Under the pieces are notes generated by a model. It was given only the letters and a program-made list of their open reading frames with translations. It did no database searches and was not told the DNA's origin. Of a DNA stretch of 61,879 nt, positions 1-61,879 are shown one piece after another (within the stretch, counting starts at the first letter, position 1; every line of letters begins with the position of its first letter). A program made the translations under genes and the position numbers. The stretch is from Planctomycetota bacterium (GTDB taxonomy: Bacteria; Planctomycetota; PLA2): contig DASUGR010000223.1 in assembly GCA_036273915.1 (NCBI GenBank), positions 1 to 61,879 on the forward strand, in the 5' to 3' direction.

Positions 1-2
1 TG

Positions 3-1277
3 CAGCTCTACGGGCGGCGCCACGTCGCCACGGCGGGCGCGGTCTGCAACCTGCAGGAGGCGATCCGGCAGGCCGCCGCCGAGGACGGGGAGGCGCGCAT
101 CGCGGCGCGCGGCCGGCGCCTGCAGGTGAACGGCGAGACGATGCGGGGCCGCGAGTGCGGCGCGCTCGCGCTCGGCTACCTCGCGGCGGAGTGGAGCAAG
201 CGGGGCATCGACCAGGTCCGCTTCCAGAAGGAGGCGACGACCGAGGAGCTCGAGGCCTTCGTCGCCGCCTTCCTCGACGTGGACGTGACGCGTCCCGAGC
301 CGGCCGACCGGCTCGCCGCGGCGCTCGTGAACGAGAGCGTCGGCGGGGTCATCGTGGAGAAGCTCGCCGCGGACGAGCGCGAGCCGGTGCTTCTCGAGGA
401 GCGCCGCGAGAGCGTCATGCGCGCCTACCTGCGAGGGCTTCGCGCCTTCAAGGAGGTGCTCCGTTGCGACGGGCTGCGCGACCGCGCCAAGATCCGCAGG
501 GCCCGACGCGCGGTGCAGGGGGTCGTGGACAGCTTCCTCGAGGACGAGTCGGCGGTGCTCGCGCTGGCGCAGATCCGCAGCTTCGACCTGAAGCTCTTCC
601 ACCACAGCCTGAACACGTGCGTCCTGGCGGTCCTGATCGGCCAGCGGCTGCACCTCCCCCGCCGTCAGCTCGCCGACCTCGGCCTCGCGGCGCTCTTCCA
701 CGACGTCGGCAAGACGACGCCGGGAAACGGCACCGCCGCGGAGGAGGAGCGCGCCCACACCGCCCGCGGCGCGCGCATGCTCCTCGAGGAGGGCACGACC
801 CACGAGGGGATGCTCAAGGCGGCGATCGCCGCGTACGAGCACCACGCGGGCGCGGACCGGAGCGGGTTCCCCACGATCCCCCACGATCCCCACCTCGTCT
901 CGCGGATCGTGGCGGTCGCGGACGCCTACGACTCCCTGACCGCGCCGCCGGCCCCCCTGGCCCCCCCCGACGCGCTCGCGAGGATGCTCGCGAGGAAGGA
1001 CCTCGACCCGCTGCTCGTGAAGGTGTTCGTGAACGCGATCGGCATCTACCCGGTCGGCTCGGTCGTCGAGCTCACGACGGGCGAGACCGCGATCGTCGCG
1101 AGCCCGCCCACCCCCGAGGCGTTCGACCGCCCGCGCGTGAAGGTCGTGAAGCGCGGCGCGGGCGCGCTCGAGCCCGACGCGCTCGTGGAGCTCGGCGGCG
1201 ACGGCCCGCGGGTCGCCCGCGCGCTTCCGGCGGGTGCGTTCTTCGGCAGCGTCCTCGAGCACGTGTCGGCGCTGTAG
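3..1277 (+). CDS. HD-GYP-type HD-superfamily phosphohydrolase (c-di-GMP signalling); 5' end runs off the window
   Basis: The frame is open from nt 3, with no stop before the GTG at 126 used by the ORF track. Motifs LFHDVGK (HD codons 699-704) and YEHHAGADRSGFP...RIVAVADAYDSL (840 onward) fit the HD-GYP layout. Confidence 0.8.
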   Translation, partial: QLYGRRHVATAGAVCNLQEAIRQAAAEDGEARIAARGRRLQVNGETMRGRECGALALGYLAAEWSKRGIDQVRFQKEATTEELEAFVAAFLDVDVTRPEPADRLAAALVNESVGGVIVEKLAADEREPVLLEERRESVMRAYLRGLRAFKEVLRCDGLRDRAKIRRARRAVQGVVDSFLEDESAVLALAQIRSFDLKLFHHSLNTCVLAVLIGQRLHLPRRQLADLGLAALFHDVGKTTPGNGTAAEEERAHTARGARMLLEEGTTHEGMLKAAIAAYEHHAGADRSGFPTIPHDPHLVSRIVAVADAYDSLTAPPAPLAPPDALARMLARKDLDPLLVKVFVNAIGIYPVGSVVELTTGETAIVASPPTPEAFDRPRVKVVKRGAGALEPDALVELGGDGPRVARALPAGAFFGSVLEHVSAL

Positions 1278-1338
1278 AGGCGAGGAGGTTCCGGGGGCCG
1301 CTCGGGGAGCGAGCGCGGCGTGTTAGGCTCCCCGTCCC

Positions 1339-2142
1339 ATGCGAAGGAAGCCCCTCATGGCCGCGACCGCCGACCGGTACGACCTCTACGAGCGGACGGT
1401 CCAGGAGCCCGACGCCGAGTGCGATCTCGTCGAGCAGGTGTGGGATGAGCTCAAGGGGAGAAGGCCCCGCACGCTGCGCGAGGACTTCTGCGGCACCGCG
1501 ATCACCGCCATCGCGTGGGTCCGGCGCCGCCCGCGGAACCGCGCCGTGGCGATCGACCTGTCGCCGGACGTGCTGGCGGTCGCGGAGCAGCGGGTCCGGA
1601 AGCGGCTGAAGCCGGCCGCGCGCCGCCGGATCCGGCTCGTCCGCGGCGACGTGCTGAGGGCGAGGACGGCCCCGGTCGACACGGTCGTCGCGAGCAACTT
1701 CAGCTACTTCACGTTCAAGACGCGCCCGCTGCTCCGCCGCTACTTCCGCGCGTGCCACCGGGCGGTCGCGCGGGGCGGGATGCTGCTCCTCGACGCGTAC
1801 GGCGGCAGCGACGCCTGGCGCGAGATCCGCGAGCCCCGGAAGGAGAAGGGGTACACCTACATCTGGGAGCAGCACCACGTGAACCCGGTCACGGCCCACG
1901 TCGTCAACCACATCCACTTCCGGTTCCCCGACGGGTCGAGGCTCAGGCGCGCGTTCACCTACGACTGGCGCCTGTGGACGCTCCCGGAGCTCACGGAGGT
2001 GCTCCACGAGGCCGGGTTCCGGAAGGTCACGGTCTACTGGGAGGGCACGGACCGGAACGGCGAGGGGAACGGCGTCTTCTCGCGGACGGAAAAGGGCGAG
2101 GCCTGCGAGGGCTGGGTGGCCTACCTGGCGGCGGAGAAGTGA
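1339..2142 (+). CDS. class I SAM-dependent methyltransferase (putative)
   Basis: 267-aa ORF. Motif-I-like LREDFCGTAITAIAW and a later LLLDAYGG segment are typical of Rossmann-fold methyltransferases. The stop overlaps the next start (ATGA at 2140-2144). Confidence 0.6.
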   Translation: MRRKPLMAATADRYDLYERTVQEPDAECDLVEQVWDELKGRRPRTLREDFCGTAITAIAWVRRRPRNRAVAIDLSPDVLAVAEQRVRKRLKPAARRRIRLVRGDVLRARTAPVDTVVASNFSYFTFKTRPLLRRYFRACHRAVARGGMLLLDAYGGSDAWREIREPRKEKGYTYIWEQHHVNPVTAHVVNHIHFRFPDGSRLRRAFTYDWRLWTLPELTEVLHEAGFRKVTVYWEGTDRNGEGNGVFSRTEKGEACEGWVAYLAAEK

Positions 2143-2573
2143 TGCTCGAGCGTTTCGCGGGCACGTGGCGCGCGAGGGAGACGCTCCACCCGTCGCCCTG
2201 GAACGCCGAGGGCGGGCCCGCGGAGGCGACGCTCGTCGCGCGCCTCGCGCTCGGCGGCGGCGCGCTGCTCATGGAGTACCGGCGCGGCGACTACGAGGGC
2301 ATCGGCGTGATGCGCTCCGACCCGCGCGGGGCCGAGGTGATGCTCTGGTGGTTCGACGCGCTCGGGCCCCCCGGGCCGGCGAAGGGAGGGGTCCGAGGGG
2401 AGGGGCTCGTGCTCGAGCGGGAGAGCCCGGTCGGCCGCGCGCGCTACACGTACGCGTTCGTGCGCGACGGCGAGTTCACGTTCCGGATCGAGCACTCGCG
2501 CGACGGGAAGGCGTGGCAGGCCTATCTCGACGCGCGGTACGTGCGCACGGCCCCCGGAGCCCCCCCGCGTTGA
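2142..2573 (+). CDS. small conserved hypothetical protein (DUF1579-like by eye)
   Basis: In-frame ATG at 2142 inside track ORF 1515..2573, translationally coupled to the upstream stop. The sequence MLERFAGTWRARETLHPSPW...FTFRIEHSRDGKAWQAY looks like a small beta-rich protein. Confidence 0.5.
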   Translation: MLERFAGTWRARETLHPSPWNAEGGPAEATLVARLALGGGALLMEYRRGDYEGIGVMRSDPRGAEVMLWWFDALGPPGPAKGGVRGEGLVLERESPVGRARYTYAFVRDGEFTFRIEHSRDGKAWQAYLDARYVRTAPGAPPR

Positions 2574-2580
2574 GGCAAGA

Positions 2581-2605
2581 AGGGGGCAGGCACACCCTGC
2601 CCCCT
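2581..2605. terminator. perfect GC hairpin between convergent genes (likely bidirectional terminator)
   Basis: agggggcagg (2581-2590), loop cacac, cctgccccct (2596-2605): a 10-bp perfect stem, 8 nt after the stop at 2573 and upstream of the sppA stop at 2657. There is no T-tract. Confidence 0.55.
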
Positions 2606-2656
2606 CTCGGCCAGGAGCCGGTCCCGACATAGCTCCGTGGCCTGCTGTGATTTCGA

Positions 2657-4510
2657 TCAGCGGCCCGCGAACGGGTTCGCGAAGCCGGAAAGCTCGGGGT
2701 ACGCGGCGCACACGCGGTCGTGCGCGACGGCGCGGATCGCGCGGATCTCGGCGAGGACGCGCCGGAGCTCCGGGATGCGGCCGAACGCCGCGACCAGGTC
2801 GGTCGAGGCCGCGGTCTCGCCGTCGAACATCTCCTCGAGGAACTCGAGCGGCCCCTTGCGCTTCGGGTACTCGACCACGTGGTAGTCCGTGCCACGGGCG
2901 CCCTTGAGGCCGCCCTTCTCGCAGGCGAGCGCCACCGCGTCCTCGAGGCCGCCGAGCCGGTCGACGAGCCCCTTGGCCAGCGCGTCGCGGCCCGTCCAGA
3001 CGCGTCCGCGCGCGATGGGCTCGATGTCGCTCGCCGCCTTGCCGCGCCCCGCCGCGACCTTGCCGACGAACTGGTCGTAGATCTCGCTCATGTGCGCGCG
3101 GATCATCGCCTTGGCGTCGTCGTCGAGCGCCTTCGAGGTGAGCAGCGCCGCCGCGCGCTTGCCGCGCGTGAGCCGCTCCGGCCGGATGCCGACCCACGGC
3201 CAGAACGCGTCGCCGTTCATGACCATGCCGACGACGCCGATGGAGCCCGTGATCGTCTGCGGCTCGGCGAAGATCGTCTGGCTGTTGCAGGAGATGTAGT
3301 AGCCGCCGCTCGCGGCGACGTCGCCCATCGAGGCGATGACCGGCTTCTCGGCCTTCGCGCGCTCGATCGCGCGCCAGATCATGTCCGACGCGAGCGCCGA
3401 GCCGCCGGGGCTGTTGACGCGGAGCACGATCGCCTTCACGTCGGCGTTCTTGCGCGCCGTCTCGATGGCGCCGACGATCGTCTCGGACCCCATCGCCGCG
3501 ATGTTGCCCGACCAGTCGTACTGGCTCTTGCCCGAGACGATCGCCCCCGAGCAGTAGATGACCGCGAGCTTCGGGCCCGCGGGCTCGCTCGCCTTCGCGA
3601 AGAGCGAGGTCATCATGTTGGAGAAGAGCGTGAAGGGGTTCCCGTCGAGTTTGAGCTCCTTCTTCTCCAGCCGGCTCTTCCTCCGCATCAGCGTCTTGCC
3701 CGGGAAGAACGACTTGAGGCCGTCCTTGAACTGGTCCTCGTATTCGACGCGGTCGATGAGCCCGAGCGACTTGGCGCGCGTCGCCGTGAGGATCCCCTCG
3801 TCGACGGCCGCGCGCACCGCGTCCTCGGAGAGGCCGCGCCCCTCCGCGATCGCCTTGACCATGCTCCCGTAGATCTCGTCGAGCAGCGGGTCGAGCGTCT
3901 CGCGCAGCTCCTTCGACATCGAGTCGCGGACGAGGCTCTCGCCGGCGGACTTGTACTCGCCGATGTGGATCACGTCGAAGCTCAGGTGGAGCTTGCTCAG
4001 AAGCTCCTTCATGTAGAGGTTCTCGATCGCCACCCCGGGGATCGCGATGCTGCCCGACTCGGGCACCGAGATGCGGTCCGCGACGGACGCGAGCACCATG
4101 TCGGGCGTGCCCAGGTCCTCCTTGTAGACGAAGACCTTCTTGCCCGCCTGGCGGACGGCCTTCAGCGCGTCGCGGATCTCGAGGAGCCGGGCCCAGCCGA
4201 TGCCGTAGTCCCCGAGCTTGAGCAGCACGGCATCCACGTCGGGATCGGCGGCGATCTCACGCAGGTAGCCGAGGAACGCGGACTGGTTGAGCCGCGGGGC
4301 GCCGAAGGGCATCTGCGGGAAGGGGTCCTCGCTCTCCTCGAGCCGGACCTTCACCTCCTCGATCCAGGCCTTCTGCTCCTTCGGGGCCTGCTCCTTCTCC
4401 TTGCCGTCGTGCTCCTTCGGGGACTCCTTGGGCGCCTCCTTCGGGACGTCCTGCGCCAGCGCGGGCAGGGCAAGGCAGAAGAGCGCAAGGGCGGGTAGCA
4501 ATCGCTTCAT
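2657..4510 (-). CDS. sppA: signal peptide peptidase SppA, 67K type (peptidase S49)
   Basis: Real start is MKRLLPALALFCLALPALA (ATG at 4510) inside the artefactual 1669-aa ORF. It has two S49 halves with SPGGSALASD and AASGGYY motifs, and is 617 aa long, as expected for 67K SppA. Confidence 0.9.
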   Translation of the reverse strand: MKRLLPALALFCLALPALAQDVPKEAPKESPKEHDGKEKEQAPKEQKAWIEEVKVRLEESEDPFPQMPFGAPRLNQSAFLGYLREIAADPDVDAVLLKLGDYGIGWARLLEIRDALKAVRQAGKKVFVYKEDLGTPDMVLASVADRISVPESGSIAIPGVAIENLYMKELLSKLHLSFDVIHIGEYKSAGESLVRDSMSKELRETLDPLLDEIYGSMVKAIAEGRGLSEDAVRAAVDEGILTATRAKSLGLIDRVEYEDQFKDGLKSFFPGKTLMRRKSRLEKKELKLDGNPFTLFSNMMTSLFAKASEPAGPKLAVIYCSGAIVSGKSQYDWSGNIAAMGSETIVGAIETARKNADVKAIVLRVNSPGGSALASDMIWRAIERAKAEKPVIASMGDVAASGGYYISCNSQTIFAEPQTITGSIGVVGMVMNGDAFWPWVGIRPERLTRGKRAAALLTSKALDDDAKAMIRAHMSEIYDQFVGKVAAGRGKAASDIEPIARGRVWTGRDALAKGLVDRLGGLEDAVALACEKGGLKGARGTDYHVVEYPKRKGPLEFLEEMFDGETAASTDLVAAFGRIPELRRVLAEIRAIRAVAHDRVCAAYPELSGFANPFAGR

Positions 4511-4672
4511 CGTTCTGGAACCTCCGCGACCAAGTCTCCCATCACACATCCCGTGCCGGGAAAAGTCGCGATCAAGGGGCGCCCTCCGGCGCCAACGGTG
4601 TGCGGAATCCGCACGGTGCGCCGGTTTCCCCCGTCGCTGGCGGGGCGGCGCGGGGGCTGGTAGCTTGCGGCC

Positions 4673-5836
4673 ATGCCGTACGAGCCGCCCGACTTCTACG
4701 GGATCGACGAGCTCCTGACCGAGGACGAGCGGATGATCCGGGATGCCGTCCGCGGGTGGGTCGAGGACCGCGTGCTCCCGATCATCTCGGAGCACTACAT
4801 GGCGGGGACCTTCCCGACGGAGCTGATCCCGGAGATGGCCGAGCTCGGGCTCCTGGGCGCGGGGATCGACGGGTACGGCTGCCCCGGCCTCGGCGCGGTC
4901 GCCTACGGCCTCATCCTCCAGGAGCTCGAGCGCGGCGACAGCGGGATCCGGTCCTTCGCCTCGGTCCAGGGGTCGCTCGTGATGTGGCCGATCCGCCAGT
5001 ACGGGTCCGAGGAGCAGCGGAAGCGGTGGCTCCCGGCGCTGCACAAGGGCGAGGCGATCGGCTGCTTCGGCCTCACGGAGCCCGACCACGGCTCCGACCC
5101 GGGCGGCATGGAGACGCGCGCGGTGAAGGAGGCCGACCGCTACGTGCTGAACGGCGCGAAGATGTGGATCACGAACGGCTCGATGGCCGACGTGGCGATC
5201 GTCTGGGCGAAACTCGACGGCGTGGTGCGCGGGTTCCTCGTCGAGAAGGGGACGCCGGGTTTCCTCCAGAGGTCGATGGGGAAGAAATTCTCGCTCCGCG
5301 CGTCCGACACGTCGGAGCTCGTGCTGCAGGACGTCGCGATTCCGCTCGACAATCTCATGCCGGGTGTGGAGGGGCTCCGGGGACCGCTCAACTGCCTGAC
5401 GCAGGCGCGTTCCGGGATCGCCTGGGGCGTGTGCGGGGCCGCGATGGCCTGCTACGACGAGGCGCGCCGCTACGCGCTGCAGCGCGTGCAGTTCGGCAAG
5501 CCGATCGGCCACTTTCAGATCGTGCAGGGCAAGCTCGTCGAGGCGCTGGCCGAGATCACGAAGATGCAGCTCCTGAACCTCCGGATGGGCCGCATCAAGG
5601 AGACGGGCAAGGTCACGCCGCAGCAGGTGTCGATGGCGAAGCGGAACGGCTGCCACTTTGCGCTCGAGATCGCGCGGACGTGCCGCTCGATCCTCGGCGC
5701 GAACGGGATCACGGCCGAGTACCAGGTGATGCGCCACATGTGCAACCTGGAGTCGGTGATCACGTACGAGGGCACGCACGACATCCACACGCTGATCCTC
5801 GGCCACGCGATCACCGGCCTCGACGCCTTCCGGTAA
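4673..5836 (+). CDS. gcdH: glutaryl-CoA dehydrogenase-like acyl-CoA dehydrogenase
   Basis: 387 aa. Contains GLTEPDHGSDPGGMETRA, WITNG and the C-terminal YEGTHDIHTLILGHAITG typical of the GCDH subgroup of acyl-CoA dehydrogenases. Confidence 0.85.
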   Translation: MPYEPPDFYGIDELLTEDERMIRDAVRGWVEDRVLPIISEHYMAGTFPTELIPEMAELGLLGAGIDGYGCPGLGAVAYGLILQELERGDSGIRSFASVQGSLVMWPIRQYGSEEQRKRWLPALHKGEAIGCFGLTEPDHGSDPGGMETRAVKEADRYVLNGAKMWITNGSMADVAIVWAKLDGVVRGFLVEKGTPGFLQRSMGKKFSLRASDTSELVLQDVAIPLDNLMPGVEGLRGPLNCLTQARSGIAWGVCGAAMACYDEARRYALQRVQFGKPIGHFQIVQGKLVEALAEITKMQLLNLRMGRIKETGKVTPQQVSMAKRNGCHFALEIARTCRSILGANGITAEYQVMRHMCNLESVITYEGTHDIHTLILGHAITGLDAFR

Positions 5837-5848
5837 GCGTACGTACCG

Positions 5849-5876
5849 AGTACGCACGTCCAAGTACGCACGTCCA
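5849..5876. repeat. perfect 14-bp tandem direct repeat (agtacgcacgtcca x2)
   Basis: Read directly: 5849-5862 and 5863-5876 are identical. It lies 13 nt after the gcdH stop. Confidence 0.7.
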
Positions 5877-5878
5877 TC

Positions 5879-5911
5879 GCCGTAACTTATGTTCTGACAT
5901 ATGGTTACGGC
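5879..5911. promoter_or_regulatory. inverted repeat in a locally AT-rich patch (operator or terminator candidate)
   Basis: gccgtaac (5879-5886) and gttacggc (5904-5911) form 8-bp arms around ttatgttctgacatatg, which contains an inner atgt/acat pair. It lies between gcdH and the 6008 gene. Confidence 0.35.
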
Positions 5912-6007
5912 CGTGACATGCGGAGTTTGGGTCCGCAGGTGTCTCCCTCCCCCGGCCCCTCCCACTCCTCTTCCTCGCCGGATCTCCGATAAGGAACCGG
6001 GGGAGAA

Positions 6008-7639
6008 TTGCCGCAACTCGGCATCTACAGCGAGCGCGAGGTCAAGGAGGCGAAGGACCTCGTCAAGGAGCTCATCCGCGTCGTCCGCGCCTGCCGGCTC
6101 TACGCGCAGGACCACCCTGCGCTCAAGGAGATGGCGGACACGCTGCGCCGGCGCTGGGAGGAGGCCACCGCCGCGGGCCCCATCGCGCTCCGCTTCACCG
6201 AGCGGAAGGTCCTCCTCGACGAGGAGCCGGTCCACCAGGCCCCCGGCAACACGCACGAGGTGATCCCGTCCGCACTCTACGAGCACGGGGTCGTCGGCTT
6301 CGTGCTCCAGCCCGGGCTCGAGCCGGAGGAGACGCGCCGCCTCGTCGCCGCGCTCTCCGCGGACCCGGGCGGGACCGCCGACTACCCGTCGCTCCTGTGG
6401 GAGGCCGACCTCCCCCACGTCCAGGTCCTCGTGGACGTGGATGACGCCGACGAGGATCCGATCACGACGCCCGCCGACTTCGCGCAGCAGGTGACGAAGC
6501 TCGCCGACGGCACCGACGTGCTCCCGGGCAGCGACTACACGGACGCGCGCGCGGCCCCCGCGGCCCCCGTACCCCCTGCGCATCTCCCCCTCGATGCCGA
6601 GGAGCAGGCGAGGCTTCAGGAGCTCGCCCCCAGCGAGCGCTACGTCGAGACGGTCCGGCACGCGCTCCGGGTCGTGCATGCCATGGCTTCCGAGCCTGCC
6701 GCCCCCGACGAGGCGGGCCAGATCGAGAAGATCCTCGGCGACCTCCTCGGCGCGGTTCTCGCCTCGGGCGACCTGCCCGCGGCCACCGAGGCCGCGGCGC
6801 GCGCGCGCGCGCTGGCGGGCTCGTCCACGCCGCTCGAGATGCGCGCGGGCGAGCTGACGCTCTCGATCCTCGTCGCCCCCGCCAACCTCCGGGCGTTCCT
6901 CCGCACGCTCGACGACCACCAGCAGGTCGACGCGCGCGCGCTCGGCGGCCTGCTGGTGGAGCTCGGCCGCCCCTCGGCCCCCACCGTCGCCGCGTGGCTC
7001 CTCGAGACGAAGTTTCCCGCCGCCGTGCAGGACGCGATGCGCGTCTACCGCGAGGCGGCGGCGGAGGCGCTCGTCCCCCTCTACGCGAGCGGCGGATCGA
7101 CGCGCGAGCGGGCGGGCGGCGCGCTGCTCGAGCTCGGCACGGACGCCGCCTTGACGACGCTCGCGGGCGGCTTCCGGGAGCTCACGGAGGAGACGCGGCT
7201 TCGCCTCCTCCAGCATGCCGGGCGCAGCCGCGACGCGGGGCTCCGGCGCGTGCTCCTCGACGCGCTCGACGACCCCTCCGAGGGAGTGCGGCGCGCGGCG
7301 ATCGGGGCGATCAAGCGCCAGGATGCGCCGCGGCTCGCGGCCGTGGCGAAGGATCTTCTCGACAGGGGCGTGCTCGAGACGCGATATCGCGCGGAGATGG
7401 AGGACTTCTTCGAGATGCTCTCGCGGGCGGGCGACGGCTCCGTGGCGCGCCTCCTCGCCGACCACTGCATGCCGCGCGGCTTCCGCCTCGGGTTCCTGCC
7501 GCTCACGCCCGTGCAGCAGCTCTCGGCGCGCGCGCTGCGGCGCATGCGGGCGCCCGACGCGCGGCTGATCGTCGAGGAGCTGCGGAACCGGGCGCCGCGC
7601 GCCGTGCGCGAGATCCTCGACGACCCGCTCGGGGACTAG
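6008..7639 (+). CDS. hypothetical signalling/scaffold protein: N-terminal domain resembling that of the HD-GYP protein, acidic linker, C-terminal HEAT-like repeats
   Basis: TTG start at 6008 preceded by gggggagaa. CRLYAQDHPALKEM...GVVGFVLQPGLEPEETRRLVAAL parallels LQLYGRRHVATAG...GIDQVRFQKEATTEELEAFVAAF in the first gene. The C-terminal DPSEGVRRAAIGAIKRQ is HEAT-like. Confidence 0.65.
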   Translation: MPQLGIYSEREVKEAKDLVKELIRVVRACRLYAQDHPALKEMADTLRRRWEEATAAGPIALRFTERKVLLDEEPVHQAPGNTHEVIPSALYEHGVVGFVLQPGLEPEETRRLVAALSADPGGTADYPSLLWEADLPHVQVLVDVDDADEDPITTPADFAQQVTKLADGTDVLPGSDYTDARAAPAAPVPPAHLPLDAEEQARLQELAPSERYVETVRHALRVVHAMASEPAAPDEAGQIEKILGDLLGAVLASGDLPAATEAAARARALAGSSTPLEMRAGELTLSILVAPANLRAFLRTLDDHQQVDARALGGLLVELGRPSAPTVAAWLLETKFPAAVQDAMRVYREAAAEALVPLYASGGSTRERAGGALLELGTDAALTTLAGGFRELTEETRLRLLQHAGRSRDAGLRRVLLDALDDPSEGVRRAAIGAIKRQDAPRLAAVAKDLLDRGVLETRYRAEMEDFFEMLSRAGDGSVARLLADHCMPRGFRLGFLPLTPVQQLSARALRRMRAPDARLIVEELRNRAPRAVREILDDPLGD

Positions 7640-7640
7640 G

Positions 7641-8372
7641 ATGGGCCGGCGGCGCTCCCGAAACAAACGCGCGAGGGAGATCCGTCCCCGCCTGCTCGCC
7701 GCCTCCGGCGCGCAGATCGAGCTCTCCCGGGGCCGCGACTACGTTCTCGGGCGCGGCCGCGACTGCGACATCGTGATCGACGATCTCCTCAGCTCGCGTC
7801 ACCACGCGCGCCTCTCCGTCGCCGGGGACATCGCGATCACGGATCTCAAGAGCCGCAACGGAACCTTCGTGGACGAGGCGCGCATCGAGGAGGAGACGTG
7901 CCTCGCCCACGGGAGCCGGATCCGGGTCGGCGCGTGCGTCTACCTGCTCAGCACGGCCGCGGGACCGGCCGCCGTCGCCGACACGGGCACGGTCGCGCTC
8001 GAGCAGATGACGCTCGGCCCCGGCATCGACGAGGGCGTCCTCCGCTCGCTGCGCGACGAGCAGGCGCACGGCGGCCTCGCCGGCCAGCTCGACGCCTTCG
8101 GCCTCGTGGACATCCTCCAGGGGCTCCTGCGGGCGGGCCATGCCGGCACGCTGCACGTGGCGCTGCCGTCGGGCCACGCGCGCGTGGAGGTGCGGCGAGG
8201 CGACGTGCACGACGCCTCGTGCGGGGAGGCGCGCGGCCTCGACGCCCTGGTCGCGCTCGCCCGCGAGCGGGTGGGCGTCTTCTGGCTCGCCGAGACCGAG
8301 GACGCGTGCGAGCGGACGATCGACGAGCCGAGCGGGCGCCTGCTCTACGTCCTCTGCCGGTCGCTCGAGTAG
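7641..8372 (+). CDS. FHA domain protein with C-terminal DUF4388 (PATAN-like) domain
   Basis: Starts 1 nt after the previous stop. FHA core: YVLGRGRDCDIVIDDLLSSRHHARLS...LKSRNGTFVDE...GSRIRVG. Then GQLDAFGLVDILQGLLRAGHAGTLHV, typical of DUF4388. Confidence 0.8.
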   Translation: MGRRRSRNKRAREIRPRLLAASGAQIELSRGRDYVLGRGRDCDIVIDDLLSSRHHARLSVAGDIAITDLKSRNGTFVDEARIEEETCLAHGSRIRVGACVYLLSTAAGPAAVADTGTVALEQMTLGPGIDEGVLRSLRDEQAHGGLAGQLDAFGLVDILQGLLRAGHAGTLHVALPSGHARVEVRRGDVHDASCGEARGLDALVALARERVGVFWLAETEDACERTIDEPSGRLLYVLCRSLE

Positions 8373-8385
8373 GCCTTCCCGCGAA

Positions 8386-8412
8386 GGGAGGGGAGGGGGC
8401 GCGGGGGAGGGG
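8386..8412 (+). other. canonical G-quadruplex-type motif (five G3-5 tracts with 1-3 nt loops)
   Basis: gggaggggagggggcgcgggggagggg: G tracts at 8386-88, 8390-93, 8395-99, 8403-07 and 8409-12. It begins 14 nt after the FHA gene stop. Confidence 0.5.
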
Positions 8413-8417
8413 CCCGA

Positions 8418-8437
8418 GTGCGCCAGCGCTGGCGCAC
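8418..8437. terminator. 20-nt perfect palindrome (hairpin)
   Basis: gtgcgccagcgctggcgcac is self-complementary. It lies in the convergent intergenic region 8373-8504. Confidence 0.4.
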
Positions 8438-8453
8438 CCGGCCGCCGCAAACA

Positions 8454-8483
8454 CAGCGCGCCCGCGGACTTGCGGGCGCGCTG
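8454..8483. terminator. 12-bp perfect stem hairpin (likely terminator for the convergent genes)
   Basis: cagcgcgcccgc (8454-8465), loop ggactt, gcgggcgcgctg (8472-8483). Confidence 0.55.
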
Positions 8484-8504
8484 CAGGTCAACCGTTGGCC
8501 TGGA

Positions 8505-10175
8505 TTAGTCGAATTTCTCGCCTTCGGGCTCCTCGTCCTCGGGCTTCGGCTGGTCCGGCGGCGGCGGCGGGGACTCTCCCGCGCCCTCCGCTCCGCCCGC
8601 CGGCATCGCCGCCTGGGCGATCTTCATCGCCTCCTTCACCGGCCAGTCCCCGCACCAGCGGAGGTTGCCGTCCGGGAAGGTCACGGCCGTCGAGAGCGTG
8701 AAGACGTCGGGCACGTTCTGCGCGACCTGCATCACCTCGGGCGGCACCCCCATCATCCCGAGCATCATCACCATGGGCTTCAGCGCACCGAGGTTGATCG
8801 TGAACCCGATGTTGTGGCCGCGACCCAGGCGCGACATCGCCGCGAGGTGCGGGTTCTCCGCGTCCTTCTCGCCGCGGCCCACCTTGTCGATCAGCGCCTT
8901 CAGGTCGTCCTCCGCCGTCGGCGACATCGCCATGAAGCACAGGTCCTTGTGGATCGCCATGTAGCCCTGCATGCTGGAGAACACCATCGCCATCTGCGGG
9001 TCCTCCGACGTCATCCCGAACCGGTGGAGGCTGATCTCGCCGTGCTTCGCCACGTTCTTCTCGAGGACGTAGGAGATCGGGATCCCGATCTTCTTGAGCG
9101 CGGCGTTGACCTTGTCCGCGTCGAACGACGCCATGAGCGCCGTGCCGTCGCTCCCGGGCTTCAGCTCGATGAGGCCGAGCATGTTGGCGCTCATCATCAT
9201 GTTGATGTTCATCGACATCGCCGAGCGGCCCGTGCGCGACGCCTCGAACGCGCTCCCGACGGAGAGGAGCTGCATGATCGCCTGGGCGACCTCCTCCCCG
9301 CCCGCCGCCTGGAGAAGCTCCCTCATCTCCTTCGTCGGCCAGTCGGGGTTCATGCACGCCGTCATCGTCATGTAGGCTTCCTTGGGCAGGTAGGCCGCAA
9401 GGTCCACCGTCCCCGGCTCGCCCGCGCGCTTCAGCAGGTTGCGGAGTCCTGAGCCCGCCTGGATCGCCAGGAAGCCCTCGGTCTCGAGGCGATCCCCCGT
9501 CCAGGTCGCGCCGTAGTCGAGCGACTCCACGCTCAGGACCGCGCCCTTGAGCGAGGTCATGATCGGGAGGATCAGCGCGCGCGCCTGCTCCGGCACGTCG
9601 CCCTGCGCGGCGACGGCCATCGTGGCCTCCGTCGCCCACTGCTCGATCTCCTCCTTGTGCTCGGCCACGATGTCGCCGAGGTAGACGTGGAGCACCGCGT
9701 CGCCCTCGACGCGGAAGGCCGTCGGCGTCCCGCGCGGCTCCGTCTCGAGGAGGTCCGGCTCCGCGACCACGACGGCACCGCCGCGGGAGATCGCGAACGC
9801 GCCCTCGCGAAGCTCCTTCTTGCCCTCCCACGTCGCGCCCCCCGCCGGGTGGAGGACCACGATGGGCTCCCCCTGCTCCGTGAGGCCCGCGTAGATCGGC
9901 TTCGTGCGGTCCACGATGTCCGCGTTGAGCCCGGAGACCATGAACAGGAAGGTGGAGGCGGGCATCTGCTCGAGCGGCGCGACCTGCGCGCCGAGGCCGA
10001 TGGCCTTGAGCATCGGGACCCACTCCTTGACGATCGCGTCGATGCGGTCGAAGGACGCGACGCGGAAGGAGATCGGGGTGCCCTTCGGCAGCTGGGCCGT
10101 CGCGGGATCCCCTTCCTGCGCCCGGGCCATGGGCAGGAAGAGGGCAAGGAGGATCGTGGCGGACAGGATTCGCAT
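8505..10175 (-). CDS. secreted methionine-rich protein of unknown function (possibly DUF3352-like)
   Basis: Best start is MRILSATILLALFLPMARAQEG (ATG at 10175), a signal peptide. Met-dense tracts include SAMSMNINMMMSANM and KPMVMMLGMMGV. The tail is acidic and proline-rich, PPPPPDQPKPEDEEPEGEKFD. Confidence 0.7.
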   Translation of the reverse strand: MRILSATILLALFLPMARAQEGDPATAQLPKGTPISFRVASFDRIDAIVKEWVPMLKAIGLGAQVAPLEQMPASTFLFMVSGLNADIVDRTKPIYAGLTEQGEPIVVLHPAGGATWEGKKELREGAFAISRGGAVVVAEPDLLETEPRGTPTAFRVEGDAVLHVYLGDIVAEHKEEIEQWATEATMAVAAQGDVPEQARALILPIMTSLKGAVLSVESLDYGATWTGDRLETEGFLAIQAGSGLRNLLKRAGEPGTVDLAAYLPKEAYMTMTACMNPDWPTKEMRELLQAAGGEEVAQAIMQLLSVGSAFEASRTGRSAMSMNINMMMSANMLGLIELKPGSDGTALMASFDADKVNAALKKIGIPISYVLEKNVAKHGEISLHRFGMTSEDPQMAMVFSSMQGYMAIHKDLCFMAMSPTAEDDLKALIDKVGRGEKDAENPHLAAMSRLGRGHNIGFTINLGALKPMVMMLGMMGVPPEVMQVAQNVPDVFTLSTAVTFPDGNLRWCGDWPVKEAMKIAQAAMPAGGAEGAGESPPPPPDQPKPEDEEPEGEKFD

Positions 10176-10250
10176 GGAGGGGTTCCTTTGGGGACCGGTA
10201 CCGGAGAAGAGGATACCCGCTCCTGGCAAGGGTTCTTCGCTCCCGTCGCT

Positions 10251-10274
10251 CCCCCCCGGCCCCCCCCTGCATCC
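10251..10274 (-). repeat. bipartite poly-G element copy (C-strand on +)
   Basis: C7-gg-C8-tgcatcc. Its reverse complement is ggatgca-G8-cc-G7. It lies in the intergenic region between 10175 and 10291. Confidence 0.6.
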
Positions 10275-10290
10275 GTCCCGGCACGGCTCC

Positions 10291-11904
10291 CTACTTCCCC
10301 GGGGCGTTCGCCTCCTTCTTCCTGGGCTTCACGGCCCAGTAGGTTCCGCCGTTCTCGGCGGCAAGCTGGCGCAGGAATGCGGAGTTGTGGTCGGCGCCGA
10401 TGCCGATCGTGTGGATGGCGACCCGGCGCAACGCGTTCCACTCCCGGGCGGCCTCGAGCGTCCGCTCGGGATCCTCGGTCTGGCCCCTGGCGTCGGTCGG
10501 CGCCCCGTCCGTGAGGAGATAGATCGCGTCCGCGCGGGCGGGGCCGGGCGGCTCCTCGGGGTGGACGCCCGCGAGCCGCAGCGCGAGGTCGAGCGCCTCG
10601 TAGATGTTCGTCTGCCCCTCGGCGCCCATCTGCGCGAGCGCCGCGGCGAGCGCGGCGTGGCGCTCCGGCTTCGCCGGCTCGAGCGTGTCGCCGAGGATCG
10701 CCTCCGCGTGGTCGGAGTAGGCGACGACCGTGTAGCGCGCGTCGCGGCGCAGCGATTTCGCGGCGCGCAGGAGCTCGCGCGTGGCCGCGTCGAAGCGCGA
10801 GTCCTCGTCGTCGCGCGCGGCGACCGGGCCGCCGTTGACGAAGCGCGGGTTCTCCATCGACATGATCATCGAGCCCGAGCGGTCGAGGACGTAGATGATC
10901 CGGTCCTCGAGCTGCGGGATGCCGTAGAAGTTCCCCTGGTCCGAGGTGACGGGCGCCGGCTTGCCGGCGCCGAGCGCCGTCTTCCCGGCCATCACCTCGG
11001 CCTCGTGGTCGCGCCACCACTTCTGCCAGATCTTCGGGTCGTCGCCGGGGTTCGCGCCGGTGAGGATGCGGAGCGCGTCGAACATCTCGCGCTGGGTCCG
11101 CGAGCGGTCGCTCTCGCGCTGCACCTGGCGGACGAGCGCGGCGACGCCCTCCGGCAGCGCCGCGCGTGCCGTCGCCTGCGCCGCGGCGGCCCGCACCGCG
11201 CCGTCGCGGTCGGAGAGGCGCTTGAGGATCGTCGGCAGCCCCGGCGCGCCGACCTTGTCGCCCCGCGACGCGAGGGCGTCGAGCAACGCGACCGCCTGCC
11301 CGGCGTCCCGCGTCTTCTCGAGCGCGTCGAGCACTGCCGCCACGCCGCCCTCCGGCCACGCCATGACCCGCTCCGCGGAGCCCCGCAGCAGCGCCGGGGA
11401 CCGCGCGCGGGAGAGGCCGTGCTCGGCGAGCCAGCCGAGCGTCGCGCCGGCCTTGAGCGACGCGACCCCCTGCAGGATCGCGGCCCGCTCGAGCTCCAGC
11501 TCCCCGAGCCGCGCGTCGAGGTCCGTCTCGCGCGTCTCGAGCGCGCGGAGCGCCTCCGGATCGACCTTCGCCGGCTCGGAGCGGACGCGAATGCGCATCG
11601 CGCGCGCCTTCCGGCGGACCTCGTGGAGATCCTTCCGCAGGCCGAGGGTCTCTTCCTCGAGCCGCTCCCATGTGGAGAAGAGGAGGTCGGCCGCCTCGGG
11701 CACGTCCGCGCGCGCCAGTTCGAGGATCGCGGCCCGGCGCTGCGCGAGGGGCGCGTCGTCCCGGTAGGCCTCGCGGAAGCGGTCCTGCGCCTCCGTCCCG
11801 TCGGCGGCGCCGGCTCCGGCGACGAGCAGGAGGGCGACGAGCGCGCGCCGGAGCGGACGCCTGCGGGGGCGCGGCGCGGAACTCGGGACCGGCCCGCGCC
11901 GCAT
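10291..11904 (-). CDS. secreted HEAT-repeat / von Willebrand factor A (VWA) domain protein
   Basis: Signal-like N-terminus RRALVALLLVAGAGAADG. MIDAS motif YVLDRSGSM, later LLTDGAPTD and IHTIGIG. Tandem paralogue of the next gene. Confidence 0.8.
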   Translation of the reverse strand: MRRGPVPSSAPRPRRRPLRRALVALLLVAGAGAADGTEAQDRFREAYRDDAPLAQRRAAILELARADVPEAADLLFSTWERLEEETLGLRKDLHEVRRKARAMRIRVRSEPAKVDPEALRALETRETDLDARLGELELERAAILQGVASLKAGATLGWLAEHGLSRARSPALLRGSAERVMAWPEGGVAAVLDALEKTRDAGQAVALLDALASRGDKVGAPGLPTILKRLSDRDGAVRAAAAQATARAALPEGVAALVRQVQRESDRSRTQREMFDALRILTGANPGDDPKIWQKWWRDHEAEVMAGKTALGAGKPAPVTSDQGNFYGIPQLEDRIIYVLDRSGSMIMSMENPRFVNGGPVAARDDEDSRFDAATRELLRAAKSLRRDARYTVVAYSDHAEAILGDTLEPAKPERHAALAAALAQMGAEGQTNIYEALDLALRLAGVHPEEPPGPARADAIYLLTDGAPTDARGQTEDPERTLEAAREWNALRRVAIHTIGIGADHNSAFLRQLAAENGGTYWAVKPRKKEANAPGK

Positions 11905-11907
11905 GGG

Positions 11908-13479
11908 CTACTTCCGGCGCTCCACGAACTTCCCGCCGTTCTGGGCGGCAAGCGTCTTCAGGAAGTAGGTGCCCACGGGCTCTGTGTCGACGGCGATCGT
12001 GTGGATGACGATCCCGGCGTCGCGATTCCACTGGCGGACGGCCTCGAGGATGATCTCCGGGTCCATCGGCTGCGCGTCGTCCATGCGGTTGTCGGTCGGA
12101 CCGCCGTCGGAGAGCAGGTAGATCGTGTCGATCCGGAGGCCGTCCTTCGGCTTCTCGGTTGCGCCCGCCTCGGGCACGCCCGCAAGCATGAACGCCTCGC
12201 GCAGCGCGCCGAGCGTGTAGGTCGTGCCGCTCGCGAGGACGGAGTCGACGTCGCTCCGGAGCTCATCCTTCACGGTCGGGGTCGCCTTCTCCGGGTCGGG
12301 GTGCCACGTCCGCACGGCCTGATTGAAGAAGATCACGCTGAAGATCTTCTCCTGCGTCAGGTTGCCGACGCAGCGCTTGAGCTCGTTCTTGGCGACCTCC
12401 ATGCGGGTCTTGCCCTCGACCGGCATCTCGGACTCCTTCTTGCCGGTGATGGGCCCCTTGACCAGCTGCTCCACCTCCGCGTTCATGCTGCCCGAGATGT
12501 CGATGATGAAGCAGAGGCGCTCCGACTGGGTCGGGATGCCGTAGAACTGCGGGGTGCCCTTGGCCCTCTCCGAGGGGTCCATCTCGGAGCCCTTCGCCGG
12601 CTCCCGCGGCAGCTGCCTGCCGACCGAGGCCCACCACCTCGCCCACGTGTCGGCGAACCCCATGTTCTGGCCGGTGAGGGACATCAGTGCGGTGTTGATG
12701 TCGTCCTTGAGGCGCCCCTCCGCCTTCGCCATCATCTCGATGAGGAGAGAGACCCCCTCGGACGAGCGCGTCTCGGTGAGCACCTGCACGACGGCCGCCC
12801 GCACGCGCCAATCCTCGTCCTTCGCGGACGCCGCGAGGAGCGCGAACGCCTCCGCCCTGCGGAAGGCGCCCAGCGCGCGCGCCGTGGCGACGCGCACCGC
12901 GGGATCCGCGTCCTTCTGGAGCTTCTTCAGCGACGCGAGCGCCTTCGAGGAGACCTTCTCGTCGGCGAGCGCGGCGTGCCACTGCGCGCAAGCGCGCGCG
13001 AGGAGCTGGCGCACGTAGGACGAGGGGTGATGGTCGAGCGCCGAGAGCGCGGCCTGGACCGTCTTCGGCTCCTGGCAGCCCGTCAACGACTTGAGGAGCA
13101 GCGTCTCGGAGGCGCGCGCGCGGCGGAACTCCGCCTCGAGCTTCTCGAGCGCCTTCGTGTGGTGGTCGCGGAGCGCGATCTCCTGCTCGCTGAGTGCGCG
13201 GCGGCGCTTCAAGGGATCGAGCTTGCCCTGCCGCTCCGCGATCTTGCTCTCGACCTGGTCCAGGTACGCGCCGTAGCGCGACGCGATCTCGCCGAACGCG
13301 GAGACGATCTCGGGGTGGTCCCAGCTCGCGAGCGCCGTGAACCACGTGTCGCGCTGGTCAGGGTCGAGCTGGTCGAAGTAGGCGGAGGTGAGCGCGTCGC
13401 GCGCCTCGACCCAGGTGGCCCTGCCGTCGGCGGCCGCCGGCAGCACGACCAGGAAAAGGGCGAGAAAGCGGGGGACCAT
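11908..13479 (-). CDS. secreted HEAT-repeat / VWA domain protein (paralogue)
   Basis: Signal peptide MVPRFLALFLVVLPAAADG. HEAT-like DADPAVRVATARALG and DEDWRVRAAVVQVL. MIDAS FIIDISGSM, then LLSDGGPTD and IHTIAV. Its stop is 3 nt from the next start. Confidence 0.8.
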   Translation of the reverse strand: MVPRFLALFLVVLPAAADGRATWVEARDALTSAYFDQLDPDQRDTWFTALASWDHPEIVSAFGEIASRYGAYLDQVESKIAERQGKLDPLKRRRALSEQEIALRDHHTKALEKLEAEFRRARASETLLLKSLTGCQEPKTVQAALSALDHHPSSYVRQLLARACAQWHAALADEKVSSKALASLKKLQKDADPAVRVATARALGAFRRAEAFALLAASAKDEDWRVRAAVVQVLTETRSSEGVSLLIEMMAKAEGRLKDDINTALMSLTGQNMGFADTWARWWASVGRQLPREPAKGSEMDPSERAKGTPQFYGIPTQSERLCFIIDISGSMNAEVEQLVKGPITGKKESEMPVEGKTRMEVAKNELKRCVGNLTQEKIFSVIFFNQAVRTWHPDPEKATPTVKDELRSDVDSVLASGTTYTLGALREAFMLAGVPEAGATEKPKDGLRIDTIYLLSDGGPTDNRMDDAQPMDPEIILEAVRQWNRDAGIVIHTIAVDTEPVGTYFLKTLAAQNGGKFVERRK

Positions 13480-13531
13480 CCAGAGATTCTAGCCCTTGGG
13501 CCGTTCGCGGAGGACCTCCGCGCCGGAAAGA

Positions 13532-13546
13532 GGGGGGGCCGGGGGG
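13532..13546 (+). repeat. bipartite poly-G element copy (G-strand on +)
   Basis: G7-cc-G6 in the 80-nt gap between the thiolase stop and the VWA operon start. Confidence 0.55.
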
Positions 13547-13559
13547 CGCTGCCGCCGCG

Positions 13560-14720
13560 CTACGGCGCCGTGAAGGAGGCGGCGAGGCCGAGCCCGCCCG
13601 AGACGCACAGCGTGGCGAGGCCCCGCCGGGCGCCCCGGCTCCGCATGGCGTGGAGGAGCGTGACGACGATCCGGGCGCCCGTGCAGCCGATCGGGTGGCC
13701 GAGCGCGATCGCGCCCCCGTTCACGTTGAGACGCTTCGGGTCGATCGGAAGGTCCTTCAAGCACGCGAGCACCTGCGCCGCGAAGGCCTCGTTCAGCTCG
13801 ACGAGGTCGTAGTCATCGAGCCTCGTGTTCGTGCGCGCGAGGAGCTTGTTGGTCGCGGGCACGGGCCCGATGCCCATGATCCTCGGATCGACGCCCGCGC
13901 TATCGTAGTCCTCGAGGAACGCGAGCGGCTCGAGCCCCTGCTGCTTCGCGAACGACTCCGCGACGAGCAGCGTCGCCGCCGCGCCGTCGGTGATCCCCGA
14001 GCTGTTGCCGGCGTGCACGGTTCCGCCCTGCTTGAAGACCGGCGGGAGCTTCGCGAGCTGTTCCATCGTGGTGTCGGGTCGCGGGTGTTCGTCGGCGTAA
14101 ACGAGCGTCTTCTCGTTCACCTTGACCGGGACGATCTCCGCCTTGAACGCGCCCGACGCGATCGCCTTCCCGGCCTTTGCCTGCGACTCGAGCGCGAAGG
14201 CGTCCTGGACGTCCCGCGGGATCCCGTACTGCTCGGCCAGGGTCTCGGCGGTAGCGCCCATCAGCTGATCCGCGAGGCGGCAGTGGAACCCGTCCTCGTA
14301 CATGCCGTCGACGAGCTTCCCGTGGCCGAGCCGGTAGCCGAGGCGCATCTTCTTGAGCAGGAACGGGACCTGGCTCATCGACTCGACGCCGCCCGCGACG
14401 ATCGCGTTCGCGCGCCCGAGGCGGATGAGGTCGGCCCCCATCGCGATCGACTTCATCCCCGAGCCGCACGCCATGTTCACCGTGTGCGCGGGCACGGTGT
14501 CCGGGATCCCCGCGCGCATGGCGACCTGGCGGGCGGGGTTCGGGCCCTGGCCCGCCTGGCGCGCGCAGCCGAGGATCACCTCGTCGATCGGGATCCGGAC
14601 GCCGTCGACCAGCGGCTTCACGACGGCCGCCCCGAGCTCGGCGACGGAGAGCGGGGAGAGGCCCCCGAGGTACTTCCCGATCGGGGTCCGGAGGGCGCGG
14701 ACGACGGCGACGCGTTCCAT
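13560..14720 (-). CDS. acetyl-CoA C-acetyltransferase (thiolase II)
   Basis: 386 aa. Active-site NMACGSGMKSI, NEAFAAQV and NVNGGAIALGHPIGCTGARI are all classic thiolase signatures. Confidence 0.92.
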   Translation of the reverse strand: MERVAVVRALRTPIGKYLGGLSPLSVAELGAAVVKPLVDGVRIPIDEVILGCARQAGQGPNPARQVAMRAGIPDTVPAHTVNMACGSGMKSIAMGADLIRLGRANAIVAGGVESMSQVPFLLKKMRLGYRLGHGKLVDGMYEDGFHCRLADQLMGATAETLAEQYGIPRDVQDAFALESQAKAGKAIASGAFKAEIVPVKVNEKTLVYADEHPRPDTTMEQLAKLPPVFKQGGTVHAGNSSGITDGAAATLLVAESFAKQQGLEPLAFLEDYDSAGVDPRIMGIGPVPATNKLLARTNTRLDDYDLVELNEAFAAQVLACLKDLPIDPKRLNVNGGAIALGHPIGCTGARIVVTLLHAMRSRGARRGLATLCVSGGLGLAASFTAP

Positions 14721-14778
14721 GCCCTTGATCCTATCCCCGGTGCCAACCGGCGGCCTTCCGGGGCTATGATCGGCGGCC

Positions 14779-15369
14779 GTGAAACGGCTCCTCGTCGCGA
14801 GCGTGATCGCCCTCGTGCTGGTCGGCGGCCTCGGGATCTACGCCCTGCGCGTCCTCGGCGATGCGGCGCAGCGCGCGGGGGATCTCGACAAGGCCCTCGA
14901 CGCGGCATCCAAAGCACTCCTCGAGACGAACGATCTCTTCCCGTACGCGGCGGCCCCCCGCCTCGACCCCGTGCGGTTCCCGACGTGGCTGGAGGTCCGG
15001 GGCGAGATGGCGCGCGACGTGGCGGCGCACGTGGCGGAGCCGTCGTCCGGCGACTTCCACACGCGCGAGACGGTGAACGAGCTGCTCCACCGGATGCGCG
15101 GCGAGCTCGTCGCGAGGAAGATGAGCCTCGCGGAGTACCGCGCGACGGCGCGGCGGTGGCGGGCGCTGCTCGCGCTGCCGGAGTTCGAGGAGCTGCGCGC
15201 CGCGTGGCGCAAGCGCACGGCCACGCGGAAGTTCCCGGGCGGCCTCGCGCTGCCGCCGGCAGCGACGGACGCGGATGCGAAGGAGCTGGAGCAGTTGCGC
15301 CGCTACGCGCGGGTGCTCGAGGACACGATGGACGCGGATCTCCTGGACCCGCTCCTCGACGGGATCTAA
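14779..15369 (+). CDS. membrane-anchored hypothetical protein
   Basis: GTG start. N-terminal TM segment MKRLLVASVIALVLVGGLGIYAL. No recognisable domain. Confidence 0.5.
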   Translation: MKRLLVASVIALVLVGGLGIYALRVLGDAAQRAGDLDKALDAASKALLETNDLFPYAAAPRLDPVRFPTWLEVRGEMARDVAAHVAEPSSGDFHTRETVNELLHRMRGELVARKMSLAEYRATARRWRALLALPEFEELRAAWRKRTATRKFPGGLALPPAATDADAKELEQLRRYARVLEDTMDADLLDPLLDGI

Positions 15370-15441
15370 CTGAACTTCCGGGATTCCCGGCGCTGGGCGG
15401 GGAGATCCGCTCTTCATCCGCCCCTGGTGAGACCTCGCGTT

Positions 15442-16881
15442 CTAGCCCCCGCAGCCGCACGCGTCCTTTGGGCTCTCGGTCGAGTCCTTCGGTTCTTCGT
15501 CCGCGGGTTTCTCGTCGGCCGGTTTCTCGTCGGCCGGTTTCTCCTCGTCGCCCGCCTTCTTCCCGTCCGCGGGTTCCTTGGCGTCGGCGGGCTTCTGCGC
15601 GTCCGCGGGCTTGTCCTCCGCCGGCTTCTTCTCGTCGGAGGGCTTCTGCCCCTCGGCGGGCCTTCCCTCCCCCCCTTCCCCGGCCCCCTTCTCCTCCTCC
15701 TTGGCCTTGGCCTTCAGCTCCGAGAGCTCCTTCCTGAGCGAGCTCGCCGTGTAGTCCCGGACGAGGAACACGTACTCCGCGCGCGCCTTCTCCTTGGGGT
15801 CGTCGATGTATTTGGGATCGACGCGGACCGCGTAGTAGTCCTCCGACTTCATCGCGTCGGAGTAGCTGTCGTAGCGCTGCCGGGTGACCTTCTTGCCGAC
15901 CTCGAGGGTCCGCGTGAACGTGACCCACTCCTCCTTCGGCGCCTCGTCCTTCTTCTCCTCGCCTTCCTTCGTCTCCCCCTCCTTCTTCTCGCCCTCCTCG
16001 GGCGCGGGCTTTCCCGCCTTCTTGCGGAGCGTCATCAGGAGCGTGATCTCGGGTTTGTCGAGGCCGTATTCGTCCCGCACGTCGTCGTACTTGCCCGCGA
16101 CCTCGTAGAGGGAGAGCCGTCGGACGACCGAGAGCATGCCGTCCGCGACGTCGGCGTCGGCGGGGACGGGCTCCTTGCCCGCTTCGATCAGGTTCCACTT
16201 GTCCGACGCCTCCTTCTCCACGGTCGCGTCGTAGTGATCGCGGCGGTCGATGCGGACCGCCTGCGCCTCGGCGCCGCCGAGGTCCCAGATCTCGGAGTCG
16301 ATCCACCGACGGGACATCTCCTGCGTGTAGGCGTCCCACTCGAAGCCGGCCGCGCGCGAGCCCGCGTCGGACGGCGCGCCGCGGTCGCGATCGAGCAGCG
16401 TCGTCGTGCGATAGATCGCGTCCTCGTCCGCCTTGCGGATGAAGAACTCGTGGTACCCCTGCTTCGGCTGCTTGCCGACATAGAACTCGGCGAGCGGCTG
16501 GTCCGCGCGGAGGATGCGCACGAGGCGGCCGTTCTTCTCGTCGGTCTGCGTGCTCGCGCGCATCTCGGCGCTTCCGCCGACCGGGTTGTCCTTGCGGAGG
16601 CTCTTCACCGCGTCGAGGAAGTGGTCGACCTCCTCGCGCTTCACCGGGTAGCCGCCGACCGAGACGAACGACCACGGGGCGCCCTCGGGGCGCGCGATCA
16701 CCCACTTGGTGCCGTTGACGCCGCCCGAGATCTCGATCGTGTCCGCGCCCTCGCGGTTGAACTCGGGGAAGAGGCGCGGGACGGGGCCCGACAGCCGGTC
16801 GGTCGCCCAGTTCTGCCCGATGAGCCAAAGGCCCACCGCGACGACCAGGGCGCCCAGGAGGGCAATGTTGCCGCGGCTCAC
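15442..16881 (-). CDS. DUF4340 domain protein (ABC/GldG-associated) with K/P/A/D/E low-complexity C-terminal tail
   Basis: GTG at 16881, 8 nt after ggaggg, overlapping the GldG-like stop (GTGA). N-terminal anchor SRGNIALLGALVVAVGLWLIG. The tail reads ...EKPADEKPADEKPADEEPKDSTESPKDACGCGG. Confidence 0.7.
   Translation of the reverse strand: MSRGNIALLGALVVAVGLWLIGQNWATDRLSGPVPRLFPEFNREGADTIEISGGVNGTKWVIARPEGAPWSFVSVGGYPVKREEVDHFLDAVKSLRKDNPVGGSAEMRASTQTDEKNGRLVRILRADQPLAEFYVGKQPKQGYHEFFIRKADEDAIYRTTTLLDRDRGAPSDAGSRAAGFEWDAYTQEMSRRWIDSEIWDLGGAEAQAVRIDRRDHYDATVEKEASDKWNLIEAGKEPVPADADVADGMLSVVRRLSLYEVAGKYDDVRDEYGLDKPEITLLMTLRKKAGKPAPEEGEKKEGETKEGEEKKDEAPKEEWVTFTRTLEVGKKVTRQRYDSYSDAMKSEDYYAVRVDPKYIDDPKEKARAEYVFLVRDYTASSLRKELSELKAKAKEEEKGAGEGGEGRPAEGQKPSDEKKPAEDKPADAQKPADAKEPADGKKAGDEEKPADEKPADEKPADEEPKDSTESPKDACGCGG
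15506..15550. repeat. 15-nt tandem coding repeat (ggtttctcgtcggcc x2 plus a degenerate third unit)
   Basis: Read directly. It encodes the EKPAD repeats of the DUF4340 tail on the minus strand. Confidence 0.7.
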
Positions 16882-18938
16882 GAGTCGGTCCCTCCTTCCG
16901 AGAGGCTCTGAGGGGGTTCCGGGGGCGGAAGCATGGGCTTCGCGCTCCGGTTGGCCGCGCGGAGGACCCAGATGACGGCCCCGACGAGCCAGATCACGAG
17001 GACGGGGCCGACGACGTTCATCCAGCGGGCGCGGTTCTCGCGGTCCTTCTGGTGCTCGCGCGCCTCGTCGATGCGCGTCCGGAAGGCCGCCTCGTCCATG
17101 TCTCCCTTCTCGACCTCCTGGCGCCAGGCCTTCACGTCCTCCTGGAGCTTCTTGTCCTTGAGCGCGCGGTTCGTGTAGCGCTTCGCGCGCAGCGCGATCA
17201 GCTCCGGCGACCCGGAGAGCCAGTTGACGAGGTTGAGCGCGAGCGACGCGGTCACCTCGGAACGGTCGTTGCCGCCCCCGAGCGCGAGGTCCGAGATGAA
17301 GACCGCGTTCCCGACCACGACGAGCTGCGTCGGGACGCTCGTCTTCACGACCTCGGGCCCCTTCGCCGCCGCGTCGTCCGCTGGCTTGTCCTTGTCCTCG
17401 CCGGGCTTGTCCGCCGGGTTGTCGGCGCCGGGCTTGTCCGCCGGCTTCTCGCCGTCCGCCGGCTTGTTCCCTTCGCCCGAGGGCTTCTCCTCGCCCTCGG
17501 CGGGCTCTTTCTCCTCCCCTTCCCCGGGCCCCTTCCCCTCCGACGCCTTGGCGGCGAGCGAGGGCGGGACCGGCCGATCCGCGAAGTAGGACGTGAACGT
17601 GCCGTCGACGGCGACCGCCAAGGGGCTCGCCATGAGGTCGCCCCGCGACGGGCCGTCCTCCTTCCGGATGTTCCGCATGTCGATCCGGCGGAGGTCCTTC
17701 CACCGCCAGGACTCGTCGGCGTGCGACTGGACGAGCACGGTCGCGTGCCTGCCGTCGAGGCGGTTCTCGAGGACCTCGACCGGGTGCGGCCAGAAGAGGT
17801 CGATCGCTTTGAGCTGCTGAACCGCGGGGTTGTCGGCGTTGATCGCGTCCTCGAGGCCGATCACCGGCCAAAACCAGTTCGGCGCCATGCGCCGCATCGG
17901 GATCTCGCCGATGTCGGTCTTCACCGTGACCTCCACGGGGACCTCGTTCGTGTTCACGAGCTGGAGGACGAATTCGTTGGGGACGCGGACGCCGTTGTGC
18001 TCGAGCCAGCCGTCGAGGCCGGTGTTGAAGGGCTCGTAGCTCCAGTTGGGGTTCCACTGCTGCGGCGGGTTGAGCGTGCCCTCGGTGATGAAGCAGAGCA
18101 CGCGGCCGCCCTTCATCAGGTACTGGTCGAGGCGGAAGACCGCGACGTCGCTCATCTCCTTCGGACGGATGAGGACGAGGAGCGGGACCTTCTTGGGGTC
18201 GAGGTCCTCGCGGTCGAGGTCGAGGTCCTCGCGGTCGAGGTCGACGTCCTCGAGCTCGTAGCCCTCGCCGAGCTTGCTGCGGATCTCGTTGAACTCCGGC
18301 CGCGGCTGCTGCATCCCCATCATCGGGTTGCCGCCGCCCTCCCGCTCGAGGTAGCCAGTGATGCCCACATGCGTCTTGCCGTGCGCGAACTCGAGGAGCT
18401 TGCCGGAGATCTCGTTCTCGAGGACCGAGAGGCCCTCGTAGCCCTGCGGGTAGCGCTCGGCGATGTTGATCACGTAGGGCGCACGGTCGCCGTAAATCAG
18501 GACGATCGAGCCGTAGACCTGCTGCCACGACGCGCCGGTGGCCTCGCTCACGGCGATCTGGGTCTCCTGCACGCCGTAGGTCTTGGCCTCGTCGCGCGCG
18601 GAGACGCTCTCGAGCGGGTCGTAGCGCTCCACCTTGATCTTGCCGTTGCTGTGCGCCTCGTACTCCGCCAGGATGTCGAAGACCTGGCGCTGCATCGGGA
18701 CGACGCGCTCGGGGATCCGCCCGCTGAAGTAGGCGCGGATCGTGAGCGGGTCGGGAAGCGACGAGGCGATCTCGTGGCTCACGGGGGAGATCGAGAAGCG
18801 GTTGTCCTCGGTCAGGTCCAGGCGCACGATCCAGTTCTGGACGGCGAGGAGGCCGAACACGATCACGAGCAGGAGCAGGGCCGTCCGGATGACGACCTTC
18901 GAGATCAGGTACTCGTAGAACTGCTTTTCGCGCGCCAT
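16878..18938 (-). CDS. GldG-like ABC-transporter auxiliary protein (ABC-type uncharacterised transport system family)
   Basis: ATG at 18938 preceded by ggaggtggaggtaaag. Begins MAREKQFYEYLISKVVIRTALLLLVIVFGLLAV...DLTEDNRFSISP. Has a C-terminal TM segment. Sits in ATPase, permease, GldG, DUF4340 gene order. Confidence 0.8.
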   Translation of the reverse strand: MAREKQFYEYLISKVVIRTALLLLVIVFGLLAVQNWIVRLDLTEDNRFSISPVSHEIASSLPDPLTIRAYFSGRIPERVVPMQRQVFDILAEYEAHSNGKIKVERYDPLESVSARDEAKTYGVQETQIAVSEATGASWQQVYGSIVLIYGDRAPYVINIAERYPQGYEGLSVLENEISGKLLEFAHGKTHVGITGYLEREGGGNPMMGMQQPRPEFNEIRSKLGEGYELEDVDLDREDLDLDREDLDPKKVPLLVLIRPKEMSDVAVFRLDQYLMKGGRVLCFITEGTLNPPQQWNPNWSYEPFNTGLDGWLEHNGVRVPNEFVLQLVNTNEVPVEVTVKTDIGEIPMRRMAPNWFWPVIGLEDAINADNPAVQQLKAIDLFWPHPVEVLENRLDGRHATVLVQSHADESWRWKDLRRIDMRNIRKEDGPSRGDLMASPLAVAVDGTFTSYFADRPVPPSLAAKASEGKGPGEGEEKEPAEGEEKPSGEGNKPADGEKPADKPGADNPADKPGEDKDKPADDAAAKGPEVVKTSVPTQLVVVGNAVFISDLALGGGNDRSEVTASLALNLVNWLSGSPELIALRAKRYTNRALKDKKLQEDVKAWRQEVEKGDMDEAAFRTRIDEAREHQKDRENRARWMNVVGPVLVIWLVGAVIWVLRAANRSAKPMLPPPEPPQSLSEGGTDS
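18201..18242. repeat. perfect 21-bp tandem duplication inside the GldG-like gene
   Basis: gaggtcctcgcggtcgaggtc occurs at 18201-18221 and 18222-18242. It is in frame and encodes DLDREDL twice. Confidence 0.8.
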
Positions 18939-18940
18939 CT

Positions 18941-19663
18941 TTACCTCCACCTCCGCAGGTCGATCGCGCGGACGTTCAGGTAGAGGAAGAACACCGTCAT
19001 CGCGAAGAAGTAGAAGAGGTCCCGTATGTCGATCACGCCGCGGCCGATCGATTCGTATCGCGTCATGGGGCTGATCGTGCGGAAGATGTGCACCAGCCAT
19101 CCCCCGGGAGAGAGCTGGTCGGTGACGATCGGGTGGCCGATGAGGACGAGCGTCATCAGGAAGATCACGCCGAGCAGGAGCGAGACGATCTGGTCCTGCG
19201 TGAAGGCGGAGAGGAACATCGCGACCGCGATGAACGTCGCGCCGAGGAAGATCGAGCCCAGGTAGCCGCCGATCGTCGGGCCCCAGTCGAGCGGGCCGAA
19301 CTGGTTCGCGGTCACCGGGACGTAGATCGTGGTCAGCGCGCACAGAACGACGAGCACGAGGCCGGCGAGGAATTTCGCGACCACGATGTGCCACGTCTCG
19401 ATGGGCGACGTGAGCAGGAACTCGATGGTCCCCTGCTTGCGCTCCTCCGCCCACATGCGCATCGTGAGTCCGGGGATCACGATCGCGAACATGATCGGGA
19501 AGTAGGCGAAGAGGCCGTCCGTCGTCGCCTGGCCGTAGAGGAAGAAGCTGCTGAAGAAGAGGTAGGTGACGAAGACGACGAAGACGGAGAGGAAGGTGTA
19601 GGCGATAGGCGAGAGGAAGATCTGCCTGATCTCCTTCCAGGAGAGGACGACCACGCTACGCAT
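18941..19663 (-). CDS. ABC-2 type transporter permease (GldF-like)
   Basis: 240 aa, six hydrophobic segments. Begins MRSVVVLSWKEIRQIFLSPIAYTFLSVF. Overlaps the ATPase gene by 8 nt. Confidence 0.8.
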   Translation of the reverse strand: MRSVVVLSWKEIRQIFLSPIAYTFLSVFVVFVTYLFFSSFFLYGQATTDGLFAYFPIMFAIVIPGLTMRMWAEERKQGTIEFLLTSPIETWHIVVAKFLAGLVLVVLCALTTIYVPVTANQFGPLDWGPTIGGYLGSIFLGATFIAVAMFLSAFTQDQIVSLLLGVIFLMTLVLIGHPIVTDQLSPGGWLVHIFRTISPMTRYESIGRGVIDIRDLFYFFAMTVFFLYLNVRAIDLRRWR

Positions 19664-20426
19664 CGGTCCCCCCCTCCGCGGGCGCGGCCGGCGTGAGCGG
19701 CTCGCCGCTCCCCCCCGCGCCCCCCCTCGTCAACGCGTGGAAGGCCTGCTCGAGGCTTCCATGCTGGCGGCGCAGCTCGCCCGCGTGCGTATCCGCGACG
19801 ATCTTGCCCTCGTTCACGATCACCACGTGGTCCGAGAGCGCGTCGACCTCCTGCAGGATGTGCGTCGAGAGGATGATCGTCTTCACCTGCGAGAAGCGCC
19901 GGATGAGCGCCCGCACGTCGAGGATCTGGTTCGGGTCGAGGCCCGCGGTCGGCTCGTCGAGGATCAGGACCTCGGGGTCGTGCAGGATCGCCTGCGCGAA
20001 GCCGACGCGCTGCTTCTGGCCGCGCGAGAGCACGCCGATCGGGCGCTTCCAGAACGCATCCAGGTGGCACATCTCCGCGACCCAGGCGAGCCGCCCGCGC
20101 CGAGCGTGCGCCGGGATGCCGCGGAGCCGCGCGGTGAAGCCGAGGAACTCGTCCACCTGCATGTCGTAGTAGAGCGGCGTCGTCTCCGGCAGGTAGCCGA
20201 TCCGGCGGCGGACGTCGAGCGGGTGCTCGATCACGTCGGTCCCGGCGACCGTCGCCCTCCCCGCCGACGGCGAGATGTAGCCGGTCAGGATCTTCATCGT
20301 GGTCGACTTGCCGGCGCCGTTCGGCCCGAGAAAGGCGAGGATCTCGCCCTTGGGCACGGAGAAGGTGACGTCCCTGAGCGCCGGGAAATCGCCGTAGAAC
20401 TTCGTTAATCCCGATACCTCGATCAT
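19656..20426 (-). CDS. ABC transporter ATP-binding protein (GldA-like)
   Basis: Walker A GPNGAGKST, signature LSRGQKQR, Walker B LILDEPTAGLD. Confidence 0.9.
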   Translation of the reverse strand: MIEVSGLTKFYGDFPALRDVTFSVPKGEILAFLGPNGAGKSTTMKILTGYISPSAGRATVAGTDVIEHPLDVRRRIGYLPETTPLYYDMQVDEFLGFTARLRGIPAHARRGRLAWVAEMCHLDAFWKRPIGVLSRGQKQRVGFAQAILHDPEVLILDEPTAGLDPNQILDVRALIRRFSQVKTIILSTHILQEVDALSDHVVIVNEGKIVADTHAGELRRQHGSLEQAFHALTRGGAGGSGEPLTPAAPAEGGTDA

Positions 20427-20458
20427 GGAGCCTCCCGCACTCCCTACCTATACGCGGG

Positions 20459-20499
20459 CGGCGCGCCCCGGAGCCAAGTCGGCCTCCCGGGGCGCGCGC
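20459..20499 (-). terminator. 13-bp GC hairpin immediately 3' of tRNA-Ala
   Basis: Arms 20459-20471 and 20487-20499 (core gcgcgccccgg / ccggggcgcgc) with a 15-nt loop. It abuts the tRNA CCA end at 20500. Confidence 0.5.
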
Positions 20500-20575
20500 T
20501 GGTGGACCTGAGGAGATTCGAACTCCTGACCTCTTCATTGCGAACGAAGCGCTCTACCAATTGAGCTACAGGCCC
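20500..20575 (-). tRNA. tRNA-Ala (anticodon CGC), CCA encoded
   Basis: The reverse complement folds as a 76-nt cloverleaf: GGGCCTG/CAGGTCC acceptor stem with G3:U70, GCTC/GAGC D stem, CTTCG/TGAAG anticodon stem, loop TTCGCAA, AGGAG/CTCCT T stem with TTCGAAT loop, then ACCA. Confidence 0.95.
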
Positions 20576-20651
20576 GCCGTGAAGCCCCAGAGTATAGCGG
20601 CCCCGCGCCGGTCCGGAAAAAGTGCGCGCGGCGGGGGAGAATGGGGTCTCC

Positions 20652-21638
20652 ATGCGCCGGGCGACCCTCCTCGTCCTCGCCTCGCTCGCCTTCGGCCAGG
20701 ACGCCGACGAGCCCGCAGACAGCCGCCTCGACGAGGCGAACAAGAAGGCTGCTGCGGAGGTCCGCCGGACCTACGCCCGGGAGGGGAAGAGCCTCCCGAC
20801 GCAGCTCAAGGGGCTCCGCAAGGAGGACCTGATCGTCGTCGGGGGGCTCTTCGATTTCGTGCAGGAGGTGCTCGTCGCCCACCGGGTCGAGTTCACGGTC
20901 ATCACGCCCGCGGAGCTCGAGCACGTGGAGCTGACGGATCCGTGGCGGAAGGTCTTCCTGCTCAACTGCCACCTGATCGACCGGCACTTCCCGGCGACCG
21001 AGCCGGCGCGCCCGCGCGCCTCCGAGGAGGAGGCGCAGGGAAAGCTCGAGCGGGTTCTCGACGAGGCGGGGCTCAAGGGCGACACGGCGCCCGGCAAGGC
21101 GATTCGCGAGCGCTTCGCCGAGGTGCGGCACTTCGCGGGCAGCGACTACACGGAGAAGGGGCTCGCGCGCCTCGGCGCGGCGATCCGCGACGGCGCGTGG
21201 GCGATGTCGACCGACTGGGCCGTGCTCGTCTGGGAGAAGGCGCTCCCGGGCACGATCCGCTGGACCGGGCACACGACCTACGAGGAGAAGATCGAGGTGA
21301 AGCCCGCGCTGGCAGGCCGCCGCGACCCGCTCCTCGAGGGCGTGTTCCCCGAGCCGAAGGCGCGCTGGTGGCTCGAGACCGAGTCCTACCTCTTCGCGGT
21401 CGAGGGGCGCCACCGCGTCCTTGTCGACAGCACGCAGCTCGGGGCCCGCTACGGCGGCAACCGGAACATCGTGGTGCTGGCCGAGGCGGGGAAGGGTCGC
21501 ATCCTCCACGCGCTCCCCCACGCCTACCTGGCGAAGGGGAACGAGAAGGACCTGACCGCCATGCAGCGGCTGCTGGTCAACCTGCTCGTCGCGAAGTCCC
21601 TCGAGAACTGGAAGAAGAGGCCGCCCGACGAGGACTGA
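20652..21638 (+). CDS. secreted hypothetical protein
   Basis: Start chosen at MRRATLLVLASLAFGQDA (ATG 20652), a signal peptide. No recognisable catalytic motif. Confidence 0.55.
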   Translation: MRRATLLVLASLAFGQDADEPADSRLDEANKKAAAEVRRTYAREGKSLPTQLKGLRKEDLIVVGGLFDFVQEVLVAHRVEFTVITPAELEHVELTDPWRKVFLLNCHLIDRHFPATEPARPRASEEEAQGKLERVLDEAGLKGDTAPGKAIRERFAEVRHFAGSDYTEKGLARLGAAIRDGAWAMSTDWAVLVWEKALPGTIRWTGHTTYEEKIEVKPALAGRRDPLLEGVFPEPKARWWLETESYLFAVEGRHRVLVDSTQLGARYGGNRNIVVLAEAGKGRILHALPHAYLAKGNEKDLTAMQRLLVNLLVAKSLENWKKRPPDED

Positions 21639-21639
21639 A

Positions 21640-21666
21640 ATGCACTATATACTATGCATAGTGCAT
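21640..21666. terminator. AT-rich 9-bp inverted repeat between convergent genes
   Basis: atgcactat (21640-21648), 9-nt loop, atagtgcat (21658-21666). It starts 2 nt after the stop at 21638 and ends 15 nt before the stop at 21681. Confidence 0.45.
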
Positions 21667-21680
21667 AGCGTATAGCGCAC

Positions 21681-22925
21681 CTACGCTTCCGCAGGCGGCG
21701 GCTCGACCCGGACCTCCAACACGCGGTTGTCCTCCACCAGCGCGGCGACGAGCCGCACGTGCGCCTCGGTGAGCACGTCTCCCTTCCGGGGGACGCGGCC
21801 GAGGCTCTCGGCGAAGAACCCGCCGAGCGTGCGCGCCTCCTCGGCGGGAAGCCCGAGCCGGAGGCGCTCGTTCACTGCCCGCACGCTCACGTCCCCGCGC
21901 ACGGCCCACGCGCCGCCGGGAAGCTCCCGGAACGGCGGGACCTCCTCGACGTCGTGCTCGTCGCGGATCTCCCCCACCAGCTCCTCGAGCACGTCCTCGA
22001 GCGTGACGATGCCCTCGGTGCCGCCGTACTCGTCCTTCACCATCGCCAGGTGGACGCCGCTGCGCCGCATCTGCGCGAGCAGCTTCCAGAGCGGCAGCGT
22101 CGCCGGGACGCGGAGCGCCTCGCGCACGGCGCGGCGCGCCGTCCACCCCTCCTGCTCCGTCGCCGAGAGCCGCAGCAGATCCTTCGCCGCGAGGTAGCCG
22201 AGCTCCGCGTCGAGCGAGCCGTCGGTCACGACGAGGCGGGAATAGTGCTCGCGGCGGAACACCTCGAGGCACTGCCCGAAGGTCGCGCCCGCGCTCACCC
22301 CCACCACGTCCACCCGCGGCACGAGGACGTCGCCCGCCGTCTTCCACTCGAGCGAGAGGCCGCCCTCGAGGACGCGCGCGAGCGTGCGGTCGAGCGTGCC
22401 CGTCCGGACCCCCTCCGCCACGGCCGCCCGCACCTCGGCGAGGCCGATCTCCCGCCTCCCGCGGAGGATCGTGCTGAGCGGCCGCGTGAGGGCCTCGAGC
22501 GGCCACACGACGGGCGTGAGGAGGCGCAGGACCGCCGAGAGCGGCGCCGAGGCGAACTTCGCGAAGCGGACGGGGCGCGCGGCGGCGAATGCCTTGGGCA
22601 GGAACTCGCCGAAGAGGACGAGGACGGGCGTGCTCACGAGCGTCGCGACCGCTGCGCCAGCGCTCTGGCTGCCGTAGACCCCCGTGAAATACGACCCCAT
22701 GATGACGGCGCCGAGGATGTTCACGATGTTGTTGCCGACGAGGATCCCGGCGAGGAGGCGCCGCGGGTCGTCGATGAGGGCGAGGACGCGGCGGGCGCCG
22801 ACGTCGCCCTCGCCGGCGAGGTGCCGCAGCCGGAGGCGGTTCGCCCCGATCAGCGCCGTCTCCGACCCCGAGAAGAAGGCGCTCATGACAAGGCAGGCGA
22901 GGAAGATCGCGATTTCCGGCGGCAT
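21681..22925 (-). CDS. CNNM/HlyC/CorC family transporter (DUF21-CBS pair-CorC_HlyC)
   Basis: 414 aa. N-terminal membrane DUF21 (FFSGSETAL), a CBS region, and C-terminal transporter-associated domain [17 protein letters not shown]. Confidence 0.88.
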
Positions 22926-22962
22926 GGGGCCATTGTGCGGCCCGAGGGCCCTCGGGCGAAGG

Positions 22963-22984
22963 GAATCCCGGGGGGGCTGGGGGG
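22963..22984 (+). repeat. bipartite poly-G element copy (G-strand on +)
   Basis: gaatccc-G7-ct-G6 in the gap between 22925 and 23004. Confidence 0.6.
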
Positions 22985-23003
22985 CCGCGCCTCCCGCGCC
23001 GGA

Positions 23004-23372
23004 TCAGTCTTCCTGGTGGGCGCCGAGCAGCTTCGAGAGCTTGTCCTTGTACCGGTCCGACTTCCCGAGCCAGTCGAACCGGCAGGCGATCTCGGTGCCG
23101 GCGGGATCCTCGCGCACGCGCAGCACCTCGCCGAGGAAGTAGAGCGGCTCGTCGAAGCCGGGCACGGTGATCTCGACCGCGAGGTGGTCGCCCACCTGCG
23201 CGGCCGTGTCGGGGCTCACGAAGCAGATGCCCCCGAGGCTCACGTCGTTCGTGAAGCCGGGGACCTCGCGCCCCTGCCCCCCGCAGATCCCGAAGCGGAC
23301 CTTGTAGGAGGCGCTGAGACGCGGATAGTCGCGCCGGTCGAGGACCGGTTCCGTTTCCTTCGACGACCCCAC
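23004..23372 (-). CDS. PilZ domain protein (c-di-GMP receptor)
   Basis: GTG at 23372 after aaggga. RRDYPR (RxxxR) and DVSLGG (DxSxxG) motifs have correct spacing. The longer track ORF would overlap the divergent gene. Confidence 0.65.
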   Translation of the reverse strand: MGSSKETEPVLDRRDYPRLSASYKVRFGICGGQGREVPGFTNDVSLGGICFVSPDTAAQVGDHLAVEITVPGFDEPLYFLGEVLRVREDPAGTEIACRFDWLGKSDRYKDKLSKLLGAHQED

Positions 23373-23415
23373 GCTTCCCTTATCGGCTGAAACCGCCAGC
23401 GGTAGAATCCCCCCG

Positions 23416-26175
23416 GTGCTTCCGGCCCTTCTCGCCCTGGTCCTCATGCCGGAGGCCTCCTCCCCCGAGGAGGCGGAAGCCAAAGCCACCCAAGCACTTA
23501 CGGCGGGAGACATCCCGGCCGCGCTCGACGCGTTCGAAGAGGCGATCCGGCTCGTCCCCGACACGCCCCGAAAACTCCGCCTTCGCGACCGCTACATCGC
23601 GGCAGGGTGGGCGGAGCCCCGGCCGCCGAGCCCGCGCGAGGAGGAGGCGCTCGCCGGATTCGTCCGCGAGGAGAAGCTCCGCGTCTTCGGCCTCGCCGCC
23701 GACCGCTTCGAGCAGGAGGACCGGATCCAGGCGGCGATCCTCATGCGCAACGTGCTCGCCGACCTCGCCGGGGGCGAGGCCACCGATCGGGGCAAGGGCG
23801 AGATCGAGAAGGCGCGTGCGCTCGTGCGCAAGCTGACCGAGGGGCCGACCGCGGAGGACCAGGCCGACGTCGAGAAGATCCTGCGCGCGCACAAGAGCGG
23901 GGAGGGCCTGCTCAAGGCGGCGGCGAAGCTCCTCGGGGAACGGCGCTACCGCGCCGTCGTCCGCCTCTGCCAGGAGATGATGTTCGGGAAGTTCGACCAG
24001 GAGATCCAGAACCGCGCGGTCGCGCTCCGCAAGGAGGCGGAGGACAAGGCGGCGGCCGACCTCCTGGCGGCCGACAAGGAGGCGGTCCGGAAGGTCCTCG
24101 AGGACGAGCGTTTCGAGTGCCTCGACGTCGCCCGTTCGCGGCACTTCCTCTTCCTCGGGCCCCAGCAGTTCGTGACGTCGATCACCCCGGCCGAGCGCAC
24201 GCTGCTCGACCTCGCGTACATCTTCCAGTCGGACCTCGCCTCCCAGCCGCTCACGAACGACGGCGTCCGGATCTGCGTCTACTACCAGGAGACGTTCGAC
24301 TTCGGCGGCGGGCTCGCCCTCGCCGGAGGGAAGTACATCCGGATCGGCTGCCGCGCCATCGGGCACCCGATCTCCGGGATGCTCCACTACCACGAGCTCG
24401 GCCACTGCATCTTCGGAAGGGGCTGGCTCCACGACGGGTTCACGGAGGGGCTCGCCGATTTCGCGGCCGGCTTCTCGCTCGACATGCTCGGGGACACGAG
24501 GGAGGCGCAGGGATTCATCACCGAGTCGCGCGAGCAGTTCGTCCGCTTCTTCCTCGGCCGCGACGTGCGGTACTTCGACATCCAGCCCTACCGCCCCTCC
24601 GCCGGGTTCCTCTTCAGCTTCCTCCCTCCGGGCGAGGCCCCGTTCGACTGGGCGCCCTACCGCCGCGTCTTCCACCGGATGCGCGACGCGCAGTTCGGGA
24701 TGTGGCCGGAGCAGGAGCACCAGCTCATGCGGTACTTCGGCTACCTCCTCTCGACCGAGTACGGCAAGGGCACGCTCGAGCTGCTCCAGGAGTGGGGCTG
24801 GCCGGTCGCGCGCGGCGACTTCGCGCGCGTGCCCGCGGAAGCGGACGGGCTCCTCTCCGACGCGAAGCGCGCCGACTTCCTCGTCGAGAGGGACGTCGCC
24901 GAGGCGGAGTCGATGGCTCGGGAGGTCCTCGAGGCGGGGGCGACCGGCGAGGTCGCGGCGCGCGCGCGGTACGCGCTCCTCCGCGCCGCGGTCGCGCGCG
25001 GCGACCACGCGGAGGCGGACCGGCGGCGCCGCGACCTGGGCATCGTCGACGCCTTCCTCGTCCTCGGCCCCTACCACGCGCGCGGCCGGACCGCCCATGT
25101 GGTCTTCCCGCCGGAGATCCGGGTCGACCCGTCGAGACCCGTGACGGTCGGCTCCGAGACGAACACGTGGAAGGTGGCGCGCATCGAGGGGACCGGGTTC
25201 GTGAACCTAAGGGACCAGGGGTTCGCCTACCCGGAGAACGCGTGCGCGTTCGCGCTCGCCTACGTCCACGCGGACGGCGCGCTGCCCGTCCGCGTCTGGA
25301 CCGGGAGCGACGACGGGCACACGCTCTACCTGGACGGCGAGCTGCTCGAGAAGCGCGCGACGAGCCGTGCCTTCCGCTTCGACGACGACTTCGCCGACGG
25401 GCAGATCCGAGCCGGGTGGAACCGGCTGCTGCTCAAGGTGCACAACGGCGACGGCGAGTGGGGGTTCCTCGCCCGCATCACCGACCGCGACGGCAAGGCG
25501 ATCCCGGGCCTCCGCGTGACGTCCGGGAACAAGGAGTCCTCCGTGACGCCGTTCGTCGCGCCGAGGACGAAGGCGGTCCCGATCGTCCAGGACGACTTCC
25601 GCGGGCTCGCGCCGACGCGCTGGCGGACGACGGTCGGCAGCTTCGACGCGCAGAACGGGATGCTGCGCCCGCGCGGCACGGCGAAGGTCGGGCTGTGGGA
25701 GCGCTTCCGCGTCGATCCCGACCACCCGAAGGACGGCCCCAGCAACATCGTGTGGCTCGTCGATCCGGACCTGCCGCGCGCCGACTCGTTCGACCTCGAG
25801 CTTGTGGTCGCGGCGCAGGGCAAGGAGGGCCTGCCGGCGAAGTTCGGGCTGACGGTCGACGGCGAGAACGAAGACGACGCGCAGTCGGGGCACACGTTCG
25901 TCGTCGACGTGGACGACGGCAAGCTCCGCTGCCACTGGTACCGCTACGACCAGTTGCTCTTCCTGCAGCCGGGCGCGGAGGTGAAGCCCGCCGAGGAGTA
26001 CCGCGTCCACCTGCGCCGGCTCGGCCGCAAGTGGTGGCTCTTCGTGAACGACGTCCCGCTGTTCGACGGGGTGGATGTGCCGCGGCTGCCGGCGTCCGGG
26101 TTCGGCATCCTTGCTTGGGGGGCCGCGCCCTCCTTTGCCTCGTTCAAGCTCGCGCGCCTCGACGAGGCTCGGTAG
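23416..26175 (+). CDS. large multidomain protein: Peptidase_MA-like zinc metallopeptidase core, beta-sandwich, and LamG/DUF1080-like C-terminal domain
   Basis: 919 aa. HELGH (24391-24405) is followed by W..DGFTEGLADF, like the HExxH...EG.A arrangement of MA-clan Peptidase_MA_2 proteins. The C-terminus ...GFGILAWGAAPSFASFKLARL is lectin/glucanase-fold-like. Confidence 0.7.
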   Translation: MLPALLALVLMPEASSPEEAEAKATQALTAGDIPAALDAFEEAIRLVPDTPRKLRLRDRYIAAGWAEPRPPSPREEEALAGFVREEKLRVFGLAADRFEQEDRIQAAILMRNVLADLAGGEATDRGKGEIEKARALVRKLTEGPTAEDQADVEKILRAHKSGEGLLKAAAKLLGERRYRAVVRLCQEMMFGKFDQEIQNRAVALRKEAEDKAAADLLAADKEAVRKVLEDERFECLDVARSRHFLFLGPQQFVTSITPAERTLLDLAYIFQSDLASQPLTNDGVRICVYYQETFDFGGGLALAGGKYIRIGCRAIGHPISGMLHYHELGHCIFGRGWLHDGFTEGLADFAAGFSLDMLGDTREAQGFITESREQFVRFFLGRDVRYFDIQPYRPSAGFLFSFLPPGEAPFDWAPYRRVFHRMRDAQFGMWPEQEHQLMRYFGYLLSTEYGKGTLELLQEWGWPVARGDFARVPAEADGLLSDAKRADFLVERDVAEAESMAREVLEAGATGEVAARARYALLRAAVARGDHAEADRRRRDLGIVDAFLVLGPYHARGRTAHVVFPPEIRVDPSRPVTVGSETNTWKVARIEGTGFVNLRDQGFAYPENACAFALAYVHADGALPVRVWTGSDDGHTLYLDGELLEKRATSRAFRFDDDFADGQIRAGWNRLLLKVHNGDGEWGFLARITDRDGKAIPGLRVTSGNKESSVTPFVAPRTKAVPIVQDDFRGLAPTRWRTTVGSFDAQNGMLRPRGTAKVGLWERFRVDPDHPKDGPSNIVWLVDPDLPRADSFDLELVVAAQGKEGLPAKFGLTVDGENEDDAQSGHTFVVDVDDGKLRCHWYRYDQLLFLQPGAEVKPAEEYRVHLRRLGRKWWLFVNDVPLFDGVDVPRLPASGFGILAWGAAPSFASFKLARLDEAR

Positions 26176-26188
26176 AGCCCGATCCTCA

Positions 26189-26201
26189 GGGGGTCCGGGG
26201 G
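26189..26201 (+). repeat. bipartite poly-G element copy (G-strand on +)
   Basis: G5-tcc-G5, 14 nt after the stop at 26175. Confidence 0.45.
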
Positions 26202-26231
26202 CGCTCCCGGGCCTGCCCCGCCGAGGCTCCG

Positions 26232-26253
26232 CCCCCCGCACCCCCCCCGATTC
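26232..26253 (-). repeat. bipartite poly-G element copy (C-strand on +)
   Basis: C6-gca-C8-gattc. Its reverse complement is gaatc-G8-tgc-G6. It is inverted relative to the copy at 26189. Confidence 0.6.
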
Positions 26254-26296
26254 AAGCCGCCGGAGCCCTTGGGTCGATAGGAAGCCGGAGGATTCT

Positions 26297-27952
26297 TTGC
26301 GGAGGGCCACGCTCCTTCTCGCCCTTTTGCTCTGCGCCTGCGGCGACCCGGGCCTCCGCGACCGGTCGCTCATGGGCAAGGTCTCGGACGACCCGCGCGT
26401 CTACGTCCGGCGCGGATCGCGGACCGGCAAGCGGAGCACCGGCGCCCAGACGTCGGTCATCGGGCTCGCGCCCGACCAGCTCGCCCAGTACTACCCCGAC
26501 GACCCGGCCCTCGTCGTGCGGTTCAGGGACATCGACTCCGTCGGGCGCGAGGCGGCCGCGGAGCTCGACCGGGTGCGCAAGGCGCTTCCCGACTTCGCGA
26601 TGCCCCTCGGCGCGCCGGCCGACGTGCTGCGCCGCGTCCTCAAGCTGCCCGACAGCGTGCTCATCGATCCCGTGCGCCCGTTCGCGTTCGTGCGGATGGA
26701 GGCCGGCTGGGCCGCGATCCTGCCCACGCGGAGCCGGGAGAAGGCGCCCGCGCGGCTGCGCCAGCTCGACGCGGTCTACTGCGTGTCGGGCGACCCCGCG
26801 GTCGTGCAGTCGTATCGCGCCGGGTTCCGCAAGGGCTTCTACCTGCCGGGCGACGTCAGCGTGATCGCGACGCCGGACGCGTTCCGGACGCTCCCTTCGG
26901 CGCTCGCGCCCGTGCTGCGCGTGCTCGGCGTCGACGACGCGGCGGTCGAGGGCCTCGCGCTTCCCTGCCCCCCCGACATCGAGCGGCTCGACCTCGCGGT
27001 GCGGCTGCAGGAGGGCGTGCTGCGGTTCGACCTCCGCGCCGCGCCCGACCGCGACAGCCCGGCGGCCGCGTACCTCGAGCGGCTTCGGCCGCGCCCGTCG
27101 GGCGCCGTCCGGTGGCTGCCCTCGCGCGGCACGGCCTACGTCGAGTGCGTGAGCCCGCCGCTCGAGTGGGAGGCGCTCCTCGGCGCGCTCCTCCGGGACG
27201 ACGAGCCGGGCGCCGGCACCGAGCAGCGGGAGCTCTTTTCCGTACGCCGCCTCCTGGCGGCGCTCGGGCACGACGTCGCGCTCGTCCTCCACTTCGTGCC
27301 GCGCGGGGCCGGGAGCGTCCTGCTCGTCGGCGAGACCGACGACCCGGAGGCGACCGCCGCGTTCCTCGCGTCCGCGGACCTGCAGACGCTCCTCGCGGTC
27401 GCCGCGGGCCCGGACGGATCGCTCGCGTGGCAGCCGAACGCGTTCGAGTGCAAGGGCGTGACCGTCGGCATGGTGGAGGGCAACCTCAGCCGGAGCCGGC
27501 TCCTCTCGTGGCGCCACGGCGGCAACCTCCTGCTCTCCACGCTCGCGGTGCTGTCGAGCGGGCCGGTCGTCGCGTACGCGGCGATCGTGGGCGACAAGCT
27601 CTGCGTCGCCATCGGGCCCAAATCCCGCGCGGACATGGAGCTCCTCGTCGAGCACCTGCAACGCGGCACGCCGGTCGACAACGAGCACGCGACCGAGGTG
27701 ACGTCGCTCTTCCCGCAGCGTCTCGCGGCTGTGTCCGGCGATCTCGGTGCGATCTTCGACGGGTGCGTCGAGGCGGCGCCCTACTGGCGCGAGGAGTGGT
27801 CCGGGCTCCGCACCGCCGCGCTCCGCTCCCCCATCCCGGCCTCCGGGGCCGTGACGGTGGAGGGCGGCGCCCTGCGCGTGGCGCTGAACGTCCGGCCGGC
27901 GCTCGTCGCCGAGGCGATCGCGCGGCTGCGCGCCCACCTCGAGACCAAGTAG
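26297..27952 (+). CDS. lipoprotein of unknown function (paralogue family with 27992 and 8505 genes)
   Basis: TTG at 26297, 7 nt after ggagga. Lipobox LLLALLLCAC. Shares the G.V.WLP....AYVE segment with the other two proteins. Confidence 0.6.
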   Translation: MRRATLLLALLLCACGDPGLRDRSLMGKVSDDPRVYVRRGSRTGKRSTGAQTSVIGLAPDQLAQYYPDDPALVVRFRDIDSVGREAAAELDRVRKALPDFAMPLGAPADVLRRVLKLPDSVLIDPVRPFAFVRMEAGWAAILPTRSREKAPARLRQLDAVYCVSGDPAVVQSYRAGFRKGFYLPGDVSVIATPDAFRTLPSALAPVLRVLGVDDAAVEGLALPCPPDIERLDLAVRLQEGVLRFDLRAAPDRDSPAAAYLERLRPRPSGAVRWLPSRGTAYVECVSPPLEWEALLGALLRDDEPGAGTEQRELFSVRRLLAALGHDVALVLHFVPRGAGSVLLVGETDDPEATAAFLASADLQTLLAVAAGPDGSLAWQPNAFECKGVTVGMVEGNLSRSRLLSWRHGGNLLLSTLAVLSSGPVVAYAAIVGDKLCVAIGPKSRADMELLVEHLQRGTPVDNEHATEVTSLFPQRLAAVSGDLGAIFDGCVEAAPYWREEWSGLRTAALRSPIPASGAVTVEGGALRVALNVRPALVAEAIARLRAHLETK

Positions 27953-27991
27953 CGGCCGCCGGAACGCCCGGGGTTGCTATCCTGCTTCCCC

Positions 27992-29407
27992 ATGCGGCCG
28001 TGGTTCCTCGCCTGCCTCCTGGCCGCCTGCGGCGGCGACGCGCGGCCCGCGCCGCCCTCCGCCGGTGGCGCGGAGGACGCGATGGCCGGGTTCGCGCGCT
28101 GGCCGGCCGACACGGTCGTCCTGCTCCGGCTGCCCTCCGCCGCGAGGCTTCAGGCGGCCGGGGAGGGCTTCGCGGGACTCCTCCGCGCCCTCGGCCGCGA
28201 GGCGACCGCCCCCGCGGAGGCCCTCTACGGCATCGCGAGCCCGGACGGCCTCGCCCGGAAAGCCCCCCCCTATGCGGCGCTCACGGCCTCCGGCGGCTGG
28301 ATGCGCGTGCTTCCCGCCTCCGACATGCCGGCGCTCCGGCGGTCCCTCGCCCCCGGCGCCGACGTCGTCGCGCAGGAGACCGACGACCGCCTCGTGCTCT
28401 TCCGCGGGACGCTGCCCGGCAACGCCGTCGAGGCGCCGCTGCCCGGCGGCGACGTCGCGATCCGCGTGCGTCACCACCCGCTGCTCGCGGCGGTCGCGGA
28501 ATCGGGTGACGTCCTCGAGGCCGCCATCGACGTCGGCGGCGCCGGGTTCGACGCGCGCGCGCGGCTCGTCCCCGGCCCCGACTCGCCGACGCGCGACCTG
28601 CTCGCGCGCGCGGTGCCCGGGGAAGGCGGGCTCCTCGACTACCTCCCGCCGACCACGTTCCTGCGGGTGGAGACGACGCTCGAGCCGGTGTTCCTCGCGG
28701 CGGGGATGGCGCGGCGGCTCGCGCGGCACCTGGGCGCCGCCGAGGCAAAGGACAGGACGATCGTCGTGCGCGTGCTGCGCGAGGCGCTCTCCGGCGCGGA
28801 TCCGGCGACGGGCCTCGCGATCGGCGTCGAGGCGCGCGGCGGCGAGGCGTCGGTCGTCGTCATCGCGCGCGACGCCGAGGGCGCGCCCTCCCCCATCCTC
28901 AAAAAGCTCTGCGCCGAGGAGCGCTCCACCTACGGCGCGCTCGTGCTCGACCGCCGCGCGTCGCCCGCGGGCCACGGCTGGTTCGCGTGGGTCGCGCACG
29001 CGGCCCCGGCGCTCGAGGACCTGCCCGAGTGCCTCTGGAGCGCGGTCGACCTGCTCTCGGACGAGGCGAAGGGCCTTCCGGTGGCGTACGCGGCGTTCGA
29101 CGGCTGGTCGGTGGTCGCGTTCGGCCCGCGCGCCGACGCGCTCGCGGTGGCGACGCGGGAGCGGCTCACGGCCGGGTCCTCGCGCACCGCGGGCGCGGAC
29201 GAGCTCCGCCGGCTCCGCGAGAGCCGCGGCGGGGACTACGTGTTCGGCGTCGTCGTCGAGCCGGGCGCCGACCTGCCCGCGGCCGACCTGCGCGCCGCGG
29301 TCGCCTCCCTGGGCGGAATCGAGGGGGCTCCGGGGGCCAAGGCGTTCGCCGCCGCGGGCTTCCGGACGCCCGACGCGCTGGAGTTCCTCGCCCGCGCGTA
29401 CTACTGA
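27992..29407 (+). CDS. lipoprotein of unknown function (paralogue)
   Basis: ATG 27992 gives MRPWFLACLLAACGGD (lipobox). The GEGGLLDYLPPTTFLRVETT segment parallels the neighbouring gene. Confidence 0.6.
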   Translation: MRPWFLACLLAACGGDARPAPPSAGGAEDAMAGFARWPADTVVLLRLPSAARLQAAGEGFAGLLRALGREATAPAEALYGIASPDGLARKAPPYAALTASGGWMRVLPASDMPALRRSLAPGADVVAQETDDRLVLFRGTLPGNAVEAPLPGGDVAIRVRHHPLLAAVAESGDVLEAAIDVGGAGFDARARLVPGPDSPTRDLLARAVPGEGGLLDYLPPTTFLRVETTLEPVFLAAGMARRLARHLGAAEAKDRTIVVRVLREALSGADPATGLAIGVEARGGEASVVVIARDAEGAPSPILKKLCAEERSTYGALVLDRRASPAGHGWFAWVAHAAPALEDLPECLWSAVDLLSDEAKGLPVAYAAFDGWSVVAFGPRADALAVATRERLTAGSSRTAGADELRRLRESRGGDYVFGVVVEPGADLPAADLRAAVASLGGIEGAPGAKAFAAAGFRTPDALEFLARAYY

Positions 29408-29427
29408 CCCTTGGCCGCCGAAGGCGG

Positions 29428-29450
29428 CCCCCCAGCCCCCCCCCGCTTCC
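29428..29450 (-). repeat. bipartite poly-G element copy (C-strand on +)
   Basis: C6-ag-C9-gcttcc. Its reverse complement is ggaagc-G9-ct-G6. It lies in the convergent gap 29408-29472. Confidence 0.6.
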
Positions 29451-29472
29451 GGCTCCGAGGGCGGGCCGAAAA

Positions 29473-30270
29473 CTACTCGACGTCCGACTCGCCCTCGGCC
29501 GGTGGCTCGCGGTCGATCTGCGCGCTCGCGCGGAAGTGCTCGTCGAGCCTGCTGAAGTGCTCGAGGAAGTGGTCCCCGATGCCCAGCGCGCGCGAGAGCA
29601 TCGCGTCGTAGATGAGGTAGAGCGCGAGGAAGCAGTCCTCGAACCGCGGCATGTAGTCGCGCGCGGCGATCGGGAACGGGTAGCGCGGCTCGAACACGGC
29701 GAGCCAGCCCTCGCCCGAGGCGCGCGAGCTCGCGATCATGCCGGAGAGCGAGAGCAGGCGCGACTCGGTCGGCCCGTCCACGCCGAGGCGCACGAAGGTC
29801 AGGATCGCGTCGATCTGGTCCTTATAGGCCTCGTAGACCTGCTGGAGGAGGTCGAGCTCCTCGAGGCGGCCGACGTGGAGCTCGAGGCCGAGCCCCTCGC
29901 GGTCGCAGAAGAACGAGAGGTCGAACTCCGCCACGTGGCGGCCGCGGCCGCTGCTCGAGCGGAGGTGCGGGAACCCGGGGCCCTTCACCTCGTTCGGGCG
30001 GAGCCCGTAGAGGGCGCAGCGCAGCCGCTCGGCGTCGCCCTCGTTCCGCTTGGGATCGCGGAAGAACTTCGAGAACGTGAAGGGGTCGGTCTCGTAGACG
30101 TCCGACACCACCTGGAGGCAGCCGCTGATCAGCGTGCGCAGCTTCGGGTGGATGTGGGTGCGGACGAGGCGGAAGCGGAAGTCGAGATCCTCCTCCGCGA
30201 AGATGTCCTCGTAGTACTCGGGGAATACGACGTCGTCGTATCGCTCACCGTCCGACATGGCTTCGTGCAT
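29473..30270 (-). CDS. cytoplasmic hypothetical protein (possibly DUF1054/YktB-like)
   Basis: 265-aa acidic protein with coding-like composition. The THIHPKLRTLISGCLQVV segment is reminiscent of YktB-type proteins. No search was run. Confidence 0.55.
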   Translation of the reverse strand: MHEAMSDGERYDDVVFPEYYEDIFAEEDLDFRFRLVRTHIHPKLRTLISGCLQVVSDVYETDPFTFSKFFRDPKRNEGDAERLRCALYGLRPNEVKGPGFPHLRSSSGRGRHVAEFDLSFFCDREGLGLELHVGRLEELDLLQQVYEAYKDQIDAILTFVRLGVDGPTESRLLSLSGMIASSRASGEGWLAVFEPRYPFPIAARDYMPRFEDCFLALYLIYDAMLSRALGIGDHFLEHFSRLDEHFRASAQIDREPPAEGESDVE

Positions 30271-30311
30271 TTTAGGGGGGAGGGGGGGCCGCTCCTAGCT
30301 TCGCCGCCGCG

Positions 30312-30962
30312 TCACGGCGGTCCCTCCGGGGCCGACGCGACGTAGCCGCTGATCGCGGCGGGCGTGCCGTCGTCATCGATCCCCACAAGGAATTCGATCG
30401 GTCCGTTCGCGGTCTCGACCGTAACCGGGATGTCCCCGCGGTGCAGGATGCCGCGTTCGTCCGTTGTCAGGGGAAGGAGGACCGCGTCGCCGTCGCGGGG
30501 AAGCGCCCGTCCGTCCGCGAGGACGAGCCGCGCGGGCTCAAGCTCGTCGGGGACGTGGAGGCGGAGGGGCAGGGCGGGGAGGAGGAGGCAGCCGCGCGGG
30601 AGGTCCGCGGTGACCCGCACGCCGAGGGCGTCGAGGAAGACGTAGGCGACGGTCGTCGCGTCGGCGGGCGCGGAGGCGTCGCGCGCCGCGGCGCCGTCGT
30701 ACGGGAAGCGGCACGCGAGCTTGCCCGCCGGGCCTTTCCAGAATGCGGAAACCGCCCGGAGGTCGGGCGAGACGACGATCTCCGAGAGATCGCCGCCGTC
30801 CGCGCGGAGCTCGGGCGGACGGTCGGGATCCGCGCCGCCGAGCCGGCGGAAGCGCACGCGGACGCCTCCGGGCGCGGACGCGGCGGAGACCTCGGGCTCC
30901 GGGCCGCGTGGCGTCGCGCATGACGCGGCGAGCGCGAGGAGGAGCGCGGGCGTCGCGCGCAC
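30312..30962 (-). CDS. putative lipoprotein, unknown function
   Basis: GTG at 30962 gives VRATPALLLALAASCATP (lipobox-like). No clear SD. Only the 3' third of the 494-aa track ORF looks protein-like. Confidence 0.4.
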   Translation of the reverse strand: MRATPALLLALAASCATPRGPEPEVSAASAPGGVRVRFRRLGGADPDRPPELRADGGDLSEIVVSPDLRAVSAFWKGPAGKLACRFPYDGAAARDASAPADATTVAYVFLDALGVRVTADLPRGCLLLPALPLRLHVPDELEPARLVLADGRALPRDGDAVLLPLTTDERGILHRGDIPVTVETANGPIEFLVGIDDDGTPAAISGYVASAPEGPP

Positions 30963-30977
30963 GGCGCAGAGGCTATC

Positions 30978-31211
30978 ATGGCCGACGACCGCGACCCGCA
31001 CCCCGGAGCGTCCATGCGTACTCCCGCCGACCGGCTGCAGCAGATCGAGAACCTCCTCGAGGTGATCGGGCACCTGGAGCTCGAGCCTCAGGCGTCCGTG
31101 CAGCTCGAGGCCGACCTCCTCATGGCCTACTCGCTGGTGCAGATCGAACGGCACCTCGCGGAGATGAAGGAGCGGCACGCCAACCCGCTGGGCTTCCCGC
31201 AGAGACAGTAG
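30978..31211 (+). CDS. small helical ORF upstream of the ECF sigma gene (speculative)
   Basis: 77-aa ORF ending 37 nt before the sigma gene. The sequence ADRLQQIENLLEVIGHLELE...IERHLAEMKERH is helical and heptad-like. No homology recognised. Confidence 0.3.
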   Translation: MADDRDPHPGASMRTPADRLQQIENLLEVIGHLELEPQASVQLEADLLMAYSLVQIERHLAEMKERHANPLGFPQRQ

Positions 31212-31247
31212 AATCGCCGGCGCGGGCGAGGTCCGGGCCCGCGCGGC

Positions 31248-31802
31248 ATGGAAGGCCCGATCACGGAGGTCCTGCGCGAGGTCCAGCGGGGCACGCCCGG
31301 TGCCCGCGAGGAGCTCTTTCGCCTCTGCTACGAGGAACTGCGGCGCCTCGCGAACGCCCAGATGCGGGGGCAGCCCAAGGACCACACCCTTCAGCCCACC
31401 GCGCTCGTCAACGAGGCCTGCCTCCGGCTGCTCGGGGGCAGCGACGAGGTCTTCCGGGACCGCGCCGTGTTCTTCTCGGTGGCGGCGAAGGCGATGCGCT
31501 CGATCCTCGTCGACTGGGCGCGCGCGAAGGGCGCGCGCAAGCGGGGCGGCACGCGCGCGCAGGTGACCTGGCGCGAGGACCACGCGGCGTGGGCGCCCTC
31601 GCCCGAGGAGGTGATCGCGGTCCACGACGCCCTCGAGAAACTCGAGGGGATCGACCCGCACCTTGCCAAGGTCATCGACCTCCGCTTCTTCGCGGGCCTT
31701 TCCGCGGCGGAGGCGGCGCAGGCGATGGAGGTGAGCGAACGCCATCTCTTCTCGCTCTGGGAGCACGCGCGGGCATGGCTCTTCCGGGAGCTCCACCCGT
31801 GA
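31248..31802 (+). CDS. ECF-type RNA polymerase sigma factor (kinase-associated ECF subgroup)
   Basis: ITEVLREVQRGTPGAREELFRLCYEELRRLANAQMRG...TLQPTALVNEACLRLLG is the characteristic N-terminus of the ECF family that pairs with Ser/Thr kinases. Region 4 reads FFAGLSAAEAAQAMEVSERHL. Confidence 0.88.
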   Translation: MEGPITEVLREVQRGTPGAREELFRLCYEELRRLANAQMRGQPKDHTLQPTALVNEACLRLLGGSDEVFRDRAVFFSVAAKAMRSILVDWARAKGARKRGGTRAQVTWREDHAAWAPSPEEVIAVHDALEKLEGIDPHLAKVIDLRFFAGLSAAEAAQAMEVSERHLFSLWEHARAWLFRELHP

Positions 31803-34800
31803 ACGTCGACCGCGTCCGCGAGGTCATGGAGGGGGCGCTCGCGCGCGACACCGACGAGATCCCGGGATTCCTCGACGAGACCTGCGGGCCTGACGCGGAT
31901 CTGCGCCGGGAGGTGGAATCGCTCCTGGATGCGCGCAAGCGCATGGGCCGGTATCTGGAGGTTCCGGCCGCGGCGGCGCTCGTGCACGACACGGAGCTCT
32001 CGCCCGGCGACCGCATCGGCGGCTACGAGATCCTCGGCGTGATCGGGCGCGGCGGCAGCGGCGTCGTGTACGAGGCGCGGCAGAAGAACCCGGACCGCGT
32101 CGTCGCATTGAAGACCGTGCGCCTGCGACGGCCCGGCGCCGAGACGCCGTTCCTCGCGGAGGCCCAGACGCTCGCGCGGCTCAGGCATCCCGGGATCGCG
32201 ACCGTGCACGAGGCGGGCGTGCACGCGGGGATGCCGTGGTTTGCGATGGAGCGCGTCGAGGGCGCCCGCGACCTGGTGCGGCACGCCCGGGATCTCGAGA
32301 TGACCGAGCGGGTGCGGCTCGTGGCCGACGTGGCGGATGCCGTCCATCACGGCCATCAGCGCGGCGTCGTCCACCGCGACCTGAAGCCCGCCAACATCCT
32401 CGTGGACGCGTCTGGCCTCCCGAAGATCATCGACTTCGGGATCGCCCGCGCGCACGGCGAACGCGGCGAGATCACGGGCACGCCGCCGTACATGAGCCCC
32501 GAGCAGTGCGGCGGCGGCGCGGCGGTCGACGTGCGGAGCGATGTCTACGCGCTGGGCGTGATCCTCTTCGAGGTCCTGTCCGGGAGATTGCCGCACGCGG
32601 TCGAGGGGCTGCCGCTCACGGAGGCGATGCGCGTCGTGCGCGAGCGGCCCCCGGACCCCCTCGTCATCCCCTCGCGAAGAGACCTCGCATCGATCGCGGC
32701 GAAGGCGATGCGCAAGGATCCCGACGAGCGGTACGCATCCGCCGCGGAGCTTGCCGCCGACCTCCGCCGGCACCTCGCGCACGAGCCGGTCCTCGCCCAC
32801 CCGTCTTCGATCCTCTACCGCACGCGGAAGTTCGTGCGGCGCCACCGGGCGCTCACGCTCTCGTTCGCGCTCGTCGTCGTCACATCGGTGACCGCGGCCA
32901 TCGTGAGCCTCCGTGAGGCCGCCGCGACCGAGCGCGCGCTCGCGCGGGCGGAGCAGCGCGGCTACGTCGCGGCGATCGCCGCGGCGGACGGCGCGCTGCG
33001 CGGCGGCGACGTCGGCACGGCGAAGGGCGCGCTGCTCGGCGCGCCGGCGCGGCTCCGCGGCTGGGAGTGGAATCTCCTCGCGAGCATGGCCGACATGAGC
33101 CGGGGAGGCGGCAGGGGGCCCGGGGGCGGCGGGATCGGGGTACTCTTCCTGCCCGGCGAGGACCGCGTGCTCGGCGCGTCCGGCTACCCGTACCTCGCCG
33201 GCGGGTTCGTGTGCATCTGGGACGCGGCGAGCGGGCGCGAGCTCTTCCGGACGGAGCCCCTGAAGGGGTTTCCGCCCATGCCGGCCGTGAGCAGCGACGG
33301 CCGCCGGGTGGCCTGGCACAACTGGCGCGAGATCACGCTCGCGGACGAGAAGCTCGCGGTCGTCGCGCGCTTCGGGACGGATCCCTTCGATCTCGTGTTC
33401 CACCCGACGGAGCCATTGCTCCTCGCCACCGCGGGCAAGGCGGTGCTGGGCTTCGCGGTTCCCGAGGGCACGCCCCGTTTCCGGCTCGGGACCGGGGATT
33501 CGAGGGCGACCCGCCTGGCTCTTGACGGCCCCGTGCTCGCGGCGGGCGCCGAGGACGGCACCGTGCGCGTTTGGGACTTCCCCACGAGGGAGCTGCGGTG
33601 GGCCCTCCCGTGCGGCGCGCCGGTGGAAGCGCTCGCGCTCGGCTACGGGCGGGTCGCCGCCTCGGGACAGGACGGGACCGTGAGGTGCTGGAGCCTCGCG
33701 GACGGCGGGGAGCTGTTCTCCGTGCGGCACGGCGACGAGAGATCGAAGGCCCTCGCCTTCGGCCCGGGCGGGACGACGCTCTTCTGCGGACACGACGATG
33801 CGGCGATCGACATCCGCGACGCGCGGACCGGCAAGCGCACGTCGTCGCTCTTCGGGCACTGCGGCCCCATCTACCGCCTCGTGTTCTCGGCGGACGGCCG
33901 GACGCTCCTCTCGTCGGGCGACACCACGTGGAAGCTCTGGGATCTCCCCCCGACCCCGCACGAGGTGGCGCTCGGTACGCACCGGGAGCTCGTCCGGGAT
34001 CTCGTGTTCCGGCCCGACGGCGCGGCCATCGCCTGCGCTTCGTTCGACGGATCCGTGAAGGTCTACGACGTCGGGACGCGGGAACCCCTCGCGGACGTCC
34101 ACCTCATCGACACGACGACGGGGTGCGTGCGCTACAGCCCGGACGGCAGCCGGATCTACGCGGGCGTGGCGGACGGGAGCATCCGCGTGCTGGATGGGCG
34201 GAGCTACGAACCCGTCGGGAGCTGGAAAGCCCACGGGGGCTCCGTCTTCTCCCTCGCCCCGCATCCCGGGGGTCGCTGGCTCGCGTCGACGAGCCAGGAC
34301 ACGACCATGGCCGTCTGGGACCTCTCGACGGGCCGCGAGGTCTTCCGGGAGGCGGGCTCCGTCTGGATCTGGTCGGCCGTGTTCAGTCCCGACGGGAGCC
34401 TCCTCGCGTCGAGCGGAACGGACGGCACGCCGCGGGTGGAGCGCGTGCGGCTCCGCGAGACGGGCTCGTGGCGCATCGTCCGCGACCTCGTGCACCCGGC
34501 GGACGTGATCACGATCGCGTTCAGCCCCGACGGGAGCCTCCTCGCGACGGGCGCGCGCGACGGTGGCGTGCGGCTCTGGGACGTGCGCACGGGCCAATGC
34601 CGCTGCACGATGTCCTGCGTGCCCGCGTACGTGGAGCGCGTCGCGTTCTCGCCGGACGGCACGCGCGTCGCGGTGGCTACGGGGCGGACCGTCCAGATCT
34701 GGGATCCCGCGACCGGCGCGCGCCTGCTCACGCTGCGGGCGGGGATCGTGGATCTCCTGGGCGTCTCGTTCAGCCCCGACGGGACGGTGCTCGCGGCAGG

Positions 34801-34891
34801 CGGCGGTCGGGCGGACGGCACGGGCTGCGGGATCAGCCTGTGGGGCAGGACGGGCGGCGCGCCGTGGCCGCCCGTCCTGCGCGAGGACTGA
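31799..34891 (+). CDS. Ser/Thr protein kinase with one TM segment and a long WD40 repeat array
   Basis: GTG overlaps the sigma stop (GTGA at 31799-31802). Contains GRGGSGVVYEA, VALK, HRDLKPANILV, DFGIA and SPEQ. TM segment ALTLSFALVVVTSVTAAIVSL. Many WD-type repeats follow (VRVWD, VRCWS, WKLWD, VKVYD, MAVWD, VRLWD, VQIWD). Confidence 0.9.
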   Translation: MNVDRVREVMEGALARDTDEIPGFLDETCGPDADLRREVESLLDARKRMGRYLEVPAAAALVHDTELSPGDRIGGYEILGVIGRGGSGVVYEARQKNPDRVVALKTVRLRRPGAETPFLAEAQTLARLRHPGIATVHEAGVHAGMPWFAMERVEGARDLVRHARDLEMTERVRLVADVADAVHHGHQRGVVHRDLKPANILVDASGLPKIIDFGIARAHGERGEITGTPPYMSPEQCGGGAAVDVRSDVYALGVILFEVLSGRLPHAVEGLPLTEAMRVVRERPPDPLVIPSRRDLASIAAKAMRKDPDERYASAAELAADLRRHLAHEPVLAHPSSILYRTRKFVRRHRALTLSFALVVVTSVTAAIVSLREAAATERALARAEQRGYVAAIAAADGALRGGDVGTAKGALLGAPARLRGWEWNLLASMADMSRGGGRGPGGGGIGVLFLPGEDRVLGASGYPYLAGGFVCIWDAASGRELFRTEPLKGFPPMPAVSSDGRRVAWHNWREITLADEKLAVVARFGTDPFDLVFHPTEPLLLATAGKAVLGFAVPEGTPRFRLGTGDSRATRLALDGPVLAAGAEDGTVRVWDFPTRELRWALPCGAPVEALALGYGRVAASGQDGTVRCWSLADGGELFSVRHGDERSKALAFGPGGTTLFCGHDDAAIDIRDARTGKRTSSLFGHCGPIYRLVFSADGRTLLSSGDTTWKLWDLPPTPHEVALGTHRELVRDLVFRPDGAAIACASFDGSVKVYDVGTREPLADVHLIDTTTGCVRYSPDGSRIYAGVADGSIRVLDGRSYEPVGSWKAHGGSVFSLAPHPGGRWLASTSQDTTMAVWDLSTGREVFREAGSVWIWSAVFSPDGSLLASSGTDGTPRVERVRLRETGSWRIVRDLVHPADVITIAFSPDGSLLATGARDGGVRLWDVRTGQCRCTMSCVPAYVERVAFSPDGTRVAVATGRTVQIWDPATGARLLTLRAGIVDLLGVSFSPDGTVLAAGGGRADGTGCGISLWGRTGGAPWPPVLRED

Positions 34892-34892
34892 C

Positions 34893-36413
34893 CTACGGAC
34901 GGGGCCCGAACCCCCAGTCCGGGCGTTCATTCGACCCCGCGGGCTGGTTCGGGATCTCCGCGGCATCGTGCGGGCTGGTCCCATCGACCGGCACGGTGTA
35001 CAGACGCCTGCCGGCCTCCCCGTCCTGGCGCGCGAAGACGACCCGATCGGACGCCGGGGACCACGACGGCCACTCGTCCGCGAGGTGCGTGCCGCCGGCG
35101 GTGACCTGGGCGATTCCCAGGCCTCCGCCCCACCACGCGAGGCGGATGTGGGTCTCTGCAAAGAAGTAGTTGGCGAGGACCACGCCAGCCGGGCCCGAGT
35201 CGATGGCCGAGATGGAATCGTCGGGATCCGCCGGGGACAGGGAGAGGGACGGGGCGCCTCCGGCCGCCGGCACGCTGTAGATCCACCCGTTGCGGACGAA
35301 GAGGACCTCCGTTCCGCTCTCGGACCATGTGGGGCTCGAGTCGTAGTTGTGCTGGAGCGGGTCCGCCGGCTGGGACGTGAGCTGGTGGAGGGTCGCAGGG
35401 TCGGTCGTCAGGTCCACGATCCAGATGTCGGACACGAAGCCGTTGTCGGCGGCCACCGCGATCCGGTCGCCGCCCGGCGACCAGGCCGGCTCGCGGGCGG
35501 ACGTGGCCAGCGCCGCGAAGTCGGCCTTCTTCTCCTGCTGGGTCCCGTCGGGGCTCATCAGGAAGAGGTCGGAGCGGGTCCCGCTGTCGCGGAAGCTGAT
35601 GAACGCGATCTTCGAGCGGTCCGGCGACCAGGCGGGGTCGTCGTCCTCGAACGTGTTGTCGGTGAGCTGCCCGAGGTTCCCGCCGTCCGCGTCGATGACC
35701 CACACCTCCCGGTCCCCGCCCCCGTCCGGCCTGTTGGAGAAGACGATCGGGGCGCCGGGCGGAGGCGGAAGCGGGGTGTAGCAGGTGTTCGTGATCTCAA
35801 GAACCTGCTCTTGCGTGCGGTAGACGAGGATGCCCGCGCCCTGGGTCGGGTTGCCGAGATAGGAGAACTCGAACACGACCATCGTGAAGGTCGCGTGCTC
35901 GAAGTCGCACCGCGCAGCGGACACCTCCAGGACGTTGTGGACGCCGTCCCCGAGGTAGCCGAAGGGCTCCCCGACGTCGACGTCGGGGTCGAACGGCAAG
36001 AGGCTCCCCGACTCGTTCGCGTCCCTGTGAAGATCCGCGACGAAAGGGCCGTCCCAGCGGAAGGAGAGCGCGCCCGGAGGATCGACGTCCTTGAGGCTGA
36101 AGCCGAGGAAGCGGGCGCCCGGCCCCGGAGGGGGGATCTCGAACTGCGACGGGAACGTGATGTCGGGGATCACATCACCGTCCCTGTCCAGCACCGCAAC
36201 CTCCCCCACGAGAAGCCTCGCGACCACCGGGCCTTCCGCGTCGCAACAGACGCTTAGCAGGTGGTCCTGTGCAAGGGGCACCGACCCCCCTTCAGTTTCC
36301 CTGCTGAAGGACGCATCGAGCGCCCCTTCCCCGCCCTCGTTGTTGTTGCATGCCGAGAGAAGCCCCGTCGCGAGCAGGGCGATCGTGAACAGCGGACTTC
36401 TGTGTCTGCGCAT
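34893..36413 (-). CDS. lipoprotein with TolB-like PD40 beta-propeller repeats
   Basis: ATG 36413 after ggagga. Lipobox LLATGLLSAC. Repeated D..PAWSPDGS.IAF-type PD40 motifs (PAWSPDRSKIAF, PAWSPGGDRIAV, PSWSPASDRVVF). Confidence 0.75.
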   Translation of the reverse strand: MRRHRSPLFTIALLATGLLSACNNNEGGEGALDASFSRETEGGSVPLAQDHLLSVCCDAEGPVVARLLVGEVAVLDRDGDVIPDITFPSQFEIPPPGPGARFLGFSLKDVDPPGALSFRWDGPFVADLHRDANESGSLLPFDPDVDVGEPFGYLGDGVHNVLEVSAARCDFEHATFTMVVFEFSYLGNPTQGAGILVYRTQEQVLEITNTCYTPLPPPPGAPIVFSNRPDGGGDREVWVIDADGGNLGQLTDNTFEDDDPAWSPDRSKIAFISFRDSGTRSDLFLMSPDGTQQEKKADFAALATSAREPAWSPGGDRIAVAADNGFVSDIWIVDLTTDPATLHQLTSQPADPLQHNYDSSPTWSESGTEVLFVRNGWIYSVPAAGGAPSLSLSPADPDDSISAIDSGPAGVVLANYFFAETHIRLAWWGGGLGIAQVTAGGTHLADEWPSWSPASDRVVFARQDGEAGRRLYTVPVDGTSPHDAAEIPNQPAGSNERPDWGFGPRP

Positions 36414-36631
36414 CGCAGGTTCCTCCGCCGGTGCGTTGCGGACAACCGCCCCGAAAGCGTCCCGGCGCCCCCCCAGACGCAATCGGGCAGCGGAGCCTGA
36501 AGCGGAATTTCGCGGGCGGAGGAAACGGGTCGCCGCGGTGCGCGTCTGCGGCGGTGGCGAGGCGCGGCTGCGGGCGGAGTTCGAGCAGCCGGCGGGTGGC
36601 CCCGGCATGCGGGTTCCCGGGCCGAGGGCCG

Positions 36632-36662
36632 CCGCGGGGGCAGGCGTCGCCCGCCCCCGCGG
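36632..36662 (-). terminator. hairpin downstream of glnA
   Basis: ccgcggggg (36632-36640) and cccccgcgg (36654-36662) form 9-bp perfect arms with a 13-nt loop. It lies 17 nt beyond the glnA stop. Confidence 0.5.
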
Positions 36663-36678
36663 TCTCCCCGAAGCGTCC

Positions 36679-38094
36679 CTACGCGTCGTAGTACATCGCG
36701 AACTCGTGCGGGTGGGGCCGCAGCGCGATCGCGTCGACCTCGTTCTCCCGCTTGTAGGCGATCCAGGCCTCGATGACGTCCGTGGTGAACACGTCCCCGC
36801 GTAGGAGGAAGTCGTGGTCCCGCTCCAGCGCGTCGAGCGCGGCGCCGAGGCTGCCCGGCGTCGAGGGGATCTCCTTCAGGATCTCCGGCGGCAGGTCGTA
36901 GATGTTCTTGTCCATCGGGCTGCCGGGGTTGATCTTGTTCTGGATGCCGTCGAGCCCGGCCATCATGATCGCGGCGAACGCGAGGTAGGGGTTGCAGGAC
37001 GGATCCGGGCAGCGGAACTCGAACCGCTTCGCCTTCGGCGAGGGGCTGTAGGTCGGGATGCGGATCGCGGCCGACCGGTTGCGCGAGCTGTAGGCGAGGT
37101 TGACCGGCGCCTCGTAGCCCGGCACCAGCCGGCGGTACGAGTTCGTCGTCGGATTCGTGATCGCGAGGATCGACGGGGCGTGGCGCAGCACGCCGCCGAT
37201 CGCCCACAGCGCCTCCTGCGAGAGGTTCGCGTAGCCGTCGCCGAAGAAGAGGTTCTTCTCCCCCTTCCACAGGCTGAAGTGGCAGTGCATGCCCGAACCG
37301 TTGTCGCCGTAGAGCGGCTTCGGCATGAACGTCGCCGTCATCCCGCGCTGGCGCGCGACGTTCTTCACGATGTACTTGTACTTCATCATCTTGTCCGCCA
37401 TCTGGACGAGCGGACTGAAGCGCATGTCGATCTCGCACTGCCCGGCGGTCGCCACCTCGTGGTGCTGCGCCTCGATGTCGATCCCCGCCTCCATCATCGC
37501 GAGCATCATGGCGGCGCGGACGTCCTGGAGCTGGTCGCTCGGCGGGACCGGGAAGTAGCCGGCCTTCGGGCCGATCTTGTAGCCGAGGTTCCGGCCATCC
37601 TCGGAGCGGCCGGTGTTCCAGTGGCCTTCGCGGCTGTCGATGCGGTAGGAGGCGTGGTTGAGGCCGCCCTCGTAGCTGATGTGGTCGAAGAGGAAGAACT
37701 CCGCCTCGGGGCCGAAGAAGGCGGTGTCGGCGATCCCGGTCGACTTCAGGTAGGCCTCCGCGTTCCGCGCGATGTTGCGCGGTGCGCGTTCGTAGGGCTG
37801 CCGCGTGATGCAATCCAGCACGTTGCAGCTGATCACGAGGGTCGGGTGCTCGAAGAACGGGTCGATCCAGGCCGTGGCCGGGTCGGGCACGACGAGCATG
37901 TCGCTCTGGTCGATCGTCTTCCAACCCCGGATCGACGAGCCGTCGAAGCCGAGCCCGTCCTCGAACGTGTCGATCGTGAGCGCCTCGACCGGCACGGTGA
38001 AGTGCTGCCACGTCCCGAGCAGATCGCAGAAGCGCACATCGACGGCTTCCACACTCTTTTCCCGCGCGAGCGCCAAAACATCCGACGGAGTCAT
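36679..38094 (-). CDS. glnA: glutamine synthetase type I
   Basis: 471 aa. Contains [33 protein letters not shown] and the adenylylation-loop-like [10 protein letters not shown]. Confidence 0.95.
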
Positions 38095-38106
38095 CTTGGT
38101 TTCACC

Positions 38107-38424
38107 TCAAATCGCGTCCGGCCCGCGCTCGCCCGTGCGAATGCGGACCACGTCCAGGAGTTCCGTGACAAAGATCTTTCCGAAGCCGGAGGCCTCTTCC
38201 GCCGAGAGTTGGCCTGCGCGCGTGATCGCGTCGACGGTCGGTTTCACGAAGTTCTCGTTGACCGCGATCTCGAGCCTTACCTTCTGGGCCAGCTCGGGGC
38301 CCCCGGGGCCGCGGAACACCCCGCGGCACTCGGTGACCGTCATCCGGAATACCTCGGCTTCGCCGAGCGCCGCCGCGACCGCATCGAGCCGCTCGGGTGC
38401 GAGGACCGCCGTGACGAGTTTCAC
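38107..38424 (-). CDS. P-II family nitrogen-regulatory-like protein with shortened T-loop
   Basis: 105 aa. Contains MKLVTAVLAP..LD.V..AL, MTVTEC, KVRLEIAV, GKIFV and VRIRTGE, matching the GlnB/GlnK scaffold. The gene is 12 nt upstream of glnA. Confidence 0.8.
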   Translation of the reverse strand: MKLVTAVLAPERLDAVAAALGEAEVFRMTVTECRGVFRGPGGPELAQKVRLEIAVNENFVKPTVDAITRAGQLSAEEASGFGKIFVTELLDVVRIRTGERGPDAI

Positions 38425-38623
38425 CGCGGCCTATCCTCGCCCATGGCGGGGCCGAAGCCAGCGCCGCGAGGCGCCGGTGTCCTCTTTCGATGCGGCATCT
38501 ATCTCCTTGCCGCGAAGGAGCTTACGCCTCCCCACCCCCCATCAACCGGCCCAATCGACCGATGAAAACGGCGCAAAGCGCGCTTGGCGGCGATGCCGGC
38601 GAGGATGCTACGATCCCGCCGCG

Positions 38624-39883
38624 ATGCGGCGGCGGGTGCTGGGCATGATCCTCGCGGGAGGCCGGGGGGAGCGACTCAAGCCCTTGACCCTCTACCGGTC
38701 GAAGCCCGCGGTCCCGTTCGGCGGGATCTACCGGATCATCGACTTCGTCCTCAGCAACTTCGTCAACTCGGGGATCAAGTCGATCTACGTGCTGACCCAG
38801 TTCAAGAGCCAGTCGCTCGCGGAGCACGTGGAGCGCGCGTGGGGCGGCACCAACCGGCGCGCGGACAACTTCATCATCTCCGTGCCCGCCCAGATGCAGA
38901 CGCCCGGCGAGGTCTGGTACGAGGGGACCGCGGATGCCATCTGGCAGAACATGAACCTGATCCACGACACGGTGCCCGACCTCGTCTGCATCTTCGGCGG
39001 CGACCACATCTACTTCATGGACATCTCCCAGATGATGCGGGAGCACATCGGCAGGGCCGCCGACGTGACGATCGCCGCCATCCCCGTGCCGCTCGAGGAG
39101 GCCTTCCGCTTCGGCGTGATCGAGGCGGCGCCCGACGGTCGGGTCAGGGCTTTCCACGAGAAGATCAAGGACGCGCCCACCCTCCCCTCGGACCCCACCC
39201 GTTGCTACGCCAGCATGGGGAACTACGTCTTCAGCCGGAAGATCCTCGAGGAGATGCTCGCCCGCGACGCGAAGGACCCCAACTCGAGCCACGACTTCGG
39301 CCGCGACATCCTGCCGCGGATGGTCGCGGACGGGCGCGCGGTCTTCGCGTACGACTTCGCGGCGAACCGCGTCCCCGGCCAGGAGGGCCGGCCGAACACC
39401 TACTGGCGCGACGTCGGGACGATCGAGGCCTATTTCGACTCCTGCCTCGACCTGAAGCAGGTCGTCCCGCAGCTCGACCTCTACAACCGCGACTGGCCGA
39501 TCAACACGGCCGCGTCGAGCGCCCCGCCCGCGAAGTTCGTCACCGGCTCCACGGGGTCGAGCGGCGAGGCCTACCAGAGCATCCTCGGCTCGGGCTGCAT
39601 CGTGAGCAGCGGACTGGTCAAGGACAGCGTCCTCGGAAGGAACATCCGCGTCCACAGCGGCGTCGAGGTCAGGGAGTCGATCCTCTTCGACGGCGTCATC
39701 GTCGAGCGGAACTGCAAGGTGCACCGCGCGATCATCGACAAGGACGTGCGGCTGCCGTCGGGGACCCACGTGGGCCTCGACGCCGACGCGGACCGCGCGC
39801 GCGGGTGGACCGTCACCGACACCGGCATCACCGTGCTCCCGAAGCAGCCGTCGGTCCGGCCGATCACGACGATGGACCTCTGA
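38624..39883 (+). CDS. glgC: glucose-1-phosphate adenylyltransferase
   Basis: ATG 38624 inside a longer track ORF. Contains ILAGGRGERLKPLTLYRSKPAVPFGG, WYEGTADAI and a C-terminal left-handed beta-helix region. Confidence 0.92.
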   Translation: MRRRVLGMILAGGRGERLKPLTLYRSKPAVPFGGIYRIIDFVLSNFVNSGIKSIYVLTQFKSQSLAEHVERAWGGTNRRADNFIISVPAQMQTPGEVWYEGTADAIWQNMNLIHDTVPDLVCIFGGDHIYFMDISQMMREHIGRAADVTIAAIPVPLEEAFRFGVIEAAPDGRVRAFHEKIKDAPTLPSDPTRCYASMGNYVFSRKILEEMLARDAKDPNSSHDFGRDILPRMVADGRAVFAYDFAANRVPGQEGRPNTYWRDVGTIEAYFDSCLDLKQVVPQLDLYNRDWPINTAASSAPPAKFVTGSTGSSGEAYQSILGSGCIVSSGLVKDSVLGRNIRVHSGVEVRESILFDGVIVERNCKVHRAIIDKDVRLPSGTHVGLDADADRARGWTVTDTGITVLPKQPSVRPITTMDL

Positions 39884-39942
39884 CCCCGGGAGATGCGAGG
39901 GGACCCGGGGGGCGGGAGACGCGTGCGCTACGATGCGCGCGG

Positions 39943-41259
39943 ATGGTCTCCTCGGCCGGCTGGCAATCGATCAAGTCGCGGTACCGGAATCGGTTCCGTA
40001 CGCCGGACCAGCTGGTCGCACACAACCTCGCGCGCTTCCGGCAGCGGCTCCTCTGGACGATGGAGCGGTCCCCCCACTACGCCGACGTCTGCCGCGAGCG
40101 CGGGATCGATCCCCGGGGGGCGCGGCCCGAGGACCTGCCGGTCCTGACGAAACGCGAGCTGATCGGGGACTTCGACCGGATCTGCACCCGGCCGGAGGTG
40201 CGGAAGGCCGGGGTGCATGCGTTCCTCGGCGGTTCCCGCGACCCGCAGGACCTCTTCCTCGGCCGGTACCACGTCGTCCACTCGTCGGGCACGTCGGGCG
40301 AGGTGTGCGCCGTCGTCTACAACCGGCGCGAGTGGATGCACGCGACCGCGAACTTCACGCGCGTGGCACGGCCCGGCCTCCAGCGCCGCCTCGCCTTCCT
40401 CGGCGCCGCGAACGGCCACTTCGCGGCCGTGGCGCTCGCGACCGCGCCGGTGTCGCGCGTCGCCGACCTCCTCTACCGCACGCGCGCGTTCCACGTGAAC
40501 CTCCCGACGCCGGAGATCCTCCGCGAGATCGAGGCGTTCGATCCGAAGGTGCTCGTGGGGTACGCGGGGGCGCTGCGGATCCTCGCCGAGGCGCAGCGGC
40601 ACGGGGACGTGCGGCTCCGGCCGAGTGTGGTCGTCAGCAGCGGCGAGGTGCTGCTCCCCGCGGACCGCGCGCTGCTGAAGGAGACGTTCGACGTGCCGGT
40701 CCGGAACCTCTACGCCTCGACGGAGCATCTCTACATGGCGATCGACCTCCCCGAGAGGCGGGGCGAGGGGATGTACCTGCTCGAGGACGACCTGATCTTC
40801 GAGCTCCGCGAGGACTGCACGCTGGTGACGAACCTCTTCAACCGCACGGTGCCGCTCTTCCGCTACCGGATGGACGACGTGCTGCGCCCGGCGGCGCGGC
40901 AGGGGCTCATGGGGCCCTACCGGATCGTCGAGGCGCTGGTGGGCCGGCGGGAACACGCGCCGGTCTTCGTGAACGCGAAGGGCGAGAAGGACTCGATCCA
41001 CCCGATCGTGCTCGCGGAGTTCTACGTGCGGGGGGTGAAAGCGTTCCAGTTCCGGCTGACCGGCGAGGACTCGTTCCGCTTCCTCTGGCAGGTGGAGGAG
41101 GGGGTGTCCGCGGGGGAGGTGGAGGGGGAGATCGCGGCGCGCCTGCGCGCGCTGCTCGACGAGAAGGGCATGCAGAACGTGCGCTTCACCCTCGAGCGCG
41201 TCCCGGAACTTGCACCGGATCCGGAGACCGGCAAGTTCCGCCTGATCGTGCCGGGGTAG
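39943..41259 (+). CDS. adenylate-forming enzyme, PaaK / coenzyme F390 synthetase-like
   Basis: ATG 39943. AMP-binding P-loop HSSGTSGE. The overall length (438 aa) and layout match phenylacetate-CoA ligase-like ANL enzymes. Confidence 0.75.
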   Translation: MVSSAGWQSIKSRYRNRFRTPDQLVAHNLARFRQRLLWTMERSPHYADVCRERGIDPRGARPEDLPVLTKRELIGDFDRICTRPEVRKAGVHAFLGGSRDPQDLFLGRYHVVHSSGTSGEVCAVVYNRREWMHATANFTRVARPGLQRRLAFLGAANGHFAAVALATAPVSRVADLLYRTRAFHVNLPTPEILREIEAFDPKVLVGYAGALRILAEAQRHGDVRLRPSVVVSSGEVLLPADRALLKETFDVPVRNLYASTEHLYMAIDLPERRGEGMYLLEDDLIFELREDCTLVTNLFNRTVPLFRYRMDDVLRPAARQGLMGPYRIVEALVGRREHAPVFVNAKGEKDSIHPIVLAEFYVRGVKAFQFRLTGEDSFRFLWQVEEGVSAGEVEGEIAARLRALLDEKGMQNVRFTLERVPELAPDPETGKFRLIVPG

Positions 41260-41323
41260 GTGGCGTCAATCGCCAGGGCCCGGTCTCTCCGGCAGATCCC
41301 GCCGCGCGGCGCGAGGGCGGGCC

Positions 41324-42013
41324 TCAGATCGCGTCGGCCGCCAGGCGGCGGACCGGCGGCACGGCCAGGACCGCGCGCGCGGAGACGTAGCCGAGACCCG
41401 CGCCGGCGACCACGTCCGAGAGGAAGTGCGCGCCCACGAGCACGCGCGAGGCCGCCACGCCGCACGCGAGCAGGAGGAACCACCCGCGCCCGCGCGGCAA
41501 GGCGCGGCCGAGCACCGTGAACGCCGCGAACGCGAGCGCCGCGTGGCCGGACGGGAGCGTGAGGTCCTTGTGCCTCCCCGAGAACGGCGGGCGGAAGAGC
41601 GCCGAGCCGTCGTTCCGCGGGAGGCCGTCCACGATCGTCATCGCCCCGCCGCGATCGACGAGCCGCTCCATGTCCCTTGGCGTCAGCTCCGCGGACGGGC
41701 GCAGCTTCCCGATCGCGGGCTTCAGCAGGAGCTGCCCGGCCGCGAACGCGAGAAGCACCGCGAGGCCGAGCGCGAGCGCCTGGCCGCGCCGCGCGGGCGC
41801 GAGGACGAGCATCGTGACCGCGACCACGACGACGAACCACCCCTCCCCCATCCGCTTGAGAAGCCCGAGGAGCGCCTCGACGGCCTCCGGGCGCTCGACG
41901 CCCTTCCCGACGAGGAGGTAGACGCGCCGGTCGACGAGGAACGCGAGGAGGAGCAGCGCGGCCCAGAGGGAGGCCCCGGAGCCCCACAGAATCCGGCCGC
42001 GGAGGCGGGTCAC
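41324..42013 (-). CDS. PAP2 superfamily phosphatase (membrane)
   Basis: GTG 42013 overlaps the upstream stop (GTGA). Motifs KLRPS, PSGH and SRVLVGAHFLSD are the three PAP2 signature blocks. The protein has several TM segments. Confidence 0.8.
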   Translation of the reverse strand: MTRLRGRILWGSGASLWAALLLLAFLVDRRVYLLVGKGVERPEAVEALLGLLKRMGEGWFVVVVAVTMLVLAPARRGQALALGLAVLLAFAAGQLLLKPAIGKLRPSAELTPRDMERLVDRGGAMTIVDGLPRNDGSALFRPPFSGRHKDLTLPSGHAALAFAAFTVLGRALPRGRGWFLLLACGVAASRVLVGAHFLSDVVAGAGLGYVSARAVLAVPPVRRLAADAI

Positions 42014-43215
42014 GCCGGCCAGAGGCCGACCGAGGCGCCGGTCCAGTCGAGGTCCTTGTTGAAGTTCACGCCCATCATCTTCCCGCGCGAGAGACGGAGA
42101 AGGCTCATGAGGAGCGTCATCGAGTGCTCCCCCTCGGGGCGCACGAACATCATCCGGACCTCGGCCTTCACGTCGTCGCCCTTGACGCTCCTGAACGCGG
42201 GCGCGTACTCGACCTTCTCCTGCAGGATCCACTTGTCGCGGTCGGCCGCGGGGATCGCGGCGACGTCCTCGGCCGCCGGCTCGACGTTCACGCCGGCGCC
42301 CGCGAACGAGTAGAGCGGCTTCAGCACGTACCGCGAGAGATCGTCCGGCACGCCCGAGCTCAGGAGCCGCGTCTTCGGCACCGCCCAGTGGTCGAGCGAG
42401 AGCATTGACTGCTTCGACCAGAGGTAGTACCACGCGGGGTGCGGCACCCACTCGACCTCGAGGTCCTCGTGGAAGGCGAACGTTCGCGGGAGCTTCGACT
42501 TCTCGAGCTCGTCGAAGACGACGCGCTGGAAGACGCGCTTCACGGGGATCCTCTTCCCGTCCTTCTCGCGATAGAGCTGGCGCCCCTCGCGCCGGATCGC
42601 GCTCAGGCAGACGGGATCGACCCCCCACCAGCGCTGCGTCGCGCGGAAGTCCGGGAAGGTCTTCTGCGTGTCGGGGTCGAGGTCGAGGAGGATGACCTCC
42701 TCGGGATCGTACTCCGCGAGCAGGGTCTCGCGGATGAGCGCCATCGCGCGCACGCGCTCGAAGCCGCCGAAGAACATCCGCCACTTGTCGGGCATCCCCC
42801 CGACCGCGGAAAGGTGCTCGGCCCAGACTTCCGAGAGGAGGATCTGGAAGCCGTAGAGCGACGGGAACCCCTGCAGCTCCACGAGCCGAGGCCCGAACGA
42901 CCCGTCCTCCTCGCGCACGATCGCGAAGTCGACCTGCGCCACCTGCGGCAGCGCGTCGCGGCGCGGCGCGCGGTAGGCGGGCGGGACGGCCTCCTCCTGC
43001 GCGGCGATCCAGAGCGGGTTCGAGAGCTGCGCGATGATCTCGGTCGCGGCGCGCGAGAAGCGCTCGCGGAAGTCCGCGGGGAAGAAGATCGGCGTCTCGG
43101 CGACGCGGAAGGGGACGCGGCAGGAGAGGCGGCGCTCGAGATCCTCGCGCACCCGGCGGTAGAGGTCCTCGGTCCAGGCGGCGTTGAAGCGTTCGCGCAG
43201 GACGGGGTCCATCAC
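42010..43215 (-). CDS. uncharacterised protein with ATP-grasp-like C-terminal half (GspS / circularly permuted ATP-grasp-like by eye)
   Basis: 401 aa. RLVELQGFPS, YVLKPLYSFAGAGVNV, WILQEKVEY and EVRMMFV resemble the nucleotide-binding strands of ATP-grasp amidoligases. The assignment is tentative. Confidence 0.6.
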   Translation of the reverse strand: MMDPVLRERFNAAWTEDLYRRVREDLERRLSCRVPFRVAETPIFFPADFRERFSRAATEIIAQLSNPLWIAAQEEAVPPAYRAPRRDALPQVAQVDFAIVREEDGSFGPRLVELQGFPSLYGFQILLSEVWAEHLSAVGGMPDKWRMFFGGFERVRAMALIRETLLAEYDPEEVILLDLDPDTQKTFPDFRATQRWWGVDPVCLSAIRREGRQLYREKDGKRIPVKRVFQRVVFDELEKSKLPRTFAFHEDLEVEWVPHPAWYYLWSKQSMLSLDHWAVPKTRLLSSGVPDDLSRYVLKPLYSFAGAGVNVEPAAEDVAAIPAADRDKWILQEKVEYAPAFRSVKGDDVKAEVRMMFVRPEGEHSMTLLMSLLRLSRGKMMGVNFNKDLDWTGASVGLWPA

Positions 43216-43234
43216 GCACCTCCTGCGCGGGGCG

Positions 43235-43263
43235 ATTCGGGGGGGCTCCGGGGGCCTGCCCCC
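43235..43263 (+). repeat. bipartite poly-G element copy (G-strand on +), near-identical to the copy at 51445
   Basis: attc-G7-ctcc-G5-cctg-C5, in the 49-nt gap between two minus-strand genes. Confidence 0.65.
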
Positions 43264-43264
43264 A

Positions 43265-44293
43265 TCAGACCTCGCCGTTCAGGTACTTGCCGTGCTTCAT
43301 GATCGGCACGCCGTCGAACCAGACGTCGAAGTCGCGGCCGACCACGTCGATGTGGGTCTCGGAGGTCCAGTCGGCGCCCGTGTGCTCGCTGTACGGATGG
43401 CCGAACGCGATGTGGACGCCCGGGATCTTCTCGTCCTGGAGCATGTTGCCGATCACGTCGCGCACGGCCAGGTTCGTGCCGAGCGCGAACTCGCCGACGC
43501 GGTTGCCGTTCTCCGCGTGGGACACGTACCGGCGGAAATCCTCGAGCGCCTCCTCGTTGTCGCACTCGAGGTCGACGATCCGGCTGTCCGAGATCGTGAT
43601 CTTCAGCGGGTTTCGCCGCATGTCGCCGTGCTTCGGCGCGAGCCACGTCCCGAGCGATCCGTCGACCACGTACACGCCGTCGACGCGCGCCGGCGCGGTG
43701 AAGGTCTCGCCGCCGGGCAGGTTCCCCCACTTCTCGGGCGAGATGATGCCGGGCGTCGGGATCCACTTGAGCCTCTTGTCGAAGGTCGCCCGGATCGCGG
43801 TGCCCGCGGGGGTCTCGCACGTGATCTCCTTCGCCTCCTTCGCCTTCTCCCACACGCGCCGGGTCAGCTTCTCCACCTCGCGGAAGTCGGCACGCATCCC
43901 CTCGAGCATGATCCGATAGGTGATGCCCACCATGTGGCCGTGGCGCATCCTCTTCCGGTTGACGATCGAGGTCATGGCGCGCCGCATGGCCAGTTCGCCC
44001 GGCTGGGCGGAGGCGGTGAAGAGGGAGACGTCCGCCCACTCGAGGACCTTCTCCATCTCCATCGGCAGGTGCCGGAGCGGCCGCTCCGCCATGTCCTCGA
44101 GGACCACCGAGCGGAACTCCCCCGCGGCGCGGGCGAGCTGCGCGGCCAGCGCTGCCGCGATCTCCAGGGACCCGCGGTCGGCGATCAGGACGGCGCGCTC
44201 GTCGGGCTGGACCCCGAGGCAGACGCGTACGGCATTCCGGGCACCCTCGTCGAGGAGGGGATCGTACGAAAGATCGAGAAGCTCGCTCTTCAC
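43265..44293 (-). CDS. aminopeptidase, peptidase family M29 (AmpS/PepS-like)
   Basis: 342 aa. GNLPGGETFTAP and VHIAFGHPY...THIDVV are typical of M29 thermophilic-metalloprotease-type aminopeptidases. Confidence 0.8.
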   Translation of the reverse strand: MKSELLDLSYDPLLDEGARNAVRVCLGVQPDERAVLIADRGSLEIAAALAAQLARAAGEFRSVVLEDMAERPLRHLPMEMEKVLEWADVSLFTASAQPGELAMRRAMTSIVNRKRMRHGHMVGITYRIMLEGMRADFREVEKLTRRVWEKAKEAKEITCETPAGTAIRATFDKRLKWIPTPGIISPEKWGNLPGGETFTAPARVDGVYVVDGSLGTWLAPKHGDMRRNPLKITISDSRIVDLECDNEEALEDFRRYVSHAENGNRVGEFALGTNLAVRDVIGNMLQDEKIPGVHIAFGHPYSEHTGADWTSETHIDVVGRDFDVWFDGVPIMKHGKYLNGEV

Positions 44294-44315
44294 GATGAGA
44301 ACTATATCCCTCAGG

Positions 44316-44329
44316 CCCCCCGGCCCCCC
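44316..44329 (-). repeat. bipartite poly-G element copy (C-strand on +)
   Basis: C6-gg-C6 in the 58-nt gap between the YbdK-like and M29 genes. Confidence 0.55.
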
Positions 44330-44351
44330 ACAGTTCGGGGCAGAAGGGCGT

Positions 44352-45467
44352 TCACATGGGCGGGAGCCCGTGCTCCGTCTCCTTGATGATGTAGTCGACG
44401 ACGCTCTTCAGGTCGCCCTTCTCCCTGTAGGTGTGGACCTGGCGGTCCGCGCCGGTTCCGCGCGCGATGATCTCGCGGAGGTAGCCGAGCTCCGAACGGA
44501 CGCCCAGGTCGTCCACGACCTCGTCCACGAAATCGAGGATCTCGCCGATCAGCTGCGGGGTGTCGACCTCCTGCATCTTGCCGAGGTCGATGAGCTTGCC
44601 GGAGAGCCCCCACCGCGCCGCGCGCCAGCGGTTCTCCTGGATGAGCGAGCGCCGGTGGAGCCGGAAGGAGAGGTTTCTCTGGTGCAGGCAGTAGAGCTTC
44701 GCGACGAGCGCCTGGCAGAGCGCGGCGATCGCGACGGTCTCGTCCACGCGCATCGGCATGTCGCAGCACCGGAACTCGAGCGTCGGGAAGCGCCAGTGGG
44801 GCCGAAGGTCCCACCAGATCATCTTCCCGTCCTGGATCGAGTTCGTGCGGATCAGGTCCTTCACGAGCTCCTCGTACTCCGCGAAGCCGCCGTGGAACGC
44901 GTCCGGGATCCCGGTGCGGGGGAACTTCTCGAACACCTTCACGCGGTAGGACTTCCAGCCGGTCTCGCGGCCGGTCCAGAAGGGCGAGTTGACGGAGAGC
45001 GCGAGGATGTGCGGCACGAAGTAGCGCGCCATGTTGAAGATGTGGATGAGCGTCTCGCGATCCTCGATCCCCACGTGGATGTGGAGGCCGAAGATCAGGT
45101 TGGCGCGCGCGACGACCTGGAGGTCGTCGAGGATCTTGTTGTAGCGCTCGTTCTCGGTCGTGGCGACGTCGGCCCAGTGCGTGAACGGGTGCGTCCCCGC
45201 GGCCCCGATCCGCAGCCCGTGCTCGCGCGCGACGTTGCAGATCTGGGCACGCGTGTGCGTCACCTCGCGGCGCACCTCGGCGATGTCGCGGCAGACCTGC
45301 GAGCCGATCTCGACCACGCTCTGGTGCAGCTCGCGGCGGATCTTCTCGTGGAGCTGCATCTCGCCCGCCGCGAACATCTGCGAGATGTGCGAGCGGAGCT
45401 CCCGCGTCTCCGGGTCGATGACCTGGAGCTCCTCCTCGATGCCCAGCGTGAAGTTCGGCAGCCTCAC
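44352..45467 (-). CDS. carboxylate-amine ligase, YbdK / GCS2 family
   Basis: GTG 45467 overlaps the upstream stop (GTGA). Contains FTLGIEEELQVID, GTHPF, LHIHVG and NSPFW, the hallmark blocks of glutamate-cysteine-ligase family 2. Confidence 0.85.
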   Translation of the reverse strand: MRLPNFTLGIEEELQVIDPETRELRSHISQMFAAGEMQLHEKIRRELHQSVVEIGSQVCRDIAEVRREVTHTRAQICNVAREHGLRIGAAGTHPFTHWADVATTENERYNKILDDLQVVARANLIFGLHIHVGIEDRETLIHIFNMARYFVPHILALSVNSPFWTGRETGWKSYRVKVFEKFPRTGIPDAFHGGFAEYEELVKDLIRTNSIQDGKMIWWDLRPHWRFPTLEFRCCDMPMRVDETVAIAALCQALVAKLYCLHQRNLSFRLHRRSLIQENRWRAARWGLSGKLIDLGKMQEVDTPQLIGEILDFVDEVVDDLGVRSELGYLREIIARGTGADRQVHTYREKGDLKSVVDYIIKETEHGLPPM

Positions 45468-46396
45468 GGGGCGCGCTCCGGCCAGTTGCCCGTCATCTCG
45501 AGCTTGCGCGGCTCCTTCACCCTCCGGATGAGGAAATCGGCCGACTTGTCGAGGATCCACTTGAAGTTCGCCTCGCCGACGCTCGGGGACGCGGCGTCCG
45601 GGCACGGGTTCGTGAAGTCGATGGCGTACGGGACCCCGCCGCGCACGGCGAGCTCGACCGTGTTGAAGTCGTAGCCGAGCGCCTTGCAGAGGGCCCTGCA
45701 GTCGCGCTCCATGCGCGTCTTCAGCGCCTTGTCGATCGGCGGCGGGTTGCGCACGTACCGCTCGTGGAAGGGCGCCTTCGGGTCGTACCGCATCAGGTGC
45801 ACGTGCTCGCGGCCGAGCACGTAGCAGCGGTAGTACTCCTCGAAGACGATCTCCTCCTGCGCCATCATGCAGAGATCGCCCGTCTGCTCGTACGCGTGGA
45901 AGAACTCGTCCGGGTCCGCGCAGCGGTAGACGTGCTTCCAGCCGCCGCCGTTCGCCGGCTTCAGGTAGATCGGGAACTTGAGGTAATCGAAGACCTCCTC
46001 CCACTCGAGCGGGAAGCGGAGGTTGCTGAACGACGTGCCCTCGGTGCCCGGGGGGTGGCGCTTGTGCGGCAGCAGCACGGTGCGCGGCACCGCGACGCCC
46101 GCCTGTTCGGCGACGATCGTCCCGAAGTACTTGTCGTCGGCGGAGAACCAGTAGGGGTTGTTGACCACGTGCGCGCCCTGGCCGGCGGCCTGCTTCAGGA
46201 GCGTGCGATAGAAGGGGACCTCGTGGCTGATCCGGTCGAGGATCAGGTCGTACGGCAGCTTCTTGTCGATGCGCAGCGCGCCCACGACGAGCGGCTCGCA
46301 AAGGACCTCGCCCTTGCTCCTCCGGTTGATCTCCTGGGCGAGGGCGCCGGGAAACTCGCGCTCCATGCCGTACAGGAGGCCGATTCTCTTCGCCAT
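45464..46396 (-). CDS. ATP-grasp domain ligase (RimK / glutathione-synthetase-like)
   Basis: ATG 46396 after ggaggg. Contains FPIYLKPANGGGWKHVY, MMAQEEI and NTVELAVRGGVPYAIDFTN, the ATP-grasp strands. 310 aa. Confidence 0.8.
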   Translation of the reverse strand: MAKRIGLLYGMEREFPGALAQEINRRSKGEVLCEPLVVGALRIDKKLPYDLILDRISHEVPFYRTLLKQAAGQGAHVVNNPYWFSADDKYFGTIVAEQAGVAVPRTVLLPHKRHPPGTEGTSFSNLRFPLEWEEVFDYLKFPIYLKPANGGGWKHVYRCADPDEFFHAYEQTGDLCMMAQEEIVFEEYYRCYVLGREHVHLMRYDPKAPFHERYVRNPPPIDKALKTRMERDCRALCKALGYDFNTVELAVRGGVPYAIDFTNPCPDAASPSVGEANFKWILDKSADFLIRRVKEPRKLEMTGNWPERAP

Positions 46397-46540
46397 GAAG
46401 GCCCTCCGTTGGGCGCGGATCCTATCAAAAGGAGGAAGGGGAGGGGTTCCGGGGAACCCGCGCCGACGGCCCCCGGCATCGTCCGCCGAAACAACCCCCC
46501 CCGCTTCCCTTTCCTCCGCCGGTCGAGGAGACTTGGCCTC

Positions 46541-47254
46541 ATGGAGCGCCACTACGACACGTTCACATCCAAGAACCTCGGGGGCAGGAAGATCGAGTAC
46601 CTCTGGTTCGGCCGGGCGGGCCGCCCCCTGGTCATGTTCCCCACGTCGGGCGGGCGGTTCCACGAGAACGAGGATCGGAACCTCGTCGGCACGCTCTCCG
46701 ACTACGTGGACCAGGGGCGCCTCCAGATCTGCTGCATCGATGCGTTCAACGACGAGACATGGAACAACAGCCGCCTGCACCCGGCCGAGCGGGTGCAGCG
46801 CCACGACGTCTTCGACCGCTATCTGTCGGAGGAGCTCTTCCCGATGGTCGCGGCGCGGGCGGGGCGCGGCGACACGGCGGTGTACGGGTCGTCGATGGGC
46901 GGCTACCACGCGGTCAACTTCGCGGCGCGCCATCCGGAGCAGGTGAAGCGCTGCATCGCGCTGTCGGGGCTCTTCGACAACCGGCGGATGCTCGACGGCT
47001 TCTGGGACGACCTCTGCTACTACCACTGCCCGATGAGCTTCATCCCGAACATGGACGAGGGGTGGTGCCGCCGGCTCGCGCAGGTGGAGTGGGTGATCGC
47101 GACCGGCGAGACGGACAGCCTCGTGAACGAAACCCGCAACTTCACGCACGTGCTGCGGTCGAAGGGGATCCCGGTGCACTGCGAGGTGTGGCCCGGCGTG
47201 TTCGGCCACGACTGGCCCTTCTGGAAAGAGCACCTGCGGCGGTTCCTGCCGTAG
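46541..47254 (+). CDS. alpha/beta-hydrolase, 'putative esterase' family
   Basis: ATG 46541. Nucleophile elbow YGSSMGGYHA and a late GHDW histidine. It is divergent from the ATP-grasp gene. Confidence 0.75.
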   Translation: MERHYDTFTSKNLGGRKIEYLWFGRAGRPLVMFPTSGGRFHENEDRNLVGTLSDYVDQGRLQICCIDAFNDETWNNSRLHPAERVQRHDVFDRYLSEELFPMVAARAGRGDTAVYGSSMGGYHAVNFAARHPEQVKRCIALSGLFDNRRMLDGFWDDLCYYHCPMSFIPNMDEGWCRRLAQVEWVIATGETDSLVNETRNFTHVLRSKGIPVHCEVWPGVFGHDWPFWKEHLRRFLP

Positions 47255-47338
47255 GAACGCAGCGTCCCACCCCGCGCCGCGCCCCCCGTCGCCCCAAGAT
47301 GTCGATCCCGGAGCCCGGGTGCCGCACTAAAATATTGT

Positions 47339-47382
47339 TTGCAATCTTTTCACGGCGTGATACATTTTATTTCACGTCGTGA
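47339..47382 (+). promoter_or_regulatory. AT-rich sigma70-like promoter (TTGCAA-16-TACATT) with two TCACG-N-CGTGA palindromic operators
   Basis: ttgcaa at 47339-47344 and tacatt at 47361-47366. Palindrome 1, tcacggcgtga (47350-47360), fills the spacer. Palindrome 2, tcacgtcgtga (47372-47382), covers the GTG start at 47379. The centres are 22 bp apart. Confidence 0.45.
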
Positions 47383-48617
47383 ACAGTATTCGACCGCGCC
47401 TCCTCAAACCCGCGGTCCTGAAGGCGCTGTCCCGATTCCCCGTGGTCGTGGTCATGGGCGCGCGGCAGACCGGCAAGACCACGCTCGTGGCCGGCGGCGA
47501 GATCGCGAGGGGCCGGACCTACCGTGCGCTCGACGACTACGAGGTCCTCGAGCGCGCCACGACGAGCCCCGACGCCCTGCTGCAGGACGCCGAGCGGATG
47601 ACGATCGACGAGGTGCAGCAGACCCCGGATCTGCTTCGCGCGATCAAGCGGGCCGTCGACCGGTCCCGGGTGCCCGGCCGGTTCCTGCTCACGGGTTCGG
47701 CCAACCTCCTGATGATGCAGCGGATCTCGGAGAGCCTCGCCGGACGCGCCGTGTACCTCACGCTGTGGCCCATGACGGAGGCAGAAAAGCGCGATCGCGC
47801 GGGTGCATCGCCGTGGGACGCCTGGGTCGACGCGGCTGACGCGGGCGCCGCCCGCGGCCTGGCCGTGCCGCGAGCCGCCGTCGGAACGTGGCAGTCGCGC
47901 GCTCTCGCCGGCGGATACCCGCCCGCGGCCCTCTCGGCGGAGCCGGGCGCGCGAGCGCAGTGGTTCGACGGCTACGTGCGGACCTACCTCGAGCGCGACC
48001 TCCAGTCCATCTCGTCGATCTCGTTGCTTCCCGACTTTCGACGCCTCATGAAGCTAGCGTCGATCCGCGTCGGCCACGTCCTCAACCAGAGCGAGCTGGC
48101 GCGCGATGCCGCGCTCTCCGTGCCCACCGCCCACCGCTACCTCAACCTGCTGGAGACGTCGTACCAGATCGTGCGGCTCGCGGCGTACGCGACGAGCCGG
48201 ACGAAACGCCTCGTGAAGTCGCCGAAGCTCTACTGGACGGATACGGGCCTCGCCGCGCACCTGGCCGGCTTGCCTCCGGGAGCCGAGGAGGACATCCCGG
48301 GCGCGCTGCTCGAGAACCTCGTCCTGTTGCAGATCCTCGGCTGGCGGGAGACCGCCGTGCCGCGCCCGGAGATCCACTACTGGCGGACCCAATCCGGCGC
48401 CGAGGTGGACTTCGTGATCGAGTCGGGCCGGCGCCTCCTGCCGATCGAGGTGAAGGCCGCGCGAAGCGCACGTCCCTGCGACGCCAAGGGCCTCGAGGCG
48501 TTCCTCGACGACAACCCCGAGCGAGCGCCGTTCGGCATCCTTCTGTACGGCGGCCGCGAGGTCCTCGTCCTGACGGAGAGGATCCTCGCCGTGCCCTTGG
48601 ATTGCGTCTGGGGTTGA
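47379..48617 (+). CDS. AAA+ ATPase with C-terminal DUF4143 / PD-(D/E)xK-like module (COG1373-type)
   Basis: Walker A GARQTGKTT and Walker B MTIDEVQ. The C-terminal GAEVDFVIE...LLPIEVKA resembles a restriction-endonuclease-fold motif. Confidence 0.85.
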   Translation: MNSIRPRLLKPAVLKALSRFPVVVVMGARQTGKTTLVAGGEIARGRTYRALDDYEVLERATTSPDALLQDAERMTIDEVQQTPDLLRAIKRAVDRSRVPGRFLLTGSANLLMMQRISESLAGRAVYLTLWPMTEAEKRDRAGASPWDAWVDAADAGAARGLAVPRAAVGTWQSRALAGGYPPAALSAEPGARAQWFDGYVRTYLERDLQSISSISLLPDFRRLMKLASIRVGHVLNQSELARDAALSVPTAHRYLNLLETSYQIVRLAAYATSRTKRLVKSPKLYWTDTGLAAHLAGLPPGAEEDIPGALLENLVLLQILGWRETAVPRPEIHYWRTQSGAEVDFVIESGRRLLPIEVKAARSARPCDAKGLEAFLDDNPERAPFGILLYGGREVLVLTERILAVPLDCVWG

Positions 48618-48621
48618 GCGC

Positions 48622-48642
48622 AACGCGGGCACGCCCCGCGTT
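48622..48642 (+). terminator. 8-bp hairpin after the ATPase gene
   Basis: aacgcggg (48622-48629), loop cacgc, cccgcgtt (48635-48642). It ends 3 nt before the next ATG, so the role is uncertain. Confidence 0.35.
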
Positions 48643-48645
48643 ACG

Positions 48646-50118
48646 ATGGCCGCGCTGATGCGTGTCTTCGTGCTGCCCCTGCTGCTGGCCGCGGCCGCCG
48701 TGGCGCAGGACGAGGGCGGCCTCACGGTAAAGCCGCTCGCGCCGGATCCCGCGCGCGACGCGCGGATCGAGGAGCTGATCGCCCAGCTCCTGAAGATCGA
48801 GAAGCCCTACGACGGCATCACGTGCTCGTCTGGCGGCGGCGTCGGGTTCGACGCGCTTCGCGCGAACGAGGACACGCCGCCGGCGTTCCGCGAGCTGGTC
48901 CGGCTCGGCCCGGCCGCGATGCCGGCGCTGCTGAAGCACCTCGACGACAAGCGCGAGACGAAGCTGTCGCTCAGCTGGGTCGACGAGGACATGGGAAGCC
49001 GCATGTTCGCCAGACCGGAGATCCCCGCCATGAGCCCGGAGGAGCGCGTCCGCATCCGCCGCGTGCTCGGCCCGGCCGCGGAGAAGGAGGGCCCCGTCGA
49101 CGCCCCTCTCGTGGATCAGATCGAAAGCCACGCGGTCACCGTCGGCGACTGCTGCTTCGTGATCCTCGGGCAGATCGTCAACCGTTCCTACGAGGCCGTG
49201 CGCTACCAGCCATCGCTGCTCGCCATCGTGTCGAGCCCGACGCGGGAACCGAGGATCGCCAAGGTGCTGCGCGGCCGCTGGGGACGTGGCGACCCCCGAC
49301 AGATCCTCGCGGAATCGCTCCTCTACGACTTCCGCCAGAGGAAACGGCCGGGGATGTGGCCCGGCGCGGCGGAGCGCCTCCTGGTCTTCTTCCCGGAGTT
49401 CGGCGATGAGGTCGTCGCGAGGCGCATCGGATCCATCCGTTGGGACGACGGTTTCGAGGAGTACTGCGGCCACGAGCTGCTTCGCCGCGTCCTCCCGACG
49501 GGCCGCCCGCGCATCCGCGCCGCGTGGTTGGATCTCCTCGGTCCGGACCGCGCGCCTCAGACGCAGCTCTCCGGCATCCGGGCCCGGCCTGAGGACGCCG
49601 GGGACGACTTCCGGGACCGGGTGCGAGCCCTGCGCGACCGGCCGTCCGATGTCGACGTCGTGGTCGTGTGCGTCGCGGTCCTGAACGGCGAGAAGGCTCC
49701 GGCCACGTTCGCGTGGCTCAAGGGGGAATTCCCGAAGGTCGAGACGCGCGACGCCGAGAGGACCCGAGCGATCCTCGCCGCGCTCGCCGCCCTCGACGAG
49801 GACGAGAGCCTCCCGATCTTCCGCGCGCACATCGAGAAGCTCGCGGAATGGGGCTGGGGCAACGCGATCGTCGCGCTACGCGAGACGCCGCGGGCCAATC
49901 TGGCGGCCGCGCTCTTCCGGGCCAAGCTCGACGCGACCGACCCCGTCGGCCCGCACGTCGTGCCCGCGCCCGAGTGGGTGACGGGCGAGACGCGCTGGTG
50001 CGACCTGGCCGCGGCGGTCATCGCCCACGCGAGGCTCGAGCTCGGCTTCGATCCGAAGGCGACGGTCGAGGAGCGCGACCGCCGGATCGCCGCGATCCGC
50101 GCCGCGCTCGCGAAGTAG
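48646..50118 (+). CDS. secreted hypothetical protein
   Basis: Signal peptide MRVFVLPLLLAAAAVAQDEG. Coding-like composition, no recognised domain. Confidence 0.55.
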   Translation: MAALMRVFVLPLLLAAAAVAQDEGGLTVKPLAPDPARDARIEELIAQLLKIEKPYDGITCSSGGGVGFDALRANEDTPPAFRELVRLGPAAMPALLKHLDDKRETKLSLSWVDEDMGSRMFARPEIPAMSPEERVRIRRVLGPAAEKEGPVDAPLVDQIESHAVTVGDCCFVILGQIVNRSYEAVRYQPSLLAIVSSPTREPRIAKVLRGRWGRGDPRQILAESLLYDFRQRKRPGMWPGAAERLLVFFPEFGDEVVARRIGSIRWDDGFEEYCGHELLRRVLPTGRPRIRAAWLDLLGPDRAPQTQLSGIRARPEDAGDDFRDRVRALRDRPSDVDVVVVCVAVLNGEKAPATFAWLKGEFPKVETRDAERTRAILAALAALDEDESLPIFRAHIEKLAEWGWGNAIVALRETPRANLAAALFRAKLDATDPVGPHVVPAPEWVTGETRWCDLAAAVIAHARLELGFDPKATVEERDRRIAAIRAALAK

Positions 50119-50226
50119 CGCAAGCCTCTTTCGTCCCGCACGCAAGGAACTTCCGAGACACGCGACCCGGGCATCGGGCTATCGTGGGGGCACGCGGTTC
50201 GCAAGGCCACCGCGGGAGGTGAGGAC

Positions 50227-51441
50227 ATGAGGAGCCCGCTGCTGATCGGCCTCGTCTGGGCGGCGACCGTCGCCGTCGCGTTCCTGCTCGGAGGGCAACT
50301 GAAGCCGGAAGCCACCGCGCGCGACACGGCGCGTCCCCCGAGCGAGCACGCGCCCGCCCCGCTTCCGGCCCCCGAAGCCCCCCCGCGTGACGGCGCGCCG
50401 GAGACGCGCATCGCAAAAGAGCCGGCCGCCGCGCGGAGCGACGCGACGGTCGCGGCGGATTCCCTTCCCGTCGAGCCCGTGACCGTCGAGCCGGGCATGC
50501 AGCCGGCCGACCTCTCCTCGCTCTTCATGCGCTACGCCGAGAAGAAGCTCGCGGAGGGTCCCGAGGGCCACAAGGAGCTCTTCCGCGAGTTCGACCGGCT
50601 CGTGCGCGACAAGGAGGTCCGGAACCTCCTCCGCGACGAGCAGCAGGCGATGCCGCTCCTCTACCCGTGGGTCCGGTTCCTCGTGGACCACGACCGGCAG
50701 ATCATCGGGATGATGGAGACGATCTACAAGACCGCCGCCGAGGACCCGCAGTGGTTCCAGGGCCTCGACGACGATCCGCTGGAGATGTTCGCGGAGGGGC
50801 TCGCGCTGCTGCTGCCCGGCGCCACCGACGCGGAGCAGCTCGCGCGCTTCCGCGCCTACGCCGAGCAGATCGTCGCGCTGCCGAAGGAGTCGCTCCCGGA
50901 GGCGCTCCAGAAAAACCTCTCCGACATCCAGCGCGACATCGAGTGGTGGTCGCCGGCCGTGAAGCCCGAGGACCTCGCGAAGGCGCTCGAGGACCCCTCG
51001 GTCCCGGTCGCGAAGAAGATCGGCCTCCTGCGGAGGGCCTCGCCGGAGTCGCTCAGCGGCGTGGACGTGACGCCGGTGCTCGCCGCGGGGATCCGCGAGG
51101 GGAGCTCGCAGGCGCTGTACGTCGTCCAGCGGTTCCAGGGCTCCGTGTCCGTGCCGACGCTCGACGCCGCGTTCCTCGACGCGGTGGCCTCGGGCAGCCA
51201 GCAGTGGCACCAGATCGGCACCTACGCAAGCGTGACCGGGCGGAACACGTGGGAGACGGCCCGCCCGTTCGTCGACACCGGCCTCGCCCGCGGCGGCAAG
51301 ACGACCGAGGCGTTCGCGCAGAGCCTCTACCTCTTCCAGCACCTCGAGATCCCGAAGGAGTACGTGGCGAACGTGGTCACGAGCTACGCGCTCCCGGACG
51401 CGGTCCGGACACAGCTCAAGAAGCGGTTCGGGATCGAGTAG
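50227..51441 (+). CDS. membrane-anchored hypothetical protein
   Basis: ATG after gggaggtgagg. N-terminal TM segment LLIGLVWAATVAVAFLLGG. No recognised domain. Confidence 0.55.
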   Translation: MRSPLLIGLVWAATVAVAFLLGGQLKPEATARDTARPPSEHAPAPLPAPEAPPRDGAPETRIAKEPAAARSDATVAADSLPVEPVTVEPGMQPADLSSLFMRYAEKKLAEGPEGHKELFREFDRLVRDKEVRNLLRDEQQAMPLLYPWVRFLVDHDRQIIGMMETIYKTAAEDPQWFQGLDDDPLEMFAEGLALLLPGATDAEQLARFRAYAEQIVALPKESLPEALQKNLSDIQRDIEWWSPAVKPEDLAKALEDPSVPVAKKIGLLRRASPESLSGVDVTPVLAAGIREGSSQALYVVQRFQGSVSVPTLDAAFLDAVASGSQQWHQIGTYASVTGRNTWETARPFVDTGLARGGKTTEAFAQSLYLFQHLEIPKEYVANVVTSYALPDAVRTQLKKRFGIE

Positions 51442-51444
51442 GCG

Positions 51445-51472
51445 AATCGGGGGGGGCTCGGGGGCCTGGCCC
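51445..51472 (+). repeat. bipartite poly-G element copy (G-strand on +)
   Basis: aatc-G8-ctc-G5-cctggccc, starting 4 nt after the stop at 51441. Compare the copy at 43235. Confidence 0.65.
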
Positions 51473-51495
51473 GCAGAATACCGATAGAGGAGAAG

Positions 51496-51948
51496 GTGCA
51501 GCCCCCCGGCCCCCCCACGATCGACGAGCTCCAGGAGGAGTTCCGCGCGAAGCAGGAGCGCGACCTCGCGCGGGCGCACGCACGGGAGAAGGCCCGTCGC
51601 CGGAACGGCACGATCGCTGGAGCCGCCGCCGGCCTCGCGGCGGTCGCGGTCACCGCGGGCGCCACGCGCACGGCGCTCTTCTGGCACTCGTTCCTCCTCG
51701 AGGCGGTCCTCGGCGCGGTCGCGGGCTACGTGCTCGCGCGCACCGGCGGCGGGCTGCTCAAGGGGATCGTTCTCTTTTCGGGCGCGTACATGCTCGCGTT
51801 CTTCCTGCGCGCGTCAGGCCTCGACCCGGCGGCCGTGTTCCAGGCGGGCGACATCCGCGCCGCGCCGGCCGTCCAGGGCCACTTCACGAGCCTCTGCTTC
51901 CTCGTGAGCGCGGGCGCGGCGATGGGCCATATCGTGGCCGACCGCTAG
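51496..51948 (+). CDS. small integral membrane protein, unknown function
   Basis: 150 aa with a charged N-terminus followed by 3-4 hydrophobic segments. It ends 10 nt before glgB. Confidence 0.5.
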   Translation: MQPPGPPTIDELQEEFRAKQERDLARAHAREKARRRNGTIAGAAAGLAAVAVTAGATRTALFWHSFLLEAVLGAVAGYVLARTGGGLLKGIVLFSGAYMLAFFLRASGLDPAAVFQAGDIRAAPAVQGHFTSLCFLVSAGAAMGHIVADR

Positions 51949-51957
51949 AATGCCTCC

Positions 51958-53826
51958 GTGATCCCGGAGGACGACCTCTACCTCTTCAACCACGGCAAGC
52001 TGAAGCGCGCGTGGAGAACGCTCGGCGCGCACGTCGTCGAGGGGGGCGTCCGCTTCGCGCTCTGGGCGCCGAACGCGCGGCGCGTGAGCGTCGTCGGCGA
52101 CTTCAACGGCTGGAACCCGCAGCGGCTCGACCCGCGCGGCTCGACCGGCATCTGGGAAGGCGTCGCGCGCCACGGAAAGCCGGGCGACAAGTACAAGTTC
52201 CAGCTCGTCGACTACGAGGGCAGGAAACGCGAGAAGTCCGACCCGTTCGGGTTCCGCATGGAGATGCGGCCGAAGACCGCGTCCGTCGTCTGCCCGCTCG
52301 AAGGCCACGCGTGGCGGGATGGGGAGTGGGTCCGGGAGAGGGGAAGGACGCAGGCGCCGGACGCCCCGATGCGCATCTACGAGGTGCACCTCGGCTCGTG
52401 GCGGAAGGGGCGTTCCTACCGGGACCTCGCGACCGAGCTCGTCGCGTACGCGAAGGACATGGGTTTCACGCACGTCGAGATGATGCCCGTGATGGAGCAC
52501 CCCTACGACGCCTCGTGGGGGTACCAGGTGTGCGGCTACTACGCGGCGACGAGCCGCTGGGGTTCGCCGCAGGACCTGATGGCGCTCGTCGACGCGTTCC
52601 ACGGGGCGGGGATCGGCGTCCTCGTCGACTGGGTGCCGGCGCACTTCCCGAAGGACGAGCACGGCCTCGCCGCCTTCGACGGCACGCGCCTCTTCGAGCA
52701 CGAGGACCCGCGCCGCGGCCTCCACAAGGACTGGGACACGCTGATCTTCAACTACGGCCGGCCCGAGGTCCGCAACTTCCTCTGCTCGAGCGCGCTCTTC
52801 TGGATCGAGGAGTTCCACTTCGACGGGCTGCGCGTGGACGCGGTCGCGTCGATGCTCTACCGCGACTACTCGCGCGAGGAGGGCGAGTGGATCCCGAACG
52901 AGCGGGGCGGCCGCGAGGACCTCGACGCGATCACGTTCCTCCGCGAGCTCACCGACCTCATCCACGAGGAGGCGCCGGGCGCGGTCGTCGTCGCGGAGGA
53001 GAGCACCGCGTTCCCGGGCGTCACCTCGGCGACGAGGACGGGCGGGCTCGGCTTCGACCTCAAGTGGAACATGGGCTGGATGCACGACAGCCTCGCCTTC
53101 CTCCAGAACGACCCGCTCTACCGCAAGTTCCACCACGACCGGCTCACGTTCGCCCTCTACTACGCCTTCCACGAGAGGTACCTGCTGCCGCTCTCGCACG
53201 ACGAGGTCGTCCACCTGAAGCGGAGCCTCCTCGACAAGATGCCGGGCGACGGTTGGCAGAAGCACGCGAACCTGCGCCTGCTGCACGCGTGGCAGGCGGC
53301 GCACCCCGGGAAGTCGCTCCTCTTCATGGGCGGCGAGATCGGGCAGTGGAAGGAGTGGAACCACGACGCGGAGCTCGAGTGGGCGGTGCTCGGCGACAGC
53401 AAGCACCGGGGCCAGAGCCTCCTCGTTACGGACCTGAACCGGCTCGTCCGCGACCGGAAGGCGCTCCACGAGCTCGACCAGGACTGGCGCGGGTTCGAGT
53501 GGATCGACTTCAGCGACGTGGACCAGAGCGTCATCAGCTTCCTCCGCTGGAGCCGGCAGAAGGAGGAGGGCGTCCTCTGGGCCTTCAACTTCACGCCCGA
53601 GAGCCGCACCGGCTACCGGATCGGCGCGCCGCGGCCGGGCCGCTACGAGGAGATCCTCAACACGGACGCCCAGTGCTACGGCGGCTCCGGCGTCGGCAAC
53701 ATGGGCGGGCTCGCGGCGGGCGACGAGCCCGCGCACGGCCAGCCGCGCTCGCTCCTGCTCACGCTGCCGCCGCTCGCGGCGGTCGCGTTCCAGGTCCCCC
53801 CGGCCCCCCCCGATTCCGAGCCGTAG
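51958..53826 (+). CDS. glgB: 1,4-alpha-glucan branching enzyme (short form)
   Basis: The GH13 conserved regions are present: DWVPAHF, GLRVDAVASM, AEESTAFPGV and LPLSHDEVVH. Confidence 0.92.
   Translation: MIPEDDLYLFNHGKLKRAWRTLGAHVVEGGVRFALWAPNARRVSVVGDFNGWNPQRLDPRGSTGIWEGVARHGKPGDKYKFQLVDYEGRKREKSDPFGFRMEMRPKTASVVCPLEGHAWRDGEWVRERGRTQAPDAPMRIYEVHLGSWRKGRSYRDLATELVAYAKDMGFTHVEMMPVMEHPYDASWGYQVCGYYAATSRWGSPQDLMALVDAFHGAGIGVLVDWVPAHFPKDEHGLAAFDGTRLFEHEDPRRGLHKDWDTLIFNYGRPEVRNFLCSSALFWIEEFHFDGLRVDAVASMLYRDYSREEGEWIPNERGGREDLDAITFLRELTDLIHEEAPGAVVVAEESTAFPGVTSATRTGGLGFDLKWNMGWMHDSLAFLQNDPLYRKFHHDRLTFALYYAFHERYLLPLSHDEVVHLKRSLLDKMPGDGWQKHANLRLLHAWQAAHPGKSLLFMGGEIGQWKEWNHDAELEWAVLGDSKHRGQSLLVTDLNRLVRDRKALHELDQDWRGFEWIDFSDVDQSVISFLRWSRQKEEGVLWAFNFTPESRTGYRIGAPRPGRYEEILNTDAQCYGGSGVGNMGGLAAGDEPAHGQPRSLLLTLPPLAAVAFQVPPAPPDSEP
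53796..53816 (-). repeat. bipartite poly-G element copy (C-strand on +) embedded in the glgB 3' end
   Basis: C6-gg-C8-gattc. Its reverse complement is gaatc-G8-cc-G6. It is translated as VPPAPPDSEP at the glgB C-terminus. Confidence 0.6.
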
Positions 53827-53850
53827 CGGCGGCGCCGACCGCGGGCGCGG

Positions 53851-54546
53851 TCACGCCTCGATCCGGCCGTCGTGCAGCTTCACGTGCCGGTCGCAGCCCT
53901 CGCAGATCTCGAGGTTGTGCGTCACGAGGACGAGCGTCGCCCCCGTGCGCCTTCGCGCGGCGTGCAGCACCTCCATCACCTCGTGGCCGGTCCTGCTGTC
54001 GAGGTTGCCGGTCGGCTCGTCGGCGAGGATCAGCGCGGGCTCGTTCGCGAGCGCGCGCGCGATCGCGACCCGCTGGCGCTCGCCGCCGGAGAGGCCGCGC
54101 ACGTCGGCGTCGGCGCGGTGCCCGAGGCCGACCTCGCCGAGGAGCCGGACCGCGCGCTCGCGGCGCGCGGCGCGCGGCATGCGCGGCACGAGCGGCACCT
54201 CCACGTTCTCGGCGGCGCGGAGGACCGGGATCAGGTTGTGCATCTGGAAGACGAAGCCGATCCGCTCGGCGCGCACGCGCTCCATCGCGCGCGCGGAGTC
54301 GATCCGCGTGCCCTCGAAGTAGACCTCGCCCTCGTCGGGGAGGTCCATGGCGCCCATGAGGTTCAGGAGCGTCGTCTTGCCGGAGCCGCTCGGGCCCGTG
54401 ACGGCGACGAACTCCCCGCGGTGAAGCGCGAGGTCGATGCCGTCGAGCGCGTGCACGCGCCCCCCCTCGAAGAGGCGGCGCACGCGGCGCAGCTCGACGA
54501 GCGGCCCCCCTGCCCCCGAACCCCCTCCGCCTCCACCCTCACTCAT
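53851..54546 (-). CDS. ABC transporter ATP-binding protein (LolD/MacB/FtsE-like)
   Basis: Walker A GPSGSGKTT, signature LSGGERQR, Walker B LILADEPTGNLD. The N-terminus is glycine-rich, MSEGGGGGGSGAGG. Confidence 0.9.
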   Translation of the reverse strand: MSEGGGGGGSGAGGPLVELRRVRRLFEGGRVHALDGIDLALHRGEFVAVTGPSGSGKTTLLNLMGAMDLPDEGEVYFEGTRIDSARAMERVRAERIGFVFQMHNLIPVLRAAENVEVPLVPRMPRAARRERAVRLLGEVGLGHRADADVRGLSGGERQRVAIARALANEPALILADEPTGNLDSRTGHEVMEVLHAARRRTGATLVLVTHNLEICEGCDRHVKLHDGRIEA

Positions 54547-55666
54547 AGCGCAGCGCCTCGACCGGCCTCAGGCTGGCCGCGTGGTACGCCGGGTAGAGCG
54601 CCGCGCTCACCCCGACGAGCACGGCCACGAGCGCGCCCTTCACGAAGGTCATGGGGAGGTAGGTCGCCACGAGGTAGGCGCGGTCCCAGAGCGCGATCAG
54701 GACCTCGGTGCCGGCGACCCCGAGCAGCAGGCCGAACGCGCCGCCGACGCTGGAGAGGAGGAGCCCCTCGCCGAGCACGGTACCGAGCACGCGGCGCCGC
54801 GACCAGCCCAGCGCGCGTAGCATCCCGATCTCGCGCGTGCGCTCCGAGACGCTCATCATCATCGTGTTGAGGACGCCGAGAACGCCGATCACGACCGCGA
54901 TCAGCGTGACGAGGCCGATGAACTCGTCGATGATCTCGAGCTGGTCGGCGAACTGGCTCGTGAAGTCGCGCGGCGGGATGGCCCGGAGGTGCGGGAGCTC
55001 GGTCTCGATCGCATTCCGGACGCGGTCCACGGCGTCGTCGGCCGCGTAGACGAAGAGGAGCGTGTAGCTGTCGCTCCGGCCGAGTTGCCTGCCGAGGACG
55101 TCGGCGTGGATGACGATGCCGCCGTTCTCCCACGGCACGTCGGAATCGAAGATGCCGACGACCTCGTACTCGCTGCCGTAGATGGTGACCTTGGACCCGA
55201 GGGCCCAGCCGAGCATGCCGGCGACCATGCGGCTCGCGAGGATCTCGGTCGGCTTCTCGAAGAGACGACCCTCCTTGAGGAAGCGGCCGTACTTGTTCAT
55301 GATCCGCTCGTCCGGGTAGCGTCCGAAGAGGAAGACGGCGGGGAGCGCGGGGGGCTTGTCGCCGGTCTTCGGCGGGCGGTAGGCGGAGAAGTGGACGCGC
55401 GACACCGCATCGACGCCCTTGATCGCGCGGATTCTCGCGACGTCGTCGAACGTCACCTTGCTGAAGACGAGGTCGGCCGCCTCGCCGCTGAAGACGATGA
55501 TCGAGGCGCCGCTCGCCTCCATGTAGTGGTCGAGGCTGCCGCGAAGCCCCTCGGAGACGGAGATCAGCGCGACGACGCCGGCGACGGCGACGGAGACCCC
55601 GAGCATGGAGAGCCCGGTGCGAATCTTCCGCTGGAACAGATTCCGAAGTACGTACAGACTCCGCAT
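54539..55666 (-). CDS. ABC transporter permease, FtsX/MacB-type
   Basis: 375 aa. N-terminal TM segment, a periplasmic MacB_PCD-like domain, then three C-terminal TM segments with EIGMLRALGW. Overlaps the ATPase gene by 8 nt. Confidence 0.85.
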   Translation of the reverse strand: MRSLYVLRNLFQRKIRTGLSMLGVSVAVAGVVALISVSEGLRGSLDHYMEASGASIIVFSGEAADLVFSKVTFDDVARIRAIKGVDAVSRVHFSAYRPPKTGDKPPALPAVFLFGRYPDERIMNKYGRFLKEGRLFEKPTEILASRMVAGMLGWALGSKVTIYGSEYEVVGIFDSDVPWENGGIVIHADVLGRQLGRSDSYTLLFVYAADDAVDRVRNAIETELPHLRAIPPRDFTSQFADQLEIIDEFIGLVTLIAVVIGVLGVLNTMMMSVSERTREIGMLRALGWSRRRVLGTVLGEGLLLSSVGGAFGLLLGVAGTEVLIALWDRAYLVATYLPMTFVKGALVAVLVGVSAALYPAYHAASLRPVEALRYE

Positions 55667-55772
55667 GGTACTCGGTACCGAGAGCGGCGCGCATATCCCT
55701 AGACTTGGCCATCAGTTACGACGGCGAGACCCGGACATTGGGGTCCGGGTTTTTGCCCGGGGGAAGGGGTCC

Positions 55773-56831
55773 CTACTTCGAGGCCGCGGCGATCTCCTTG
55801 CGGAGCGTGTCGACGTCCTTGCCGAGGACCGCGGCCACGGCGGCGAGCGTCTCGTCGTCGTTGGCGATGCTCTCGAGGGGGTGCGCGAGGCGCGCCTCGC
55901 CTTTCGGCGACACGCGGATCGCGTCCACGAGCGCGACGAAGCCGGCCTTCTGCAACCCGAGCCTCGCGTGGATGCGCGTCTCGAGATCGGGGTCGACCAG
56001 CGCGCGCACGAGCGCGGCCGCGGCGGGCCGCGCGCCCTCGCCGAACACCGAGATGCGGCGGATCGCGGCGCGACGCACGAACGCCTCGCGGTCCTCGATC
56101 GCCGCGACGAGGTAGGCAAGGCATTCCTTCGGCAGCTGATCGCACGCGAGCGCGCGGCGCTTGGGATCCGTGTCGAAGAGAGCCACGAGCGTGTCCGCGC
56201 AAGGCTCCAGCTCGCGAAGGCGGCGGCGGGCGTCGCCGGCGAACCCGTGCTTGTCCGTGCGCGCCTCTCTCGCGAGCCAGCGGACGGCGTCGAGGCGGCT
56301 GAGGCGGACGAGGCAGAGGAGAAGCGCGTCGCGGTCGCCGGCGCCCTGGTCGAGCGCGATCACGAGCGGACCGACGACCTTCCGGTCCTGAAGCCCGATC
56401 CGGCAGAGCGCGATCGCGGCCTCCCGGCTCACCAGCGGGTCTTCGTCGGCAAGGAGGGAGACGAGCAGGTCCACGGCCGCGGCCGCCGCCCCGCCCATCT
56501 TGCCGAGCGCGATGCACGCCTCCCACCGCGCGTGCCAGTCGTCGCTCCGCGCGGAGGCCGTGAGCACGGCGAACACGCCCCCGTCGCCCTCGCCGCGCCG
56601 CGCGAGCGTGCACGCGGCCGCGTGGCGGACGTCCGGGGACGGGTCCGAGAGCGCCTTGCGGAGCGCAGCCGACACGGGCCCGTCGCCGAGCGACGCGAGC
56701 GCCTTCGCGGCGGTGGCGCGTTGCCTCGGCTCGCGGCTCTCCAGTCGCACGAGGAGCGCCCGCACGTCCGCGTCCTCCTGCGCCGCGACCACCGGGGCGA
56801 AGGCCAACAGCACGATCGCCACCAGGCGCAT
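55773..56831 (-). CDS. secreted HEAT-repeat protein
   Basis: Signal peptide MRLVAIVLLAFAPVVAAQ. Repeated D..VR.AA..AL HEAT-type units (DPSPDVRHAAACTLA, DEDPLVSREAAIALC). Confidence 0.7.
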   Translation of the reverse strand: MRLVAIVLLAFAPVVAAQEDADVRALLVRLESREPRQRATAAKALASLGDGPVSAALRKALSDPSPDVRHAAACTLARRGEGDGGVFAVLTASARSDDWHARWEACIALGKMGGAAAAAVDLLVSLLADEDPLVSREAAIALCRIGLQDRKVVGPLVIALDQGAGDRDALLLCLVRLSRLDAVRWLAREARTDKHGFAGDARRRLRELEPCADTLVALFDTDPKRRALACDQLPKECLAYLVAAIEDREAFVRRAAIRRISVFGEGARPAAAALVRALVDPDLETRIHARLGLQKAGFVALVDAIRVSPKGEARLAHPLESIANDDETLAAVAAVLGKDVDTLRKEIAAASK

Positions 56832-56871
56832 GATCCAAGTCTAGCGCCCGCGCGGCCCGCCCGCGCGGGCG

Positions 56872-56893
56872 GAATGAGGGGGGGGCCGGGGGG
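56872..56893 (+). repeat. bipartite poly-G element copy (G-strand on +)
   Basis: gaatga-G8-cc-G6 in the gap between 56831 and 56905. It closely mirrors the copy at 10251. Confidence 0.6.
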
Positions 56894-56904
56894 CAGCCTC
56901 CGCC

Positions 56905-57669
56905 TCACGCGAACCGCGAGCCGGACTGGTACCGCCGGAGCCCGAACCGGAACACCGCCACCGCGATCCCCGCGTACGCGACCGCCGCTCCCGCGACCGC
57001 GAGGAGCGTCCCCCACGAGAAGCGGTGCAAGAGGTCCACCGGCAGGTAGCCGATGAACCCCGCCGGCAGCGCCGTGAAGAGCAGCAGCTTCAGCCACCCG
57101 CCGAAGATCGTGCTCGGGTAGAGGCTGAAGAGGAGCAGGAAGTGCACGGCCTGCCGGCTCACCACGGTCGTGTCGCCGAGCCAGAAGGCGACGCTGTGGA
57201 AGAGGACCATCGACGCGAGGAAGATCACCGCGCCGGAGACCGCGGTCACGAGGCAGATCGGGATCCCGGCGGGCGTCAGGTGCCCGCCGACGCCGAGGAG
57301 CACGATGCCGGTGAAGAGGTCGCCCCAGCCCGACGCCTCGCTTTTCGACCCGACGCACTGGAGCAGCACGTCCTTCGGCTGCGTCAGGAGCGCGTCGAGG
57401 CCGCCCTCGTGGATCCGCCGCGCGAGGTCGTTCACGCCGTGGCCGAGCACGACCGCGAGGCCGAACGCCGTGGCGCAGACGCCGTAGATCGAGAGCGTGT
57501 CCGCCGCCCGCCACCCGCGCACGCTGTCGTACCTGAGGAAGAAGAGCAGCCAGATCGCGAGCATGATGCCGTTGTTGAGCGCCATGAACACGGCACGCGC
57601 CCAGAACGCCCCCCGCTGCGCCAGGGACGCCTTCAGGTTGGTGAGGAGGAGCGCGCGCAGGTGCCTCAT
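56905..57669 (-). CDS. ABC-2 family transporter permease (COG3694/COG4587-type)
   Basis: ATG 57669 overlaps the upstream stop (ATGA). Begins MRHLRALLLTNLKASLAQRGAFW. Six hydrophobic segments. Confidence 0.7.
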   Translation of the reverse strand: MRHLRALLLTNLKASLAQRGAFWARAVFMALNNGIMLAIWLLFFLRYDSVRGWRAADTLSIYGVCATAFGLAVVLGHGVNDLARRIHEGGLDALLTQPKDVLLQCVGSKSEASGWGDLFTGIVLLGVGGHLTPAGIPICLVTAVSGAVIFLASMVLFHSVAFWLGDTTVVSRQAVHFLLLFSLYPSTIFGGWLKLLLFTALPAGFIGYLPVDLLHRFSWGTLLAVAGAAVAYAGIAVAVFRFGLRRYQSGSRFA

Positions 57670-58412
57670 CCGCCGTTCACGTCCATGATCGCGAGGGCGC
57701 GGCGGTAGAGCCACGCCACGAACACCGCGAGAGCGGCGCCCCAGAAGAGGAGCAGCGCCGCGGTCCGCGCGGCGAGCGCCGGGTCCGGGTCGAACATGAG
57801 CCTCGCCCAGCCGTGCAGGAGCGGCGCGAACGGCGTGGCGTAGGCCGCGCGCTGCAGCCATTGCGGGTACACGTCGATCGGGAACATCAGCCCGCCGAGC
57901 ACGAAGAGGAGCTTCTGCCAGATCCAGAAGAGCGGCGCCGTGTCGCCGATCCAGAAGGCGGAGAGCCCGATCGCCGCCTGCGAGAGCACGAGGATGGAGA
58001 AGGCAAGGGTTCCGAGGGGAAGGGAGAGGAGGAGACCCCTTGGCGGCGGAGTGCCGGTGAGCAGCCACGCCGCAAGGCCCCCGAGCCCCCCCAGTATCAG
58101 CAGCCGGACGAGCCCGTTGCCGAGCCCTTCGGCGATCTTCACGTGGAGATACGAGACCGGCCGGGCGATCGCGTAGGCCACGTCCCCGCGGCGCACGTCC
58201 TCCTCGATGTCGACGGAGAGGAGCGGCATCGAGAGCACGATCCACTCGGTCAGCGCGATGTACCAGACGTACGAGCCGCCGGCGCCGAGCGCCTGCCATA
58301 GTCGGGCGAAGATCAGGAGGATGGCGATGTAGAAGACGCCGCGGAAGAGCACCTCGCCCCGCTGGTGGAGCGCGTGGCGCGCCGCGAGCGCCACGATGGC
58401 GACCTGTTTCAT
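57666..58412 (-). CDS. ABC-2 family transporter permease (second subunit)
   Basis: ATG 58412 overlaps the ATPase stop (ATGA). Begins MKQVAIVALAARHALHQRGEVLF. Multi-pass membrane protein. Confidence 0.7.
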   Translation of the reverse strand: MKQVAIVALAARHALHQRGEVLFRGVFYIAILLIFARLWQALGAGGSYVWYIALTEWIVLSMPLLSVDIEEDVRRGDVAYAIARPVSYLHVKIAEGLGNGLVRLLILGGLGGLAAWLLTGTPPPRGLLLSLPLGTLAFSILVLSQAAIGLSAFWIGDTAPLFWIWQKLLFVLGGLMFPIDVYPQWLQRAAYATPFAPLLHGWARLMFDPDPALAARTAALLLFWGAALAVFVAWLYRRALAIMDVNGG

Positions 58413-59389
58413 GCGCTCGCGTAGATCGCCTGGACGATCTCCTCCATCGGCGGGTCCTCGACGGTGAGGTCGCGGAGCCGCGATGCCTTGAGCGCCGCCT
58501 CTACGACGGCCTCGATGGGCGTCTGCTCGACGTCCACCTCGAGGACGGTCCTGTGCGAGGCCTCTTCGACGACGGTCACGCCCGGCAGCGCGATCGCGAT
58601 CCTCTCCTCGGCGGTGAGCAGCGTCACCACCTTGCGGCGGATGTAGGTCCCGCGCAGGTCGGCGATCGGCTTGTCGAGCAGCAGGCGGCCGTTGTGGATC
58701 ACGAGCACGCGGTCGCACACGCGCTCCATGTCGCCCGTGTCGTGCGAGGTGAGAAGCACGGTGTTCCCGTCGCGCCGCGAGGTGTCGCGGACGAGGTCGC
58801 GGATCACGGCCTTCGCCGTCACGTCGAGGCCGATCGTGGGCTCGTCGAGGAAGAGGACCTGCGGCGCGTGCAGGAGGCTCGCGACGATCTCGCAGCGCAT
58901 GCGCTCGCCGAGCGAGAGCTGGCGCACGGGCGTCTCGAGCAGCTTCCCCACGCCGAACGCGTCGACGAGCTCGCCGAGGCGGTGACGGTGCGTCGCCTCG
59001 TCCTGGTCGTAGACGCGCGCGAGGAGCGCGAACGTGTCCTTCGCCGGCAGGTGGTACCAGAGCTGCGTGCGCTGGCCGAAGACGGCGCCGATCCGGTAGG
59101 CGAGCCGCTTGCGGTCGCCCCACGGGACGAGGCCGAGGACGCGCGCGGTCCCCGCCGTCGGGTGGAGGATCCCCGCGAGCATCTTGATCGTCGTGGACTT
59201 CCCGGCGCCGTTGGGCCCGACGAACGCGACGCGCTCGCCCGGCTCGATCGTGAACGAGACGCCGTCCACGGCGGCGACGTCCCGCGTGGGCGGGTTCACG
59301 AGGTAGCGCAGCGTGCCGCGGAGGCCCTTCGGCCGCTCGCGCACGCGGAACACCTTCCGGAGGTTCGAGATCTCGATCGCCGGGGACAC
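58409..59389 (-). CDS. ABC transporter ATP-binding protein (COG4586-type)
   Basis: Walker A GPNGAGKST, signature LSLGERMR, Walker B LFLDEPTIGLD. It heads a 3-gene ATPase plus two permeases operon. Confidence 0.9.
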   Translation of the reverse strand: MSPAIEISNLRKVFRVRERPKGLRGTLRYLVNPPTRDVAAVDGVSFTIEPGERVAFVGPNGAGKSTTIKMLAGILHPTAGTARVLGLVPWGDRKRLAYRIGAVFGQRTQLWYHLPAKDTFALLARVYDQDEATHRHRLGELVDAFGVGKLLETPVRQLSLGERMRCEIVASLLHAPQVLFLDEPTIGLDVTAKAVIRDLVRDTSRRDGNTVLLTSHDTGDMERVCDRVLVIHNGRLLLDKPIADLRGTYIRRKVVTLLTAEERIAIALPGVTVVEEASHRTVLEVDVEQTPIEAVVEAALKASRLRDLTVEDPPMEEIVQAIYASA

Positions 59390-59513
59390 GATCCCCCTAT
59401 AACCGGCGAGGGGGCCACCGGTTCGCGCGACGCCGCGCCAAACACCTCAATCCTGCGGACCGCGATGCCGCATCGGGACGCCGCAACCCCATGCCTCGCG
59501 CGGGCTTGCGTCG

Positions 59514-59990
59514 TCAGAATGGCGCAATGGTTGCGCTCGCGCTCGGCCACGGCACCTTGCGCACGAGCTTCACGAGGCGCGAGGCCGTGACCGTGTCGAC
59601 GACCTCCGCCTCGTACGCGACCGCGCCGGGCATCACGTCCACGAGGACCACCTGCATCCGCAGCGCGCCCGGCCCGCCCCGCGGCACGACCTTCCAGCGC
59701 GGCGCCGCGCCGGCGACGAGCGCCGCCTGCAGCTCCTCGGCGGTCTTGCGGATCGCCTGGTCCCCGAGCCCCTTCGCGGACGACCCGTCCGCGAGCCGGA
59801 TCAGCACGGGCTCGACCACGAGCTTGTCGTAGACCCGGAAGTCCGCGCCCGGGTGCCGCCACTCCCACAGGTCCGGGTCCGAGGCGCTCTGCCTCAGGTC
59901 GGAATAGTCGCCGAGGTAGCCGGACGCGTAGGGCGGCCGGCTCGCGCAGGCGGCGACAGCCAGGACGAGGACGAGAAGGGCGCGGCACAT
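59514..59990 (-). CDS. lipoprotein, DUF3313-like
   Basis: Lipobox LVLAVAACAS followed by GYLGDYSDL, typical of DUF3313 lipoproteins. Confidence 0.65.
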   Translation of the reverse strand: MCRALLVLVLAVAACASRPPYASGYLGDYSDLRQSASDPDLWEWRHPGADFRVYDKLVVEPVLIRLADGSSAKGLGDQAIRKTAEELQAALVAGAAPRWKVVPRGGPGALRMQVVLVDVMPGAVAYEAEVVDTVTASRLVKLVRKVPWPSASATIAPF

Positions 59991-60132
59991 GCGACCCGCA
60001 CGTTACCCCCCGCCGGGGACCTGCCGGGCCCCTGCCCCCGCACCCCCCGAGCCTCCTTCCGCGGAAAACGACGCGAAGACGCCGCCGCCCGCCCCTTGCC
60101 GTCGCGGCACGGCCGTTGCGAATGCCCCAAGG

Positions 60133-61458
60133 ATGCCCGAGCGGATCCGAGTCGTCATCATGGGCGCGGGCGGCCGCGACTTCCACGTATTCAACACGTG
60201 CTACCGCGACGACCCGACGCACGAGGTCGTTGCCTTCACGGCCGCGCAGATCCCCGGGATCGAGCACCGCGTCTACCCGCCGGAGCTCGCCGGCCCGCTC
60301 TACCCGCAGGGCGTCCGCGTCTTCCCCGAGGCGGATCTCGAGCGGCTCGTCCGCGAGGACCGCGTGAAGGAGGTCGTGTTCGCGTACAGCGACGTGCACA
60401 TGGACCACCTCGAGCGGCTCGGGCGGCACGTGCGGACGCTCGGCGCGGCGTTCGCGCCGTTCGATCCCGACCGCACGATGCTCCGCTCGCGCCACCCGTG
60501 CGTCGCGGTGTGCGCGGTGCGGACGGGCTGCGGGAAGAGCGCGGTGTCGCGCCACGTGGTCGCGGCGCTGAAGGCGGTCGGCCGGCACCCCGTCGTGCTG
60601 CGCCACCCGATGCCGTATGGCGACCTGCGGCGCCAGGGCGTGCAGCGGTTCGCGCTCCTCGAGGACCTCGCGCGGAACGACTGCACGATCGAGGAGATGG
60701 AGGAGTACGAGCCGCACATCCTCGCCGGCAACGTCGTCTTCGCGGGCGCGGACTACGCGCGGATCCTCGAGGCGGCGGAGCAGGAGGGCGACATCGTCGT
60801 GTGGGACGGCGGCAACAACGACACGCCGTTCGTGAAGCCCGACCTCCACATCACGCTGGTCGATCCGCTGCGCCCGGGCCACGAGCTCACCTACTTCCCG
60901 GGCCGCTGGAACCTCGAGCGCGCCGACGTCGTCGTCATCGCGAAGAGCGGCGAGGCGCGGCCCGGCGACGTGGAGACGGTCATGGGCAACGTCGCGCGCG
61001 TGAACCCGCGCGCCACGATCGTGCGCGGGCGGTCGCCGGTCGTGCTGAGCGACGCGGGGGGGGTCCGGGGGCGGCGGGCGCTCGTGATCGAGGACGGCCC
61101 GACGGCGACACACGGCGGGATGGGGTACGGTGCGGGCCTCGTGGCGGCGCGGCGCGCGGGCGCCTTGGAGATCGTGGACCCGCGCCCGTTCGCGAAGGGG
61201 CTCATCGCGGAGGCGTTCCGGGACTACCCGCACCTCCGCGACGTGCTGCCGGCGCTCGGCTACGGCGAGGCGGAGTTGAGAGACCTCGAGGCGACGATCG
61301 AGGCCGCGGACTGCGACGTGGTGGTCGTGGGGACGCCGATCGACCTGTCGCGCGTGATCAAGATCCGGAAGCCGGTGATGCGCGCGACCTACCGGTACGA
61401 GTCGGCGTCGGAGCCCGGCCTCGCGGAGATCCTCGGGGACCGTTTCGCGGTCGGCTGA
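60133..61458 (+). CDS. COG2403-type P-loop protein (cyclic 2,3-diphosphoglycerate synthetase-like / predicted GTPase)
   Basis: ATG 60133. Contains RVVIMGAGGRDFHVFN, and P-loop VRTGCGKSAVS. The overall layout matches the cDPG-synthetase-like family. Confidence 0.75.
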   Translation: MPERIRVVIMGAGGRDFHVFNTCYRDDPTHEVVAFTAAQIPGIEHRVYPPELAGPLYPQGVRVFPEADLERLVREDRVKEVVFAYSDVHMDHLERLGRHVRTLGAAFAPFDPDRTMLRSRHPCVAVCAVRTGCGKSAVSRHVVAALKAVGRHPVVLRHPMPYGDLRRQGVQRFALLEDLARNDCTIEEMEEYEPHILAGNVVFAGADYARILEAAEQEGDIVVWDGGNNDTPFVKPDLHITLVDPLRPGHELTYFPGRWNLERADVVVIAKSGEARPGDVETVMGNVARVNPRATIVRGRSPVVLSDAGGVRGRRALVIEDGPTATHGGMGYGAGLVAARRAGALEIVDPRPFAKGLIAEAFRDYPHLRDVLPALGYGEAELRDLEATIEAADCDVVVVGTPIDLSRVIKIRKPVMRATYRYESASEPGLAEILGDRFAVG

Positions 61459-61757
61459 GCGCCCGCGAACCCGCGGTCGTGCACCGCGTAGGCCACGGGC
61501 TCATGTGGCGAACGTGATCGTCCGGAGATCCGGCCCCGCCTCGCCGTGCCCAGGCCGATCCGCGACCACGCACACCGCCGGCCATGGGCGCGCGAAACGA
61601 ACCAGGTTCGTTCCGGCAATGCAATCACAACGGCAGACTCCGTGTCGACGCGACCGAGGAACTCCCCGGCACGACCCACGAGCTTCACCCTTGCGATGGG
61701 AAAGGGTCCGACGAGAGCGCGGTGTTCGGGGTGCCCTCGCGAACCTAAGTCACGCAT
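61389..61757 (-). CDS. possible small ORF with perfect Shine-Dalgarno; 3' half looks non-coding (possible frameshift or pseudogene)
   Basis: taaggaggcttggATG at 61757. The first ~55 aa are protein-like, and the remainder is Arg-rich and overlaps the convergent gene by 70 nt. An alternative frame would stop at 61501. Confidence 0.3.
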   Translation of the reverse strand: MRDLGSRGHPEHRALVGPFPIARVKLVGRAGEFLGRVDTESAVVIALPERTWFVSRAHGRRCAWSRIGLGTARRGRISGRSRSPHEPVAYAVHDRGFAGAQPTAKRSPRISARPGSDADSYR

Positions 61758-61879
61758 CCAAGCCTCCTTAGGGCGATCGAAGCGCAGGGATTTCGGCGGA
61801 CCGCCGCAGCCTCCGGGGGCGTATGGACAGGGTGTGCGGCGCGGGTATCGTAAGGCAACCTGATTCGCGCCCCCGACCC

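Follow-up and report, generated by a model that had tools for sequence, protein, structure and literature searches.

Within the window, a stretch of 61,879 nucleotides from a Planctomycetota bacterium (contig DASUGR010000223.1), a minus-strand run of genes encodes a classical three-domain ATP-grasp ligase (45464–46396), a YbdK/GCS2 carboxylate–amine ligase (44352–45467), a short M29-like metallopeptidase of 342 amino acids (43265–44293), a third ligase similar to GspS and eukaryotic glutathione synthetase (42010–43215), and a PAP2 membrane phosphatase (41324–42013). A PF00756 esterase of the alpha/beta-hydrolase fold (46541–47254, plus strand) diverges from the ligase operon across a 144-bp intergenic region (46397–46540), and an F390-synthetase/PaaK-like adenylate-forming protein is encoded convergently to the operon (39943–41259, plus strand). 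Third-position GC frame plots and start-codon mapping recovered every flagged gene at the coordinates given in a preliminary description of this DNA, and both of the GTGA stop/start overlaps noted there are real: the GTG start of the GCS2 gene overlaps the stop codon of the ATP-grasp gene (45464–45467), and the third ligase and PAP2 genes overlap at 42010–42013. The likely true start of the third ligase is the ATG at 43212, giving a protein of 400 residues (401 from 43215). The earlier family assignments are broadly right, as judged by profile scores and, for the two ligases that lack Pfam matches, by AlphaFold2 models searched with Foldseek.

A five-gene core conserved across phyla

Five of the eight genes highlighted in the preliminary description, encoding the three amide-bond ligases, the peptidase, and the esterase, form a conserved operon; the other three are local neighbors only. 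Our comparison was anchored on the ATP-grasp gene and used two sets of loci. Set 1 comprised 80 GTDB species genomes, of at least 554 matching stretches, plus three contigs obtained through encoding-contig look-ups; set 2 comprised 80 metagenome loci from a clade only 45–52% identical. The same gene order is found in 160 loci, which belong to Planctomycetota, Acidobacteriota, Gemmatimonadota, Eremiobacterota, and Bacteroidota, cultured Chitinophagaceae among them. In neighborhood counts restricted to loci with enough flank, the esterase lies less than 3 kb from the ATP-grasp gene in 64 of 66 (set 1) and 48 of 59 (set 2) loci, and the GCS2 gene is directly downstream of the ATP-grasp gene in 62 of 79 and 54 of 63 loci, respectively, with a gap of at most 35 nt in 41 of 63. 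The hydrolase slot is filled in 50 of 64 and 28 of 43 loci and the third ligase is present in 32 of 64 and 25 of 43. The clustering of the five genes is far beyond chance, and hundreds of bacterial species from several phyla have retained the core operon. The earlier proposal that three different ATP-dependent amidoligases with dedicated hydrolases make up a neighborhood is therefore borne out by these counts, and literature searches found no characterized pathway of the same composition.

The eight-gene unit originally proposed holds for the esterase, ATP-grasp, GCS2, peptidase, and third ligase genes, but does not extend to the PAP2 and F390-like genes, which are local neighbors outside the system. 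The F390-like gene is present in none of the 160 related loci, and PAP2 is represented among them by a single fragment, where the contig of the nearest, 93%-identical relative (L004) ends. In a Planctomycetota locus of 69% identity (L005), the downstream glgC–glnA synteny is kept without either gene. The PAP2 protein scores above the cut-off of its family (PF01569, 68 bits), and its GTGA overlap suggests that this lineage-specific addition is probably cotranscribed with the operon. The F390-like protein has weak scores (TIGR02304, 70 bits vs. a cut-off of 252; PF00501, AMP-binding, 19.6 vs. 29.9).

Sequence identity within the system is unusually high, at about 60% across phyla and 85–95% among Chitinophagaceae genera, a level more often seen in housekeeping or macromolecule-directed enzymes than in those making specialized metabolites. 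Orthologue alignments show invariant catalytic residues in all five core proteins. Inspected by eye, none of the core protein sequences shows a signal peptide at the N terminus or a membrane segment, and in the neighborhood comparison the cluster was not accompanied by any further conserved gene, whether a precursor ORF, a regulator, or a transporter. The divergent 144-bp region is presumed to be a shared promoter or regulatory region; it has no sigma-70 consensus and no Rfam match, and is too short for a precursor-peptide ORF. In some lineages, the esterase gene is instead on the same strand, directly upstream.

Ligases and hydrolases of the core

The ATP-grasp ligase, encoded by the first gene of the operon, has no Pfam match, and its only NCBIfam matches are rimK_fam (28 bits vs. 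a cut-off of 143, E = 1e-6) and LysX_arch (E = 0.01). Its fold was confirmed by an AlphaFold2 model (pLDDT 88) and Foldseek, which retrieved Ddl/VanA, LysX/ArgX, RimK, and MdnB at E values of about 1e-13. The best TM scores (0.70/0.76) are to LysX (3vpd); the lowest Foldseek E values belong to Ddl and VanA, which are also the only PDB sequence match, and profile searches return weak matches to the ATP-grasp cores of carboxylases and Ddl. An alignment of 82 orthologues shows K146, E248, D260, and N263 without variation. The distinctive motifs DRISHE, NNPxW, and DDK are invariant. The protein belongs to an isolated clade of its own: relatives form at least 8000 clusters at 90% identity, and at a threshold of E ≤ 1e-30 only 260 clusters (50% identity) remain. 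C-terminal tails are present in some homologues and contain AT-hook repeats, regions rich in K/A/P, or an acidic segment followed by a weak, subthreshold helix–hairpin–helix match. These tails, which the window protein lacks, suggest attachment to nucleic acid or to a macromolecular assembly.

The GCS2 protein is a clear YbdK-family member (PF04107, 219.6 bits; NF010039, 503 bits vs. a cut-off of 371) with YbdK structures as its closest PDB relatives (1r8g and 1tt4, E = 1e-45 to 1e-48) and the signature G9-I-E11-E-E13 invariant in 65 orthologues. It falls below the curated models of validated glutamate–cysteine ligases (gshA_cyano, 69 vs. 249 bits; EgtA, 19.8 vs. 370.8). Some loci retain the ATP-grasp, hydrolase, and third ligase genes but have no GCS2 gene (for example, L005, L098, L100, and L115); consequently, the reading of the ATP-grasp/GCS2 pair as a coupled two-step synthetase does not hold as an obligatory arrangement.

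The third ligase has a single, subthreshold sequence match (GSP_synth, 18 bits). Its AlphaFold2 model (pLDDT 93.3, pTM 0.91) matches human and yeast glutathione synthetase in Foldseek (E = 4e-13 to 1e-11), with further matches to 3n6x, E. coli YgiC (7uk8, TM 0.61/0.63), YjfC, and the E-64 ligase Cp1B. The earlier description of this 401-residue protein as ATP-grasp-like is upheld by this glutathione synthetase/glutathionylspermidine synthetase fold, which fits the glutathione-like analogy.

The M29-like protein exceeds the PF02073 cut-off (47 vs. 27 bits), with only profile positions 200–359 covered, aligns to Staphylococcus aureus AmpS (1zjc), and has E196, E268, H294, H314, and D316 invariant in 11 orthologues. 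The dedicated hydrolases of the preliminary description need amending at this position: M29 fills its slot in a minority of cases, and the usual occupant is a class I glutamine amidotransferase-like (GATase-like) Cys–His–Glu hydrolase. The Flavihumibacter GATase-like protein is assigned to PF00117; an additional Amidohydro_3 gene is found at that locus. Gene maps place the hydrolase gene directly upstream of the third ligase gene, and a GATase-like or M29 gene is near the third ligase in 29 of the 32 (set 1) and all 25 (set 2) loci having the latter; the hydrolase is tied more tightly to the third ligase than to GCS2. Both are missing from about half of the loci, which may indicate two loosely linked modules instead of one linear pathway; in Minicystis rosea, the third ligase is encoded alone.

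The esterase (PF00756, 56.9 bits vs. a cut-off of 22) has G116-x-S118-x-G120, D192, and H223 invariant in 73 orthologues, and its best PDB sequence relatives are esterase-D/FphF-type esterases (E of about 1e-7). Two unrelated PF00756 lineages, between which BLAST finds no similarity, occupy the esterase slot, the second in a Chitinophagaceae-type clade. Together with the exchange of M29 and GATase-like proteins, these lineages in fixed slots imply that selection has kept activities and not particular proteins.

A proposed amide-forming pathway and its alternatives

Starting from what is shown above about gene identity, protein folds, the conservation of catalytic residues, operon organization, and co-conservation, we hypothesize, with a confidence that is about even, that the esterase, ATP-grasp, GCS2, M29-like, and GspS-like proteins constitute a self-contained cytoplasmic system that builds and dismantles a small molecule joined by amide bonds, most likely a (pseudo)peptide with a gamma-glutamyl group or a peptide–amine conjugate. 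We infer the substrates, step order, and product from family chemistry. The YbdK/GCS2 ligase would phosphorylate a carboxylate, in its family typically the gamma-carboxylate of glutamate, and join it to an amine; the ATP-grasp ligase, with its nearest relatives of RimK/LysX and Ddl type, would add a further residue through an acyl-phosphate; and the GspS/glutathione-synthetase-like enzyme would activate a terminal carboxylate of the product and couple it to a further amine, which could be an amino acid or a polyamine. The M29 or GATase-like hydrolase and the adjoining third ligase may then resemble the synthetase/amidase pair that is fused in E. coli glutathionylspermidine synthetase/amidase, and the esterase would hydrolyze the molecule in an ester or thioester form. 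Alternatively, the GATase-like protein might serve as an amidotransferase that supplies ammonia and not hydrolyze the product. Literature searches, with the 2009 amidoligase survey outside their scope, found no paper on the five-gene operon and no experimental characterization of it. The conserved operon is a good lead to a new small peptide-like metabolite.

RimK modifies ribosomal protein S6, and LysX modifies LysW. By analogy, the ATP-grasp ligase, and possibly the other ligases, might extend a carboxylate of some protein, encoded outside the cluster, with amino acids, and the hydrolases would act as erasers. We consider such tailing of a protein or peptide improbable. The best TM scores and the only NCBIfam matches of the ATP-grasp ligase, to LysX/ArgX and RimK, speak for it, as do the extreme sequence conservation, the C-terminal tails of some homologues with their suggestion of macromolecular tethering, and the origin of the Pup ligase from within the GCS2 family (PMC2588565). 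However, neither a candidate substrate gene nor a small conserved ORF is found within the cluster or next to it, the window protein lacks a tail of this kind, and the relatives of the third ligase act on small peptides. Tailing is also disfavored by the RimK family itself, some members of which are glutamate ligases acting on small molecules.

The pairing of GCS2 with a class I GATase-like hydrolase mirrors the logic of PuuA/PuuD, in which light the system might serve gamma-glutamylation in catabolism, detoxification, or salvage of the Puu/Ipu type: GCS2 would add a glutamate handle to an amine, later steps would transform the adduct, and the GATase-like or M29 hydrolase would remove the glutamyl group. 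This reading echoes neighborhoods in which GCS-like ligases accompany GATase-like thiol peptidases (PMC2588565), and both the tolerance of the hydrolase slot for M29, an unrelated amide hydrolase, and the Amidohydro_3 gene in Flavihumibacter agree with it. We nevertheless assign it a low probability: no oxidoreductase, aminotransferase, or transporter that could serve the transformation step is co-conserved, three ATP-consuming ligases would be excessive for catabolism, and the hydrolase follows the third ligase more than GCS2.

A link to the cell wall, in which the ATP-grasp protein would be a noncanonical Ddl-like dipeptide or depsipeptide ligase feeding MurF, seems very improbable to us. 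The Foldseek E values and PDB sequence match to Ddl/VanA point this way, and a bona fide murF gene (TIGR01143, 395 bits vs. 288.6) directly follows the ATP-grasp or GCS2 gene in 12 Acidobacteriota/Thermoanaerobaculia-type loci, with CofD-family (PF01933) and GlmU-like genes downstream in other Thermoanaerobaculia loci. Yet the murF adjacency is confined to related Acidobacteriota lineages and absent from Planctomycetota and the Bacteroidota-type set, identity of the ATP-grasp ligase to Ddl is only 12–19% with TM scores no better than those to LysX or RimK, and the esterase and the GCS2 and GspS-like ligases would be left without a role. A chance association accounts for the F390-like and PAP2 genes, and an AAA_14/DUF4143 gene downstream of the esterase is likewise not conserved, but for the five-gene core its probability is negligible and the neighborhood counts reject it, the order and orientation of the core being maintained over at least five phyla among 160 sampled loci.

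Comparison with known systems

The proposed amide-forming system resembles the pathway from glutathione to glutathionylspermidine (GshA, GshB, and the bifunctional synthetase/amidase Gss), which also proceeds by successive ATP-dependent carboxylate–amine ligations from a GCS-type start, pairs a ligase of the GspS/glutathione-synthetase fold with an adjoining amide hydrolase, and has the esterase-D-type (thio)esterase family represented. It differs in that GCS2 here is of YbdK type and scores below the validated glutamate–cysteine ligase cut-offs, the ATP-grasp ligase is not a GshB (no GSH-S Pfam match), and the hydrolase is a separate M29 or GATase-like protein and not a fused CHAP domain as in Gss. 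E. coli YgiC and YjfC (7uk8 and 7uk6) are peptide–spermidine ligases (PMC12568646) that are similar to the third ligase in size (about 390–400 residues) and fold and, like it, consist of a separate GspS-like synthetase domain with no amidase domain attached, whereas sequence similarity is barely detectable (E = 0.3) and the genomic context is different. RimK, LysX, and ArgX provide the best structural superposition of the ATP-grasp ligase, which nonetheless lies far below their family cut-offs in an isolated clade with its own motifs, and has no S6-like or LysW-like partner nearby. PuuA/PuuD and EgtA/EgtC of ergothioneine biosynthesis similarly pair a ligase that activates glutamate with an amidotransferase-like hydrolase able to remove gamma-glutamyl groups; in contrast, the operon described here lacks EgtB/EgtD and Puu oxidoreductases, its GCS2 protein is far from the EgtA model, and two further ligases and an esterase are present. 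In general theme, the operon also resembles the amidoligase–peptidase neighborhoods that Iyer, Aravind, and colleagues predicted in 2008–2009 from comparative genomics, in which GCS-like or ATP-grasp ligases linked to GATase-like thiol peptidases were predicted to make glutathione-like peptides (PMC2588565).

Finally, E. coli YbdK (1r8g), a GCS2 ligase whose physiological role is not known, belongs to the same family as the GCS2 protein over its full length (E = 1e-45; NF010039 above cut-off) and shares its conserved GhExE-type motif. To our knowledge, E. coli ybdK is not embedded in a context of ATP-grasp, esterase, and GspS-like genes; the fixed operon context described here offers a handle on the function of YbdK.

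Gene layout in the window

Because the window has ~71% G+C, shadow ORFs dominate its raw ORF lists. Genes were called using third-position GC frame plots and start-codon mapping, which gave a single gene for each segment and reproduced all coordinates of the preliminary description. The locus encodes a PF00756 esterase (46541–47254, plus strand), an ATP-grasp ligase (45464–46396, minus strand), a GCS2 ligase (44352–45467, minus strand), an M29-like peptidase (43265–44293, minus strand), and a 401-aa GspS-like protein (42010–43215, minus strand), together with a PAP2 protein that passes the Pfam cut-off (41324–42013, minus strand) and an F390-synthetase-like protein (39943–41259, plus strand). 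Both GTGA stop/start overlaps reported previously are present. Orthologues of the 401-aa protein begin with MDP, which makes the ATG at 43212 its probable start codon.

The flanks contain glnA (36679–38094, minus strand) and glgC (38624–39883, plus strand) on one side and, directly 3′ of the esterase gene, an AAA_14/DUF4143 ATPase gene (47379–48617, plus strand) that is kept in none of the related loci. With a GlgB-like branching enzyme (51949–53826), the glnA and glgC genes (36679–39883) place glycogen and nitrogen housekeeping functions beside the cluster. Genes for VWA-domain and HEAT-repeat proteins (10291–13488 and 55773–56840, both minus strand) and MacB/FtsX-type ABC transporter genes (53851–55711) appear unrelated to the operon. 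At several sites the window also has long ORFs that lack any Pfam match and carry a strong coding signal (third-position GC of 0.92–0.97), including three in a row at 48646–51948 (plus strand), a further row of three at 23329–29407 (plus strand), and ORFs at 5993–7639 (plus strand), 8505–10328 (minus strand), and 59932–61458 (plus strand). Rfam searches of positions 39000–48000 and seven related loci returned no match, and a scan for promoters and terminators yielded none exceeding shuffled expectation. A RiPP or graspetide precursor peptide was ruled out, as the spacer between the esterase and ATP-grasp genes is only 144 bp and no extra ORF is conserved.

Conservation of a five-gene operon

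We compared the locus with two sets of related loci, using the ATP-grasp gene as the anchor. The first derives from scanning GTDB, with each species represented by a single genome; at least 554 stretches matched, and 80 loci were taken from these; the second comprises 80 metagenome loci found by a scan with more divergent homologues and represents a clade whose ATP-grasp proteins are 45–52% identical to that of the window. This second clade belongs to the Bacteroidota (Chitinophagaceae), and carriers of the operon within it include the cultured isolates Flavihumibacter fluvii (CP092333.1), Panacibacter sp. DH6, and Sediminibacterium sp. KACHI17 (AP029612.1). All loci were searched by tblastn for the window proteins and for the proteins that replace them, flanking ORFs were clustered de novo, and counts refer to loci with enough flanking sequence.

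An esterase gene is found within 3 kb in 64 of 66 loci of the first set and 48 of 59 of the second, and a GCS2 gene is directly downstream in 62/79 and 54/63, respectively. The next slot is occupied by an amide hydrolase in 50/64 and 28/43 loci. The GspS-like ligase is present in 32/64 and 25/43, with a gene for an M29 protein or for its GATase-like replacement nearby in 29 of those 32 and in all 25; where both occur, the hydrolase gene is directly upstream of the ligase gene. These counts define a unit of five genes, which is present in hundreds of species of at least five phyla and possibly consists of two modules, one composed of the esterase, ATP-grasp, and GCS2 genes and the other of the hydrolase and GspS-like ligase genes. 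De novo clustering of flanking ORFs at all loci identified no co-conserved regulator, transporter, or small ORF.

The preliminary description had proposed a cluster of eight genes. Its core is a real, co-conserved amidoligase–hydrolase system, but the larger unit is ruled out by the co-occurrence counts: the F390-like gene is found in none of the 160 loci, and PAP2 is absent from both sets, its only trace being a fragment where the contig of the closest Planctomycetota locus (L004) stops. A Planctomycetota locus with 69% identity (L005) encodes the ATP-grasp, M29, and GspS-like proteins followed by glgC and glnA, but has no GCS2, PAP2, or F390-like gene. Since the glgC–glnA pair lies downstream of the operon in this locus as well, PAP2 and the F390-like gene were inserted after that split. 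PAP2 was gained recently in this lineage and is probably co-transcribed with the operon. The F390-like gene is a bystander, and its product is only a distant ANL/F390 relative (TIGR02304, 70 bits against a cut-off of 252; PF00501, 19.6 against 29.9).

The Bacteroidota version of the operon in F. fluvii (L165:11286–15346, a locus taken from around 942–961 kb of CP092333.1) contains extra genes. One, between the GCS2 and GATase-like genes, encodes a 542-aa Amidohydro_3 protein with an N-terminus that resembles a lipoprotein signal, and another, of the Cupin_2 family, comes after the gene for the GspS-like ligase.

Ligases and hydrolases of the operon

The preliminary claim of three amidoligases is correct, with GCS2 identified by sequence models and the other two by their AlphaFold2 folds. 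GCS2 is a full-length match to the YbdK family (PF04107, 219.6 bits against a cut-off of 21; NF010039, 503 against 371; YbdK structures, E of 1e-45 to 1e-48). It falls far below the models for validated glutamate–cysteine ligases, namely cyanobacterial GshA (TIGR02048, gshA_cyano, 69 bits against 249), EgtA (TIGR03444, 19.8 against 370.8), and plant GCL (TIGR01436, 20.8 against 463). To our knowledge, the physiological substrate of the YbdK family has been unclear since the 2004 structure paper. Residues G9-I10-E11-E12-E13 are invariant in 65 orthologues and fit GhExE, the Mg/ATP-site signature of GCS2-type ligases (PMC2588565).

Sequence-only searches of the PDB were uninformative for the two orphan ligases, and structure prediction was needed; AlphaFold2 models were built on homologue alignments. 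The ATP-grasp protein has no Pfam match, Dala_Dala_lig included, and scores far below the rimK_fam (TIGR00768, 28 bits against 143) and LysX_arch (15 against 276) models. Its model (pLDDT 88) adopts the three-domain fold of a generic, classical ATP-grasp enzyme and has 527 PDB matches at E ≤ 1e-3, the best 50 of which are all ATP-grasp ligases; it is equally near to Ddl/VanA, LysX/ArgX, RimK, and MdnB, with LysX giving the top TM-score (0.70/0.76). K146, E248, D260, and N263 are invariant in 82 orthologues and, by analogy, would be the ATP-binding lysine (K146) and the Mg-binding residues. The family comprises at least 8000 homologous clusters at 90% identity, and a search of 1.84 billion representatives recovered 260 clusters (50% identity) at E ≤ 1e-30 and 1485 at E ≤ 1e-3. 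By these numbers, the protein forms an isolated clade. Its closest homologues are from Planctomycetota MAGs (93% identity in L004), followed by Acidobacteriota (~60%).

Some ATP-grasp homologues have long, low-complexity C-terminal tails in which no Pfam domain was found. Those of P0246 and P0251 contain repeated AT-hook-like KRRGRPAK units, that of P0245 is K/A/P-rich and histone-H1-like, in that of P0244 a poly-acidic segment precedes a weak helix–hairpin–helix match below threshold, and that of P0254 contains GGYLIGGG repeats. By way of these tails, the enzyme may be anchored to nucleic acid or a complex.

The third ligase has only a sub-threshold match to GSP_synth (PF03738, 18.1 bits against 29.3), and a profile search of PDB sequences returned nothing. 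Its model (pLDDT 93.3) matches eukaryotic-type glutathione synthetases, the GspS-like 3n6x, E. coli YgiC/YjfC, and the E-64 ligase Cp1B (8fbz, 2hgs, 1m0w, 3n6x, 7uk8, 7uk6, and 9cjn; Foldseek E of 4e-13 to 1e-6, TM 0.5–0.63), with no significant Foldseek match outside this glutathione synthetase/GspS-like branch. YgiC and YjfC are reported to be peptide–spermidine ligases (Pederick et al. 2023, as cited in PMC12568646). In Minicystis rosea (L084:10001–11212, a locus taken from CP016211.1), a GspS-like ligase gene stands alone, with no esterase, ATP-grasp, or GCS2 gene nearby, showing that this family is not confined to the five-gene operon.

The peptidase assignment in the preliminary description holds for the window, but the slot accepts either of two interchangeable hydrolases, of which M29 is one. 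The M29-like protein matches PF02073 (47 bits against 27) over profile positions 200–359 of 406 only and falls ~70 residues short of the usual M29 length. E196, E268, and H294 align with conserved AmpS motifs and, like H314-x-D316, are invariant in 11 orthologues; we take these Glu, Glu, His, His, and Asp residues to be metal ligands, as in the AmpS structure. In most loci the slot is occupied by a class-I glutamine amidotransferase (GATase)-like protein of ~334 aa (Acidobacteriota) or ~275 aa (Bacteroidota), in which GGPG, C155-H, and H271-P-E273 are invariant, fitting a Cys-His-Glu triad. The Flavihumibacter orthologue is called as PF00117, and 3 of 25 Acidobacteriota-type sequences match this model (E down to 1.3e-4); the two forms are joined by BLAST (E of 1e-9), and the sole PDB profile match is the GATase domain of GMP synthase at the HPE motif (E of 0.19).

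The esterase (PF00756, 56.9 bits against 22) has a Ser-Asp-His triad (GxS118xG, D192, and H223) that is invariant in 73 orthologues. Similarity to characterized S-formylglutathione hydrolase (SFGH)/esterase D enzymes (3e4d and 7yvt; E of 0.002–0.006) is limited to the nucleophile region, and generic esterases match better. Catalytic residues show no variation in any of the five core families. The esterase slot is filled, on either strand, by two PF00756 lineages that share no BLAST similarity. Replacement in both slots suggests that the system needs one enzyme that hydrolyzes amides and one that hydrolyzes esters, regardless of the lineage that supplies each, and points to the activities essential to it.

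Possible function and relation to known systems

The most economical reading of the observed gene identities, folds, conserved residues, and linkage is a stepwise non-ribosomal assembly, for which we infer substrates and step order from family chemistry; we judge that this reading could equally prove right or wrong. GCS2 would form a γ-glutamyl-type amide, the RimK/LysX/Ddl-like ATP-grasp enzyme would add a residue, and the GspS/glutathione-synthetase-like ligase would link one more amine to a terminal carboxylate. E. coli Gss is a fused synthetase/amidase, and by comparison the adjacent M29 or GATase-like enzyme would be the cognate amidase. The esterase would cleave an ester or thioester form. 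Reading the core sequences by eye revealed no N-terminal signal peptide or membrane segment, so the core proteins are most likely cytoplasmic. A more specific proposal, which we offer as an improbable one, is that the product is a new glutathione-like low-molecular-weight thiol or peptide–polyamine conjugate of Bacteroidota (Chitinophagaceae), Acidobacteriota, Planctomycetota, Gemmatimonadota, and Eremiobacterota: the YbdK-type GCS2 would make the γ-glutamyl bond, the two orphan ATP-grasp enzymes would extend it, and the synthetase/amidase pair with a thioesterase would control the pool. If true, this would assign the YbdK family a physiological role for the first time.

The ligases might instead tail a protein, given the resemblance of the ATP-grasp enzyme to LysX/RimK, its very high conservation (~60% between phyla and 85–95% among Chitinophagaceae genera), and the AT-hook-repeat, K/A/P-rich, or acidic tails (the last with its weak, sub-threshold helix–hairpin–helix match) of certain homologues; however, no substrate gene is linked, and we think this unlikely. 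We likewise doubt a Puu-like pathway with a γ-glutamyl “handle,” which would suit GCS2 and the GATase-like hydrolase but whose transforming enzymes are not linked to the operon. The GATase-like protein could also donate ammonia to the GspS-like ligase, making the product an amide, although M29 as the alternative occupant of the slot argues against this role. A link to the cell wall is very improbable; in its favor, Ddl gives the lowest E-values, and a bona fide murF (TIGR01143, 395 bits) directly follows ATP-grasp or GCS2 in 12 Acidobacteriota/Thermoanaerobaculia-type loci (among them L061, L062, L066, L070–L072, L074, L075, L079, L081, and L083; e.g., L072:10951–12384), yet this adjacency is lineage-restricted. 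Chance juxtaposition of the core genes is refuted by the neighborhood counts. Among the murF loci, L072 has ATP-grasp and murF as a two-gene unit, after which come purK and purE in convergent orientation; in other Thermoanaerobaculia loci, the downstream genes encode CofD-family (PF01933) and GlmU-like proteins.

The operon is well defined, widely distributed, and experimentally tractable, and it could reveal the role of YbdK-type ligases. Two of its three ligases represent large families without a Pfam model or characterized member, for which the fixed operon context offers a concrete experimental route to function and to an unknown metabolite that may be widespread. Full-text literature searches, which did not cover the 2009 survey of Iyer et al., found no paper or experimental work on the five-gene operon and, in agreement with the preliminary description, no characterized pathway of this composition. 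Canonical glutathione and ergothioneine synthesis are both ruled out by co-occurrence counts and model scores, and the operon enzymes fall outside canonical gshA, gshB, egtA, RimK, and Ddl. The closest systems are the enzymes of glutathione and glutathionylspermidine metabolism, YbdK, YgiC/YjfC, RimK/LysX, and the γ-glutamyl handle pathways, together with the amidoligase–peptidase neighborhoods predicted by Iyer, Aravind, and colleagues (PMC2588565).
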